Shown here: positions 1-64,000 of the stretch, in pieces | Layout of the letters: every line of letters begins with the position of its first letter | How positions within the stretch are numbered: the first letter of the stretch is position 1 | Assembly (NCBI RefSeq): GCF_024521635.1 | Contig: NW_026250405.1 | Coordinates: forward strand, 248,001 to 312,000 | DNA from: Tricharina praecox | Lineage: Eukaryota | Reading direction: 5' to 3' | DNA length: 64,000 nt | Position numbers and translations under genes: made by a program | Notes under the pieces: generated by a model | Told to the model about the DNA's origin: nothing | The model's database searches: none | What the model saw: the letters and a program-made list of their open reading frames with translations, nothing else

Positions 1-71
1 CGAGTAAGTCCCCGCACCCGTGATTTGATCCTGAAGCATAGAGTTGAGTGCTGATACAAAGCTTATTCCAG

Positions 72-1071
72 GCATGTAAAATATGATCACGGCAAGATCG
101 AGATTAGCAACAACCAGCAGTACATCGAGTGCTGGGAGAAGATTGCGGAGCTGAACTATGATAAGGAGTTCCACCAACAGTTCATTCAAATCCAGATACT
201 GGAACAGAGACAGAAAATGGTGCGGGAATGGTATCGTCGAAGTGACGAGATGAGGGAGAGGGATAGGTTGGAGCTGGAGGAGAAGAGGAAGGCTCTTTGT
301 GCTGAATCTGACTCTGATACGGCTGTCGAAGATGATGCTATGAGGGTTATTAATGCTGGAAAGTACCATTGGCCGCCGCTTTCCAGGAAGACCCTACTTG
401 CGATGCAAGAGAAGCGTTGTATGGTCAAATCCCGATTCACCACTGCCAATGTCAACAATGCGAATCGGACCGGGGAGCTTTCGAGCATCGGCAATGACAA
501 AAAAAGCGTGGATATTTCGAACAGCAGCGGCCCGGGCCAACCGAACCGGAAACCCGCAAGGTTATTACTTCACGCAGTCGAACTTGTCACAAAGAAGGCG
601 GTTACGTCCAGCGGTGATTATGAACTCCACGATCCCAGGCCGTCAACAAACTCGACTCTGGAGAGGAGGGCTAGCCGTGAGGATGAACTCCACAACCCCA
701 GGCCGTCGACGAACTCGACTCTGAAGAGGAGGGCTAGCGGAGACGATGAACTCCACGATCCCGGGCCATCGACGAACTCTACCCTGAAGAGGAGGGCTAG
801 CGATGACGATGAGCTACACAATCCCAGGCCGTCGACGAACTCGCCTCGGAAGAGGAGGGCTAGCGGTGAACTCAAGATTCAAGGTGGCAGCGACACTGAC
901 GGGTACGATACGGACGGAGATGGGGACGAGGAGGGTGAGGAAGCCGTGAGGTCGCACCGGCGAAGGTTGAATAATGGAAAAAACGGCGGAATGGTGGCGG
1001 AAAGGTGGCTGTCTGCAGTAGAGGGGATGGTGGAGACGGCCAATCTCTCGCTTAACGGCTTGAAGGCTTGA
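72..1071 (+). CDS. Terminal exon of a gene starting upstream of the window; hypothetical protein with a 20-aa tandem repeat and acidic tail
   Basis: GTAAGT donor at 4, CTGAT branch and CAG acceptor at 69-71; frame open from 73 (HVKYDHGKIEISNNQQYIECWEKIAEL...) into the 217..1071 ORF; AT-rich 3' region follows. Family not recognised. Confidence 0.65.
619..873 (+). repeat. Coding 60-bp tandem repeat, about 4.2 copies (ELH[DN]P[RG]PSTNSxxxRRASxxD)
   Basis: GAACTCCACGATCCC...GGAGGGCTAGC unit recurs every 60 nt. Confidence 0.95.
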
Positions 1072-1568
1072 CGGAACTCCAAGAGTATCCCCGTCAGCTG
1101 CTATGTGTCAAGGAGAGTAGAGGAGGGGGAAGATTCTTTTATGTTGGAAAGCAGTGGGTGGTGCAGTTGTTATACTGGTGCTGTTCTGAAAGGAGTTGCA
1201 ACTATAGTCTATTCCTCTTGAATGAATTGAATTGTTTTATTCTTCCTTTTTTTGTTCAATCAGCAATTGCTTGCAACCTAAGTAGACCATGGCAATATAT
1301 AATGAATGGATTGTGTTGAAACACTCGTACAGCGATTATCACTCGTAAGCGAGTGATACATTATGAGGCTTGCCGCTCGTGTAACGCACCCGGTAGCACA
1401 CAAACGGCATCCGCCTGCTTTCGTTTCACATAGGCAGCTCGTCTAATTCCCACTTTAAACCCTTGTTCACGTCATCTGCGGGAATCGCCCGCAACCCACG
1501 GCCCCTATAACACTACCACCCCCCCGCAAAAGCGCATATCGCATCTCAATCCTCAATTCACTTCCAAC

Positions 1569-2204
1569 ATGACGCCACCTACCGACGAAGAATCGAAACC
1601 TGCCTCCTCAACTTCATCAACAAGAACCATCACAGCAATCCCTCTCGAGGCGCCAGTGTCCCTGCCCCTCCGTCCTACCCTCCGCGAGCGCTACAACCAT
1701 CTCGTAACCCGGTTACTTCCACAGCCCTACTACCTCCATCCACTTCTCACCCGCTCCCGCCTCGCCATTGCTCTTCTCTCCTTCATTTTCCTCCTTCTGC
1801 TCCTGATAATCATCCTCCCCATCCTCCTCACCCACCGCTCATCCGCCAATGTTACCCTTCCAACCGGGGCAGAGACGTATTCTGGCGACGGCACGTACTA
1901 TGGCACCGGCCTTGGCGCATGCGGGATCGCCAGCAAAGACTCGCAGATGGTCGTCGCAATCGCCTGGGAGCTGTTCGATCACCTGGGTAAGGGCTCCGCT
2001 GGCGAGTTCAATCCCAACCTAAATCCCGTGTGTGGACGGAATATCCGGGCGCGGAGGGCGGGGCGCACGAAAGCCGTCGAGGTCACGGTTGTGGATCGAT
2101 GCACGGGATGCGAGCCGGAGGATTTGGATTTTAGTCCAACGGCGTTCAATGGCATTGCGGAGGAGTGGGAGGGCCGAGTGAGGATTGAGTGGGCGTGGGT
2201 TTAG
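1569..2204 (+). CDS. RlpA-like double-psi beta-barrel (expansin/loosenin, Asp f 7-like) protein with N-terminal membrane anchor
   Basis: GDGTYYGTGLGACG, NPNLNPVCGR, VTVVDRCTGC and DLDFSPTAF motifs; hydrophobic segment LAIALLSFIFLLLLLIIILPILL; TATAA about 60 nt upstream. Confidence 0.93.
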   Translation: MTPPTDEESKPASSTSSTRTITAIPLEAPVSLPLRPTLRERYNHLVTRLLPQPYYLHPLLTRSRLAIALLSFIFLLLLLIIILPILLTHRSSANVTLPTGAETYSGDGTYYGTGLGACGIASKDSQMVVAIAWELFDHLGKGSAGEFNPNLNPVCGRNIRARRAGRTKAVEVTVVDRCTGCEPEDLDFSPTAFNGIAEEWEGRVRIEWAWV

Positions 2205-3079
2205 TGGGGCTGGGGGGGGCTGCGGAGATGGTGGGGATACTCGGAGAGACGGGCTCTGCGCGGGATGCACGCTTCCTCGCATCGGTCGGCTGGATTCCGA
2301 GACCACTGCCCTGCTCTTACGACAATGCGTTCCGGATCGATCCCAGACTACGCATTCCACCATACTCTCCTTCTCCTCCTCACCCCGCAGCCAGCGTCGC
2401 GCCGTTTGGACTGAAGTCTTCGCCACTGCGTCGTCGTGCTATCAGGAAGTTTTGGTCGACTGGAGGTAATGGGTGCGAGCTATGAAAAAGCTCAAAGCCA
2501 CATGCCGCTGCTGCCGGGGATGACGTTTGAATGGGCATGGAGAATTGGTAGTGGCCATTGTGATGATTGCAGTCTATTTGTGTAAGGAGGACTAAATTGA
2601 GAGGACAACACAAACCGAGTGATCGACTGTTGAATATCTCGGATTCGTGATGTGTGCACAATGCCTTCTTTTCATGGCACGAACTCAAGTTGTAGTGAAA
2701 AAGCATCGGACACCCGTGCTCTCCACAGGTAGAGTGAAGGATGTATTCCCTATGTAGTACATAACTTGTGAGTTTCCGTGCGCTCCGCAATTTCCGTCCG
2801 AAGTCCAAAGTCCGGGGTCCTCCAAGCACATGGTGGTGCTAGTGAGATTTGCTCTGGGAAAAAGTACCTGGAAGCGAGACGGCGTCACGGTCCAGCAAGC
2901 GACTCTTCATCTTCTTTAGATGCTCGCTTATGAGCCCCTTCCAAGCGAGGCCTGTTGTGGTTACATAACCATTCGCTCGGACCAAACTCCACGATACCTA
3001 ACCGTGACGACAGTGGGGCCTCGACTACGGTGTGTATTGAGAGGCGCGAAGGAAGAGGCGGTTTGGCGGCCTTGGTGAG

Positions 3080-3200
3080 CACCGCAGAGGAGAGACCTTG
3101 TTGAGACCTGGTGGACCTATGTGTTATGGAGAGCAGATCTAGACCCGATGCGGTCGCTGAACGTTGAAATGTTTTCTGTTATTGGTTTTCTGTTCGTCTT
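3080..3200 (-). repeat. Dispersed relic, inverted copy of 14190-14305
   Basis: Shared AGAAAACATTTCAACGTTCA(G/A)CGACCGCATCGGGTCT...CTCCATAACAC...CCACCAGGTC...CAAGGTCTC. Confidence 0.8.
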
Positions 3201-4108
3201 GTCGGTCCATTTCTTGTTCAACACAACCACACAACTGACATCATCATCATAAACCTCTTTTCTAATTGGTCACGTTTTTTGATTACACACGTTCTTGGGT
3301 CTCTCAGTATTTACTTACTCTGCTACTACATACCGGGCCCATCATTGAGGCAGCAGCGCCACAACAACCGTCGCCACAGTCGAGGCCATCGTCCCTGCCG
3401 TGCTATCGCCCAACGCCCACGTCTGCGAGAACAAGGCACCGGAAACGGCACCCAAGCCAGCCAGATCCGATTCATTTCGATGCCCGTGGATCGTGGGCCT
3501 CACGTCAACCAGATCCCCCAGTCCGAACCCCCCCCCCCCCCCCCCCCCCCCCCACCCCCCCCTTCATTTGCTTGCTATGTGGAAAACGGAATCGGTAACT
3601 TCATGCACAGGCAGAAGGCCCGAGAATCCATTCAGGTTCAGTGAAACCGCTGCAGACTTGGTAATTCACGCTATCATACAATGATCAGCACTTCGTTACG
3701 GTTACCGGTAGCTCATCCACGGAACTGCTTGCACCTACGGTAGTTAAGCAGTAATATCGATGCTACAACTTCCACCTCCAACTACATATCAGGTAGGTAC
3801 CAGTCGAAAGAGTCCGGATTATGGTCCTTCGATTGTACGCAACTAACCTTCCTATGCCCACTGCGACATGCGGAATAGAAATACCAGCATCGTGTCGGGC
3901 GTAGAATGTCGGTCCGTACGTCTTATTTAAGCCCGCGTTTCTCTGGGACTCCCGTCTCTCTTCCTCCCACCACCAACCTCACCTACAAACACACGCAGAC
4001 CTCACCTAAAAATTCTTCTACAACGACTACAACTTCTTCTTCAACTTCTTCAACAACAACAACTCAAACCCAACCACCACTACCCACAAAAACACACAGC
4101 CAGGAAAC

Positions 4109-4312
4109 ATGTGCACCTGGAATCTCGTCACCTACGAGACGTGCGGCCACGTGATCCAATCCGGCTTCGACGGCTGTCTCTGCGTGAAGGCCATGGGGTA
4201 CGATCCTCCGCGCCCCTGCCTTTGGGAGCACGAAAATAAGTACATCAAGTCCAGGGAGAAGGGTTCTTGCCCGGGCTGTTCTGGGCAGATCCCCCTTGCT
4301 AGGGCGGGTTGA
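4109..4312 (+). CDS. 67-aa Cys/His-rich putative zinc-binding protein (MC-x9-CGH...C...C...CxxC)
   Basis: AAACATG context, TATA-like box near 3924, CA-rich leader; Cys/His pattern shared with the paralog at 5299. Confidence 0.8.
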   Translation: MCTWNLVTYETCGHVIQSGFDGCLCVKAMGYDPPRPCLWEHENKYIKSREKGSCPGCSGQIPLARAG

Positions 4313-5298
4313 CGGGTTGACGGGTTGGAGGTTGATATGGCGGGATGCTTTGATTTGCTTTGATTTGCTTTGATTTGCTTTGCTTTGATTTGCTTTGATT
4401 TAATTTGGATTTTGACATTTGGGAAATGCGAATTGGCGATTGGCGATTGGGAACTCTAGTGGTGTATCTTAAAGTATTCTAATCGATACTTGTCTTGCGA
4501 TATCAGTGCTGTTCCTGCCGTGATATCTCTCCGCCAAAGTAGCATCAAGCATGTACATAGTTACGTGTTTTGCGCTTCCCATCCGATACGATTTCCCGCA
4601 GAAACGGAAGCCGAATGGACCCTTAGAGAGTCTGTATATATCATATAGGGGTGAGCCGCATGGTGTTGAGAATGCGGTATGTCGCCCGGGGCCGGGATCC
4701 CATCCGTGGGCCATGGGCTTCACGTGAACCTGTTACCTAGTCCGCCAGTGCTCCACGTCCTGCACCCTGATTGCTATATCGAAAACCAGATTGGTGGAAA
4801 GGCATCCATTCGGGTTCGGTGAAACTGATGCGCATTGCGGACTTGGTATGTAATTCACGCTATCATGCAACGATCAGCACTTCGGTACGGATATCCCATC
4901 ATCAGAACTGCTTCTGAGTTGTAACTAGCATCCGTGCTACAATTTCCACCTTCAACTACTAGGCAGGTACCGCTCGAAAGAGTCTGGATTCTGGATTTTG
5001 GTCCTTCGATTGCACGCAACTAACCGTCCTTCTAACCCACTGTGACATGCGGAATAGAAATCCCAGCCGCGTTTCGGTCATAGAATGTCGATCATCGATG
5101 GGTACGTCTTATATAAGCCCGCAGTTCCCAGGCACTCTCGTCTCTTTTCCTCCCCCCATCAACCTCCTCTACCCACGCCGACTTCACCTACAATCTCTTC
5201 AACAATAACAACTCAACCCCACCACCATACCCAACCACCACACCCAACCACCACACCCAACCACTACACACATCCACCCACACATCCAGCGACGAACC

Positions 5299-5511
5299 AT
5301 GTGCACCTAGAACTCAATAACGCACACAGCGTGCGGCCACGTGGTCCATTCCGCCGCCGCCGGTTCGCACTGCGCGGTGGCGCTGAAGTACGATCCTCCG
5401 CGCGACTGCATGTGGGAGAACAGGTTGCGCAACATCACGTACGTCAAGTCGGAGAAAGAGGGGCCTTGCTTGAGTTGTATTGCGGGGATCAACTTTGGTG
5501 TGCCCGGTTGA
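5299..5511 (+). pseudogene. Paralog of 4109..4312 with in-frame TAG at codon 4 (Trp in the paralog); pseudogene or recoded gene
   Basis: ATG TGC ACC TAG AAC... reads MCT*NSITHTACGHVVHSAAAGSHCAVALKYDPPRDCMWENRLRNITYVKSEKEGPCLSCIAGINFGVPG; not in the ORF track. Confidence 0.85.
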
Positions 5512-6166
5512 CGGCTGGGGTTGGAGGTGGGTGCGGGTAAGGGTAAGGGTAAGGGATGCGTTGATTTGATTTGGGGGTTGGAGTTTGGCGTTTGGCGTTT
5601 GGAGTTTGGGAAATGCGGATTGCGGAGTGCGGAGTGCGGAGTGCGAATTGGCGATTGAGAACTCTGGTGGTGTACCGGCTGTCTTAGAGTGTTCCAATCG
5701 ATCTCACTGCGCAAGACCTAGCGGGAAGGGTGCATCGTGAGGAATTCCAAGACGATGCTAGTATTTTCTGGGAATCGCAACTGTGGTATTCGTCGATTCT
5801 TCGCTGGCCAATAGGCGATCATATGGTTTCCCGACGGCGGTGGCAAAGAGTAACGCGAGGAGATGAGACCGGATGCGCTGCAGGATCTGGAGGATCGTGG
5901 GACGGCAAAGACATCAATTGCATTAAACGACTTCTCGTATTATTGTCCCCTTCTGCTGCCCATCGATACTGGCTACAATTTCGTCCGAGCCCGAAAACGA
6001 GTATTGCCGGAAAGGTCTCACGGAAAGCCAACTCACGCCAGTGATCACAACATCAAGACACAAGATACATCATAAGCCAGTAGATAGTAGACTAAAATTA
6101 CACCCAAAACAGGAGGAAATACCCAAAAACATGTTATCAATACACTCATCTCCGCCACTCCCGCCT

Positions 6167-6915
6167 TCAAAACTCGACAGTACTAGTGACAGTAACCACC
6201 TTCACTGTCTCCGCCGTCACCACCAAAGCCGTCGCGGCTGGAGTTGCCGTTATGATGATGGATACGGTCGTAGTCCTGGGACACGCGATGGTAGTCGTTT
6301 TCTTTGCCGGCTGGTTCTTCCTGTAGATCGTAGTGATGGTAGGCGACGGCACCGTGACCGTTGTCGGCACCGTGGTCGACACAGTTGTGGAAGAAGCCGC
6401 CGGAGATGTGACGAGCCGGGAACAGGCCGAGGAGATAGCGACGGGGGGAGCGGGAGTGGGTTTGATGTTTGTGAAGATCCACGACGTGGAGGAGGTAGTC
6501 GTAGTTGTCGTCGAGGTCACTAGTTGAAACAATCGCTGTCAGCTCACGTCGGTCCGACGGACGGCAGGAGTGCATGAATAAAGGAAAACCAACCTATCGG
6601 CGCGGCCGCGACAACGGTCGACGTCCGTGTGAATGTGATCTCCTTCTCGAGTGTGACGGTGACCACGGCCGCGCCCGCCGGCGCATACACCGTCCCCGTG
6701 GTCAGCTGGGATTTGGTGACGGTCGAGTACTCGGTTTCTGTGCGCGTGTGTGTTTCCGGCCGGTATGAGAGGAACGCCGAGCAGTACTCGTGCTGCTCCT
6801 GCGTAAGCAGGACGCTGTACAGGTCCTCCGCTTGGCCGAGCGGCTTCTGCGCCGGAACGCTGGCGAGGACCGCCACCGCGAGGGAAAGGAACGTTAGTGT
6901 CGTGGGGAGAAGCAT
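6167..6915 (-). CDS. Secreted Ser/Thr-rich cell-surface protein, 2 exons (intron 6520-6593)
   Basis: Signal peptide MLLPTTLTFLSLAVAVLA; YCSAFL and ISSACS motifs; GTTGGT...CTGAC...TAG intron joins the two ORFs in frame; TATATA upstream near 7002. Confidence 0.85.
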
Positions 6916-8574
6916 GGTCGTGAAGAGTTGTAGAGTGTGTAGTTAGCGATGCGGTGTGGTGATGTGCGAGGCATCCATCCCCAGGCCGCCGGCGGGGCGA
7001 GATATATACTCTCCAAATCCTCCCCTCTCCTGACTCCTGAGTTGGCCCCCGCATCAGGCCCACAATGAATGCATCGTGAACTTCAAGCGGTGGAGATGAG
7101 AGCCAACAGACAATCCCTGCTGGTGTGCCGTCCCCTGCATCCGCACGGCCCAAAACCTTGTGCGAGTGCTGAAAACCGCGTGCGGGGAGCAGATCATCAT
7201 AGGGATTTGGCCCCGGCTTTGTGTCTCGTGTGTGACCAGCGCCGCTATGCTTGCTTCTTACCGCCAAGCCGACGCAAAAGAAGCGAAGGTTATCTTAACT
7301 CCTGACCGCGTGCGCATTGAAACGGGCTGGCGTGTGCCGCGAAGCTGCTCATTGGATCCTCATACAACCATTCTGGGCACATCCATCTCGGGTGCCCCTT
7401 AAAGCACCGCATCGCCCAGATGCGGGAATGAAGATGACGGAATTCCAGCTGCGGCACAGGCACAGGTACGAGGCGGCCCCTCGGAGGATTTGCGCACACA
7501 CAAGAGATTCTCCATCCTCAGTCGATATGCACATACAAGAGATTTTCCATCATCAGTCGATGTCAGGGTTTCTCGGGCTTGCTGACACGACACGACCCCA
7601 CGTTCGTTCAGGCTTCCAGCCATCAGCGCATAGGTGGTGCGGTCCTGTCAGAAGAGATACCGTGTCCTTTGGGCACGGGATATCGAGATCTTAGGGTGGC
7701 TACTGTGGCATGGTGACGTATGCGCAAGGAGACGTTTTTCATTATATTGAGAGGCACTGATGCATGCTGTTTGAGTATCTACTGAGTTTGGGCAGCCTCG
7801 TCCACCCGACTCACCGCCGCCGCGCCAAGCCCAAACCACAACGTTTTCCGGGCCATCTGTTGGAATTGAGAGAAGAACTTGACTTGATTGATGTAATTGA
7901 TACGAGAAAGATGATAAAGATGACTGCTCATGAAGGAAACGAGCTCGTGTAGACAACGAGGAAGCCGAGCCTCGGACAGAGGATGCGACGATAGCCGTCG
8001 CCGGACTCAGCTGGGGGCTTGAAGGCATAAAGATGCTGACTCTGGTGAGAAGCCACGACAATGCTAAGCAGCCACGAACGAGATGAGTGCAGTATGCGAA
8101 AGGACAGTGGAAAGTACATAGCAGTGACACCTGAACATGCAATAAGACACATAATATCCATGATTCCATCATGCGCCTTTCGACGAATGATTTGACATGA
8201 CGGTCACCCTCGACGGCAACTTACAATGGAGCAGCTTACAACGTAACCACTCGAAGCCCAGACCTAGGTGTATGATAGGTACATTGCAGCGGCAAATCAT
8301 TGACTCTATAGGATACCATGACCCGCCTCCCCCCTCTCCCTTCCTTCTTTTTGTAAAAATAATCACGACTTTTCTTCTTCGTCCATTCTCCCTTGTGCTA
8401 TTCATCCAGCACCTCATTTTTAGATTGATGTGTTTCAATCACCGATTCCCGGTGCTCGTTCCGGTAAAATCAGGAAAGCGATTAACGGGACCCATTGCTG
8501 CTGTTCTGCTTTTCACTGCTTGGGGTTGCTAGTCTCCTCATCACTCGTTAAATCCCACATTGCGGACCCCCGGT

Positions 8575-8960
8575 GGGGGAACGAAAGCTGACGAAACTTC
8601 AAACAGGACATCGTCCGATTCCCCCAGAGATCCTTCTCGCGCCGGATGGATCATGGATCGCCATGGCGAGTGGTGGTGGCGGCCTCGTTACAGTTCGTGA
8701 TCCGATTATCGAGGAGCCCGCTCGTCTGTCGAGCTGTCACTCTCAGGCAACTACTACCACTTCGTTCTATTTCTACCACACTAACCATTGACCAACGTTT
8801 TGGTGATGGTGGTAGTTGTGGTGGCGTACGACATAAGTCTTTTCTCAGTCACTCGGCGTTGTTTTGCTCAAGTTGTGTCTCGAACGCAACGGAGTCCCAT
8901 CGGGGATGATGATCTCACAAGTCCTGACGTGACTAATCCCATAAAGACGAAAACACAGTT
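8575..8960. repeat. Degenerate repeat, direct copy of ~11640-11900
   Basis: Shared GAAACTTCAAACAGGA, CCAGAGATCC, GGATGGATCATGGAT, GTGGCGTACGACA, TTTCTCAGTCA, TGTCTCGAACG, GACGAAAACACA. Confidence 0.85.
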
Positions 8961-9645
8961 TATGTAGGCCGGCACGAGACTGCTGAGAGGAGCCTCGGGA
9001 ACCCGGAGAATCATCGCCACCAGTGCCGTCTCTATCGAGTGGCGCGTCACGTTTTCTCGCTCGTTCCATCTGATGAGCAAGTTTTGGTGGGATCTGGCAG
9101 GACGCTCACCCCGGCTCCGACGATTCGTGTCACGTTTGCTCACTCGTTCCATCTAGATAGTAGAAAGAACCGGTGGACATTACTAATAGTGCAGTCAGCA
9201 GAAGACATCCCGTATGTACCAACATTACCGGTAGTATAGCCTCCGAGTATACTGTGGTATTTCTTGGGCGGGGCCAGTTAGGTGGGAGAGGTGGGAGAGG
9301 TGGGAGAGGTGGGAGAGGTGGGAGAGATGGGAGAGATGGGAGAGATGGGAGAGGCGGGTGAACGCCGAACATATGCACGGCCGGGCGGCGCCGTGGCGGC
9401 GAGATGTCGGAACTCGGTTTCATTATTCATGATTCCACACTCGACCGTTGGGTCAGATAATGGCGGTTTTGAAATTTTGAATACACACTAGATATTTCCT
9501 AGTCTCCCTCTGGCCTTTAGGCTCGCTGGAGAGTCGGAGACGGATATTTTGGATGGACGGGAGGTGTGCGGGAGATGAACGTAACCCACGTCTTCAATCG
9601 TCGTTCGGTACTCTACGTAGTACTTCGTAGCAGGCTCGGTACCTA

Positions 9646-10640
9646 CCGTATTATCTCACATGAGAGGTCTGGGTATATATGTCACTGTTATAGGTCTAAA
9701 GCGCGCATTAGCGCAGACTAGAGATCTTAGGGACTAGCGCAATATCAAAACGCGCCCTATGTGCTCGGAGAGAATTCTCGGGCTGTCCACAGAATCGATT
9801 CTATAGACTGATTTCCCCCCCCCAGAATCGATTGCAATATGTACAAATCTAACTAAAACTCGTCTGTTCGCCAAAATCGTACTCAACACCATCATCCTCA
9901 ATTCCACTGTTACCCTCACTGTCGGTAATTTGCGGGAAAGAAGTTACATGGCTACGCTGAGGTTTCCCTACCAGCCTGGCACTTCTCCGGGCTCCTACTG
10001 CTTGAAGGGCAGCTGGAGTTGAGGTTTGTGGTGCAGCCAGTGCTACGGCTAGTGGTGCGACCGGTGCTGCTGCTGGAGGAGCGGCCGGTGCTGCTGTTGG
10101 AGCGACCGGTGCTGCTGCTGGTGGAGCGGCCGGTGGTGCGGCTAGGTATTGGGTCCGAAGTGAGTCGACTGTTCGACTTCGTTTGGCTCTGGAAGGAATG
10201 ACGGCTGGAGGGGGGACCCAACGTGGGGCGACTGCGATGGGTTGTTTCCGGGGCCCTGGTGAAGGTTTGAACTTAACTGATGAACGCGTGAAAAGTGGCC
10301 TGGCCGGATCGGTAGATGGTTAGCTGTCAAGCTGTGAGAACAATGATGTGAGGGTTTCTACTGGCGGCGCTGAGTCCGATACTTGGTCGTTCATCATGGC
10401 GAATAGTTGCATTATTCTTCCGAGATGTGAGGAGGATAGTACTGTGTAGTTGACGATACTTCCAGCTACAGAGTCGTGTGTTCAGCTGTATGAACATACC
10501 TGCCAGCCCCTGAAGGCTGAACACCTGACGTTGCATAATTGCTCGGTGCGCTAACCATAGACGCCCTAGCTCACACTTACATGCACTAGTACCTATAATA
10601 TGAGTTTTTATAACCATACCTCTCATGTGAGATAATACGG
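9646..10640. mobile_element. Non-autonomous Tc1/mariner-superfamily (pogo/Tc2-like) TIR element, 995 bp, TA target duplication
   Basis: TA|CCGTATTATCTCACATGAGAGGT at 9646 and its exact reverse complement ending at 10640|TA; imperfect IR extends ~50 bp; no transposase ORF. Confidence 0.85.
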
Positions 10641-10642
10641 TA

Positions 10643-11400
10643 CCTTCCAAAAGACCCACGACCAAGTACGAGAAATGTTCCGGTGTGGATTTGTGAGTTC
10701 CGCACAGCCACGGGCAGCCAGCGCCGGAGGTAGGGAGGGGGGGAGGTGGGGGTTGTTCGGAAACAAGACCTCGCCCAGGTATCGAGCCGGACTGGGTTGA
10801 CAGCAGTATCATCCTCTCCCGTCTCGGTGTGTCTAATTAGGTTGGCTGGTATGGCAGCTTCAAACTGCACACACCTGCGCGTGGGAGGGCTTCGTGAGAG
10901 AGTAGCGCGTTTGTCGCTATTCCTCGCTGCGGAGATGTGTTCATCGGTGCTCACTCGGATGTCGAGTGACGCTGTTTGATGTCAAATGTCGACACCTTGC
11001 AATGTAGCGGTGTTTGCTGCGAAACAAAATTCTGAGTCGCGGCTAGTGCGCTAGAGGTGGTTTCTTGGAATTCCACCAGCTTAACCTATAAAACCCTCCT
11101 TTCCTCCCAACTCTTCCTCCCATTCTCCCTCCTCTCTCCACTCATTAACTTCTTCTCATTCTTTTCCGCCCAGCACTAATTTGTGATTCATGCCACTGAC
11201 TTAGAAATCCTCCTCCCCAAGTTATACGCGTATAACGTGGCTTACTACCCCCCCACGTTATACGCGGAGGTCGTCTTCCTTTCAGAGCAAAGGTCATATC
11301 TCCTGGCTATGCATGAGTGAGATGCAGGCGCCATTGGCCAAACGCTGTTGCTCTGGCCGCTGTGCGAGACAACGATATTTGACCCGTTTGTTGGTTGTGC
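10643..11400 (-). repeat. Inverted copy of the 41.9-44.4 kb repeat family, with an internal deletion
   Basis: Reverse complement matches 41870-42044, 42663-43095, 43950-43985 and 44281-44355. Confidence 0.92.
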
Positions 11401-12170
11401 CGTACGATCCAATACAGCGAGTGAGCACTTGCGAAGTTCCGTTGCTTTCTCGCGATTTCTCATAAAGAAAACGTGACCGATTGGTAACTCTTTGTCACTG
11501 TCCTGCTTCTCTCTCTCGAGGAGCGTTTTATACACCAGTACTACTATTCGAACATGAGGCAACGGTTGGAGAAGGGGGCTGCTGCTGCAGTGCTCGGCGA
11601 GCCTCGAGCGTCTCTCATGAACCACACAAGATCTGGTTGCGTGGGGCGAAAGCTAGCTGGGGAAACTTCAAACAGGATATCATCTTCCCCCAGCCTAGTC
11701 TCCAGAGATCCGTCTGGTGACGGATGGATCATGGATGGATGGCCATGGCAAGTGGTGGTCGTGGCGTACGACAAAAACCCTTTTCTCAGTCATTCGGCGT
11801 CGTTTCGAACGAGTTGCTGTGTCTCGAACGGACGGCGGCCCCATCGAGGATCGCACAAGTCACAAGTCATGACCAAACCCATAACGACGAAAACACAAAT
11901 CTATTTGAAACCACACAACTCACGCAACTCCCTGATACGGTACCATGGAGGAAAGGACGAGGGAATGGCATCGCAGAAACTATTGTGCGTATTGAGATGG
12001 TCTTGGATGCACTCGTACTTAAGTATGCAATCACCCCCTGCTATAGTGTGATTATATTAGATGGAGAAATAAAGTTTCATTCGGAACGTCGCAACCTGCA
12101 ATCCGAGCGATATATCATGATTGGTTTGAAGCAACAAATAAGCATTCGCGTATTCCATTCCACCAGTCCA

Positions 12171-13652
12171 TCAAGCCTTCGGCAGCAACTTCGCCTTCCT
12201 GGCCTCATCAAAGACGTGCTCCCAGTCGGTAATAGTATCGACCGTGCCAAAGAAGCCCAAGCACCTCGCCTTCTCGGAGGCGATAACGAGGTTCCACTCC
12301 ATAGCCAGAATCCCATCCGCGAACTTCCAACTTGCGCCATCCCACACCTTCTGATTGAGGCCCTCACGGTCCCTCAGGCGCTCCCACGCCGCGATGACCT
12401 TAGGATCCCGTGCCCACTTGTCGAGGACGATGCGCAGATCCAGCGCCGACTTCGTCTTGCGGTCGAGCGGCCGCGGGTATGGCATTTCCATCTTCTGGCC
12501 GGCCCACTCGGCGGGGATCTCGGCGCTCGCGAATTGCACGTCCAGCGAGGCCATGGATGGGTCGACATTGAAGTTGGCCAGCATCGCGGGCCATAGCCGT
12601 GCCCACGTGGGTGCGTCGCCGTTTACCGCGTTGATGGATTGGTTCGCGCATTCGGGCGTCAGAACCGCCCACTCTTCGAGGTACGCCATCAGCAGCGCCG
12701 AGGACTGGATTTCGATGCTGTTGTATTTCTTCCCTGCTTGCGATTAGTGGGGCTGGAGTATATTTTTGGAGGTGGACCGTGGACGTACATGTTCCCGGGA
12801 AGAGGATCGGCCCGCCGAGCTCCTTCTGCACAGCGATGTACAGCCCAACCGCGATAGCCTCATTCATAAAGTTCCCTGCGACGGCACCGATGACGTTGCT
12901 CGGCCTCGCCTCGATCCACTCAAACCCATGCTTTCCCGCATACTCCTTCAGGATATCCTGCTGCCTATGCGCAACCCGTCAGCCAACCATCCCTCCGCCT
13001 ACATCACGCAGCCAACCCACCTATAATAAAAGTTCAACGTCCCAGCATACGGGCCATCATCGACCCTCAGATCCTCCTCCCTACAGGGCGCCATCACCTC
13101 ACCAAACTGGACGCCGTAGTGCTTCGCGCCAGTCTGTAGGACGACACGCTTACACCTCCCCTTCTGCAGTTGCTCGAGGGCGACCAAAAAGTCCTCGAGC
13201 ATCTTGCCGTTCTCGTCCCACATCTCCTTCTGCCCGCTCCACAAGCCTTCGTCGCTGTTCTCCTTGTACGTGGCAAAGAATACATAGTCGGCGTCCTTCA
13301 CGCCGCCTGCCTGCATCGCCGCGTGGATGCTCTCCGCGCCCCCCAGGAAGTCCGTGTTGATGTGCGTCACCCGTGGGTCGGCCGCGGACGTGCCCGCTGG
13401 CGGGGGTCGGCGGGAGAGCGCGTAGATGCGAGTCCATACCGTGGGGTGCGAGAGCAGGACTTTGAGGATGTGCTGGCCGGAGATGCCTGTGCTCGTTAGT
13501 TAGCCGCGAAGTCGGTGCCCACGCGGGGAGGGTATAGTGCCGTTCGCGCCGGTGACGATCGCGGTGAGGTTCCGGGCTGATGAGGGCAGTACTGGGAGGC
13601 CGTGGTACGGGCCGACGGAGTAGACGCTGGTGGTGGGGGTGGTGGAGGTCAT
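12171..13652 (-). CDS. PRISE-family (progesterone 5-beta-reductase/iridoid synthase-like, SirQ-like) short-chain dehydrogenase/reductase, 4 exons
   Basis: AIVTGANGISG, IYALSRRP, VVLQTGAKHYG, NFYYRQQD, FPG, NAVNGDAPTW and KARCLGFFGTVDT motifs after removing three short introns; intron 1 (13487-13540) needs a GC donor. Confidence 0.9.
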
Positions 13653-14878
13653 GATTGCTGTGCTGTAGATACAGTAGTAGGACTTGGGGCGGGCAATTCG
13701 GAATGATATAGATGCTCTGCTGTAAATCCGCAATGCGATAGACCTCGGTGGTGGTGGTCTGAACGGTTGATTTATCAGCAGTGGACGTTTCGGCACGCTA
13801 CGTCACCACTAAATCGCCCGGAGCGGTGACCACTTAGGGACCTACCGATGAGCATCTACCTACTTCGGTATTAATACCACCCGGTGAGAAGTGAAAGTAG
13901 GTACATCACGAAAGGGACTGCAGACAGTAGTTGCTTACATATCCTCAAGAGTCGAAATCCACATCGTGAGCTCCCTCGATGTTCCCTTGGCGTCGTTTCT
14001 CCCCCGCTCTACCCGGCCCGCGAAACACGCGGGACCGGCAGTGACAGTAACCATGTCCCGGCCTTCACCGGCTACTAGTAGCTAGGGCCGGAGTTCCGTC
14101 ATAGCAACGCCACCGACTGTGTTCCGCCGTGTCCGATAGCTACGTAGTGAGAGACCCACAACAGGTACGAGAAATGTGGAACGAGATTCAGAACAGAAAA
14201 GCAGCAATAGAAAACATTTCAACGTTCAACGACCGCATCGGGTCTCCCCTCCATAACACTTATTCCCACCAGGTCCTGCAAGGTCTCATCTCTCCGGCAC
14301 TCAGCGACGATACAAGCATTCTCTGCCCCCACGTCCCCTCAGTAAATGATTGCTTGCTTGCTTGCCAGGCGTGTACTCTAACGATACATGTGATGCACGC
14401 ATGGAAGCAAGTCGAGGTGGTCTGGGCACTTCCTCAGTTACGACACTTGTTCTATCACCTCTTGCGACTCAACTCGGAGAAGCTCAAACGTCACTGACCA
14501 GATATCACGGTAAACAAGTAATGATTGAGTTGTGATATATTGAATTACTCGTTCTTCGCCGTCCGTCATCATCTAACCAAAACCAAAACCCACATAATAC
14601 AGTAATGCTTCAAAATAATCCATCAAACAGAGTACCAAAAAAAAAAAATACAATCCCGCAACCAATATGTACAGCCGAAAATAAAATCATCCAAGTATCC
14701 CAAGTATCCCAATTATCCCAAAGCGGAGGCCCAAAAACGTGACTGGTGCCCCGCCGTATCTATATAAAAAAAGAGGCCAAAGAAAGAGAAGAAAATAAGA
14801 AATATCCCCCGCTAAAACGCCTTAGATGCAACAAACTCAACACACTTTTAGGTAGGAGGTAGGTAGGAAGGAGGCAAA

Positions 14879-16582
14879 CTACTCGAACCCGACCGAGTAC
14901 TTGTTCCTGAGGCGCTCACCGTAGCGCTGGAAGACGAACGGCATGGGCAGGAACAGCAGTGCGATGAAGCCAAGGAGGGAGTTACCCCAACCGAGTCCGA
15001 GGGCGTCATACATCCTCGGGCCAGCCAGGGGCAGGAGTGCGCCAAAGAGGGATCGCAGCACGGTGGTAGCGGCGAGGGCGGAAGCGGCGTACTTGGGGTA
15101 GCCGTCGACGATGTAGGTGTTGATGGGCATGAAGGTGGCGAGAAGACCTATGCCGACGAGCGCGGTGCCCATGATCGGCACGATCCAGTGCACCTCAAAC
15201 TTCGCCGTCCAGCCGTACCAGAACAGGCCGATGGGGATCAGGGGCGCGCCGTAGGACATGGGCGGAAGTCGGTACTCGGGCTTCATCACGCCGCCGGAGC
15301 GGATGGTGTAGTGCGCGAGAATGCGGTCGGAGACGATGCCGAGGACGAGCAGACCGAGAAGCGAGCCGATGCCGATGCCGAGGTAGGAGAGACCGACGGT
15401 AGAGGTGCTGAAGCCGTATTGTCCCTGGAAGACAGTGGGGAAGGTGGTGAAGAGCAGGTACAGGTAGCCGTAGACGATGGCCATGTGCAGGGACATGGTG
15501 AAGATCAGGGGCGAGGTGAAGAGCATCTTGAAGGGGCGGGCGAGGGCGCGGGAGAAGACCTCTCTGGGCGGGAGAGTGGACGTGAGCTTGGAGCGGAGCT
15601 TGGGGTTGCCGGTTTCCTTGCGGAGACGGGCGGCTCTGTCGCCGAGGATCTTTGGTGCGTAGGTCTCGCGGAGGAAGATGAGGGTCAGGACAGTGACGAC
15701 GCCGGAGCAGATGGTCAACAGCCAGAACACCCAGCGCCAGCCCATAGCATCGGCCAAGAAACCGCCGGCGACGGGACCGACGACGGGACCCATGAGAGGA
15801 CCCATGGCGAAGAGGGCCATGGCGACACCACGCTTCTCGACGGGGATGACATCGGAGATGGTACCACCACCGAGGGTAAGCGGAGCAGCACCGAAGGTAC
15901 CAGCCAGGAACCGGAAGCCGATCAAGAAGTTCAAGCTAGGCGCCAACGCGCAGCCGATCGTGCACAGAACGAAGCAGATGTTGGAGATGTTGTAGATGAT
16001 CGATCGTCCGTAAAGTTCGGAAGCGGGTGCAAGGAAGAGCGGGCCGACAGCGAAACCGAGAAGGAAAATCGAGACGACGAAGGAACCGAGCTCGACGTTG
16101 GTCGAGTGGAATTCGGCCATCAGGTCCTTGACACCGGGCGCGAACATGGACGATGCCAAGGGAGTGATGAAGGTGATTCCGCTGACGATGCCGACAGCGA
16201 CGTTTTTCCGCCATTGTGGCCAGTTCTAGAAATAATATTAGCATCCGATGCCAAAACAAGTCTAGGGGGTTGGAATCCATACCATAGGATTTTCCGGATC
16301 ATCGGGTCCGTCCCAAAAGACGATATTGGGGTCATTCTCCTCGGCCGGCTCGAGCTGATTCGCAGCATCATGAAGTGTACTGCCCGAAGCCGAGGAATCC
16401 TTCCTGTCGCGACCACTAAGTCCCTTCTCTAAATCGGCGCCTCCGAGGCCGCTCGCCTCTCCCTCCTCTTGTACCGGTGCGGTCTGCTGTCGGTTGATTG
16501 TTTGGGATCTTTTGAGTTCGCGCTCCACATCGAAGCCGCTGATGTTGGAAATGACCCGTTCGAGGTCGACGATCTCCGCCAT
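14879..16582 (-). CDS. MFS drug/polyamine:H+ antiporter (DHA1 family), 2 exons (intron 16226-16282)
   Basis: WDGPDDPENPM|NWPQWRK, APASELYGR, GGGTISDV, ETYAP and PEYRLP motifs; multiple TM segments. Confidence 0.95.
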
Positions 16583-19059
16583 GGTGTTTATTCTAATTCA
16601 AGTTCGTGATCGAGGTAAGGTAGGTATGCTGGTATGGATGGATGTATTCGTCTCGTCGAATGGGAAGCAGTCGATATCCGAGCTGTGTCTGTATCTGTAT
16701 GAAGCTGTTGCTGCTGTATGATACCTCCTCCATTCCGGGCGGAAATCGATTGTTCTTAAGCTTCGCTCCCACCGTCCCGGTTCGACGGCGATCCGGTTTG
16801 CACAGAATAGTTATCTAGCTTAGCTAGCTAGTCCGTTCGTTCCCAGTGGCGCGCGGACTGATCTTGAAAGCTACAAACCTGGCTATCGCCGAAACTCCGC
16901 ACGCTACCGCGGACAGACCTTTCACCGGATAACTCGGCAAATGAAGCCACTTTTTTCCAGGGAAGCCGTCTAGAAGCGTTATGTCAGCCCGGATCCTGGT
17001 CAGCCCTTTCTTTGCAACGGACACCGGAGTTATCTGTGCTGTACGTGGGCCGCCCGAGTAAAAAGTTTCGCACATGGCTTTCATAATATTCTCCCGACTG
17101 CCCGCGTCAGGTCGTCAAGCTCACCGAGCTGCGGAAGTCCTTCTCCCCTCCCCCCCAACACCCGCACCCGCCGAACATTTGTTACTCAGCAACCCCAGCC
17201 CAATCCTCAGCCTCCAGTCACACGGACCTCCGAATTCTCCGAACCCTGCCACAACCCTATCTCACCATGCTCCGGCAACGATCCGGCAACGATCCGGCAC
17301 GATGATGCTGGAAATACGCAATCTCGCCTGCCTGCCGCCTGCTCTGACTTGCCTATGGTACTTACATACCGATATGTACTTTGTATATGGGAAGGTACTT
17401 TATCTCCGCCGGGCGAGACGCGTTGCGACGAAATAAGTCCTCTTCAGTTCAGTTCAGCCAGAAACCGGTGGGTACATAGGTGCGATACTCCAAAATGAAA
17501 CCTCGGTGTACAGCGAAGCGCAAGATCGGACCTTGGCAGGAGGACGGTGCGTGCTGTACCGGTATCGTACGGTGAACGATGTGTATCCAGAATGCTACCG
17601 TATCCAACCGCACACTCCTCCTCGTCGTCGTCGCATCGCATCGCCTCGTCGCATCGCACGGCCAGCCGCGAAGCTTCCACACAGCTCCAGCAGCATCCGT
17701 CCGGACGCCGGACGACGCGGGTGGAACCATCACCCCGCTCTGCACTCTTAAACATGGTGGGAGGTTACGTCACCGCTCACGGAATCTGCGAAATCTGTGG
17801 ACACATGTAGTGTGGGCGCAGGTGGTGGTGGTGTGGTGGTGTGGTGGTGTTGTGGGCCACGACGCAGGGTGCCGGAATTCCGAAAGGTTCGCTGAAGGAG
17901 CAGAAACAGAAAAAGCTTGTTGCTGTCTTGTTTCTTATTTTTTTCGTTCGGCTAGGAGGTGCCGAAGAAACGACGGCGCCTGGCGCCAGGGCGAGGGAAG
18001 GGAAGGGAAGGAGGGGGGGCAACGGAAAGTCCGTCCGTCTGCCCACCCACCCACCAACTCTATTCCACGCGCGCTCGTTAAATCCGTCCGTCCGTCAGTC
18101 CGCCAACTCTATTTTCCTGAGACCCCCAACTTAAGTCCGCGCCCGCGTCCGTGTCCGCGTCCGACAGCTCCAGCCTTCATTCCTCTTGCTTGCGCTCGGG
18201 ACGCTGGAACCCAGATCGTGGTCTGGAACCACGAACAGCCGAGCCGAGACGAACGAAAGTTTGTCGCCTAACTGACTGACGGAATTCTGGCGCAGCCGAT
18301 CGCGGGATTTCGGCATTAGTTACTTCGCACTTTAGTCAAGGCATGCTTGCTTGCTTGGTTAGCTAGCTAGCCAACGGGAAGCGGAAGAGGAAGTGGAGGA
18401 GTCTCTGTCTCAGTCGCAGTCTTGACATCCCTGCGCACGTGGCCCCGCTCAGACTACATACATACACACATATCATACAGTCCGTGCCTTAAGGTCTAGT
18501 AGTCTTGCCGTCACTTCCGTAAGCTACATCTACAGGTGTGTATGACCTTGTATGTATAAGGTATGTGGAACACGGATTCGCAGGATCCCGAAGGAATGAT
18601 CGGAGTTTCCGGCTTCTGAGTCAGGGAGGCGAAGCAGATGGGGAAGAGCAAGACAAGCGAACGGAAACCTTAGGCAAGCTCAGGCAACTGCAGCCATAGA
18701 TACGCACGAGTAAGATCGCAGTTCGAGTATCTGCATTATGTACCTACATGGTACTTGGTATGATGGGCACGTTCGTCCGAACTTCCAACTTCCCAGTGCC
18801 TTCTCGGTACACACTGCCGTATCTACAGATTTAGAGTGGAGCACCAGGTAGTGAGATTCCGAGTCCCATCTCGTCTCGTCTCGTCCGTCTTCAAAATAAA
18901 GTCTGATATCGATAGAGTACCTACATCCTACCGTAGATGACATAATAATCCCGCACCGACCAGATCTCCAAAAACAACAGCCTCAAAAACAAGATCTCCC
19001 ATAGATATAAGAAACAGATCAACAGTCCAAACGCCACCCGCTAGAGCGAGTACAAATTA

Positions 19060-20799
19060 CTAACAACCATAAACCGCATCCGACCTCTCCTCGCCAGCGA
19101 GCGTAAAAGCGCCCTTCCCGCCCGTCCACGTCCACAGCCTACTCCTCAACCACCCCGCCCTCTCATCCCTCTCACCCCTCTCGCCCCGTTTCCCTCCCCT
19201 ACGCCTCCCCTCCGCCCCCGCGCGCCTCCTATTCTCCCTCACCAGCATGCCCCAGAACGCCATGTAACCCAGGATACTGACCGTAACACACGCGGCGGTG
19301 ACCGCGAGTGGTCTAGTATACTGTGGGGCATACTGTGGCGCAAACAGCTGTCCGGCGACAACGCCAGCCAGGTTTCCCCAGCCATTGATGCCGAGCGCGA
19401 TGGCGCGCTTCCCGGGCGCGCGGATGTTCCCCGAGATCCAGGCGACGGTTAGGGGCGAGGCGATGAAGCTGCCGGCCAGGAGGATGCACAGTGCCAGGTA
19501 GCGGGCTGTGAGGTAGGCTGGTGGGAGGAGGAGCGCGAGGAGGAGGCCGAGCAGGTTTAGGGACAGGCCGAAAAGGATGAACGGGATGCGCTGGTGGGTT
19601 AGGTCCGAGAAGTAGGTTACTATCCAGAGCGTGGTCGCGCCGAGGAGGAAGGGCGGGATGGACAGCGCGTTGGATGCGAGTGGAGTGTGCCCCAGCCCTT
19701 GCAGGATCAGCGGCAGGAAGATGCTGAATGCGGTCGCTGGCAGCGCAGACAGGATGTTGAGGCATAACAGCGCCCAGATCTTTGCGTCCGTGAACGCGGC
19801 GAAGACGTCGGTGCGGGAGAGGGAGGGCTCGCTCCCTGCGGCGCCGGCGTCGGTAGTAGAGCTCCTTCGGGACGGTTTCGCGAGCAGCGGGTGCGACGTC
19901 GCGGCTGCAGCCGACGACGGGCGCGAGATCGAGCGGTGGTGGAGAGCTGTCGGTGAGCGCCCCAGGCTGCCTTCGTCTTCGAGGGAGTCGTCCGAGTCCC
20001 CGTCGCCGTCGCCATCCTCCGAGCCCGAGGGTGGCACGGAATCGTAGTGCTCACTCCCCCCCGAGACCCCGTCCGACACCCGGTCCGCGAGCACCCGCTT
20101 CTGCGCGATCGCCCGCTCCTCCGGCGATAGCCACCACGCCGTCCCAGGCCCAGTCGGCAGCCATAGCAGCGTTATCACGGCCACGAGCGCGGTAAACACC
20201 CCCTCGAGTACAAACAGCACCTGGTAGCTATGCCACCCCCTTCCCTCCCCCTCCCCGCCAGCACCCCCGTCCCCACCCTCCTCGGTGGGAAAGATCGAAA
20301 ACACGACATAACTGAGCAGCCCCCCGAACGCGCCGGCGACCGCATACTGTCCATAGAACAGCCCCAGCCTCTGGGCGAACTCAAACCTCGTATAGAACAG
20401 CCCCAGATAGAAGACCGTCGCAGGATAAAACCCGGCCTCCAGCGCGCCAATACAAACCCTGAGTGTGATGAGCTGTGCACGCGTGCTCACAAACGCGGTG
20501 AGCAGCGTCAGTACGCCCCAGCCGATCATGACGCTGCCGACCCAGCGGCCGACGCCAACGCGCTTGCCGAGCGCGGCGCCGAGCGGCTGCAGCGATACGA
20601 ACGCGATGAAGAACGCGGTCACGGCATCGTTGAGGTCCGACGGCGAGAGCCCCGCGTACCGCGTGAACCCCCCCGTCTCCGCGTTGCCAATGTTGCTGCG
20701 GTCTAAGGAGTTGAGCAGGAAGAGCAACGCCAGAAACGGGAGAAGGTGCGTGTCATGCTGCCGGAGGATGTGGCGTGTGGTGGCCGCTGCGGCGGGCAT
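19060..20799 (-). CDS. MFS anion:cation symporter (allantoate/nicotinate permease-like)
   Basis: LDRSNIGNA, LRVCIGALEAGFYP, FYTRFEFAQR, LFVLEG and ENRRR motifs. Confidence 0.93.
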   Translation of the reverse strand: MPAAAATTRHILRQHDTHLLPFLALLFLLNSLDRSNIGNAETGGFTRYAGLSPSDLNDAVTAFFIAFVSLQPLGAALGKRVGVGRWVGSVMIGWGVLTLLTAFVSTRAQLITLRVCIGALEAGFYPATVFYLGLFYTRFEFAQRLGLFYGQYAVAGAFGGLLSYVVFSIFPTEEGGDGGAGGEGEGRGWHSYQVLFVLEGVFTALVAVITLLWLPTGPGTAWWLSPEERAIAQKRVLADRVSDGVSGGSEHYDSVPPSGSEDGDGDGDSDDSLEDEGSLGRSPTALHHRSISRPSSAAAATSHPLLAKPSRRSSTTDAGAAGSEPSLSRTDVFAAFTDAKIWALLCLNILSALPATAFSIFLPLILQGLGHTPLASNALSIPPFLLGATTLWIVTYFSDLTHQRIPFILFGLSLNLLGLLLALLLPPAYLTARYLALCILLAGSFIASPLTVAWISGNIRAPGKRAIALGINGWGNLAGVVAGQLFAPQYAPQYTRPLAVTAACVTVSILGYMAFWGMLVRENRRRAGAEGRRRGGKRGERGERDERAGWLRSRLWTWTGGKGAFTLAGEERSDAVYGC

Positions 20800-21272
20800 G
20801 GTGGGGATTTGTTGCGCGAGGCTAAGAGCGGGGATGGCGTTGCGTCACGCGTGTGGCACAGTGAGCCGCAACCTTGGCAACGGCGCATTTTTAGTATTCA
20901 CCACAAACGTGAGTGCATAAAGATCACGAATTCCATTCTCGTATAGAAGAGCCCTCTGAAGACAAAGCAATAAAAATAAAAAGTAATATCACAGCCAAAG
21001 AAATGACGATTCCCGCCCAAGAGAAAAAAGGAAATCCCATGTGCTTTATAATCGAGAAGGAAAGAAGAAAAAAAACGAGCCCAGCCCAGTCACTAATATC
21101 CTGCACTACCCTGACTGCCACCATGTCCCTCGCTTCCTCCCGTGCCGCCGGCTATGCCCCATGGCTGGCTAGTGCTGATGGCACTGAAGCCCGCAGGCGA
21201 GAATCCGCCGGGGCTGTAGCCACCGGGCGAAACAAGGTACGAGTTGGGACCTCCCGATCGCTTTTTTATGCG

Positions 21273-24200
21273 TTAGTCGAAATACTTCAAGCCTAAGGAA
21301 TTTTGCTTGCTCACCCTAAATCCACCCAACATCGAGTTGACACTCATTCCGCCAGAAGACTGTCCCTGCTGTTGCTGGGGCTGCGGCAACCTGACGCCCT
21401 GGTTTTGCGGAGGGGGCGGCGCAGGAGTGTATCCAGCACTGGCAGTAACCCAGTTCTCGCCGCTACCCTGCTGCCACACATTCTCGCCGATGGGAACCCC
21501 CACTCCACCCCCGATGACACTCTGGTTCCACTCCTTGCGCTGCTGGTGCAAGCCGACGTCGACACGTCCTCCCTTCATGGCCAACTCTTCGACACCGATG
21601 CGGAGACGCTCCAACACCTCCATCAGGCCTCCGACGACATTTTCGCTGAGGCTCCGGCATTCGTCGCCGACGCGTTTCAGTGCACCAGGAAGACGCTGCT
21701 TCACTCCCTTCATGCAGGCCGCTGCGGTGGCAGCGGGCGCCGTGACTCCGTTGGCCCGGGCATGCTCTTCGGCGACTTGAATCGCGAGCTGCGCCTCGAC
21801 CACACGGACGGCGGGAGCAGATCGGAAATCCATCGCCAGCTTGATCAACGCAACTATCTCACCAAGAGTGGAAACGGCTTCAGCGAGAGCTTGAACGTTC
21901 TCCTGTGCGACCGTGTAGGAAGTCGGCGACTCGGCGTTGGGAAGGGGCAGCGTGTTCTCGTCGAAGAACTTGCGAAGCAATGTGGGTTGGATCGAGGGCG
22001 GGAACTGCCACACAACACCCCAGACAGCCTCAAGGACTTCGCCGTAACGCTTGCGCAGACCTTCGACGACCTGCTCGCCGACACGGTCAACGCAGCTGCG
22101 GTGTTCCGCGACCCGCTTTCCGCGCTCGATCTTGCTCCGGATTTGCCGCTCCTGCTCATCGATCCAGTAACGGCGCTCGGCATCCGCGGCACGCACCGTC
22201 TCGCCAGCCTGCAGAAGCGGACCGACGGAGATCTGAAGGTAACGGGCGTTTCGCTCGGTAACGAGAGACTGAAGGACGTGTTCGTGCTGCTCCATTGTGA
22301 CGTGAAGCTTGTTGAGGAGATCGATAGCTTCGAGCAGGAGATGGTACTCCAGTGCCGTTCCAGTACCTCGGGTATCCTGTGCGGTGACGGTAAATAACCA
22401 GTTCTTGACCTCCTCATACCACCGGCCACCGAGATCCTCGAGCTGCGTCTTGACCTCCTTGTAAGCCACTTCGACGTACTCGTTTTCGAAGATCGAGTAG
22501 ATCTCGGAATCGAGCTCCATCTTGTTCTTGGCCTCCTCGTGCTCGAAAGACTCCCGCATCCGCTCGATATCAGCAAAAGTGTAACGACCACTATTGTACG
22601 CGGTGGTGGTATGGCTCTGGTTCAACTGGGCGCGTTTCATGGCATTCTGCTGGAACACATTGATCCGGTTATTCGTCTTCTGCTCCAGCATCTTTCTCGC
22701 GTTGTCGAGGTACTGGTCAACGGGTGCCTGGTTGACAGCCTTATCCAGCGCAGCATATGCCATGTGGAGGAACGGCGGAATGTCTGCGATGATCTCCCCA
22801 TCGTCCTTGCTCTTCGCCTTCGTAAATGACAAGATAACCGCAGAAAGCCCCTTCGTGTCTACTGGGCGGTCCTCCTCGTAGTCGAATTCCTGCCGCTTGG
22901 GGAACGGGAAGGGGTACGGTGTTCCACCGGCAAGTCCCATATCAATTCTGTTCTCCGCCCGTGAGACGGAGGCCACAGTGGACGCATCATCCTCAAACTT
23001 GCGGCGGGTACTGGGGTCGATTCGGACAGCGGTAACATGCGGCATAGGACGCGGCATGAGGAGCTCAAGCTCGACCTTGGTGGCTGCGGCAATCTGCTCA
23101 ACGGTGGGCGTTGGTGAGGGTGTATCGTCGCGGTAGTTGTCCGGAGGTTCGGGCATCCCACCATAGCCTCCGTGAGAAGATCCGTGGTGGCTTTGTGAGT
23201 GATGGTACTTATCGCTTCCGAACTCGTCCAGACCTCCCAAATTGGGTGGCGGTGGCAGTGGCTGCATTCCCTCGTAGCCGACGCTATTTCCCTGGTGTTT
23301 CTTACCGTGGTAGGCATGTCGGGGCTCCTTTGGTTCTGGGGGTGGTGCCCTCATCGCCGCAACTTGACGGCTCCGTGCAACCTCCTCCAGGCCGGCCCAA
23401 TCCCGGTAGAGTCTCATCCGTTGATCGCCCAAGAGACTCAATTGTTCCTTGCTACCTGGCGCATTGTAAGAGTTCATCCTGAGGTTCTCGGCCTTCTCGG
23501 CAACGATGATATCCTCGGTCAGATACATGGCAAAGTTCAAAAGCGCATTGACATGAGTTGACGGAAGGCTAGGAAGGAGATCTGAGAATGTTGCAAACAA
23601 CGCTTCCTGGCTGCCGATGCCTCTCTTGGAATGATCATGGTGTTGTGTGGTCCCCGGTAATGGCATGTGCGGGATATCCGGAGTCGGACTCTCGCTAGGG
23701 TTAGTGACATTCTCGACATCATCCGGCACTACCGCTTCGAGAGGGCTAGCGGCGTGAGACTGGGGCTTCTGATAGTTCTGCGAGTAACTATTACCACCTC
23801 CATTCTCATATCCAGTGTAGACTGGGTGGGCCGGCATCTGAGGCGGGTCGGGTTTCCGCACAGGCGGTGCAGGTCCAGAGACAGCGGCAGTGTCGTCTAC
23901 CCATTGACCACGCATCACGCTCTCCCTCGTACCAATGTTTCCAGTAGGACTCGTAGCTTGAGTGAGAGGCGAAGTGACGTGACCACTGGGGAATCGCGGA
24001 TTTGACGTTCCAGAGTTCCCAACGGATGGCGGCGGGACGGGCTTCGAGTACAAGTATCCCCCCAACCCGACTTCTGCGGGACTTCTCTGCTGTGAACCCG
24101 GCTGAGCCGGCGATTTGACGAACTTCTCAGGCGAGCGACCAACATTGCCAACATTGCCAGCAGGCGGCCGCCTTAGCTGTTGCATCTGCTGGGTTGGGTT

Positions 24201-25104
24201 GACGCTGCTCTGCTGCTGATTCTGCTGCCCGTCCAATCCCAATCCCACACCAGACCCTTTTTCTTTCCTGAGAGGCGCGCCAGTCTCGTCCTTGTCCCCA
24301 CCTCTCGGTCGGTATTCAGGAGGAATCGGATCATCGCCCTCGGCGCTACCGGGTCGTTCCATCTTGCCCAATCCACTGGAACCACTAGAACCACGGGGAC
24401 GTGCACCCAAAGGCGGGGGTCCCCGGCTCTGCTCTTGCGTCTTCCGTGTTGGTTTCCGAGTCAAGAACCCGGTCGGAGTTCCGCCATCATTGGCCTCCCC
24501 ACGAGTATCCCCCACACTCTTGCCCATCAATGGAATTCCCATAAACCCCTTATATCCTGGGGCACCAGCTCCGAGGGCGATTCCTTTGATGAAGCCTCCA
24601 GGGGGTCCTCTCTGACCACCGTTATCGCTAACGGGTGTGTCGGGCGGAGGGCAGGACGGTGCCGGCGGAGGAGCCGGCCCGTCACTGACAGGTGTGAGAA
24701 GCGGCGGCATCATGTACCGCTGGGGCTGCGGTTGGTTCATATCACGGCCATGCTGGGGAGGTGAATCAGCGTTGGGATGAGGAGGTGGTGATGGCGCAGA
24801 TTGCTGTTGATGATATTTGCGGGGAGGCGAGTATGGTTGTTTCGGGCCGGAAGTTCCGGTTTGTGAACCGTGTGGCGAACCATTGTATTGCGAGCCCCGG
24901 TGCGTCCGCTCTTGTGGACTTCTTTGACCCTGTCCTCCTCGCGCTTGCTGCTTCGGACTGTTTCCTGAGTTGGAACCTTGCCCAAAGGACACCTTTCGCT
25001 CTCGCTCTTGTTGGGGGCTTTGTTGCTGATGTCCTGGCGAACGCTGGCCTCCGGTGTAAGACTGAGAAGTCTCTTCCTCTTGTTGCTGATACCGCTGCTT
25101 CTGC

Positions 25105-25148
<44 letters not shown>

Positions 25149-25149
25149 A

Positions 25150-25184
<35 letters not shown>

Positions 25185-27422
25185 CTGTTGATGCTGCTGC
25201 TGTTGCGGAGGACGGAAGTTGGAAGGCTCATTCTTCCGAATTGACAGCGGGCTCGTGACACGCGGTGCGGTATCTCGCTTCTGCTGCCCAATCGGGGGCG
25301 GAGGTCCATAGCCGGTCATACCACCCGGAGAAGTCGAAGCATTAACGAGGTGTCTCTGCAGGTGCTGCTGATAGCTGAATGCCGCCGCACGCTGCAGTTG
25401 CTCCTGTTGTTCCCTTTCACGCTCGCGATCCGCACCATCGAGCGGCTGCTTGGGCGGGATGGCGGGAGGTGGAATCTGCGAATAACCAGAGATATTCGAC
25501 TGCGGGGATGCATTCGAATATGGTGGTGTCTCGTGATATCCGCCGTACCCACCGCCGCCACCACCACCATTACCACCATTACCACCTCGTTGCTGTTTTG
25601 GCTGTTGTTGCGATTGGTGCGACGTGTGAGTGTGTTGCGACGCATGGATAGCATGGGAATGATGGCTCTGTTGCGAGGCGTGGGTAGCAGTTGAGTGCAC
25701 ACTCTGCTGAGACGGTGGTTGTGTAGGTGGTGTCGGGCGCCCGATCGCACTTGGCTTGTCAGACACCTCGGCCGGCGACATGGTGGACGGGTTACTCCGT
25801 TGGCTATATGACCGTCCCTCGCCGATACTACCCTCCTGCAAACTCCGGATATCGCTAAAGCTTCCCGGTGACCCGGCGAGCTGCTGCTGCTGCTGCTGTG
25901 GCGGTGGTTGGCCATACGGTTGTTGGTCATGGATATCAGGCGAGAAGGGATTAGTAGAAGACTTTGAACCTTGGTGTTCGTCCTCATCGTCGTCGTCGTC
26001 TTCCGGAACCCATCCTGCCGGGAAGTTGGCCTCCATAGGTGCTCCCTCGCCATGCTGGGCCGGCTGTGCCTCTCTGTGATTCGAGTACAGGGATGGTTGC
26101 ACTCCTGCAGGAGGCGGCTGGAACGGTTGCGCGACTGGGAATGCGGGGGTCTGATTAGGCGCAGCGTGAGGTGAAGTCGACAGATGAGAAGGGAAATGCA
26201 CCGGCTCCGGAGCCCCAAACTGCGAGCTGTAGCTCTGCGTCATGTGGGAGGTCACGTTGCTCGGCGATGGGCCACCAAACACTGGGTTTGAGTGGTGAGA
26301 TGACGATAACTCTTGCTGCCTAAAGCTGCCCGAGAGTTGGCCGGTCGTAATCGACGGCGGCGACTTGAGCGAAGATTGCTGTTGCTGCGACTGCTGTTGC
26401 GGTCGCGATAACTCAGCATCATACGAGCGCGATGGGATGGGCACCGGATTGCTGTAGTTGTGGTTCGGCGAGTTTCCCGAGGTCATGTCCTGGGAATTGC
26501 GGTTCTGCTGATGCTGATGCTCATTGTAAGACCCGCGAAGCTGGCTGTCGCTTGCGGGCTGCGAGAATTGCCGTATTGGTGAACGCTGCGGTTGAGGAAC
26601 ATCGAATGTTTTGGCATTTCGGTCCAACACGGGAGGCGGTTTTCGCCGATCCAAGAAGTCGGCCGAGCCGGGCTGTTCATCGTACGATCCATGCTGGTTA
26701 TTATTATTGCCACTGCCGTTGCCGTTGCTAGGCCGTGAGGAGTAATGGGCGGAGCTCTGGGAGTGTTGTGACAGAGTCTCCGGGTCCCGCCGCTGGTACT
26801 GCGGAGCAACTAGCTTAGAGAACTGGACCAACGGGGAGGTGTCGGGGGTTGGATCTACTTCGATGTGCCTCTGCGACTCCAGATCAAATTGGGTCTTCAG
26901 TGCTTTGTTCATCGGTTTGCCGAAGGGCTTGGTCGGGGAATGGTGCTGTTCGTTCCGAGCTTCATCTTTCTCCGGTTGCTGCTGTTGCGCTTGGACATCG
27001 TGCTGAAAGGCGTGGTGTTGTTGGTGATGCGACTTGTCCTGGTCGGAAGGGCCGCTATATCCGCGTTCATCGTACTCCAAATCCTCATACCGGCCATGAT
27101 CCTCGCCGTCGTCATCCTCGTGTTCCGGCTCATAGCTACCATTATCACCGTACTGTTGATAGTGGCCATCCACCTCCTCCTCTAACGGATGTGGCTCGCG
27201 GTGGTGGTGAGTATTGTTGTGGTGTGCACCATCGTCCTCGGTATTGCTATCTCCCCGCTTACGATTAGGAGGCGGGGGAGCACTCAGGCCGCCATCGTTG
27301 TCCGCGCTTCCTCCAGCACCACCACCACCGCTTCCACCATGTCCAGTTCGCTCCAACTCATCAGTTTCAAATTGCATAAACCCTGGTTGCGAGGATGATG
27401 ATGTGGGTTGCACTGTCGTCAT
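21273..27422 (-). CDS. 2049-aa hypothetical protein: long Q/P/S/G-rich disordered region with poly-Q, followed by a helical C-terminal domain
   Basis: Uninterrupted 6.15-kb ORF; CAG/CAA tract ~25105-25205; amphipathic helical region in the last ~500 aa; splice acceptor in the 5' UTR at 27509. Confidence 0.9.
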
Positions 27423-30400
27423 TACTTTGCGGTACAGTTATCGGTCGGTAATGATGGGACGTGAAACGATGAAGCGAGGTTCTTCCGGGGTTGCGTGGAA
27501 TTCGGATTCTGGAAAGAAGTAAAGTGTGTTAGCCGGCAAGCGAATCTTCGGATGTTTCCTTTCCCCATGCCAGCCACCCCCCAGCCCCTCACCCGCACCG
27601 CAGACCTTCGCCTTCTCGACGCAAGACCACAACCTCCTTGCGCGACAACAAGCCTCCCCCAGAGATCTACATCTAGATGGTAAAGGAAGAAGAGGGTAGG
27701 AGGAGGTCTCACATTATCTCCTTCGTAGTGTCCGTTATGCGACCGACGTGGATAGATGCGTAGCGTTGCGAAGACGGACGTGTTTATCGGTATGTAGATG
27801 TATGGTCGGCGGCGGCGTCGTAGAAGCGTCGTAGAAGCGTTCGTGCGAGCGTACGTGTGTGATGTGAGTTGTGGGAGTGTTCGTTAAGGGTGAGAGAGCA
27901 CGTAGGATGTAGTAGTAGTAGCAGGGCGCTGAGGGAGGGGGGGCGTTAAAGGTCTGTGTGTCGCTGCGCTGTCAGAACACCACCTCCTGTCTTCTCTCTT
28001 GGTTTCCTTCACTCGCTGGTTCTCTCATCCATCCATCCATCCCATGCATGTTCTTCAGCGGGAGTCCTTACCGTAAACGTATCGCGCGCGCTTCACACTC
28101 TCTTCACACTCTCTTCTCTTCTCCGAGGCCTCTTCTTCTTCCGTCTTTTTCTTTCTTTCGTAAATCGTCTTCGTCTCGTCGTGTCGTCGTGTCGCTCGTC
28201 GTCGACCACCGGCTCCGTCCCGACGTCACAAGCGGGGAGTGGGGGAAGAGAATATGCCGAAACAAAAAGAAAGGAAACAACGTCGCTGCTCGTGACGAGA
28301 AGAAAAAACAAAATGATGGATAAAACTCGGTATAAGTCAAGACAGCAAGTTCTAAACTTATCGCATCCGAATCCGAGTCCCCGTTGCTGCTGCTGCTGCT
28401 TCTGCTGCTGCTGCTATCCTTCAACACCGGTCGTCCGCGGGCGGGTGCGATGCGGAGAGGAGGTGGGTTTGGGGTGGAGGAGTCGATGCGAAGGGTAGGA
28501 AGAGGGGCGGGGGTGGTGGTGGATGGGGTCACTGCTACTACAAAGCGACTCGGGTACGACTGGACTCTGGAGTCTGTCTGGCATGGAAGGTGGAGCAGCA
28601 CACGCAAAATTAATCTCTCGTCTCAACTCACTCAAGCCCGTAAGAAGTATGTTCTCCCTGGTCGCTGTGAGCATTGGATGGCTACTCTACTTGGGTGCCT
28701 ATAGTACAGTACGTAGCCAGTGAACTGTGCGGATGTTTCCCTTCGCTCTTCTCTGCCCTTCTCTTCTCTTCTCCCTCTAGGTATGCTTCGTCCGACCTCT
28801 CTCTTTCTCTCGTAACGGCTGCCTCCGGAGTCCAAGTGCCAAAGTCAAGCCACATGCCCAAAAATAACATCCTACGAAACGCGCAGTTCACTCAGCCAGT
28901 CGCGAGTCGCGACAGCACAGCTCAGCTCAGCACTCAGCGACAACTGTCGAGCACCCGATGGAACATCCGCGAAGCACAAGAGAAACCAGAGAAACCAGAG
29001 AAACAACCCCTCCACTGCGGTACTATACCCACCCAGTTTCCCATGTGCTCTCGAAGATTTCTTCGCCGTAAGTAGAGTACTCTATTCTCCAAAGTGAGAC
29101 CAAAGTACCTCTAGCGCATCCCGCCTCCTCCGAAGCGAACGAAGGGGGGATCCGGTCGAGGGATGGAGGGTGGATGGTGGAATCTGGATGGATGAGTTGG
29201 CATAGTGCGGCGCGGCCAGCGACCAATCACGAGCAGCCGCTAGTTACTCTAAGTAGGGTATCCCGTCGCTCTTGCATCCAGATTGAAGGAAGGAAGCACG
29301 AGTCTCGTCCACAGGCCGGGCAGTGCGAGGTGGCGGGGGGAGGAACTGACTCTGGCAGTGGCCGTGGGAGTGAGCCTCAGCATCAGCGGGAATAAATCAA
29401 GATGCAGAGCAGCAAAGGCGGTGGGATGCCGTCATTCCGCATTCAACGTAACTAACGTGCGAGGAAAAAACTGGCAGAAGTGATTCTCCATCTCGTCGTC
29501 GCCGCGGTGATGTGCTGTCTTTGCTGTCGTGCTGCTGCGTGCTTCTTCGCATGATGGAAGGGCGGAAGGGAGGGAAGGCGGACGAATCTCATCGACGGCG
29601 ACAGCGGCGGCGGACGGGCGGGGCGGGGCTAGGGTACGTAGGGTGGCTTCAACTGCTGCATGCGCCTGACTCGAGCGCACGCAGGTTCCCGCCGGGGAGG
29701 GGAAGGTCCTGCCGACGCGAAATACCCCTGACTGGAGCGGGCTTGTAAGCACTCTGCATATCTATATAGAAAAGTAGATACATCGAGGGGAGAAGACTCT
29801 CAGGACTGAGGAGAGGCGAGCAGCCGAGTGATGAGGTCTTTGATTCTCATGCCCGTGCCGTGTGCGATGTCGTGGATTCGATGATGCCGTGGTTAGTAGT
29901 TATTTGTGTCGGCGACTCGGTGACGGAGTCGCATCGCCGCGAAGGTCCTTCACGCGGTCGGTCGGTCGACTTGCCGAGCGAATTCGATGCGCGCCGTAAG
30001 GTTTCATCACTACATGTCACTCGGTTGAGGTACAGGAGAAATTACACAAGTGAATTGAAACAAGCACTGGGAAAAGACAGTAAACCAGTAGAGTAAAGGA
30101 GGCAAACGAACGAATCGCAAGGAAGCTGTTGCATGTTTCCAGCCTTTGGGGGATAATGTTGATTCCGACCGGTCAGCGGAGAGTCTGGCGGTCAGAGGTC
30201 ATCGCCTGAAGCAGTGAGGACGTGGAGGACCATCTGGCAACTTTGGTAATAGGTAGACGACAGACCGATTGTATCTGAGAAGAGAGAAAACGACGATGTA
30301 AGAAAAAAAAGTGACACCTGTGTTCTTCAGGTGTCCTTCAAGAACCTCGCGAGTTGAATAGCGAGAGCGAACAACGATGAAAAGCAACGAAAACAATGAA

Positions 30401-32194
30401 AAAGCGACAATGAGAGCGATGAACAGAATATGAGAAAGCAAACAACCGGTCGACAAAATGAATAAGAGCTCTCTGAACGATTAAGCCACCGTAGTGGGTT
30501 TAGCCTCTGTCGGCGAACTTTCGCCGCTCGTGCATCTGCCATGCCCGCTCTCAAATCGAATGACAACAACCCTCTCCGCCCTCGGTCACACCCCCCAACG
30601 CAGCTGGTCTCAACGAGTCACAGTCTGTTCACAACTTCGAGCCCATCCGTCTCACCCAGGTCTGCAGCTCCGGGTTGAAACAGACGCGCCAAGGCGTCGT
30701 TTCCGCTGGGTCCCACACCACCTAACTATCACTCGCGACATGTCCTTCGCGTGGCCAGACCAAAGCCGTAAAAGCCTACTCCAGAGCCCCATGTGATTCT
30801 CAATGCCAGTCCTCCGATACCGACACACTCCGGACGAACCGAATCTTCCACCCGACTCATAAACACCTTGAAGGCACGGCGGTCCATCAGTCTTTTAAGT
30901 TTCAACAAATAAAACAACTCGTTGCAAGTTGATAGGCATGAATGCACCCCGAATACCGCAGCCAGCTGTTTTTGGAGATTTATTGTGGCCTGTGCTGACG
31001 TTTGAACACAGTCACGAATCGTCCCAACGATCCGGATCAGATCCATTCAAGGCGTTCGTTCAGGCGGCCTCGCCGGCTTCAAGATCTATGCATATATCTC
31101 TACTCTATGAGTACTTCCAAGCTCTAGGGCAGCACCGCCACTGCATCTATTTCCGTACCTCAAGCCCCACTGCCCCAGGCCCCAGGGTCCTCGGGGCAGT
31201 GATCGCTGATGATCCAAAGTTCAAACGCCCCAACACCAGTACGGTGCGACGCGTACATGTAGCTCCAAGCGCACCGTAATTACATAGGAACTTCGCGTCC
31301 CATCATCAGCCGATCCGCCCATCAAAATTTCACCAAATTCTCATCGACAGCGCGGTTGTTTCGAAACACCTTTCGCGTTTACTCTGGTGACGTACGCGTC
31401 GTCGCTCTGTCGCTCTACGCTGTCTAGTAAGAGTGGTTAGCTTCAGGACCCTGCAGTGCAGTGCTGTGCAGGGACTCTGGAGTTGGGACAAGCTTCATGA
31501 CACCCCCCGCCCTCAGCCGCAACATCAGCCGTACGAGAACGGCTGAAACGCTGCCAAGCAGTCAGCGCACGTCCCCAGCTCCTCGATGCGACCGTAAGAT
31601 TGCAAGGCCAGTGAACAGGACGGTCAACGGGAGGAGCGCCGCACCGGCGACGATCACAGGGGTTTATCTGAGCTGGACTGACTTGACTGGGCCTCGACCG
31701 TGGGGAGAGCGTCTTGTCTTGTCTTGTCTTGTCTTCCTCGTTACTCTACCTTCTCCAACCCAACGTGAGCTTCAGGTCAAGAGCGCGTTGAGATCTCGAT
31801 AGTTATTCCCACTCGACCGACGGTTCAATAAAGTCCAAGTCCTGTCCTGTCCTGTCCTGTCAAAGCTGCTCCACGAAGACCGACCGACCGACGAATAGCG
31901 ACCGCGATACCGAGATAGATCGCAAAGCGACGGAATCGATTTCCTACATATCTATCCCGCCTTTACCTTACCTTCCACGCGCATAGTTACTCTTCACTTC
32001 AGTCCGCACTCGCACTCGCACTCGCACTGCTCCTTCTCCCCGCTCACCCTCCTCGCCCACCACCACCTCACCAGCCCCCAGGCCGATTCTCAGCGCCTCG
32101 ATACCCACAACCACCACCTCTCGCCTCTCATCGCCTCTCCTCTTAGCTCCCCTCTTCCCTCTCAGCTACCGTCTTCGCGACCGAGCCACCGAAG

Positions 32195-32341
32195 ATGACG
32201 ATACAAACCACGCAGCTCGCGACAATCCTCGCGTGCCTCCTGGGCGCAATCGCGTTCCTGGCGGTGGTGCTGTTGATCCTCAACCGAAGGAAAAAGAGAA
32301 ATGACTCGAGGGGCAGGTTGGTGCCGTCTAGCGAAGTGTAG
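32195..32341 (+). CDS. 48-aa single-pass membrane microprotein
   Basis: MTIQTTQLATILACLLGAIAFLAVVLLILNRRKKRNDSRGRLVPSSEV*; AAGATGA context, C/T-rich leader, G/T-rich trailer; shorter than any ORF in the track. Confidence 0.65.
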   Translation: MTIQTTQLATILACLLGAIAFLAVVLLILNRRKKRNDSRGRLVPSSEV

Positions 32342-35300
32342 TCCACGTGATTGCGAGGGATTGCGGGTGTGGGATCAATGGGAAGGGATGGGAAGGGAAG
32401 GGAAGGGTGGATGGCGTTTGGAGTTTTGTTGTCTTTTCTTTTCTTTTCTAGTTTGGGCCATTGTTGTTCATTTTCTGGCGGGGGAGATGAGTGGGGAAGA
32501 TGCAGGCGGGAGAGGAGGAGGGCGAGGGACCGTCCGGGTGGAGAGTTTGGCCCGGGTACCATGGCATCGGGTTATTTGCGATTTGTGGGATTATGGGATT
32601 GTATGGACAATATAGTATACCAGGCGTATTATTACTTTCGGAATTCACGGGGCTCGTCGAGCTGCATTTTCTTGCTTTACTATAGGACAGTATGATGGCC
32701 GCCCCGCGCCGGAGCGGAAGCGGAAGCGGCGATGTCTCACTCTCACAGGTGAATACTCGGGAGTCGGTAGAGTACATGCATTTAGCATACGATGGTGAAT
32801 CAGTGATCTTCGGAACGACTGTGAAGTGCATATCTATTTCGACTGTCAGCTCGTCAGCTCGTCAGTTTGTCAGCGACTCTCCTGAGTCCTTTGTAGTCTG
32901 TACGGCACTCCATCCTCCATCCTCCATCCTGCATCCTCCATCCTCCATCCCACTGCGCTTATTCGATTATTGATGATTCGACGCCGAAGCGAGTAAGACT
33001 TCACTTCGCGATCCGGCGACGCTGTTCCGAATGCTCAAGTCTCACTCACTCACTCATGCATCTCCCCGAGCCAAGGTGGGACATACCTATCTCACTCGCC
33101 TCGCCTACTTGCCACACTGTAGAGTAGAGTATTGTACACTTGCCTCACTGTCCCTTGCGTCTTCGTTGTGGACGGGTTTGAACTCTGGGATACAGGTACC
33201 AGGGCTCCGTTAAACGTACTGTCGCGTGGCTAGGCGGAAGGCGGAAGGCTCGAGAGGCGTGGATGCTGCAACGCGCTACCTAGGCTTCTGGACGCGGACA
33301 GGAGGATACGCGGTGTTTGTCCTGCCGTGTTCTAGGTACTCCAACCAGGCCGTGTATTTGTACATAATAAGCTCACCACCATTACCTCTTCGCCATCTTG
33401 AAATTTGAATCTTGATTCCTGCCCCCGCCCCCTGTGTCGGACCGCTACATAAATACATGCATGAGGCGCAGCGGCGACAATATGGATTGCTTTATGTATG
33501 CCGATTCTTTCCAGCCGCTGCGGCCGCCAGCATGATATCATATCATAGATACAGCATGATACAGTATGATACAGCACTTTCCTCGCCCGCTCCCGCCTAG
33601 GAATTGATGTATGGATGTATGTATGCAGAGTACAACTGTAGCTCCGGCTTCGCTTGCTCTGGGTCTTGCGCTCGCTCTTGCTCTTGTGCTTGTGTTGCTG
33701 GCTGCTCACTTGCGCCTGTGCTCCGGAAAGAACATAGAATACCTACTGGTGGAAACATCGTGTTACGGTTCCCATGGGTAGGTCATGTATGCCGTGTGCG
33801 GATTCGAAGAGAGCACAATACATACCTCATACCTACATCATACGAGCATGCGAGCATTGCAATTGAAATTACCGGCGCGGCGATGATCTCAGCTGGCTGC
33901 TGCTGCTGCTGCTTCATGTACCCCATGTACCCCATGTACCCCACCCACCAGTACGTACGCAATATTGTACTCTACATCTCTCTCATCCTCTGCATACTCC
34001 ATAGGCTCTTGTCCGTACGAAGTAACCGCCTATGTACAATGTACAATGTACAGCGATGGAACAGCCTGCAACCCCGCGAAAACTGCTCATGTCTCATGAG
34101 CAGCAAGTGCGGGCGCACGAAACGGTGGCTACCCGCGCCGAGAGCGAGCACTGGGAGGGCACATGTCTCACTTTTACTTTGTCGCCTCCCTGGGTCGGGG
34201 CCTGGGTCGGGGAAAGTAAGGCTGGAGCATGTGCGGTGTTGCGTGGGACAGTACGTGCTGGCGCACAGGTGGTCACTCGTTCGCTCCCTCGCCTGTGTGT
34301 GCGAGGGAAGAAGTTTGTTCCTGGATGTATGACCAGACCAGACTGTAAGCCTGGTATGGGGAAGAAGCCTGGTTGGCGATAACGGTGTTCGCTATGCTAC
34401 GCAACGCTATTCATGTTGGCTGATGCGCGGATCGTAGCGGTTGCATCTATCCGGCCGGCGGGCTGAAGCTCGATGGACTCGGAGGGATGTATCATATATC
34501 GTCAGCGGAGAAACAGATGGTGTGTTCGGAACGAGGTAAACACTAGGAATTTGGGAGTGTTTCTTCACCTCGCCACTCTAAGACCACACCGGCAGGTGTG
34601 GAGTACTGGTAGAATGCGTCTGCCTTCCTGTTGCGTCTGTGGGAAATAATGGCCTGCTTGATGGGTGGGGGGCGTTATAGTTATGCTTAGGGAAAGAGAA
34701 AAAGGGATTAGAGAGGAGCCTTGGTGATGAGGCATGAAGGCTGCGGCGAGGCTGTTCGTCGGTGGAGGAAAGTGAATGTGTTCACACTTGGGACGGCTGC
34801 GGCAACAGCAGAGGAAGGCTGGAATGATCAGCGAGCGAGGCAGGGAACGGGCACCGGGGAAGGCGTCGACAAGCGCGAGCTTTGAATAGAATCCATTCGA
34901 TGGCGAAACCGAGACTTGGAATCAACCGTCTGCAAGCGAAAGAGAAAACGCTCGTACATAGTTGACTTTGGCCACTCTTAAGGGACCATGTTGCACACAC
35001 TCTGTGCCATATCTCCAAGCCACGGTGCGCATGAAGTCGTCTTCCTTCCCTCGTCAGATTCCGATTACATGGTTCTTTGGGACTTCCATCCTAAAATTGT
35101 TCTCTGTTCTCTGTGAAACCATAGAAGTGGACATGTGCACCGAACCCGGCAAAGTATAAGTTGAGTTGCATTTCATCCCGGACAGACAGACCGTACCTCC
35201 GATCTGACCTCTCTCAACACCGGGGTCATTGGATACCTCTACCTTCTGCCTTCTTATTTACACACAGTCATTCCTGTGGTGCTGGTTTTGAGAAACCTAG

Positions 35301-35429
35301 TTTTGGAATTTGATAAAGGACGGCGAAGATTGTCCCTTGAGTGGTTCGAGGCACCCTCCTCGAGGAGATACACCCACTTTTTGACGACTACGATACAATA
35401 CGAGAGACGGAAGAATGATCATAGCTACA

Positions 35430-38400
35430 ATGATGGCAGCGTCAAGCATCCGCAGCCTTTTGGGCCTTCTACTGCTGTGGTTCGTGGCGTGCCCGATGGT
35501 TATGGGTCTACATGAGACAGATACGATCACTAGTGCAGGTACGGAGTCATATCGTCGTTTCCCGGTTTATGTTCGCTGTACGAGTTCTGACGTTTATAGG
35601 AAGCAATACTAGAAGGTATATCCTCGCGGAACGGCGGCGGCGGCGATGCTCTTGATCGCGAACTGACTCTGACACCTACTTGCACAGTGGCCACCAGCCC
35701 AATCACAATATGGACCCCAATGTGGTCAAGTCAGGAAACTTCGATTTGATCTGGCGCACAAAGGGAAAGAGCAACTACAAAGGGTTCGCAGAGCGTGCGT
35801 AACGTTACTATGCCCTTCCCCGGATACGAAGCTGACAGACGGGGGACACAGAGTTCTACGCACAACCACTCATCTACACCCCGCCAGGCCACCGCCAATA
35901 CGTCTACGCCGTGTCCCAGCACAACTATGTCTACCGCTTCGATGCCGTGACCGGCGAGCTCCTGAACTACCGGCAACTACACATCCCATTCCTAGTAGCC
36001 GACCTCGACGGCTGTAACGATATTTCGGACCTTATCGGTTCTACGGCCACCGGCGTTATTGATCCCAACAGGAACTCGTGGTTCGTCACGACGAAGACCT
36101 ACGTCGACCAAAACAATCAGAACCGGCAGGGATTGGCAAACGGCAGATACTATATCCATGCATTGGATGTTATCACGCTGGAGGAGCAGCCAGGGTTTCC
36201 TATACCGCTTGAGGGTATTGTTGGGGACAATGCACCATGGAGGGTCTTTCAGAGCGGGAAGCACCATCAGCGTCCGGCTATGATACAGGTGTGTATGATC
36301 GCACAGGACTCCCGGTTTCCACGGCTTGCTGACTGATGTCCGTAGATGGGAGACTATGTCTACGCTGGGTTTGCCAGCCACTGCGTGCAGTACAACTTCA
36401 CGGGATGGATCATGGGCTGGCATGCCGGTTCCGGAGAGCTAGTAAGCAGGTTTGCTACCGAAGGCGGAAGGGCTCCCGCGAAAGGCGGTGGCATCTGGAT
36501 GAGCGGAGGTGGGCTCGCTAGTGATAATCCAGGGAGATTGTTCTTCGCCAGCGTATGTGCTCCCGTCTCAGTCATCCGGTGGGATACTGAACATCTCTTG
36601 TAGGGAAATGGATACGCCAACCAGCTGCAGGATGAACCAGTGCCGGGTCGCCAACCTCCAACCGCTTTGGAAGAAGCAGTCGCGAACATGGCTGTTCATG
36701 CGAATGGCAGTCTATCGACAACAGACTTCTTCGTCCCCTGGGAAAAGAATACCTTGGATGCTATGGACAAGGACTTGGGGACTTCGGGCTTTATCCTCCT
36801 CGAGCCAGGCGTGTTCTCGACCACAAAAGTACCGCGCATAGGATGTATCGCCGGTAAGACCGGGAAGTTTTATTTCCTTAACCTGGATGATCTCGGCGGT
36901 TATCAAATGGGCCCGAATCGGAAAGTGAGCAAGGACCCCACCGGAAATCGAGAACCAGATGCTGACTGAACGTAGGACGCTGTATTGCAAACCACCGTAC
37001 TGCCAAATTCTGTCTTTGCCAGCGCTGGCACTTATCCGTTTGAAGGTGGCTATGTGTACGTCACACCAGTAGGCAACCCTACATATGCCTTCAAGTTCGG
37101 CCAAACTGCAGATGGAAATCCTATCTTCACGGAGGCGGGAAGAACCGCAGAGTCAGCGGCCGGAAGACAGGGCGTCGGCCATAGCTCTATCACAACTATG
37201 AACGGCGAGCCTGGAACCGGTATTTTGTGGATTGTTGATGTGGAGGGCGTTACTTTGAGGGCATATGGTACTGTTCCAGTGGATGGTGTTCTTCCCACCT
37301 ACCGGCTTTTGAACAGCGACAGTCAGTCGAAATTCTCGCGTCCAGCGTTCGGGAATGGGAAAGTTTACGTCACATCGTCCACCGGTTATATCAGTGCTTT
37401 CGGCTCGCCGGTCAATATGCCACTGAATTGCTCTTCGCCGATCGAAGCCGGAACCGTCGGTATCGGTAACTCGTCGGTGGTCGGTGTCACCTGTGTAGCA
37501 CTTGCCCCGGTTCAGGTTGACTCGGTTGATCTTGATTCACTCAACAATTTCTCCGTTTTGGATCTTCCTACGTTTCCCGTTACCATGGAAATCGGCAACA
37601 AAATCTCGTTCAAGTCCAACTTTACTCCGAAGTCTGTGGGGCCGTTGTCGACGAACATCAACATCCGCTCTACAAACCTAGCTACACAGAAATTTGCCTT
37701 GAATACGCCGGTCGTGATCCGCGGTAAAGCGATTTCTCAGAAGCCGGTCCTCAAGATTCAGCCTAATGTCCTTGCTTTTGGTGAACTTATCACAGGCGGT
37801 GAGCCATCGAGCCTCTCCTTCGCCATCAACAATGCCGGACTTTCTCCGCTGGAGATAACTTCATACAAATGGAGTTACAATAGCTCTTCCGGTCCTTTCT
37901 TCACTCCCAACACCACGGCGACGGTTGAAGCATTCACATTCACCCATCTTCCTAGCGTCGGTGGTGCTGTGCCGGCTGAAAGTGAACAAGTGGTTACCGT
38001 GCTTTTGAACCCTCCTAGCGACGGAAAATGGCAGCTTTTCCTGATCATCGGCACAAATGGTGGGACGATCACAGTGGGAATGTTTGGTACCTCGGGTGGT
38101 ACGGCCAAGGCGAAGCTGGAGTGGCAACTGTCAAATGGCACTTGGATCGAATACAATAACGCATCTTTCGTTTTCGAAAATGGAACGTTCCGTGGCCAGC
38201 AGCAGTTCCGGAAGATGCGATTAACTAACATCGGTGGGACCACTCTTACCACGACCGTATCAAAACCGCCGATATCCGGCCCTCTGGCCGCGACTAACGC
38301 GTTGGGATCCATTGCCGAAGGCTCACAATTGACACCTGGAAAGTTTGAGGAGGCAACGATAATATGTTCGCCACCGAAAGGACAGGTTAATATCGACCCT

Positions 38401-41400
38401 GAGCTTCTCACCACCGTTTGGACTCTCAATAACAACGATCCATCGTTCGGAAAACATGTCATCAAATTCGAATGCACGGCTAAATCTCCGCAGGTCTGGG
38501 AAACCGATGAGAACGGCCAGGCGTATCACAGGTACATTGGGTGTTACCAGGACGGGGATCCTATTCGACGGATGGACACAATAGGGCATTCTACGGATAC
38601 GAATACCAACTTGGAGTGTATGAGATCATGTGCCAAGAAGGGCTCCGGTGTATGGCCTTTCGTGGCGACTGAGTATCACCGGGAATGTTGGTGTGGAACG
38701 AGACTGCCGCCCAAGAAAGTCTCTGATTCGCAGTGCAACTTTCTGTGCTCCGGAGACTACAACCAATACGTATGATTACTCTCGAAGAGTCACTTTATAT
38801 ATGCTAACGGTAATAGTGTGGTGGTGCAGGTCAACTCATGAGTCTTTTCTACGACAGACGTTTGTGGACGCCGAGCAACATCACAACTACGACTTCAACA
38901 AACCCGTCTGCAACACCTACTCCTAATCCTTGGAAATATGTCGGATGCACTTCTGAAGGGACTAACGGCCGCGCTCTCACCGGTGGTGGCAAAGCCTCGC
39001 CTGATATGACGCCCAAAATCTGTCAGGATCATTGTAAATCACTCAGCCAACCTCTTGCCGGTATTGAGTATTCGCAAGAGTGTTACTGCGGCGCAGCTCT
39101 TTCCAATGGCGCAGCTCTCGGATCGAACAACTGTAACATGGAGTGTGCCGGAGATGTTTCGCAGATCTGCGGTGGACCTGGGGCTCTGAGTCTTTACAGA
39201 TATGACCTAGATTCCATCCCTTCGAACGGGTCAGTTACCGCAACACCGACTGAGCCCCCAATGTCATCGTCTACTGTCTCGCAATCTTCGATCGCTACCC
39301 CAACCGGTGATCACGAATATTTAGGATGCGCAACCGAGGGGATCGGAGGCCGCGCACTTACTGGAGGCTTCAAGTTTTTCGACACCCTTACACCGGAGGA
39401 CTGCCAGAATTACTGCAGATCACTCTCACTTCCTCTTTCTGGCATGGAGTATTCGAAGGAATGCTTCTGTGGGTCTTCCCTCGCCAACAACGCCAAGTTG
39501 GGTTCACCGAACTGCAAAATGCCGTGCGGTGGCGATGGAAGCAAAATCTGTGGAGGGCCCAATGCTCTGAGTGTTTACCGTTTTGTTCCTAAGGACTCTG
39601 GTAACGCTACAACCTCCAACACCTCCGGAACCGTAACCCCCACATCACCATCATCGATCATGGTATCTGCTACGCCCACAGCCAACCCGAACTACAAGTA
39701 CCTCGGCTGTATAACCGAGGGGACCGGTGGGCGGGCGCTCACAGGCGGTTTTCTGTTCTTGGACACTATGACGCGCCAAAAGTGCCACGACCATTGCACG
39801 ACACTCCAACTCAAGTACTCCGGGCTCGAGTATTCGCAGGAGTGTTTCTGCGGCAGCTCCCTGGAAAATGGTGCTGCGCTGGGTTCTCCAAATTGCAATA
39901 TGCCGTGTGCAGGAAAGCTGGACGAGATCTGTGGTGGACCGGACGCGTTGAGCTGGTTTGAATACGTGCCGGTGTTGCTGCCCGAGCTGGGTTCTTCATC
40001 GGTAGCGGGGAGTTCGGTGGATGTCTCGGGGACTTCGTCGGCTACGGGAGTCACATCGTCAACTGGCGCTCCTTCGGCAACACCCCCTCCAGAACCTACC
40101 GAGGTGGGGTCCTCAGCGGATGCGTCTTCGGTACCGGCATCGTCATCCGCAGCACCTACCGTTGTGGAATCCTCAGTGGACGCGTCTTCGGTACCGGTAT
40201 CACCCTCCGCGACACCGACGGAGGTGGAATCCTCAGCCGATGCATCTTCTGTACCGGCATTGTCATCCGCGGTCTCGTCTTTCGCCTCAGGCGAGTCAAC
40301 GATGAGCTCAGAGACCGATGTGGTATCCTCTACAAAGGTCGTTCCTTCGTCCTCGGCCGATGCTTCAGCCATAACGCCTTCGCTTACAGAGGCTGTACCT
40401 TCGGGCACAGAGGCTGTACCTTTGAGCACAGAGGTTGTATTTTCGACTACAGAGGCTGTACCTTCGACTTCAGACCAAGACGACTTTCCGTCGGCGTCTA
40501 TGTCTTCTTCGGCAGAGGGTGGGTCGCAAACAAATTTGGCGTCTTCTACAGAGCAAATAATTTCATCCTCGACGGATGTACCTTCGGAAACGCCTTCCGG
40601 TTCATTTTCGGAAATCGAATCCTCAACGGATACGGCATTCTCCACAGTGGACATCTCATCTTCCGTGGTCGACATGTCTACGGCGCCTTCTGCTACAGCA
40701 GGTGTGTCTTCGTCCGCAATAGATGTTTCTTCAGCACAAGAATCATCCTCCAAACAGCCGACCACGGTCCCAGAAATTTCAACAATATCTTCGGACGAAC
40801 CATCTATCTCGCCCACCAAGGCCCTTTCATCACCCACGGAAGATACATTGGTAGCCCCCTCAACATCACCCACACCAGACATTGCAATCATCACCACAAC
40901 GTCTTCTCTGGGATTGGACCAATCCTACCTCGGATGCGCCAGTGAAGGCATTGACGGCCGGGCACTCCCGCTTTACACCTTTCAGTCGGCAGTGCTGACA
41001 CCGGCGCTCTGTCAAGAGCGCTGTAGAAACCTCTCGCTCCCACTCTCTGGCGTTGAGTATTCACGGGAATGCTACTGTGGCGTCGCACTCTCTCACAACG
41101 CCACACTCGGCTCGAGCGGATGCACGATGCCATGTGCCGGAGACTCGAGCAAAACCTGCGGTGGCTCCCGCGCACTCTCGGTTTACAACTGGACATCGTG
41201 GGAGCCTGCACCAGAGCTCTTCGGATGGGCCGATCTGGGGTGCTGGAGCGAGGCGGTTGGTGAAAGGGCGCTTATGGGCGATAAGGTGGTCATGAAGAAT
41301 ATGACTATGGGAATGTGCGTTGATTACTGCGATTTGAGGGGCTGGGAGTATGCGGGTGGTGAGCATGCGGGGGGATGTTATTGCGGGGACTCGCTGGCAC

Positions 41401-41507
41401 CAACAGCACAGCAGTTGAAGAGGGAGAAGTGTGGAATGCTGTGTGCGGGTGGTGGAGGAGCGTGTGGTGGGAAGAGTCGGTTGAGCGTCTATATGAAGGA
41501 GGAGTGA
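35430..41507 (+). CDS. Large secreted WSC-domain protein: signal peptide, PQQ-like beta-propeller, Ig-like domains, six WSC domains and a Ser/Thr-rich linker; about 7 introns
   Basis: NHNMDP, FYAQPLIYTP, GKHHQRPA, GGGIWMSGGG, DKDLGTSG and GKTGK motifs; six (Y/D)xGC...CxCG...C...CGG units; GT-AG introns with CTRAC join the ORFs; 16-nt microexon 35600-35615. Start may be 35415. Confidence 0.9.
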
Positions 41508-41629
41508 TACCTAAGGGGCCGTGGGACCTCGATGAGACTTGCTTGTACTTTTCGGTGTAATACTGCTTTTTGAATGATTGGTAGAATGGACACGAAATGG
41601 ATTTTGATAGCACGATGAGATCGGTTCAT

Positions 41630-44470
41630 GGGGGTGCACTCGGAAGATTCATAAATGCGCACTCGGAAAAAAGGACTCGACGATGGGAGCATCGATGAGA
41701 GCATCAACGGGAGCAGCGATTCAGATCGAGATCGAGATCGCGACCGCACAGTACCTGACGCCAAGCGATGGGCCAGCTGTCGGAGAAGATATAGTTCTCC
41801 CGCGAGCATGTACGCGTGCCACATCGTACAAACGCCCACTGCTACCGCCCCCAGCAGCAACCAACCCGCGCACCAAGTCAAATGTCATTCTCTCGCACAG
41901 CGGCCAGAGCAACAACGTTTGGCCAATGGCGTATGTATCTAACTCATGCATAGCTAGAGGTTAGACCTTTGCTCTGAAAGGAAGACGACCTCCGCGTATA
42001 ACGTGGGGGGGTAGTAAGCCACGTTATACGTGTATAACTTGGGGCGGTAGTAGACCAAGTTATACTTCTTTGGTTATTTATTTGCTCTTCTGAAACCGTC
42101 TGTAGCCCGGTTACGGAGGCATGGGCCTTGGCCACGCATGTAGCACGTCTCTCACATGACATGCATGGCCAGGAGGAAAGACCTTTGCTCAATGCTCTCT
42201 CACAGGATTTCACAGCAAAGGAAGAAAACCTCCGCGTATAACCTGGGGGGATAGTAGGCCAGGTTACATGCGTATAACTCGGAAGTCATATTTTCTTTGT
42301 TTTTTTCTTCCTCGTCAACACGAAACCGTCTGTCACCCGGTTTCGGAGAGGTCATCCACCAGGAGCAAGTCGGCTGTCACCCGACTTGGACTCCCGGGGT
42401 AAAGGGGAAAGAACTTCGCCGTCAGCAGAAGAGAAAACCCCGTCCTTGGATCTTTTCTGCTCAGCCTCGAAGGTTGGATCCGTCTATTGGCGCTGCAACA
42501 GTCGACTTTGTAGATCAGTTGCACGGATCCCTCAGTTCCTCGCTGCTACGGCTGAGCAGGATAGCTCTGTAAGGTTATCCTGGAAGTAAAAAGCGGGAGG
42601 GGAGGGAGAGGGACTTACCTCGAGGTTTGAGCTCAGGTGGAAGGAAGGAAGGAAGGAAGGAAGGGGAGGAGGATTTCTAAGTCAGTGGCATGAATCACAA
42701 ATCAGTATGAGAAGAAGTTAATGAGTGGAGAGAGGAAGGAGAATGGGAGGAAGAGTTGGGAGGAAAGGAGGGTTTTATAGGTGAAGCTGGTGGAATTCCA
42801 AGAAACCACCTCTAGCGCACTAGCCCTGACTCAAAAGTTTGCCTTTTAGCAAATACCGCTACATTCCAAGGTGTCGACAGATATTTGACATCAAACAACG
42901 TCACTCGACGAAGGAGTGAGCACCAATGAACCCATTCCCACAGCGAGGAATAGCGAAAAACGCGCAAACAATTACTGATTAAACAAAACCAAGAAATGAT
43001 AGCAACAACTACTCTCTAAGTGAAGCCTCCCACGCGCAGGCGTGTGCAGTTTGAAGCTGCCACACCAGCCAACCTAAAGAGACACACCGAGACGACAGTT
43101 GGGCGGGGGGGTGCACGAGGAAGCTTCATTCATTCGCACTCGGAAGCAATGAATAAACCAAAAAAAGAGAACGTCAACGGGGGAATGGTGATAGTTACTT
43201 CAATCCGAATAGCGATAGACCGGAAGTCGTTTTAGAAGATCATTCATCATTCCTCGACACAGGGGGAAAGTGAAATTATGGCTCTGAGTGAGGGCTTCCG
43301 AGATGGACTCTAGGGAGAGGAAGGTAAGATAGGTAGGCGGAGACGTGTGAAAAGTGGTTCTTTGACGTCTGTTTGTTTCGTGGGTACGAACTCTATCATC
43401 TGTCGTACCCAGACGGAGGGCTTGGTAGACGAGGTTTTTGCTAATGACCATACTACTGTAGATATGCTGAATGCGAGTGATATTAACCAAAAAGAAGAGA
43501 GCAACAACGGGAGCAGTGATCTCGATCTCAATCGCGACCGCACCGTCCCCTACGCCGAACGATGCGCCAGCAATTGGAGAAGATATAGTGCTTCGGCGAG
43601 CATGCACGCTTGCCACATCGTACGCCCCCCCAGCAGCGTCCAACCCACACACCAAGGTCAATGTCGTTCTCTCGCACAGCTGTCAGAGCAACAACAAACG
43701 TCACTCGACATACGAGTGAGCAAATATGAACACCTTCCTTCAGCGAGGAGTTTATGTGTCTAGCGACAAACGCGCAAGCACTTACTGATTGAATAAATAA
43801 AGATAAAACAAAAAAAGAATAGCGACAAACGTGAGATGGAGGCGAGCACGTTTTATACTTTCCATACGCCACGAGCAGGCGTTTGCAGTTTGATGCTGCA
43901 ACAGTAGCCGACCTAAAGAGACACACTGAGAGGAGGGAGAGTGATACTGTGGCCAATCCCGTCCGGCTCGATACCTGGGCGAGGATCTACATCTGTTCCG
44001 CTACTCGGGAGTCTCATCCTGAATCCTGATGACGATTGAGAGGAATATCACCATCACCGCGCCTCACTTTTGCATTGAACCACAGCCGTAACGATATCCG
44101 AACATACTTCTCGTTGATTCGTTGCCCAAGTGTCTGATAGGTAGAAGCGCACCTTTTAGCCCCACTCCCGAGTATACTAGAAAAGATCCAGTAGAAGGAG
44201 TGCCTGATTTATTTCATACTACATACTTCTTTTCTTCGGGAACAACCCCTACCGCCCTCCCTCCGGCGCTGGCCGCCCGTGGCAGTGCGAATCTCACAAA
44301 ACCACACTACGGTTCCGAACATTTCTTGTACCCGGCAGTGGCTTTTTCAGAAGTTAGGTTCATACATAGTCACTGTCACGACTCTTAAAACCGACCACTG
44401 CAGATGCTCGCCGCACACAGTCAATGTCGTTCTCGCGCGCAGCGGTCAGAACAACAAAATTTGGCTTGGG
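41630..44470 (+). repeat. Cluster of degenerate, partly tandem copies of an unclassified repeat family (coding relic plus non-coding module)
   Basis: 41632~43110; 41705-41915~43505-43692; 42895-43095~43695-43930; 41875-41925~44420-44466. Confidence 0.88.
41918..42893 (-). other. Structured non-coding module: TATA box, pyrimidine-rich leader, putative intron, multiple hairpins
   Basis: Minus-strand TATAAAA 42779-42773; GTAAGT...ATAAC...ACAG 42618-42567; stems at 42457-42559, 42359-42397, 42321-42345, 42236-42269, 42032-42065 and 41996-42029; no convincing ORF. Confidence 0.6.
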
Positions 44471-45744
44471 TGGTCATTCCTCCCACTCATGGCCAGAATG
44501 AAAGAGTTATTGATAGAATATGGAGTACTGGAGGCCACTATACTTCGTAGCCCAGCCGTGATTGAGTACGATGAACCAGAGACACTGGAAGTAACCAGGG
44601 ATCAGAGCCGCTGAGATTTCAAGCAGCAACCCCGCTAGCAAGTAAGCTAGCCATAGGTTTGGCCGACAACAGCGCACAAGCCGCGTCAGTAGTTGTAACT
44701 TAAATATTCTGTTCTTTCAATCACGTCGTCCGTCACCGGTTTCGGTGCCTCTATCCATCCGTGCGGTGCGTTATCTGAACTATTCGCCGCCCGCACGCTA
44801 TATGTGATACCCAGCGAGCCCTAGCGTTTTATAGCCTGTGTTGACTGACGTGCCGACACAGAGCGATTGCGTGAATCTGTTTGCTTCATGAGAAGTCACC
44901 CGGGCGATTTCACGAGTGAGAGTGTGTGGAGCTATGTATTTTCCGGAGTAGGGGAGTCATGAAGGAGAGTGAAGATGGCAGGCGAGCTGGAATTTATGAA
45001 GACCTAGGGGGAGTAGGAGGGTATGGAGACTTCAACGGACTGTAAACTGTTAAGTGAAACCTCGAGCGGGACTACAGGAGACAGCAGGTGTGCACAATTT
45101 GGCATGATTGGAAACGGTCAGACGGAATATGGCGAAGATAAAAAAAAGCTTCAGCTTGAGATTCGGCATCGGCCATCGATATTGTATTCACACATGCTTG
45201 GGTGGCTCTACTTAATGACTACGTGTTCTGGCTGCGTTGGTGATGTAACTCTGTCAGAGGTAGACGTCCGGGGATGAAGGCCGGAGAATGGTCTTTCTAC
45301 CGGAGCACCTCCAGCCGCTGCCTGGACTGGGAGGTTCTTCACGAGATCCATGGAACTTTTTACATACGGGTAGCGGCAGACTGGCTGCGTCGTCGAGGCT
45401 ACAACCAAGCAACAGATTCGTCTCTCTCTCTTTCCCTCTAATATCCTAATAATGTAAAAACAGCTGACCACCCCATACGATTCCCCTGGTTCGCACTCCA
45501 ACGGCTCTTGTAGCTCGCGCGATACGCGATAGTAAGGTGCAGCGCCCCCTCCGACACCAAAAACGCCTCCCAGATTCAAGGTTTGCCCCCCCCTCCCCCC
45601 CGGCCCCCCCACGCGCGCACAAGTACATACCTACATACGCAGACAACAGAATCTCTAGCGCCCATCCGAAACCCATAGACAAAATGCGATACCTCAGACA
45701 AAAGAAGAAACCCGTAAGCTCCCAAACCACAACCAACCACCTTT

Positions 45745-47259
45745 TCAGATTTTGATGCAAACTCCGCTCTCCAGGATCATCTTGGAAACATTCACCACCG
45801 AGAAGATCCCCACAGCAGCCAGAAGAGTAACCGTCACTGCGAGGTACGGCATCAGTGTCTTTTTCCCACCCAAAATGTTCACGAATGGCAGGAATATTGC
45901 CAGCGCCTGTCCAATAGCGAGCCAACCGACAACAGAGAACCGCTGGACAGAAGTGCTCCCAGCCGCTTTGAAACCTGTCATGACGTATATGATGACGTAG
46001 GGGACAATCATTGAGAGAAGCCACAAGATGGAATATAAAAACAGCATTGCAATCATGAAATATCTGTATTTCGGCGTTTTCAACGATCTTAGTATCTATG
46101 GCGTAACGTTATCAGTAAATGAACTTTCTCTGGGAGTGAGGCATATCCGATCGTAACGTACTCTCTCGTAATTATTGATTTTAAAATCCGCCGGTGGAAT
46201 GTGTAGCACCCCTACCGCACCAATAACTTTATCCTGTAGTTCCTTATCAACCTCGCGGACACCTAGTACCACCCGTTCTTTTCCGATTTCCTCTCTTTCT
46301 ACGAAGGTAGTATCATAGTGGGAATCTGCTCCAAAGGAACTATCTGGAGGGGTACATGGACAATGTGGGCCGCCGTAGTGTAGCAGGTACATATGAGTGT
46401 ATCGTGGACGCATTATCGCCGCGAGAAGGTTGAGGAAGGACATCCACAGGTACGGTATCACCGTTAGTCCATATGCTGCATATCCGTATCGGTCGATCTG
46501 GACTCCGCGAGCGTCGTATAGCTCCTTACTCGCAAAGAAGATCTGTGCGATGGCGGCGATTCCTTGTACGAAGCTGTACGAAGCTGCGATCTCCATTTTA
46601 CGCATAGAGTTGACATCGTCCCCTAAGCCGTGTGCGTGCCCCTCGCGGGGGATGGGGGCAATGCGATAGTAAATCTCTCCAGTATCGGTACGTCGACGCT
46701 GAAAGAGGCTTCGGAAGGAATCAAAGATCCGGCGGGGAAAGGAAGCGCGCGCTGCTAGGTTGGTTGGGTAATAACCGTGCACCTGTGCCGAATCATGGAA
46801 CCCCAACGCACTGTGGTTGCACGATAGTTAGCCTTGCCTGGGATTGCCTTGCCACATGGAGAGCTGGTGTTCGGTGGATGAAATTGATACATACAAGTCG
46901 TTTAGCTTCATATTCGCATCCGCGAAAGCAGTCGGCACCACACAATCTTCACCTTTGAACCCCACAACTATACAGAGAGCCCCGCAGCGAGTAGCGCTTA
47001 TAAAGGAGCTTTCCAGGAATGCCGGCGGCGACAGCACCATGCCCAGCGCCCGCAAAGTGCCCAACAGCGGCATGAAAAGAGAGCCGACCGCCCAAGCAAG
47101 TGACACACTGCTGACTGCTCCCGGTTGCAACATGATTGTGAATACGTGCGTGACGTAGTTTAGCAGGATGAATTTCACGACGCTCGTCCAGGTCGCATCA
47201 GTGCATATCGTCTCGCTGTGAGTACCTTGGCGAATCGTTGTACCGTTGACGGTGGTCAT
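45745..47259 (-). CDS. Uncharacterised fungal multipass membrane protein, paralog 1, 3 exons
   Basis: ETICTDATWTSVVKFILLNYVTHVFT and RGVQIDRYGYAAYGLTVIPYLWMSFLNL; two GT-AG introns at the same positions as in paralog 2. Confidence 0.85.
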
Positions 47260-47545
47260 GATTGTGTTTGCGAGCAATGGACGACTTTGGCTAGGATCGG
47301 GTATGTAATAGTATTGTTCGTGGTGTGACTGCAGGATCTGTATGTATAGGAAGTCAATATTCTCTAGCTCGTTGAGCGGGGGAATCCTCATACATATACC
47401 CATCATCTGCGACCATTGGTAGTCAGCATACCTCGCTCGTGTATCATCATTCCGGTCAGACAGCACAGCTGAAGGAGTGCGAAGCTTAACGGGGCACTTC
47501 GAATGGCAGCTACAGACGCGAGACATTCCTAAGTACGGTATATGA

Positions 47546-47756
47546 CCGTATCAACTCACTTAAGAGGTGATGTCTCTGTTCTGTTTTTCTAGCGCTTGGC
47601 GCACTAATTATTGCCCGAACGGAAAGTAGCTAAACCAAACAGAAATACACATAATTGTCTCTCATATCAGAGGCCAAGATTGGAGATATGTACCTATAGA
47701 AAGCTTACTGCCAGATATGGCAGTAGAACTATTACCTCTTAAGTGAGACATTACGG
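47546..47756. mobile_element. 211-bp MITE with TIRs related to the 9646-10640 element
   Basis: CCGTATCAACTCACTTAAGAGGT ... ACCTCTTAAGTGAGACATTACGG|TA; left flank reads GA rather than TA. Confidence 0.7.
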
Positions 47757-48103
47757 TATCTCAAAAAGCCCGGAACCGATGGCAGAAACAATTTGCCATG
47801 AGCACAAGTCCGCATTGCCATCAGAAAGCGCAACGTGCTCTCTGGTCATTATTGAACTGGCCTCTTCAAACGCAATCACTTGGGTCTAGGGATGCCATGG
47901 TCTCTGGCCTGGACCGCTCACTTCGTAGAAGCACTATGCACTGGTGACTGGTAGTATGTGCCTCTCGCTCATCGAATCAGCCCCTTGCCCAAGTTTCCGC
48001 AAGTTCTTGTCTAAGCTTAGCCCACAGCAGGAAAGACGTGGCAAACGTTTCTTAAAACTTTCTTCATCAATCGCGATTCGCATGAGGCCTACTGTATAGT
48101 GAA

Positions 48104-48132
48104 GGGGGGGGGGGGGGGGGGGGGGGGGGGGG
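48104..48132 (+). repeat. G29 homopolymer
   Basis: Direct reading; a similar C-run lies at 3528-3562. Confidence 0.95.
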
Positions 48133-50059
48133 TAAAAATACGCTTTTTTCCGTATCCCGCGTCTACCGAGACCTAGACCACGTCGTTGGCTATTATCGGT
48201 CCTCGAAGGTGTAGTTATGTATAGTATGTATGGCACGCCGTGGAAATCGGCTTATCCTGTAAATATGTAGGATAACAAAATCCATGATACTACGAAACTT
48301 ATGCTGTCCTTTTTCGAACGTCGCCCTATCCTGCTCGAGTCTCATCCCTCCTGAGTCCCATCTCCCCAGACCCCTTCTAATAGACCCGTGCCCGAAAACA
48401 AACTCGTCCAGACCCTGCTCAAGCGAGAGCTCTGAGCCGATTACCTATTTTGACTTTACCAGCTAGCGTGAACGCGAAGCTGGAACAGGTTCTTCTTCTA
48501 TGCTGCGAGAAAATCCCGTAAAGCGGCTTGAGGCTCTGTGCAGGCCTCTGCATCCCGGATGCAGGCAGTTATGGATGCGAAAAGACAGCAGACCCGCTAC
48601 AACTAGGCATTGTGCCGCAGGTAATTCCCTTGTCATTCTTGCATTCTCTTCTCTGTTTCTCATGTTGTGCATATCAAAGTAAAACATTATTGGCGCTCTG
48701 GAGGAGGACGAGGACGCGGATGGGGGTGGATACGGCTGAGCTGAGACACCTTCCGAGCAATCATGAAGATCTTTGTCTAGGTGCCGTAGTGTGCGTCATG
48801 CGAAGCCGGATCCACTGATTTCAAAGTTCCCCACACCTCGGGACGGTTCAATCCCGGTCATTTGATCCATCCTAATTGTCACCAACGGCCACTTGGGACT
48901 TCGTGCGGAGGGATGTCCAGCACTGGAACCTGCCTCCAGCGACATTCCGAAGGGCAGTTTCTCAGGCGGCTGTTCCGGGCTTTGGGTGGAGCGGAGTAGT
49001 AGCATCGCCGAACGTCGGTCGATGTGGTGGGAAAACGTCTAGACACTCAACGGCAGTGCTTCTTTGGGTTCCGAGACATTTTGGTATGCATACCTCCAGC
49101 GGCCATCTTTTGCCGCGATCTCTGGCTACCCTGCTACTAAACGAGTTTCGAGAGTTCTCAAGCATTCTACCAGTATTATACAGCAAATCACAGTGTATTT
49201 CAAGTAGAACGGCCGAGGCAACGAAATCGTGCGTCGTGGTTTTGCACTCGGATGCCTGAGGTTTCTGAGCAGCCCGATCCCTGCCGTGATACGCACGCCG
49301 AGCAGACGAGTCTTTCACCAGTGAACTGTTCTAAGGTCGTGTCAGTGACTCATGATGTTAGTACGCCACCCAGGCCAGGAAGAATATCCGGGAATTCCTC
49401 AAATCACGTAAACAGAAGTTCAAGGTTCCCGACGACTGGTCAAAGGAAAACAGGAGAAGCGAGCGCCTCATTCTGCAGACAATAATCGTTTCAAGGTATC
49501 GCAAAGATCTGTTGTTGACCCACAAGGCGTTGGTTGAGGGAAAGTTGTCTCTTGTCAAACGCTGAGGAAAGGACTGGCCGGTACTAGAGGGTACCATTGC
49601 CAGGCTGTGGTGATGGAATACCTATCTAGGTACCCGGTAGGGAAAATTGAAATAGACGATGTAACGTAGAATCGGTACTACTTTACACCCTAGTATTTTG
49701 TGATTGTTTCTGCTGGTTTTGTTTACGTCGATACGGCCAAGTCTTATGCTTTGAATTTCCATAGAAACGGGATGTGAATATTGCCGTGATCTAGATACCT
49801 AGGTTACGTGCAATCAATGAGTAAACGGCAACAATTTAGTCATGCACACGATGGGAAAATCATGGAGTTGAGGCCAACTCTGGTAACGAACACCCATTAG
49901 ATTCAAGGGAGAGCAGCAATGTCTCCACTGGAGCACGCACATGGCATCAGCCAAACGATATCTTCGGTAGACACATCACCAAAGCCTATAAATAATGATA
50001 ATAATCCAACACATCAAATGAAAGAACGAAACACATAAGCCTAGCAAAAAATCAATTGG

Positions 50060-51597
50060 TCACAACTGGACGCAGACTCCCTTTTCCAGAATCATCTTAG
50101 AAACATTCACCACCGAATAGACTCCGACGGGGATCAGGAACGTGATCATGATTCCGCTGTAGATCGTTTTAGCCCGGCTTTCGCCGTACAAGCGCAAAAA
50201 CGGCAGGATGAGTGCCAGAACTTGTCCCGTAGCGAGCCAGCCGACGACAGCGAAGCGCTGGGCGGTGGTGCTCTCGGCTGCTTCGAAGCGCGTCATGATG
50301 TATATGACGATGTACGGGATCACAAGCGAGAAGGCCCATATGACGAGCTGGCCGATCTCCTTGCACAGTGTGGCCCAGTGCTCAAGCACGGGCTTAACCG
50401 GTATTCCGTGGTGTTTCTTGAGGCTCTCCAGGAAGGGTTTGAACTGGAACACATCATCTCAATCCGTCAGGATACATGTTCATTCCGGAGGTGGTGGCTG
50501 ACCGCGTAGCGGTAGAACTCGCACCGTATAGTAGGGCCTCTCTTTGAGAGCCTCCGGGCGGATGTATACCACTCCCACCGCACCGACAACAGAATCCCGT
50601 AATTCTCCGTCCAGTTTCCGCCGTCGTTCGAGCTCTTTCCCACCAACCTCGTGTATGTCGACATGCGGCGGCTCTTTCTCCCCTCCCTCGTTATCGCACG
50701 CCGGTGGCGCCACTGCGTCTCCGGCGGGCTCGCCATAATGCACTAAATACACATGCGAGTACTGCGGCCGAAATATCGCCGCAACGAGGTTAAGGAACGA
50801 CATCCACAGGTATGGTATGACCGTCAGCCCGAACGCCGCATAGCCGTAGCGCACGACCTGGTCGCCGCGCGAGGCGTACAGCTCCTTGCTCGCAAAGAAG
50901 ATCTGTGCGATTGCGGCTGCGCCCTGCACCAAGCTGTACGAATTCGGGATCTCCATGTTTTCGAGCTGTAGACCCTCGTGCAGCGGCTCTATCCGCGCGT
51001 CCGGTGGGATGCGCACGAGGTGGTATCGCGTAGTATCGTCGTCGGTAGGGGCCGCGCCGCGGCGCTGGGCATCGTCCCGAGGCTTGCGAATGGTGTCGCA
51101 TACGACTGGGTGGTCTCCGTGCACGTGCTTGAAGTCATTCTGCCACTCGTTCCACTGGCTGGAGGGATTGAGTGAGGTTAGCTGCTACCACGTATCGAAG
51201 GAGGCGCCGGTGTGGCAGCCACAACGTACAAGTCCTTCAGGTTCATCCCCTTTGCCGCGAACGCTGTCGGTACTATCACGGCACCGGCACCATTGCAGCC
51301 AACAACCATGTAAACGGCGCCGCATCGGAGCGCGGTCGCACACGAGGAAAGGCGAGCACTGGGGTACGACATGATGACGGTGATTGCCCTCCAGGTGCCC
51401 GCAAACGGCATGAACAGCGCCGTGAGCATCCACGAAAAGATCTGCGGATTCCGTGCTCCCGGATGCTGCATGACCGTGAAAACGTGCGTCACGTAGTTCA
51501 GAAGGATGAATTTTGTCACGCTGGTCCACGTCGCATCCGTGCATATGGTTTCTCCCTGACTGACGAACCGGATGGTTGGAACTTCGACGGGTGCCAT
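50060..51597 (-). CDS. Uncharacterised fungal multipass membrane protein, paralog 2, 3 exons
   Basis: ETICTDATWTSVTKFILLNYVTHVFT, RGDQVVRYGYAAFGLTVIPYLWMSFLNL and VVNVSKMILEKGVC. Confidence 0.85.
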
Positions 51598-53716
51598 CGT
51601 ATCGTATCGTACGTACGAGCGCAAGTACGGAACGGACGGCTTCAGCGAGGATGGGTGTGTATAGCGTTTGCGGTGTCGGCTGGAAGCTGCTGCTGCTGCT
51701 GCTAGGTTCGGAGATGAGCGGTTGAACTCTTCCGCTAGCTGTGGATAGGTATCCCCATATACTATATACACCGTGGGAAGCGGCCGATGTCTCGGATTGC
51801 CTCGCTGGATGAGCGTTGCTTAGTGTGCCCAGTGCGGGACAGTGTAAACCTTCTGGAAGAACATGTCGAACAGCGGATGCATATGCCAAACAGGCACCTG
51901 GGTTGTTCCTCCGGGCTGTTGGAGGGACTTTACTGGCCCTGATATGTACGATCGCCAATCAAGAGCAGCGAAATATGGAGAGATAAATCACAAATATTCG
52001 CATTACATATATGAGCTGGCTACAGACGAAAAGGACGCCCCCGGGAATGTAGTGCAGTGCAGAGCGTCTGACAACGGTCCTATCGTAAGCGCGGCGAAGG
52101 TGCAGTCGCGACCGTCACTCGAATCAAGTTCCTAGAGTAGCTCCCTGCAGTATTGCGTCGGCCTGGGCCTGAACTGTGCTTCTACTCTTCCGTGCCACGA
52201 TTCGATACTGGTAGGACACGTGATGATTGCACCCTGCATGAGATGAGCCCAATCAACTCCAACTCCAACCTCACACGAATCACGAGTAGTCTTGACCATG
52301 GTTCTGCGTGATCGCGTTCGAAGCGCCTCTTTCGATCCGAAGCCTGGTTTGCGTGGCGACCATAGGCTGCATCCCGCAACACCTGTAGACTATCGGCCGG
52401 GAGTATCCGAGTATTTCGGTAACGACTCTGTAAGCCTCACTGTACATATGATACGTATTTGACAGCGCCTGGCGCTACATTAACATTCGTCCCAAGAAGG
52501 GGTTTTTCGCTCACCTGGTCGGCCAGTTGATCAAGAGAACGACTCGCCTCAGCGAATTCCCGTCCGGATGTCCCGGTCGACCACTTGCAGGACCTAGCCT
52601 TGGGACCTCTGAGGTTCAAACAGTTCAAACTGCCGCTCTAGAGTCTAGAGGAATGAGTCCACCCTGCGCCGCTGCGCATGAAGACGGTGGGCGACTATCA
52701 AGGGGTAGGTAGAAGGTGTGGCGCTGTTGACGTCTTCTTGGAAGCGAAACGGCGAAAATGAAGGATGATTGAGAAGTTAAGGTTGTATTCAACTTCGAAG
52801 AGCCATCTCATATGGCTCTCCCCCGCTACCTACAACGTTCGGTTCCACCCGATCAGGTTAGTCCGGCTATCGCCGCTATTCGGATCCACCGATTCGACTA
52901 GCCCCTCCTCGTATCTTATCTAATCTTCTATCTATCCTCCATATGCTCCTCTCGTGGTGGTGGTAGACAACCGCTGTCCGCGGACCGTCGGATTAACCAG
53001 TAGATACTAGACAGTCGCCTTGTTAATATGTTTTGTTGATACCTGTGGGGAAACTGTGGTCCAGGTACTCTAATAGTTCTACTTATCGCGCGATCTACTT
53101 GTACGGTTGGTAATAGTTATGTTTCAGCGGTAGCACTCAAGCAAGTATGCAAGTACGGAAGCTCCGCGCTGTTTCGCGAAGCCCGGCGGCGGCAGTATTT
53201 AAACAGACAGGCGCGTTACGAGCGACGACCATGCGAGCGGCTTCCGATTCCCTACCAACTTCTTACGTACATGATACCCAGGCATCTGCAGTGCGGTATA
53301 TGTATGGTACGGTACTCGGTACTGCGTGAGATGGAGGACGTACTCCGGAGGTACCTAGCATCCAGGCATATCCCGACAACGACAAGGCCAGAGAGAGATC
53401 ACCGGTATATGGTAGTATCTTATCGGATAACCTAGAATTCACGATCGGCAGGGCCCCAGTGCCTGAAGGTTTAAGGCTGGCGATGGTACTTCCGAACGCC
53501 GGAAATAAAAAAGCCGGGCTTGTTTTAACTTATCGTGTAACTGTTACAGCAGGCGGTCCCGGTATTCCTTCCGCGATGCGCGGAGCATGCGGAAAGGTTC
53601 CGACATGCCTTGAAGCGACGTCGCGGCAATGGGTTGGGATTGATACCTGTATGCACGAATGGAATAATTTATCCGTCTTTGGGAATCGGAAGAGTGGATA
53701 TCCCGCTGCTGATCGC

Positions 53717-53802
53717 GAGTTTAACATATCTCGGCCGTAGTGATCCTGCCACTGACCGTGAGTTTAACATATCTAGGCCGTAGTGATCCTGCCACCGACC
53801 GT
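53717..53802. repeat. 43-bp tandem duplication, 2 copies with 2 mismatches
   Basis: GAGTTTAACATATCT(C/A)GGCCGTAGTGATCCTGCCAC(T/C)GACCGT x2. Confidence 0.95.
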
Positions 53803-56302
53803 GATATTACGGTGGACTCTGGAGCAGTGGGGGAATCGCCACGGATAGGAACTTGGACAGAGTATACTTTATATGTATGTGGGGCTTAAAGGTACCAAAA
53901 CAAGTAAGGACGACTGTACGCACTTATGTAGACTACAAGCGCTCGGCTGGGCTGACTGCTAGATCAGATGGGCACTGGATCTGCAGTCCTCGGCAGCAGA
54001 ACGTACCAAGAAGTGTCACCGCACCACTAACCCCTCGGCCCCGGATTTTGGAAGCCGCGTCAGCCGACGAAGTGGGGAATTGTGCGCTGCGACACTGGTT
54101 ATGCGTCGGTAGCGTCTCGTGGCAGCGATGGAGGAGCTGCCGGCGAGAGGGGGAAGTGAGGGAGGACTCCTGCAGCGGGAGGAAGCGAATGCGGTTAGTA
54201 GTGGGCATCAACGTGGTGAGAATCTTGAACGTTGGTGGGCATGGCCGGGTCTTCTTCTTCTTCTTCTTCTTTCTCGATCATCCTCTGCAGAATACCTAGA
54301 CGATCAACATCCACATTCTCTTTCTCCTTGTGTGTTCTCCTTCCCTCGACCCGCCGCTTTCCGACCGGGAGAGGCATTGGCGAAAGAATCCTCGCAAAAG
54401 TACGTCCCGAGTGGGCATACACGTGGACGTAGATAGAGTAACTATGGCTGTTCGAGGATCCGCTAACTACTTATTACTAGTACTGGAGAGCCGGGTCGAT
54501 CTTGACGCCAGAGCCCATGGTACTCCACAGCGCACCGACCGGCTTGCATACAGCAGGCAAATCAGGAAGTAGGCACAACCCTACTGCTACATACGTAGAG
54601 TATTCACTCATCCGCGATCCGTGGAACCTTTGTTGGCGTTGGGAAACTCTTGTCTGGCGGTACTATCTATGTCTAGACTCCGAATCGACTCGGACAGCCA
54701 CCCCGAGAGAGCAGACCCCACGGGGTAATCGCTGGGTGCCGAAACTTCGCACAACTCCCCGAAACATTTGCCTCAGGAATCGGCATGGACTTCTCGATTG
54801 CTCGTTCCGTCCCTGAACCTGGCTGGAGTTTGAGGCGTTGGGCACAGTGGGGCACTGCTGGACTCGCGGTTGTGTCCTAGTGCCGATAACACGGTGGGGT
54901 ACATGCATAGGTGTTGCGGTAACCAACTTCTTGGTTACATACCAAGCCCGAACGGCGCACACTCTACTTCGAGCCTCTTGTTAGCACGCGCGTCGATCCG
55001 TACTACCTCCTTGGCGATGGAGGACAGTCGTCAGAAACCTCGGTGGTGCCGTTGTGGGCACCGTCCTGCCGAGCGCGATCTAACCATTCGCGTCTTCCCC
55101 ACAAAGATCGGACCCTTGGCTAGACTCCAGAGTCTAGAGTATCATGGTATGCATATGCCGGCAGGTGGGCGGTGGTGGGGATTATGCTGATATATACTTA
55201 CATCCCTCGGTGAGTCGGTGCTACCGGTATGTTTGCACTGTAGATAGATGCCTTGTATTGTGGCTGCTTGCAGGATTCGTCGTCGTCAGTTGAGGGCCTG
55301 GCCTTTTGGTTGTTCGGATGTGCGACACTGCGACGGCGGAGCAGGACGGTAGAGCACATTGGTAGACGGTGCAGAAGAAGAGTGCTGCGCTGCTTGCTTC
55401 TCTGCCTTTAGCCAGGTGTTTACTACCGGTATCCGAATACCTACTCCATTCGATGCCCTGGATTTACGATCTTTAGCGAGTGGATATCGACGGCTCTGAA
55501 TTTACAATCGTTAGCGAGCAGGTACCAACTTTGTTCGATGGTCCCTGGATCTACATACAATCTTGACCCGCCAGCTGTCCAGTGGAGTAACTATCCGCGA
55601 ATCGGGCTCTGCCAGTTTCCTCTTCGTCCTGCTGTCCGCCCCGACGCATGTATGTAGGTAGGTACATACTGTAGGTCCGTGGTAAATTACCTACCCGTGA
55701 AGACCTTGTTCGTGTGCTGCTTGCGGACAGGGCGTACCAAAGAACGTCGGAGCAGGGAGGGAAGATGTCTCGCGGTGGGCTAATTGGCTTGTGCGGGTGG
55801 GGACCGCGTGCGTATAACCGGATTGATGCCGCGGAATCTGTCCGAGACGGCCAAAGTCCCCGAAGGGGGTGAAGGATCATCAGCGAACGAGATCCCTACC
55901 AAGGCGGGGGGAGAGGGGGGAAAGAGGCGTAAACCGGGCAAGCATTCGAACACCTTCTCCATCACAAGCCAAGGACTGGGCAGTAGATAGTGGATACTCC
56001 ACAGCACTTACATGCGGTTGTTATATGCTGGTATATATAGAGCGGAGTGCTTCGGTTCTTCGCGTCTTTTGAAGTGTCTACTATTCTTCCTCCCCCACAA
56101 TCAGCTCATTACCTCATCGTGGCTGCATCTTCTCTCTTCTTCATCAGCTCGGTATCTTTGTTGCTCCTCAGGTTTTAGGCTCGATCTCTCACAGTTAGCC
56201 GATATCTACCCGTATACCCAGGTGGTCAGATCTTTAACCTAAAATCCAAATTTGGAAATTTATTGCGACATCAAAAAGAAAATACAACGGAAGGAAAGAA
56301 CC

Positions 56303-58580
56303 ATGTCAGCTCCTATCCTACTGGACGCAACACCTCCGTTCACATCGCCATCGTTCACGGCAGACCAATGGCGCACCTTTTTCTCGATCACGGAGATCAT
56401 CATTCCCGCCACTCCGTCCCCCGACTCTTCGGACCCCGTCGTATCCAAGTTCGCGGCCTGCTCGGCCAGTGCTAATCACGTGGCCTTCCGCCATGGCATC
56501 GAGCAGCTCTTCGAGAATCGGGTGCCAGCCGGTGTAAAGGAAGGATTCCGATCGGTTCTCAACATGCTCAAGTAAGTTGCAGACTATTATCGCCCCATTC
56601 TTCTCGGTACTGACGCTGCTGACTACAGCTCGAAGGCCGGGTGTCTGCTTCTCACGAGTGGGGCAACGCCTTTTCACCAGCTGTCTGCCGAAGACCGCGA
56701 GACTAACCTCAAACGATGGATCTCGACCGATTCCTACCTCCTCTTCCCGCCGATCCGGAACTTCACCGTCGGCATCACCCAGTACACAAAGATGATGTGG
56801 TTCCGGAAAGCCACCGACGAGATCTACCCCGCGATCGATTTTCTCGGTTCCGACACTGCGACAGTCGCTGCCTGGGCTCAGAACGATGATTGGAAGCAGC
56901 ACACGCCGGAACCGCTGAAGGGAGAAGAGGGGGGTTTCTACAATGCGTTTGATTTCATCAAGATCGACGGACCGACCGAGCTCGAAGTGGACGTGGTGAT
57001 CGTTGGTTCGGGCTGCGGAGGTGCCGTTGCCGCGAAAACGATCGCGGAAGCGGGGCTGAAGGTCATCGTCGTCGAAAAGGGACCTTGGTTCGTAGCCCGA
57101 GGGGACTACCCAGATCGTTCGGGACCACCTGCTAATGAGCCGTAGGGTGCCAAATGATAAACTTCCTCTCCACGAGGACGTAGCGGGCGAGACTATATTC
57201 GAGGGTGGGCTTGCAGCGACCACCGACGATGGGAGTGTTGTTTTGCTGGCGGGCTCCCTGCTCGGAGGTGGTGGCGCCGTCAACTGGAGTGCTTCCCTCC
57301 ACACTCCACACTACGTTCGAAAAGCCTGGGCGGAGGATATGCACCTTCCGTATTTCCAGACGCCGGACTTCCAACGCCATCTCGATGCCGTCTGCAAGCG
57401 CATGGGCGTGTCAACTCCCACCAGCCACAACCACCGAAACGCAGCACTCCTCTCCGGTGCCCGGAAACTCGGGTATACGGCTGCAGCCGTCCCCCAGAAC
57501 GCGACAGTGGATCACCAGGACCCATTCTGCTCGTACGGGTGCGGATGCCCGCCACACGCGAGGAAAATGGGCACGGTCAACAGTTTCCTGCCTGACGCTT
57601 CTCGTGCGGGAGCGAGGTTCATCACCGAGTTCAAGTGCGAGTCGCTGCTGTACTCGCACGAGCACCCCGAGCGCGTCGTCGGCATCTCAGGAATCTACGG
57701 CAAGGGTGAAATACCGGTTGTGATCCGAGCGCGGGAAACGGTGGTCTCGGCGGGATCCCTCTACACTCCCGCATTACTCCTAAACTCGGGCCTCACCTCG
57801 CCTCAGATCGGCGCAAACCTGCATCTGCATCCCGCCGTAATGATGTATGCCTACTACCCCGAAAAGAGGTATCCCCTCGTCGGAGCTTCCCTCACCAGTA
57901 TTGTCTCGTCGTTCGAGGACCTCGATGGTCACGGCCACGGTGTGCGACTGGAAACTCCCATCATGGGTCTCGCATTAGCCCTGTCGGGGCTACCCTGGTT
58001 GGGCGGCGAGGAGTGGAAACAGGATCTCCTCAACTACCCGCGGCTGGATGGCTACCTCGGGATCATCCGGGAAGAGCAGACCGGGCGCGTCTACGTCGAC
58101 GAGATGGGCCGGCCCCGGATGGCATACTCCCTCGGCGCCAAGGAGCGCGAGTGGATGCTGGTCGGCATCGAAGCCATCGCCAAGATCGCGCTCACCGAGG
58201 GCGCAGAAAAGATCTATGCGCCCATCAATGGCTTCCCCGCGTTCGTCAAGCAGGGCAAGTGCGAAATGGGCATCATGGACCCCCACTTCCAGAACTGGCT
58301 CAAGAAGCTTAGGGACACGAAGTTGGCTAGCCCTAATGCTATCTTTGCCAGTGCCCATCAGATGAGCAGTTGTCGCATGGGCGCCACGCCACAGGATGGC
58401 GCCGTCGATATCGATGGAAAGATTTGGGGACATGAGGGCGTCGTCGTCGCGGATGCGAGTATCCTGCCGACCGCGAGTGGCGCTAATCCTATGGTTACCA
58501 CTATGGCGGTGTCGCGACATGTCGCGGAGGGAGTGGTGGAAAGGTTGACGGGGAAGAAGAATGCGGCGAATGGGTTCTGA
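56303..58580 (+). CDS. Long-chain fatty alcohol oxidase (GMC oxidoreductase), 3 exons (introns 56572-56628 and 57088-57145)
   Basis: DVVIVGSGCGGAVAA FAD motif, LAGSLLGGGGAVNWSAS, CSYGC, GANLHLHP, SAHQMSSCRMG and DASILPTASGANPM. Confidence 0.95.
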
Positions 58581-59677
58581 TGTGTACCATGATTATACGC
58601 GGGGGTTTGATTTGGTTTCTTATTTGGTTTCTTATTTGTAACGAGGCGAATGATATTTCATGACATGCACTGAGCTGGGCCGGTTTCTGCTCGGCGATTC
58701 TTCGCAACACGTTGCTATAAAGGCAAGAGCGATAGCAGAAGGTTTATTATACACGTGTGTATGCTCCAGAGGTGCCGAAATACCCATACCTCAGGTATGT
58801 AGCCTTCCGGGGAAGTCCTGCCATTCGAACACGGCCGGGCGCGCCCACTCTCGTTTACACTGCAAATCTGCAGCAAAAACCGACATTAACAATGTTCGAA
58901 CAGGCTTCGGCCGTTGTCATTGACATTGACCAGGATCCTTCAGGCTGACTTACCAAGTTCCATTCCTTGTCGCAAGTTGAACCGATATACCTACTACCTA
59001 GTATATCCATGAATCCCGGAGGAAGATCGCCACTATCCCCCTGTGTCAAGTTTACGCCCCGAGGAACGGAGACCTCACTCGGCTCGGCTTGTGAGAAACT
59101 CTTCAGGAACGTTACGTTCATTGGTGTAGCGGAGGTTCTCCACGTATGTACCGGTGCAGTAGGGACTCTGTAGCCCCGCTAGCGGCCAACTACGGGTGAA
59201 CTGTGAACTGTGAAGGCAGACCCCCCTCCCCGCTCATTTCAAACCGTGATTTCAGGCCGCGCTATGGTCTCAATCCCGTAGGACTTTATTCTCCTTATCC
59301 TCCCGTGTAGTATATGGGAATGAATTCCTAAGGGTTCCTAGCGCTTGCGGATGTTTCCCTATTGGCCGCCTCTATTGCTTAGGTCGGTTGAGTGGTGGTT
59401 GTTTGACTGCATGGTTGCACCACTCTTGGACCACTCCTAGTAGCGGAAATTGAATGCTTTACACTCTTGCTCTAGGGCATTGGGCATTGATGATGGGAGG
59501 TACTTGGGTACTTGGTACTTTGATATACCTATGTCCATAGCTGTGGATGGGGCCATGGGAGATAAATAAATACGCACCTGCTCCCCGCCCCACCGGGAAT
59601 CACCACCCATCACCACCGGGCATCACCATGGCATCCCAACGTAGCAGAAGCAGATATACAGACGAAAAGAAGAAACA

Positions 59678-60470
59678 ATGCATGCCCTCACCTTCCTCCC
59701 GCTGCCGCTATCCCTCTGCCTCTCCCTGGCCCTTTCCACCACTGCCCTCCCCCCTTCCCCTTCCCCCCCTTCCCCTTCCCCCCCTTCCCCTTCCCCCCCC
59801 TTAAGACTAATTTGCACGGGCAGTTCACGATCCCCGAAACCCCGCGCGTCCTCCTCTCCGCGTCCTCCTATCAACGGGGTTCGCGCCGCAACGCCGTAGA
59901 ATTCCACTGGTACACTGGTACGCGGCAGATAATGGTGGGCTCCTCGGCAGCCGGTAGGTCATCGCGGGGTCGATGTTGTCGCGTTGCTGAACCAAGTACC
60001 CCTCCCCACCCAAATCACTCGACGAGTGACGACTGATACGCGGGAATGGGCGAAAGGAAAGGATATGACCCCCCCCCCCTCCACCACGACCAGCTCGCGA
60101 TAGATAGTGGCGGACTTTACCTCCACACCTCCACACCACTAAACACATTCGTAAAGCAGCTGAGGAGCTGGGGGAGGTGTACACCGTCCTCCCCGTGGTA
60201 GAGACGCGGTGCGGATACGAGTGCAGTGATCATGCTAGTGCTACGGAGGCTGGGTACCCCGTCGCGTTTGTGTGAGAATTACTTTAATGCTGTGGATTCA
60301 CTCTGAAGGGGATATGCTGGAGACGATCGATGTAAAGCATGTGCGGGAGCATGTTAAGGTGAGTAGCTTTTCTTGGGCGGGGATGGGGGAGGGGTGGGGG
60401 AAGGGGGATAGGCTGACGGGAACGGATAGTTGGCGGTGGGCTTCGCGGTCTCGGCGTCGTACTTCTGAAC
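59678..60470 (+). pseudogene. Secreted leucine aminopeptidase (M28 family) pseudogene
   Basis: Signal peptide, then fragments [45 protein letters not shown] and IHSEGD...EHVK|LAVGFA in shifting frames with stops; the metal-ligand region before EFHWY is missing. Confidence 0.85.
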
Positions 60471-60661
60471 GGGCGTGTAAGGACAAACGAAGGGGAGAAA
60501 CGGGGAAATGCAGAAAGCTGAATTTTATGTATGTACATGCACATTATCGATGTGCGAAGTAATAAGACGAATCATAAACCACGACCTGGTATCTCACTGG
60601 AGCACTCGCACATCCATCCATCCAATCATCTATCCATCCATTCCTCTGAGGAGCACTAGCA

Positions 60662-61737
60662 CTAGCAGTGCACAGCTCCATCAGCGTGGGTATGGCACTC
60701 CTTCTTGGGCATGGTGGTAGTTGCCAACGTCGTCGCTGCCGCAGGAGTCGCGATGGCAGTAGTCATCGGGCTCGGCTTCTTTGCGACAGCAGTACCCAAG
60801 CACCCCACACCCGGCACGGAAACACGCAGCGCATACACTTCGAGCGCAAAGTACAGCAGCGAGTCGGAGTTGTGCACGGCCTCGCCGTCCTCGTGCGTCG
60901 CCAGCTCCAGCGTCTCGGCGTATCCGTCGGCGGTATGGTGGATCGCGTCTTCGCTCACTGAAGGGACGTGGAAGAGACTTTCACTTGTCAGCGGAGCTCG
61001 GGGGGAAGCAGAGAAAGTGGGGATGGGTAGTTACCGGTGCAAAAGATCACTCGCCCAGAAGACATTGGTCTTGCTCCCCGCAACGGTGTAGCCCTGCGTA
61101 CACATCTGCGCCAGCCGCAGCCGCTTGACGTACGAAGTATCGCAGATGACGGTTTCCGAGGTGGCGTTGCTGCCGCGCCAGTGGCCGGCCCAGGTGGCGT
61201 CCCTCGCACTATTTATCCCCAATATCATCAGCCCACACTCCTTAACCCATCACCCCCCTCCCCATCCCCCCCATCCCTCCCCATCGCTCGGGTACTAACC
61301 AGTTCCCATCAACATCATCACACCTAAACAGCACACCGGGCTTATTCGCCGACACAATATTGTCAAACACGCCCACGACGGGAGCGGTAGTTCCATTGAC
61401 GCCAAAGTACTTCGTGAAGACCGGATCGGTGCGGCCGTTCTCGAGCAGGTACTGCCGCGCTACGAGGGACAGCTCTGCTGTGTCCTGGAGTGCCGCGGTA
61501 AGCTGCGCGGTGTTGGTGGAGTTGCAGGTCGCGTGGAGTTCTATGTTGACTAGAGACGCGGGGTTTCAGTGGGAGGAGAGGAGGGGAGGGGGAACGGGGG
61601 GGAGGGGAAGTACGTGGCCCGATCACGGGCGTGTGCGCCGGCAGCGAAAAGGCGGTTTCGTGAGTGCTCGAGATGTTGGGCAGCGACAGGGCCGCGGCGG
61701 AGACAGCCAGGCAGGCGGTCAGGAGGTGGGAGAACAT
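60662..61737 (-). CDS. PRA1: Secreted zincophore, Pra1/Asp f 2 family, 4 exons
   Basis: Signal peptide; LHATCNST, FTKYFG, LFRCDDVDGNC, WAGHWRGSNATSETVICD, DLLHRLFH and NSDSLLYFALEVYA; His-rich C-terminus HTHADGAVHC. Confidence 0.93.
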
Positions 61738-61860
61738 GGCTGTGTCGGTGCTGGCTGGCTAGATGCGATGCGATGCGACGGACGAGGCTGGCGGGAGGTG
61801 GAGCGGGTGCGGTGAGCAGCGGTGCGGTGGGGCAGCGGTAATCCGGTCGGTCTTCCTCTG

Positions 61861-61982
61861 GATTTATACATCGCCGTCCAGCGGCCCAGCTGCCCCGCGG
61901 TCCAGCTGTCCTCCGGTCTCGTCGCCGGAGATGGGCCAAAGATGGGCCAAAGATGGGCCAAAGATGGGCCACCAAGGTGCGC
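61861..61982 (-). promoter_or_regulatory. PRA1 promoter: TATA box and ZafA/Zap1-type zinc-response element
   Basis: TATAAA on minus strand at 61868-61863; CAAGGT core at 61973-61978 (GCCACCAAGGTGCGC) next to an 11-bp repeat (AGATGGGCCAA)x4. Confidence 0.6.
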
Positions 61983-62130
61983 GGATCTAGCCCCTACATA
62001 GAGTACGTAGCGGGATCAGGGCCTGCCAGAGCCTGGCTGGCCGATGCTTAACGTTTTTCTCGCCATGTGGGATTAGGATTTTGTGGGTATGTAAGCCTGG
62101 AACCTGGGTGGTTGATGATGTCTTGCGAAT

Positions 62131-62161
<31 letters not shown>

Positions 62162-64000
62162 CCAGGCACGCAACGCAGGTACGGATGACCCGAGTTAAGA
62201 TGCGAGACCTGTTTCGGTCGGCTTGCGGCCCGCTGCCCGCGTCAGAGACCTGCGATGGTCACCGTTTTTGCGGGCGTATGGAGCCTGGCCTTGCAAACAC
62301 GCGGGCCATAGGAGCGAGTACATCGTGTCGTACACACGCCCGGTACCCAGAGAGGTACCCACACGGCAGCGTGCGAGAAGGCCAGGCCCTCTTGTTATAC
62401 TCGAGAGAGACACGCGAGGAGCAAGTAGAGTACTCGTCAGTTGTGACCGGCGGGCCCCACTTCCCCCAGCTGTAAACTCAGCGAGCGTATTCCTCCTTGT
62501 CTCCGCCCGCGGCTCTGCACGCTTACCGCTGCAGACTTGCAGACTTGCAGTCTCAGTTTTCTCCAGAGACAGAGGCAGCAATCGTTCGGATAGAGCTACA
62601 CCCCGCACGATCTAGCGTTCTGGCTTGGGTTCGGTATCTTATGTATCATGTATGTACGAAATACCTTCTGTGTACATTGGGTACTTGCTGACCAGTTCGG
62701 ACAGATGCGGAGAACGATCCGACCCGACACTTTCGATTGGCCGCGGGCAGCAGAGGGGAAGATTCTGTCTGTCCAGCCAGTGGGGCAGTGGGCGAGTGGA
62801 CCAGAGGCCTTGGCCGTTCATGTGCCGACCCGGCTCCTCTGCGCACGCAATTCGATGCAGTGGGTGCCTGGTAGGTGGCATACGAGGTGTTCTACTATGT
62901 AACGATACTTCTCGCGCTGTACGGCCATAGAATCAGCCGGAAGAGCCCGCGGAGAACGAGTGGAACCGGCATCGAGCCAACGACCCAACGACTGAAGCAC
63001 AATGTCGTGCTTCGACGGACTGGGTATGCACATACGAAGCAGACGGTCGTGACGCCGAACGAGAAGCAAACACGATGAACACGACGGGCGCGATGGACAC
63101 GACGAATACGACGCGCAGGAAGCGGAGCACGTCACCGCGGCGGCAATTGGCTTTGCGCATCTATAAAATTGCTGTGACACGGTTGCGTGTTCTATACGGT
63201 TATATATCGCGGCAGATAACTCTCTTGAGCCTACATCTAGATTCTAGGCATCATACCTGTGAGCACCCGGGCGGGGTAACGGTGGTCTGGTCTGGCCTGG
63301 TGACAGCGACTCCACGTCATGCCGTCTCACTCACCGGCTGCTTGGCGGGGCCCTGGCCACCACGTTTGGGGGTTGCGGACTTGCGGTATGTACCCTGTTG
63401 GGTATGCGCCCGTCAGATGTCATATCGATGGCCAGGATTCGTTTTCGCGAGGGATGAGAGACTTTTCGTCGCCAAGATAAGATTCGTTCGAGTGTCAACC
63501 TAGCTCTGATGATTGATACCTAGCTTAGTACGTACTGCGTACATAGCGGTGGCCTCTGGAGATTGATTGCGAGCTGATGTCCAAGCCAGCGAATGGATTC
63601 TGACCCGAGTCCCATTGGGTGCTCAAACGAATGCGCCCAGTCCTGACGTTAGGTTGCACACACCGTTTCTCTCGACATACCTCCTACTCTATATAGCAGT
63701 ATGCACTATGCACACCTCTGCACCTCTGCCCTCGTTCGCACCGTCCCTACGCGGAGTGCCATGCATGCGGATATAGTGTCTAGAGCGCCAGTCTTCTCCA
63801 CGACTTCCGTTGCAGCACAGCCCCTCACGCCGACTCCGGGCCGTGTTCCAGGAGGTACAAAGTGGAGACACAACCATGCGATGTCCCGGGATCGGCCCAT
63901 TCCTGTGCTCCGGGTCGCCATAACGTCCTGTCGGGACCCGGTATGTTGCGATTTTCCGCAGCCGTTGGAGATCCATATGCTCTGCGCCGCGTGGATGATG

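Follow-up and report, generated by a model that had tools for sequence, protein, structure and literature searches.

A tandem duplicate of a small Cys/His gene in Tricharina praecox with an in-frame TAG at a tryptophan codon: a candidate for A-to-I stop-codon repair

The tandem pair, its promoters and its orthologue

We analyzed a 64,000-nucleotide stretch of the Tricharina praecox genome, referred to here as the window, in which two related small genes (copy A and copy B) lie in tandem (Table 1). The first five codons are ATG TGC ACC TGG AAT in copy A and ATG TGC ACC TAG AAC in copy B; after the TAG, 66 open codons follow in copy B before a TGA. The sequence reading therefore agrees with the preliminary description of the locus, which had set TGG in A against TAG in B at codon 4 with the rest of B open, and alignment confirmed that B is colinear with A apart from a single in-frame insertion of three codons. 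The description had also listed motifs retained despite divergence; C2, CGH, C25, YDPPRxCxWE and CxxC are indeed all present in B, and C23 has been lost. The spacing of the duplication is about 1,180-1,190 bases and takes in the promoter and the 3' region. A genome-wide protein search (38.4 Mb, 104 contigs) returned copies A and B only. A long poly-C tract at 3528-3560 lies immediately 5' of the duplicated unit.

Table 1. Features of the tandem pair and its surroundings (positions within the window)
Feature	Position	Strand	Remarks
Upstream neighbour, DPBB_1-like	1569..2204	+	Just below the Pfam cut-off; synteny marker for the orthologous locus
Copy A promoter and 5' leader	3625..4108	+	AGAATG 3903-3908; TATA-like TATTTAA 3924-3930
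Copy A	4109..4312	+	Intact gene, 67-aa Cys/His protein; MCTWN start; Trp (TGG) is codon 4
Copy B promoter and 5' leader	4805..5298	+	AGAATG 5082-5087; TATATAA 5110-5116
X1 RNA contig	5176..5345	+	170 letters, depth 4; bridges the TAG without a gap; 1 mismatch of unlisted position
Copy B	5299..5511	+	70 codons, all open except TAG at codon 4
Predicted weak hairpin	5300..5326	+	5-bp stem; 17-nt loop 5305-5321; A5309 in loop
In-frame TAG opposite copy A Trp4	5308..5310	+	Candidate edited A is 5309; context C-U-A-G-A-A-C
First ATG past the copy B stop	5410..5412	+	In frame, codon 38; possible re-initiation site, 33-aa tail
In-frame insertion in copy B	5419..5427	+	9 nt (3 codons); exact placement approximate
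Downstream Thr-rich neighbour	6180..6916	-	Synteny marker; spliced 74-nt intron 6520-6593; gene 3' end approximate

The conservation of the promoter claimed earlier was borne out: the upstream regions of A and B are 81.5% identical over 373 aligned bases (69 differences and 9 indels), and promoter blocks are common to A, B and the orthologue described below. In all three genes AGAATG lies 13-22 bases 5' of a TATA-like box (Table 1; L010:5777-5782 in the orthologue). Its reverse, CATTCT, is a sequence that we take to resemble an AbaA/Tec1 (TEA) site. Further diverged duplications (76-86%) were seen elsewhere in the window, at 46371-46599/50731-50959, 41724-41916/43518-43695 and 42889-43095/43689-43934, the first of these pairs lying within two similar unnamed membrane-protein-like frames.

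A profile built from A and B was searched against 1.84 billion representatives and gave five matches, one of which, P0003 (66 aa, E 3.5e-13), was a true relative; P0004 and P0005, the other two of the matches examined, are repeat proteins. P0003 shares 44-45% identity with copy A. The two metagenome loci that encode it, L010 and L011, come from a single organism, are 99.9% alike and carry the same flanking genes as the window on both sides at 69-79% DNA identity. The gene there is single-copy and intact, and its codon 4 is TTC (Phe). The existence of a syntenic, intact orthologue indicates that the gene is real. Judged from these sequences, the duplication appears to be specific to this lineage, and the TAG of copy B is placed after it. 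The orthologue-bearing species, the one relative found, predates the duplication; no other strain or species with the TAG turned up. At the locus of the related species an extra 307-aa frame (L010:4039-4962, minus strand) separates the DPBB-like gene from the small gene; it has no Pfam match, and we saw no counterpart of it in the window. The orthologue ends in TAG (L010:6199-6201) and both A and B end in TGA; editing of the orthologue's stop would lengthen its protein.

A word-indexed homologue search with copy A gave no match, a three-sequence profile search found no relatives beyond P0003, and Pfam gave no match above cut-off, so that the family has no name. In the ESM Atlas the nearest entries were unnamed Ascomycota hypothetical-protein clusters of 66-85 aa (feature score 0.91, TM 0.54-0.59); by score these small fungal proteins resemble the family, and with neither a Pfam family nor a function they serve as leads only. 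An AlphaFold2 model made from three sequences was of low confidence (pLDDT 46). The pattern of C2, CGH, C25, C37 and CxxC suggests that the protein probably binds zinc.

Divergence, constraint and transcription of copy B

The coding regions of A and B differ at 66 of 204 bases with one indel, which is in frame, and the same residue occupies 29 of the 66 aligned sense codons. Divergence is larger in the coding parts (32%) than in the promoters (18.5%), and A is equally distant from B (45% protein identity) and from the orthologue of the other species (44%). The sequences suggest rapid change after the duplication around a fixed scaffold. Pairwise dN was 0.44 and dS 0.40 (dN/dS 1.1), and branch omega was 0.67 for A and 0.61 for B, neither significantly below 1; these ratios are inflated because codon bias holds synonymous change down. 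A check proposed earlier, dN/dS below 1 downstream of the stop, thus failed as a whole-gene number. The copy B branch was estimated at 0.27-0.41 substitutions per site.

Residue by residue, B has kept 19 of the 29 positions common to A and the orthologue versus 10 of the 36 others (Fisher P 0.003), a contrast partly expected from constraint on A alone. All 8 Cys, His and Trp residues common to A and the orthologue are kept in B (P 0.018, given 10 losses among the 29); the 10 lost include P36, G56 and G59. Polarized amino acid changes numbered 10 in B and 6 in A (P 0.45). In neutral simulations scored for sequences that kept the start, the 8 Cys/His/Trp residues and the frame, with at most one stop, drift since the duplication had P = 0.02 at 0.1 substitutions per site and P < 0.001 from 0.2 upward. 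The pattern of retained residues, the restriction of coding indels to an in-frame one and the simulations together argue that B has been under protein-level selection for most of its life. In this comparison the constraint is confined to the Cys/His/Trp scaffold. Past selection on B does not separate a living gene from a recently killed one.

Four of five available runs were compared with the window. X1 and X2 are RNA, since the intron of the downstream Thr-rich neighbour is spliced out in them. Over copy B there is one X1 contig (Table 1), in which 5309 lies 133 and 36 letters from the ends, and this points weakly to transcription of copy B, library DNA being another possible source of a single depth-4 contig. 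No A>G is listed at 5309 in the four runs, with one contig, of unspecified tissue, over the site. The listed differences leave out those near contig ends, at an unstated distance, and the list for this contig is empty, so most probably its mismatch falls close to one end, leaving A at 5309. As the tissue of the run is unspecified, an unedited X1 read would not count against editing in sexual tissue. Copy A is covered by an X2 contig (4015-4180, 0 mismatches), and long contigs match the window with 0 mismatches (967 and 910 letters in X1, 675 and 955 in X2). X3 and X4 have nothing over A or B, and uncovered stretches carry no evidence. Exact look-ups of seven frames over the spans of the two contigs, of a read-through copy B and of its codon-38 tail gave no match, nor did the two control frames, and they are uninformative. 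Removal of the TAG by splicing was rejected: the nearest GT would give a 10-nt intron, and the RNA contig is ungapped.

RNA editing in the lineage and the context of the TAG

The editing mechanism itself is already known, from Sordariomycetes, and the characterized sexual-stage genes with an editing-repaired premature stop (PSC genes) that we read about are all from that class. In Fusarium graminearum and Neurospora crassa they include PUK1, AMD1, FgAMA1 and FgRID; 71 PSC genes are reported, 43 of which encode no known domain (PMC10776026, PMC11156358). The essential Fusarium PSC sites are described as mostly N-terminal or within or before conserved domains and as derived mainly from TGG, and Qi et al. 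trace every Fusarium PSC stop to an origin inside Sordariomycetes (PMC10776026). Copy B resembles these genes in having one early in-frame UAG at a Trp position, preceded by U at -1, where A>G would restore the frame, in encoding a hypothetical protein and in a TAG derived from TGG. Unlike them, it belongs to Pezizomycetes, a different class in which editing has been proposed to have arisen independently; its TAG is young, a TGG twin lies 1.2 kb upstream, the product would be 70 aa, and its editing and sexual-stage expression are putative.

Sexual-stage editing has been published for Pyronema confluens, of the same lineage and with the same Ame1 duplication: A-to-G sites confined to the sexual stage number 2,772, and 149 of these are stop-loss (PMC5381528). 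In the test sites of Fig. S2 of that paper, U stands at -1 in 15 of 16, UAG occurs in 6 of 16 and UAGAA in 5 of 16; 15 of the 16 were verified, and the unverified one was not UAG (PMC5381528). Outside the stop-loss sheets of its Table S3, which may list premature-stop genes, the paper describes nonsynonymous edits and stop-loss edits at annotated stops and names no premature-stop gene (PMC5381528). In the literature searched, to which subscription papers did not belong, we found neither an editing report for the genus Tricharina nor a Pezizomycete PSC gene.

Two Ame1 orthologues each are listed for Tricharina, both Pyronema species, Sphaerosporella, Wilcoxina, Trichophaea and Ascodesmis (PMC11087585 Supplementary Data 6), and Pezizomycete editing may have come with this duplication (PMC11087585). 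One protein encoded in the window clusters at 90% or more with a Tricharina praecox record. The genome contains two intronless DUF726 genes and a third with introns. Two of the DUF726 genes exactly match Tricharina praecox records, and one protein is letter-for-letter XP_051342697.1, one of the two Ame1 orthologues of the species (PMC11087585). In a quick tree of 35 proteins the two intronless genes fell in separate subclades of one group. The KN>MV site lets Fusarium Ame1 bind Tad3 (PMC11087585). At its probable counterpart, a position inferred from that paper's numbering (off by one) and not from an alignment with Fusarium Ame1, the copy at L003:1354-3024 (minus strand, contig C2) reads MR and the copy at L004:922-3072 (contig C39) reads KH. 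M occupies this position in 4 of 117 homologues, each of them from the group to which the duplicated copies belong, and one Pyronema copy reads KQ. No solved structure for Ame1 was found. It is quite probable that this species edits in its apothecia.

The site in copy B, CUAGAAC, has the UAGAA context of the 5 Pyronema sites among the 16 chosen for cDNA checks. Measured against base preferences taken from Fusarium (PMC9600606), B has the preferred base at -2, -1, +1 and +3 and lacks it at +2 and +4. Three of seven folding windows put A5309 in the loop of a hairpin, as the 61-base fold does, with an unpaired probability of 0.76-0.98; the folding z-score was 0.17, and 180 of 608 TAG sites in the window (30%) also fell in hairpin loops. 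B has the U at -1, the purines at +1 and +3 and the hairpin loop typical of PSC sites, features that are largely automatic for TGG>TAG. Since U-1 and G+1 follow any TGG>TAG change and the AA is inherited from Asn5, the context speaks to editability and not to selection for it. If the species edits and copy B is expressed in apothecia, A5309 would be a good substrate. A>G at this position would restore the full-length frame, with Trp at codon 4 as in copy A (the orthologue has Phe).

Copy B was also compared with the OLD-ZAO system (zao-1/zao-2, CHE1; commentary in PMC12754623), which likewise involves a UAG-to-UIG change in a hairpin loop, with U at -1, in a paralogous pair. There both paralogues carry the stop, and here copy B alone does (PMC12754623). 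We found no OTT_1508 deaminase on the contig of copy B (C28), the four genome matches lying on C8, C50, C47 and C11; the OLD-ZAO target is a zinc-finger transcription factor, but B has no Pfam family, and a strict pattern search detected no C2H2 finger in the window. On these grounds copy B was rejected as an OLD-ZAO module.

Searches of low power found no second clear PSC-like gene in this genome. The 4 DNA-methylase matches contained no stop, and RhoGAP showed no TAG. Among 30 TAG-bearing kinase matches the 23 examined all looked like intron edges; the three TAGs that fell in matches to Cdc20-type WD40 and glycosyltransferase-15 likewise marked intron edges, and those in the third DUF726 locus were introns. 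Equal-score kinase matches on different contigs (C13:17343-17771/C82:9505-9933 and C17:1625641-1626345/C52:65914-66618) suggest that some assembly contigs are duplicated or redundant. When 864 kb was scanned on intrinsic features, 13 of 2,224 stops had coding-like flanks (6 TAG, 5 TGA, 2 TAA), of which 11 fit an in-frame intron under a permissive rule, 1 looked like a true end and 1 like a decayed retroelement. At 71 genes per genome about 1.6 would be expected in the scanned sequence before sensitivity losses, and the scan would miss B itself, so its blank result is uninformative. Near position 4005 of L093 (plus strand) a long frame with an in-frame TAG looks, from its motif, like a decayed Ty3/gypsy pol. 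We also noted an OTT_1508-like deaminase gene (HCE...CC..C) with an in-frame TAG inside the domain (L052:4731-4733, minus strand; C50, about 933730; HGKVYP*WDI, the asterisk marking the stop). There is no room for an intron, the C8 paralogue has Arg, and the frame continues for about 100 codons; this gene, like copy B, is a candidate for either editing or a fresh break.

Competing explanations and their implications

The probabilities attached to the competing readings are judgements and were not computed. The reading most at odds with the data makes copy B an old pseudogene or a victim of RIP that died soon after it was duplicated. The preliminary description had cautioned that TGG>TAG is also the RIP change (CpA>TpA on the minus strand), and the genome does have C5-methyltransferase genes with open domains; against this, A and B differ by 70 transitions and 65 transversions, there are 2 changes in CpA context on the side of B and 8 on that of A, and the composite RIP index is negative (-0.40 for B, -0.34 for the window), leaving the caveat unsupported. 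The pairwise dN/dS of about 1.1 would suit early death, but the neutral simulation rejects it (P 0.02 or less). We regard this reading as largely refuted and very improbable. An assembly error at 5309, with B an ordinary intact paralogue, would find room in the one unplaced mismatch among the 170 letters of the sole RNA contig over the site. Yet no difference is listed there in spite of its distance from both contig ends, and the long X1 and X2 contigs agree fully with the window, so that an error is improbable. Copy B might also work without editing, by re-initiation after the MCT frame or by low-rate UAG readthrough. Fungal ribosomes can re-initiate once they have translated a very short upstream frame, and the ATG at codon 38, the first after the stop, is specific to B (Leu in copy A, Thr in the orthologue). 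However, the N-terminal scaffold (C12, G13, H14, C25 and C37) has been kept although it is absent from the 33-aa product, and to our knowledge the UAG context of copy B is not among the readthrough-prone ones; we give either route little credence.

Recent death of copy B is a far stronger contender, as the preliminary description had allowed in calling it equally possible. In this case an ordinary G>A would have hit a redundant copy that selection had maintained until recently, making B either a freshly killed duplicate or a loss-of-function allele at the strain level; the promoter and a low-level transcript would remain, and any editing would be incidental. Copy A is intact and adjacent, and the related species manages with a single copy. 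Because B has no CAA, CAG or CGA codons, a single transition can create a stop only at one of its two Trp codons. B has also lost 10 of the residues common to A and the orthologue, has gained an insertion and has no A>G listed at 5309. Against this, death must have been very fresh, the next visible lesion being expected after about 0.02 substitutions per site (a rough sum) versus a branch of 0.27-0.41. Of the nonsense changes available to B, 13% are TGG>TAG, and with start loss and frameshifts counted in, a first hit of this type accounts for only about 4% of killing hits. In addition, both the lineage and the site context fit editing.

The alternative that we favour, at a probability of about 0.45, is that copy B is an editing-repaired (PSC) gene. 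Its anatomy, the constraint on its scaffold, the transcript over the site, the lineage, the Ame1 pair and the sequence context are observed, and from these we infer the following. Copy B would be a transcribed tandem duplicate of a gene for a small Cys/His, probably zinc-binding, protein, in which the TGG of Trp4 became TAG after the duplication. In vegetative cells its translation would end after three residues. In fruiting bodies, where copy B would be expressed, A-to-I editing, putatively by Tad2-Tad3 with the duplicated Ame1, would turn A5309 into inosine; UIG would be read as Trp, giving a 70-aa protein with its scaffold intact, possibly of some importance there, beside the editing-independent copy A. 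In favour of this reading, the only lesion of copy B is one that a single A-to-I change reverses exactly. Against it, copy B is dispensable in principle with an intact copy A next door, the site was picked for study because the TAG fell at a Trp, and the predicted hairpin is weak and of a common kind. The editing proposal of the preliminary description thus holds in part: a Pyronema relative with published sexual editing, the Ame1 duplication and the UAGAA context support it, and loss of a redundant copy fits equally well. Editing repair and recent death are about equally likely, and rough estimates of their rates overlap. Should 5309 prove unedited, copy B would simply be a fresh pseudogene of the ordinary kind.

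Opinion is divided between restorative editing as neutral baggage and as an adaptive switch (PMC10776026, PMC13431901). One view treats such stops as harm permitted by editing (PMC13431901), and on that view even an edited copy B need not be adaptive. The broader proposition, that premature-stop correction evolved a second time, in Pezizomycetes, and that the tandem pair combines a hard-wired TGG copy with a fruiting-body-only TAG copy of a small zinc-binding gene, is one that we put forward tentatively and consider somewhat doubtful. If it is true, copy B would be, within the literature searched, the first PSC gene from a Pezizomycete, and a case in this class, for whose editing an independent origin has been proposed, would mean convergence. 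A young stop with an unedited twin adjoining it is an in-genome control, and the pair would offer a natural side-by-side test of a neutral versus an adaptive origin of restorative editing.

Follow-up and report, generated by a model that had tools for sequence, protein, structure and literature searches.

In the rolling-circle origins of pMV158 and of CRESS-DNA viruses a conserved nick motif is presented in the loop of a hairpin, beside a Rep gene and Rep-binding iterons. Solo LTRs have TG...CA ends with a short inverted repeat, inside a target duplication of 4–6 bp that varies between insertions; SINE/LINE retroposons have a precise 3′ end with an A-rich or simple-repeat tail, variable target duplications and, in SINEs, a pol III head; TIR transposons and MITEs have terminal inverted repeats and a target duplication of fixed length. 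Helitron1 transposons are described with 5′-TC and 3′-CTRR termini and with insertion between A and T, and fungal Helitron2 transposons with a 5′ terminus that recurs in inverted orientation 20–51 bp before the 3′ terminus, in addition to a 3′ hairpin (sections of PMC5148889). Template switching, as described in parts of PMC8604942 and PMC8794818, homogenises the arms of inverted repeats and thereby generates compensatory changes.

Three hairpins of 34 nt, each with an 11-bp stem and a 12-nt loop, are present on the plus strand at 41996–42029, 42032–42065 and 42236–42269 of the window, i.e. the whole stretch of 64,000 nucleotides that was analysed. They agree with the original prediction. Hairpin 3 has two mismatches at the stem base. 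The stem of hairpin 1, which closes a G-rich loop, extends to 12 bp with the flanking C/G, and the hairpin stems amount to 12–14 bp once flanking CG/CGCG is counted. Hairpin 2 lies 2 nt past hairpin 1; the pair makes up a doublet in which four 11-mers alternate in orientation, separated by spacers of 12, 2 and 12 nt. Hairpin 3 is a copy of hairpin 1 in a second tandem unit, where it is accompanied by a truncated fourth hairpin (42272–42291, plus strand), a copy of hairpin 2 that lacks the loop. Stem position 8/27 takes three Watson-Crick pairs, as had been claimed, namely G-C in hairpin 1, T-A in hairpin 2 and C-G in hairpin 3. As single-stranded DNA the hairpins fold with −5.9 to −9.2 kcal/mol (z-scores −3.0 to −6.1). 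A pattern search of the window retrieves four hairpin sites (8 strand-matches) vs 0.00 expected from 100 dinucleotide shuffles, and a covariance model of the three hairpins, applied to the whole 64 kb with its filters disabled, finds the same four sites and no others; of its 14 matches at E≤10, eight represent the four known sites on two strands and the remaining six have E≥1.5. The minus-strand loops are C-rich and contain TACTAC/TACTAT (consensus YYTACTAY), and all four hairpin loops in the window have one orientation relative to the element.

The likeness to the origins of pMV158/pE194 and CRESS-DNA viruses consists of a stem of ~11 bp, a loop of ~12 nt and TACTAC on the minus strand, the loop motif TACTAC/TACTAT being one that we take to resemble the pMV158 nick site. 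Unlike these origins, the hairpins show no NANTATTAC-type nonanucleotide, have no adjacent Rep gene and stand in a chromosomal multi-copy context. In viral contigs there are no matches for the hairpin or for the head motif described below, and in prokaryote genomes none for the hairpin with loop core. The 90 ORFs scanned in the window (18 + 72) include no Rep, in agreement with the earlier remark that no such gene is visible, and no helicase, reverse transcriptase, integrase or transposase; gag/pol are likewise absent from them, and the window also encodes WSC, MFS and GMC genes. An origin of the pMV158/CRESS type with a loop nick finds no support, given the lack of a Rep gene among the scanned ORFs, a loop that is no better conserved than its flanks, and the lack of viral and prokaryotic matches; a role of the hairpins as rolling-circle origin is possible but unsupported. 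Pattern matches at three metagenome loci, two of them identical, were discarded as chance, with AT-rich, bacterial-looking contexts, unrelated loops and about the number expected of a 20-base pattern. Fungal mtDNA contains comparable structures, known as double-hairpin elements and GC-cluster palindromes, in which short hairpins stand side by side, differ in number and appear mobile or unstable. Those elements stand alone, measure tens of nt and occur in AT-rich mtDNA, whereas the present hairpins belong to a ~1-kb repeat among nuclear genes, in a nuclear-type region of 54.6% overall GC.

The sequencing runs listed are five from soil metagenomes, of two studies, and none of RNA; 238, 190, 46 and 7 contigs from 4/4 runs could be aligned to the high-copy core of this repeat, a contig-depth plateau of ~1 kb with approximate ends at 41877 and 42925 (plus strand). 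The summed contig depth is 110–325 over the core (41905–42914), with pile-ups of 150–325, vs about 7 in the unique flank on a 100%-identical contig; summed metagenome-contig depth does not equal copy number and may include relatives. What is said on variants draws on 40 out of 449 rows, on joints on 15 out of 45, and on loose ends on 22 out of 208. Among the matches listed, single core positions carry a variant letter in 13–15 contigs of run X1, and the joints listed comprise many internal-deletion and single-unit forms. The left boundary is sharp, with loose ends at 41877–41881 in all four runs (among the matches listed). It coincides with a conserved head of ~40 nt (41877–41916, plus strand), which recurs at 43655–43695 and 44420–44457 on the plus strand, giving three same-orientation heads within 2.6 kb, and at 11346–11383 on the minus strand. 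Within the window, only the two tandem units still share homology upstream of the head. Towards the right-hand end of the core the depth declines stepwise, a profile compatible with a SINE/LINE retroposon. In the two long copies of the window, at 42 kb and at 11 kb, the similarity continues past the plateau for several hundred bases, and the true unit may therefore be larger or composite.

The hairpins probably constitute a cis-acting or self-maintaining module of two palindromes in the interior of an interspersed repeat that is multi-copy and protein-less, and this repeat is most likely a non-autonomous mobile element of a fungus. Its host would be a soil fungus of the Dikarya, probably of the Ascomycota: the WSC, MFS and GMC genes speak for a fungal origin, the MFS transporter points the same way, and the closest Atlas clusters are 100% Eukaryota, with Ascomycota the most frequent. 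The canonical unit seems to contain one doublet of two 34-nt hairpins, located ~120 nt inside the boundary that is marked by the head. The depth plateau, the variants and the joints thus bear out the non-autonomous multi-copy element of the original prediction, but not its rolling-circle origin or terminus with a loop nick, and the internal position of the hairpins contradicts their placement at a terminus.

The arms of each hairpin would be kept complementary because a palindrome able to fold is required in the propagating (master) copies. This palindrome may be the recognition site for a mobilising protein, supplied in trans, whose substrate would be single-stranded DNA or the element RNA. 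Replication template switching, which homogenises inverted-repeat arms, probably assists. Resident copies would later decay, as suggested by the mismatches of hairpin 3 and by the truncated hairpins. Other copies are better paired than the 42-kb copy: among the matches listed, the changes 42267 C>T and 42269 T>C are found in the majority of the other contigs, so that the stem-base mismatches of hairpin 3 are absent and its pairing is perfect, and insertions of 7 and 6 letters after 42279 and 42282 in at least 2–3 contigs restore a full-length fourth hairpin.

Hairpin 3 and the truncated fourth hairpin in the 42-kb copy were produced by a local tandem duplication of ~240 bp (41977–42348, plus strand), of which the two parts, 41977–42118 and 42217–42348, are 71% identical over 146 columns. 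Contigs that skip 241–254 nt represent single-unit copies elsewhere, and contigs differ in how many hairpins a copy has (both among the joints listed). The next tandem unit (43107–43934, plus strand) has its head directly joined to the right-hand region, without the hairpin segment. Among the matches listed, a single breakpoint falls within a loop, that of a 622-bp deletion in the 11-kb copy, and the others are found at hairpin edges; such edge breakpoints and the variation in hairpin number are what slippage between two 36-nt direct repeats would produce. Among the joints listed there is also one chimeric contig, with the 5′ arm of one hairpin type and the 3′ arm of the other. Hairpin remnants that were spotted by eye in the third copy (44420 onward) were rejected, having E-values of 0.19–3.7, like the reversed control.

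Between the tandem units 18/22 stem positions, 10/12 loop positions and 79/94 of the remaining positions are identical (Fisher p=0.73). Since stems and loop are conserved no better than the neighbouring repeat, nothing at the 42-kb locus demands a function, and the loop, described earlier as conserved, does not stand out from its flanks. Only 1/11 stem pairs covaries (position 8/27), 8/11 are invariant, and 91/500 shuffles are as good in the covariation test, which is not significant. The compensatory changes of the original prediction are thus confined to one pair; although not significant by shuffling, the paired change at 8/27 is nominally unlikely under independent mutation in a random-site model (0.016 × 0.095 = 0.0016). 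As 8/11 pairs are invariant, most of the pairing is explained by descent.

These numbers, together with the decay or truncation of resident copies, the variable hairpin number and the chimeric contig with mixed arms (among the joints listed), fit a reading in which the palindromes are functionless neutral passengers, whose perfect arms and 8/27 change result solely from template switching and recent common descent. The mechanism has been described in yeast and other genomes and would explain, with no need of selection, both the perfect arms and the paired changes (parts of PMC8604942, PMC8794818). It is a mutational process and not an element, however, and it also inverts spacers according to part of PMC8604942, whereas all four loops share the same orientation and the predicted inversion is absent in the four copies (cf. 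parts of PMC8604942 and PMC8794818). Moreover, perfect 11–14-bp stems are kept or restored in most other copies (among the matches listed), and the abundance of other palindromes in the repeat hints at a family property. We regard it as unlikely that the hairpins are such passengers.

The inverted second copy of the unit at 10641–11397 (minus strand) comprises the head, a short hairpin segment and the right-hand extension. It contains an identical copy of hairpin 1 at 11230–11263 (minus strand), as predicted. The flanks of this hairpin had been thought to have diverged, which is incorrect: 41877–42047 and 11383–11212 are 91% identical over 172 nt, and 95% identical over 91 nt in another comparison. 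Of hairpin 2 the first 13 nt remain (11215–11227, minus strand; the 5′ arm and two loop bases), up to the junction of the 622-bp deletion, which begins within the loop and corresponds to 42045–42666 on the plus strand of the 42-kb copy. GGGG stands on either side of the junction, indicating that the deletion was microhomology-mediated.

The repeat may alternatively be a HUH Rep element, i.e. a non-autonomous Helitron2-like or Replitron-like transposon with the doublet as Rep-binding site or loop nick site, which we hold to be quite unlikely. Such an element could account for a unit in which one end is sharp and marked by the conserved head of ~40 nt, and which lacks a terminal inverted repeat and a target-site duplication, for the closely spaced same-orientation heads, for the mini-unit of head and right-hand region only, for the TACTAC/TACTAT of the minus-strand loops, and for the sequence shared past the plateau, as expected of read-through. 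On the other hand, the sole in-loop breakpoint (among the matches listed) carries the GGGG microhomology, and the unannotated ORFs that adjoin the repeats belong, by eye, to a membrane-protein-like family; those at 45.4–47.6 and 50–52 kb were rejected as a hidden Rep, their translations being membrane-protein-like without HUH features. Hairpins are commonly recognised by HUH enzymes (part of PMC10288648). Those of the repeat lie ~120 nt inside its boundary.

Like the non-autonomous Helitron2 elements of Pezizomycotina (FoHeli; DINE/HINE derivatives), the repeat is protein-less and multi-copy and lacks a target-site duplication and a symmetric terminal inverted repeat; as in FoHeli, one of its ends is well defined, hairpins are situated close to the ends, and tandem copies have the same orientation (sections of PMC5148889). 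In addition, the opening 10 nt of the head recur inverted, with 9/10 identities, at 42880–42889 (plus strand), near the right plateau edge, followed by a small hairpin of 6–7 bp at 42900–42921 (plus strand; z −1.06; also at 43701–43719 and about 10950–10971). This arrangement recalls the asymmetric terminal inverted repeat and 3′ hairpin of Helitron2, in that a short piece of the 5′ terminus is repeated in inverse orientation some tens of bp ahead of the presumed 3′ end (sections of PMC5148889). The inverted match (10–11 nt, at 42880–42889 and in the 11-kb copy) is not significant, however, as 255/2000 and 83/2000 shuffles score equally. The terminal sequences also differ from the TCAG...ATTTT and TGCCT...CTCCTGT given for FoHeli, the doublet is ~120 nt internal, and no RepHel is found among the 90 window ORFs (comparison with sections of PMC5148889). 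Canonical Helitron1 termini, 5′-A/TC and CTRR-3′, are both absent: TC is preceded by G, not A, at 4/4 heads, and no CTRR occurs in the ~40 nt past the 42900–42921 hairpin. Helitron1 elements have a short hairpin 10–12 nt from the 3′ terminus; the 6–7-bp hairpin of the repeat lies at the edge of the depth plateau. Comparison of the head with either candidate tail gave no significant terminal inverted repeat (204, 238, 255 and 83 of 2000 shuffles as good) and neither long copy has a flanking target-site duplication, on which grounds a TIR transposon or MITE was rejected.

With Replitrons, the Rep-only HUH elements, the repeat shares a short direct repeat that stands at, or close to, either end (TCAAA at 41878–41882 and 42891–42895), a right-hand end with extra sequence that is common to another copy, a palindrome near one end and the size of the ~1-kb non-autonomous forms that outnumber coding ones (parts of PMC10288648). 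In contrast, the cited parts report Replitrons from plants, algae and protists only, fungi being named solely among the references, no Rep (Y1 HUH) is found among the scanned ORFs, and the shared right-hand sequence extends over hundreds of bp instead of a short 'fuzzy end' (parts of PMC10288648). The 5-nt TCAAA, moreover, could be due to chance. We give little credence to the repeat being a fungal HUH Rep transposon of an undescribed kind, with short direct terminal repeats, read-through right ends and a YYTACTAY double hairpin that is bound or cut by Rep. If the repeat is mobilised by Rep, it would gain weight, fungal Helitron-like diversity being poorly charted, and the mechanism would become open to in-vitro tests through a defined recognition site, the hairpin. 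To our knowledge, Replitrons are unknown in fungi.

The strand asymmetry of the loops, C-rich with UACUAC on the minus strand, may also point to a structured RNA motif in a transcribed repeat, either the 3′ region of a minus-strand retroposon or an LTR leader, with stem-loops that are bound by reverse transcriptase or a packaging protein. In minus-strand orientation the sharp boundary would represent a precise 3′ end, and the stepwise depth fits 5′ truncation. The ~40-nt head, presumably comparable to a shared LINE/SINE tail, is conserved in contigs of the second study, where those of run X5 match the head alone (41880–41920). Ahead of the hairpins on the minus strand lie TATAAAA (42773–42779; in the 11-kb copy 11087–11093 on the plus strand) and a CT-rich tract. 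The sharp end has no poly(A) or simple-repeat tail, however, duplications are lacking, and Rfam 15, including tRNA, 5S and 7SL, gives no matches at E≤1 on either strand of 40500–45500; a SINE/LINE retroposon was rejected on this basis. The core resembles a solo LTR in that it reads TGTCA...TGACA (41883–42890) with TCAAA on either side. GTCAA(A)TGTC (GTCAAATATC in the 11-kb copy) is present, however, at each of the four heads, also at the ones that lack a right end, which undermines TCAAA as a candidate target-site duplication. In addition, no reverse transcriptase is found in the scanned ORFs, and the stems show conservation of sequence, not covariation. We therefore consider an RNA motif very unlikely.

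Conservation of the stem sequence itself, beyond mere pairing, and the fourfold occurrence of one 11-mer in alternating orientation at fixed spacings would suit host cis-regulatory palindromes, in which the inverted 11-mers bind a dimeric DNA-binding protein in a duplicated promoter. A CCAAT motif (41922–41926) and TATA-like sequences lie nearby, and the 11-kb copy is located upstream of plus-strand ORFs that begin near 11.5 kb. The 42-kb copy, however, points towards a convergent WSC gene, at its 3′ end, the two copies have no coding or DNA similarity in common downstream, and the copy multiplicity far exceeds that of the neighbouring genes. A duplex-binding dimer, furthermore, needs no complementarity of the arms at the free position 8. 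A regulatory role of this kind is highly improbable.

As an element of its own, the repeat belongs to a family that is uncharacterised so far and is of use in repeat annotation. It also provides a clean example of palindromes within repeats that mimic RNA-like covariation. Many further palindromes are present in the repeat besides the 34-nt hairpins. A second hairpin type, with a common CTGTCAC loop on different stems (42321–42345 and 42366–42388), was dismissed, the loop being private to this copy; at position 42376 nearly all other covering contigs have C (among the matches listed).

Inspection of the sequence locates three hairpins with 11-bp stems and 12-nt loops on the + strand, at 41996-42029, 42032-42065 and 42236-42269 (hairpins 1, 2 and 3), as originally predicted. 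An unchanged inverted copy of hairpin 1 at 11230-11263 (-) is confirmed both in the sequence and by a pattern search of the window, which yields these four sites in total (0.00 expected from 100 shuffles). Loosening the pattern adds one site only, the truncated hairpin 4 at 42272. Every hairpin folds as drawn on both strands, as DNA and as RNA, with ssDNA energies of -5.9 to -9.2 kcal/mol and z-scores of -3.0 to -6.1, and the stems comprise 12-14 bp once flanking CG/CGCG is counted. Eight of the 11 stem pairs are invariant among the three hairpins compared, and the loop orientation relative to the element is identical in 4/4. Since hairpins 1 and 2 are separated by 2 nt, the doublet amounts to a single 11-mer present four times, its orientation alternating, with spacers of 12, 2 and 12 nt.

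The hairpins are not free-standing. Sequence comparison within the window reveals that 10641-11397 (-), the 11-kb copy, consists of inverted pieces of 41877-44356, and the hairpin flanks, previously regarded as diverged, match as well (91% identity over 172 nt). The 11-kb copy lacks 42045-42666, and the GGGG at both sides of the junction identifies this loss as a microhomology deletion, which starts within the loop of hairpin 2. The endpoint of this 622-bp deletion is the last GGGG of a (GGAA)n microsatellite that forms part of the repeat (42638-42666). At the 42-kb locus, a local tandem duplication of ~240 bp gave rise to hairpin 3 and to truncated hairpin 4, from hairpins 1 and 2 respectively. 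The conserved left end of the repeat, a head of ~40 nt, occurs there three times in the same orientation (41877, 43655 and 44420); the second of these abuts the right-hand region, with no hairpin segment between. Homology 5' of the head is retained between the two tandem units only.

Several further features lie inside the repeat. An imperfect palindrome at 42129-42171 has 13-bp arms (92% complementary) and a 17-nt spacer; in many of the other contigs, CA is inserted after 42152. The 42-kb copy has AACAAC both within the head (41910-41916) and to the right of the core (42893-42899), whereas the 11-kb copy has AACAGC at the same two places (11344-11350 and ~10972-10978). This coordinated difference between direct repeats ~1 kb apart could be due to chance, to gene conversion or to independent insertion. 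A TATAAAA at 42773-42779 (-) and 11087-11093 (+) leads into a long CT-rich tract; on the strand whose loops are C-rich, the two precede the hairpins, a promoter-like layout for filamentous fungi.

Parts of the window are present in five soil-metagenome runs from two studies. Contigs from four of the five were aligned to the window at 80% likeness (238, 190, 46 and 7 per run), leaving out 42632-42673 as repeat. The unique flank 41400-41992 is matched by one contig, 100% identical, at a depth of ~7, while the summed contig depth, which is not a copy number, reaches 110-325 over 41905-42914 and declines stepwise on either side. Single-position variant letters are shared by up to 13-15 distinct contigs of one run (among the 40 of 449 variants listed), and loose contig ends are concentrated at 41877-41881 (among 22 of 208 listed). 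In the run from the second study, 41880-41920 is the only part matched, by six contigs on both strands. Among the 15 of 45 contig joints listed, copies without the tandem duplication skip 241-254 nt, and several internal-deletion forms occur. Such a pattern characterises a dispersed, multi-copy family that is sharply bounded on the left.

Among the 40 of 449 variants listed, no majority variant affects a stem of hairpin 1 or 2; the majority changes nearby are 42018 G>A (last loop base) and 42031 T>C (spacer). In hairpin 3, 42267 C>T and 42269 T>C restore a perfect arm in most other contigs, and in two or three contigs insertions after 42279 and 42282 restore a full-length hairpin 4. Some contigs have one hairpin only, and others have a chimeric hairpin with the 5' arm of one type and the 3' arm of the other. 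The common form of the family is thus well paired, and resident copies lose hairpins. Hairpin number varies, as slippage between two direct repeats of 36 nt would predict.

Between the tandem units, identity is 18/22 in the stems, 10/12 in the loop and 79/94 in the remaining aligned sequence (Fisher p=0.73), so that, at this locus, the conserved loop singled out in the original prediction does not call for an explanation of its own. The three different Watson-Crick pairs at stem position 8/27 are indeed present (G-C, T-A and C-G in hairpins 1, 2 and 3, respectively), but 91 of 500 shuffles equalled the covariation, three sequences making for a weak control. In a simple neutral simulation, the comparison of hairpins 1 and 2 yields 0.016 and that of hairpins 1 and 3 yields 0.095 (product 0.0016). 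Something does keep the arms complementary. Selection could do so, by preserving a foldable palindrome in those copies that propagate; so could replication template switching, described in PMC8604942 and PMC8794818 as homogenising inverted-repeat arms and yielding compensatory changes.

The hairpins belong to a non-autonomous fungal element, and to that extent the earlier interpretation stands. Its other part, a possible single-strand (rolling-circle) origin, is unsupported: the hairpins lie ~120 nt internal to the repeat boundary, and 18 long and 72 further ORFs, selected among 275 of at least 90 aa and scanned for mobility proteins, contain no Rep, as first noted, nor a reverse transcriptase, integrase, transposase or helicase. 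A nick in the loop finds no support either, as a single breakpoint lies within a loop and shows microhomology. No viral contig contains the hairpin pattern. Hairpin plus loop core is likewise absent from prokaryote genomes, and a pattern search of metagenomes returned three matches, all unrelated AT-rich sequences. Unless some master copy turns out to bear a Rep, the finding is of modest interest.

By their translations, the ORFs adjoining the repeats resemble a membrane-protein family. The repeat has no Rfam match, no significant terminal inverted repeats and no canonical Helitron ends. A solo-LTR-like reading (TGTCA...TGACA between TCAAA) is weakened by identical bases 5' of all four heads. 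Several features of the repeat, each weak on its own, are compatible with a rolling-circle-type element that is one-ended, such as the Helitron2 elements and Replitrons characterised in PMC5148889 and PMC10288648: the sharp head, the absence of both TIR and TSD, the shared orientation of the tandem heads, the mini-unit reduced to head and right-hand region, common sequence extending past the high-depth plateau, a 10-nt inverted head copy with a small hairpin after it where the plateau ends, and TCAAA at each end. However, the termini of the repeat differ from those published for Fusarium, and Replitrons are not reported from fungi.

The genes in the window are fungal in type (WSC, MFS, GMC oxidoreductase); in the Atlas clusters closest to the MFS transporter, Eukaryota make up 100%, with Ascomycota predominating. 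The WSC-domain gene (38817-41507) contains in-frame tandem repeats of 60 nt and 21 nt at 40075-40481. Two paralogous genes at 45446-47550 (-) and 50060-51958 (-), 4.36 kb apart and sharing 229 nt at 76% identity, are frame-broken or intron-containing and encode a hydrophobic protein family without a Pfam match. Also without a Pfam match is a 2054-aa open frame at 21273-27437 (-), with a long CAG/CTG-type triplet array at ~25057-25221. Adjoining the end of the 11-kb copy is a ~1-kb element (9644-10642) that contains a GCT-rich ORF and whose terminal inverted repeats are 52 nt long and imperfect (81% complementary). It is flanked on both sides by TA or TACCT, a possible target duplication. A tandem duplication at 3661-4231 and 4850-5421 (~1.19-kb period, its pieces 76-91% identical) and a distinct pair of 69-nt inverted repeats at 3141-3209 and 14177-14245 (11 kb apart, 84% complementary) suggest additional repeat families in the window.

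Follow-up and report, generated by a model that had tools for sequence, protein, structure and literature searches.

The window, by which we mean the entire 64,000-nucleotide stretch of DNA analysed here, is eukaryotic and fungus-like, with genes for WSC-domain, MFS and GMC-oxidoreductase proteins and introns with GTAAGT/GTACGT. Its GMC oxidoreductase finds its best named matches in Tuber and Rhizina, none of them above 44% identity. The locus of interest sits in a 3.7-kb non-coding stretch lying 3′ of the stop codon (41507) of a plus-strand WSC gene, where a sequence-only reading had proposed a Pol II-transcribed, spliced and highly structured non-coding RNA inside a repeat. Other repeats are scattered through the window. 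Positions 3661–4231 and 4850–5421 form a tandem duplication with a period of ~1.19 kb and 76–91% identity across several blocks (families D9 and D13–D15), and a 2054-aa open frame on the minus strand (21273–27437) carries long CAG/CAA-type repeats and is without a Pfam family. On the minus strand at 46096–47550 and 50480–51958 lie two paralogous ORF pairs, each split by one in-frame stop or intron and neither containing a Pfam family, that have in common a 229-nt stretch (46371–46599 versus 50731–50959, 76% identity). This shared stretch (D4) was considered as a pair of long terminal repeats (LTRs) and rejected, since it lies inside the two ORF pairs.

The feature at the locus is an element of 1008 bp on the minus strand (41883–42890, copy B-down), which begins with TGTCA and ends with TGACA. 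On either side of it stands the 5-bp direct repeat TTTGA, a putative target-site duplication whose 5′ copy lies at 42891–42895 and whose 3′ copy lies at 41878–41882. The boundaries of the element were set independently of these termini by placing contigs of two soil-metagenome DNA runs (X1 and X2) on 40500–44500 at an 85% likeness threshold. The 3′ boundary matches loose contig ends at 41881 (five X1 contigs, whose mutual agreement beyond the point of divergence is only 0.62) and at 41882 (two X2 contigs), and the 5′ boundary, near 42900, matches a step in depth from 81.2 in the bin 42778–42911 to 16.8 in the bin 42912–43045. At random places in the window, with the same tolerances, TG..CA termini combined with a 5-bp duplication arose in 768 of 200000 trials, and the addition of a 5-bp terminal inverted repeat reduced this to 26 of 200000. 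All copies within the window have homologous flanks and so derive from one insertion, which makes the TTTGA duplication a single observation.

In X1, depth was 7.2 over the flanking gene, 68–81 at 42644–42911 and 110–238 at 41840–42643, and the pattern over flank, promoter part and body was the same in X2. Element depth was 10–30 times that of its flanks in the two runs, with many deletion-variant joints; the stretch is a member of a dispersed family of roughly 10–30 copies. The claim that the locus lies inside a repeat therefore held, the sequence being multi-copy, dispersed and non-coding. Short inverted 5′-TG...CA-3′ termini, a flanking target-site duplication of 4–6 bp and a dispersed distribution with sharp common boundaries are all features of LTRs, and all three are found here. 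None of the sequencing runs found to carry the locus is recorded as RNA. Two smaller runs of uncertain type (X4 and X6) carry the neighbouring WSC gene at 100% identity together with diverged copies of the element (42291–42597 and 41963–42087). Metagenome scans with two patterns drawn from conserved parts of the 3′ hairpin region returned 0 loci each.

Depth over the body is about twice that over the promoter part, a ratio that could reflect 5′-truncated copies or a mosaic family, not a uniform LTR, and that would also be explained by greater divergence of the upstream part (U3), below the 85% likeness threshold. This profile bears on a possible if somewhat doubtful alternative, namely that the element is a non-autonomous mobile element of another class with a promoter of its own (a SINE-like or LINE-mobilised retroposon, a retrozyme-like element or a small DNA transposon), whose TG..CA ends and TTTGA repeats would be coincidental. 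Depth climbs toward the 3′ end, from about 10–45 upstream of 42912 through the promoter part to the body, a gradient of the kind that 5′-truncated retroposons show; the family is a mosaic with many internal deletion variants; and the sequence is palindrome-rich, with alternating GTATAAC/GTTATAC 7-mers reminiscent of the subterminal repeats of some DNA transposons. Against this alternative, the termini and duplication are unlikely by chance, as estimated above, and the element lacks a tRNA-like part, its terminal inverted repeat does not extend past 5 bp, and neither poly(A) nor a simple-repeat tail is present at 41883. Neither ARAGORN, which reported 0 tRNA genes, nor the Rfam models (tRNA, 5S, SRP) detected a Pol III SINE head of the tRNA, 5S or 7SL type. 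Retrozymes and the terminal repeats of Penelope-like elements carry hammerhead ribozymes; our element would resemble these as a non-coding, structured, repeated retroelement RNA, but differs in that Rfam, even with E allowed up to 10, matched it to no self-cleaving ribozyme, the hammerhead included.

A second copy of the element (copy A, 10977–11378, plus strand) lies with its flanks at about 10.6–11.4 kb, in the orientation opposite to B-down. It is bounded by TTTGA on both sides, its end is mutated to TA (C>T), and it is without the equivalent of 42662–42048. Reading 42048–42662 as an insertion relative to copy A was rejected because copy A retains an orphan 3′ hairpin arm, AAGTTATAC, which identifies it as the deleted form. 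Copies A and B-down are 89.1% identical in the 5′ flank and 93.8% and 90.6% identical inside the element, which fits a single ancestral insertion in a segment that was afterwards duplicated. Repeat-induced point mutation was rejected as a source of the differences, the A/B substitutions within the element (18 transitions, 12 transversions) not being transition-dominated. Two further minus-strand remnants lie upstream of B-down, one (copy B-up, 43641–43695) reduced to roughly the final 50 nt of the element, ending ...GAGAGAACGACA and then TTGAC, and the other (44420–44457) with a third trace of the element 3′ end, ending ...GAGAACGACA and then TTGAC. The region 41600–44460 is thus about three tandem units of flank plus element, in two of which the element is mostly deleted. 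The part that B-up has lost is bracketed by a direct repeat of 8 bp, ACGTTGTT (in copy A, ACGCTGTT), which was at one point taken as a hAT-type duplication with B-up as the empty site; this was ruled out because B-up keeps about the last 50 nt of the element, which makes it a deletion derivative.

B-down itself departs from the other copies by an internal duplication of its own (about 42080–42320, 241 bp), which the others skip: three X1 contigs and one X2 contig link 42079 to 42321 or 42323 through ~10 other bases. The duplicated stretches, 41977–42118 and 42217–42348, are 71% identical. Close to copy A, a 52-nt inverted repeat (9644–9695 and 10591–10642, 81% complementary) encloses ~1 kb with an Ala/Gly-rich repeat ORF and stops exactly where the low-copy flank of copy A starts; a transposon of the terminal-inverted-repeat type is one possibility. 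A direct repeat of 41 nt (8575–8615 and 11644–11684, 80% identical), which lies just downstream of copy A, suggests more small repeats in that intergenic region.

The promoter-like features that had been proposed for the minus strand are present as described. A TATAAAA motif, the putative U3 core promoter, lies at 42773–42779, 112–118 nt from the element 5′ end; the motif occurs nine times on both strands of the window, two of these in the two element copies. It is followed by a leader (42619–42772) that is 78% pyrimidine and contains a (CCTT)n run, whose length differs among copies, as seen in joints 42601>42709 and 42608>42730 and in loose ends at 42709. Promoter and leader recur in copy A at about 10977–11218, the part that is 93.8% identical. 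A TATA box with a pyrimidine box is the usual core-promoter layout in filamentous fungi. The proposed 52-nt intron, GTAAGT...ATAAC...ACAG (42567–42618, minus strand), likewise exists as letters from GTAAGT at 42618 to ACAG at 42567, and all three frames do stop soon after the candidate junction (6, 17 and 11 codons). Searching both strands (128 kb in all) for a loose version of this pattern gives 34 occurrences, or ~0.27 per kb per strand, so that one occurrence per 1-kb element is not beyond chance. No 42566/42619 joint was seen among the joints listed (15 of 34). A diverged copy in X4 has GTACGT at the same relative place, in a contig that continues through the intron-like segment. Either a chance match or a splice donor within an LTR may account for the segment. 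An AATAAA motif is found in B-down at 42081–42076, on the edge of the duplication that this copy alone carries; the letters at the joints indicate that copies lacking the duplication would read AAATAA there, and the motif is probably not conserved.

We found no coding capacity in the element, its longest ATG-initiated ORF being 72 aa. Among 21 ORFs in and around the repeats, comparison with Pfam gave only five weak matches (E 0.03–0.16), all under the curated cut-offs. These results bear on a further explanation, that the stretch supplies promoter and 5′ UTR to members of some ordinary family of protein-coding genes, to which the promoter-like layout would be suited. No ORF follows either copy, the 50-aa ORF after copy A being closed in copy B by a stop at its third codon, and the small ORFs nearby have only the weak Pfam matches just described. 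Furthermore, for copy A and B-down alike, the gene that lies ahead is convergent and presents its 3′ end, which means that neither copy serves as a 5′ UTR. We regard this explanation as highly improbable. That reading had also matched its candidate to no known RNA, and here the covariance models agreed: Rfam gave 0 matches at gathering score over the whole window and no match to snRNA, snoRNA, SRP, RNase P/MRP, telomerase RNA or ribozyme families, and at E up to 10 the interval 41500–44500 yielded only two irrelevant matches, SNORA54 (17.4 bits against 60) and a bacterial leader.

The body of the element is rich in hairpins. On the minus strand, a nested inverted-repeat domain (42457–42559) has stems of 10, 8 and 5 bp in which CTGCTCAGCC (42559–42550) pairs with GGCTGAGCAG (42466–42457), GGATCCGT with ACGGATCC and GCAAC with GTTGC, all at the positions originally proposed. 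Downstream (42321–42397), two hairpins with 8-bp stems follow, the first with an outer stem. These two hairpins (42388–42366 and 42345–42321) do share the loop GTGACAG in B-down, but the shared loop is private to this copy and the others have GUGAGAG: at 42376, G is replaced by C in the other copies at 247.3 of 247.3 depth in X1, where the first loop reads GTGAGAG. A degenerate third hairpin near 42092–42115 also exists, but not as an independent one, for it lies inside the internal duplication. The outer stem had been offered as evidence of strand, on the ground of a G.U pair (42395/42361) on minus; this argument fails, as the pair is G-C in every other copy compared, with A>G at 42361 at 171.7 of 171.7 depth in X1 and 52.5 of 52.5 in X2. 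One subfamily has two changes that break the outer stem.

Folding energies, expressed as z-scores against dinucleotide shuffles, showed an excess of structure with little strand preference. The nested domain scored −2.87 on minus, where 3 of 300 shuffles did as well, and −2.82 on plus, where 2 of 300 did, and the 267-nt domain of the sequence-only reading scored −2.12 (6 of 200) and −1.98 (7 of 200). The larger interval 41919–42566 reached −7.3 on minus against −4.1 on plus; its energies on the two strands are nearly equal (−239.3 versus −236.6 kcal/mol), so this difference is due to the shuffled backgrounds. Folding is therefore better than in shuffled controls, modestly so for the 267-nt domain, but it is not strand-specific. 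The minimum-energy fold pairs 62% of positions, and 15 of the 32 best-supported of 187 variants fell in paired ones; of these 7 keep the pair, 8 break it and 0 are compensatory.

These observations weigh on the main proposal of the sequence-only reading, in which the copies would be genes of one family whose structured non-coding RNAs are transcribed by Pol II, are spliced and have a function in the cell. In its favour are a canonical TATA box and pyrimidine box, a 5′ splice-site consensus kept in the diverged X4 copy as GTACGT for GTAAGT (loose end 42597), the folding of 41919–42566 well below its shuffles, and variants within the nested-stem domain that, among the best 32 of 187, fall mostly in loops. 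The pairing evidence is, however, equal on both strands, the sole strand-specific pair being G-C elsewhere; over half of the paired-position variants in that same set of 32 break their pair, and none compensates; large parts of the supposed domain are lost or duplicated among copies, copy A having lost half of it by deletion; and the sequence has no Rfam family and ends like a transposon. An undescribed structured RNA gene thus receives no positive support from strand-specific pairing or, within the best 32 of 187 variants, from covariation, and we consider such a gene family very unlikely. The companion suggestion, an RNA intermediate of a non-autonomous element, came close to the evidence in pointing to a dispersed repeat, here one with the termini of a retroelement LTR; as to its nature we prefer the LTR itself.

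That the stretch is a dispersed repeat derived from a mobile element of some class is much more certain than its assignment to any one class. Within that frame, the termini, flanking duplication and shared boundaries lead us to favour a solo LTR, or an LTR-like terminal repeat, of an undescribed multi-copy retrotransposon family as the probable identity; we read the host as an ascomycete without a close sequenced relative. Solo LTRs of fungal Ty3/gypsy and Ty1/copia elements include delta and sigma of budding yeast and the Tf solo LTRs of fission yeast. Our element is like these in its TG...CA termini, 5-bp flanking duplication and internal putative TATA promoter, as well as in the lack of an ORF, the dispersed copies numbering in the tens and the decay through deletion. 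It is unlike them in that no matching internal element is known, in its length (~770 bp typically, 1008 bp here), in combining a short putative U3 with a very long hairpin-rich putative R/U5, and in carrying an intron-like segment as well as perfect 11-bp hairpins arranged in tandem. According to PMC3601003, the features conserved in LTRs are short TG...CA inverted repeats, a TATA box, a GT-rich stretch and the motif AATAAA; the first two are present in our element, and AATAAA is present in B-down.

Under the LTR reading, the history of the locus may be sketched as follows. An element would have inserted once in low-copy sequence, duplicating 5 bp (TTTGA), after which recombination between its two LTRs would have left a solo LTR. 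The segment would then have been duplicated to give copy A and the three tandem units at 41.6–44.5 kb, and the copies would have decayed through deletion and internal duplication. About the first 140 nt would be U3, with the TATAAAA and pyrimidine box, and the remainder, ~600 nt in typical copies, would be R/U5, a hairpin-rich leader found at both ends of the genomic RNA. An LTR is expected to show just such an arrangement, with a hairpin-rich leader behind a promoter made of a TATA and a pyrimidine box. Several points count against the LTR reading: no internal part (gag/pol, primer-binding site, polypurine tract) was seen, the two metagenome scans having found nothing; a putative U3 of ~140 nt is unusually short and an R/U5 of ~600 nt unusually long; all copies in the window go back to one insertion; AATAAA is probably unconserved; and body depth is twice that of the promoter part. 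Taken as an LTR, the case amounts to a correction, in which a promoter-, intron- and hairpin-bearing candidate for a non-coding RNA is best read as a decayed transposon terminal repeat, a common source of false candidates of this kind in fungal intergenic DNA. The family would be undescribed only because the host lineage is unsampled, and the result is in this respect ordinary.

One detail may deserve a further look. On the minus strand at 41992–42066, two perfect 11-bp hairpins stand in tandem (family D6), each consisting of GTATAACNNGG, a 12-nt pyrimidine-rich loop and CCNNGTTATAC, and two stem positions vary between the units while remaining complementary within each. Their z-scores are −3.63 on minus and −3.06 on plus. 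The complementary changes fit selection for a hairpin at the DNA level and at the RNA level equally, and also fit palindromes that arose as perfect repeats. A more ambitious variant of the LTR reading would give the retroelement LTR a splice donor or intron that works, together with a hairpin-rich RNA module that is conserved and acts in cis, in packaging, self-priming or RNA processing; the tandem GTATAACNNGG...CCNNGTTATAC hairpins, with their complementary stem changes, would make up this module along with the paired hairpins and the nested-stem domain. We hold this variant to be unlikely; were it true, it would represent a structured leader or ribozyme-like module of a new kind, in a fungal lineage without a sequenced close relative. 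The stable hairpins directly downstream of the putative LTR promoter do resemble the structured 5′ leaders (R/U5) of retroviruses and LTR retrotransposons, which serve packaging, dimerisation and priming, but differ from them in showing no covariation among the best 32 of 187 variants.

The same part of the element has a second regularity. At 41992–42066, 42230–42270 and 11221–11263, the 7-mers GTATAAC and GTTATAC alternate in orientation, each being palindromic with its neighbour across the hairpin boundaries, an arrangement for which a cruciform or a set of dimer-binding sites is a possible reading.
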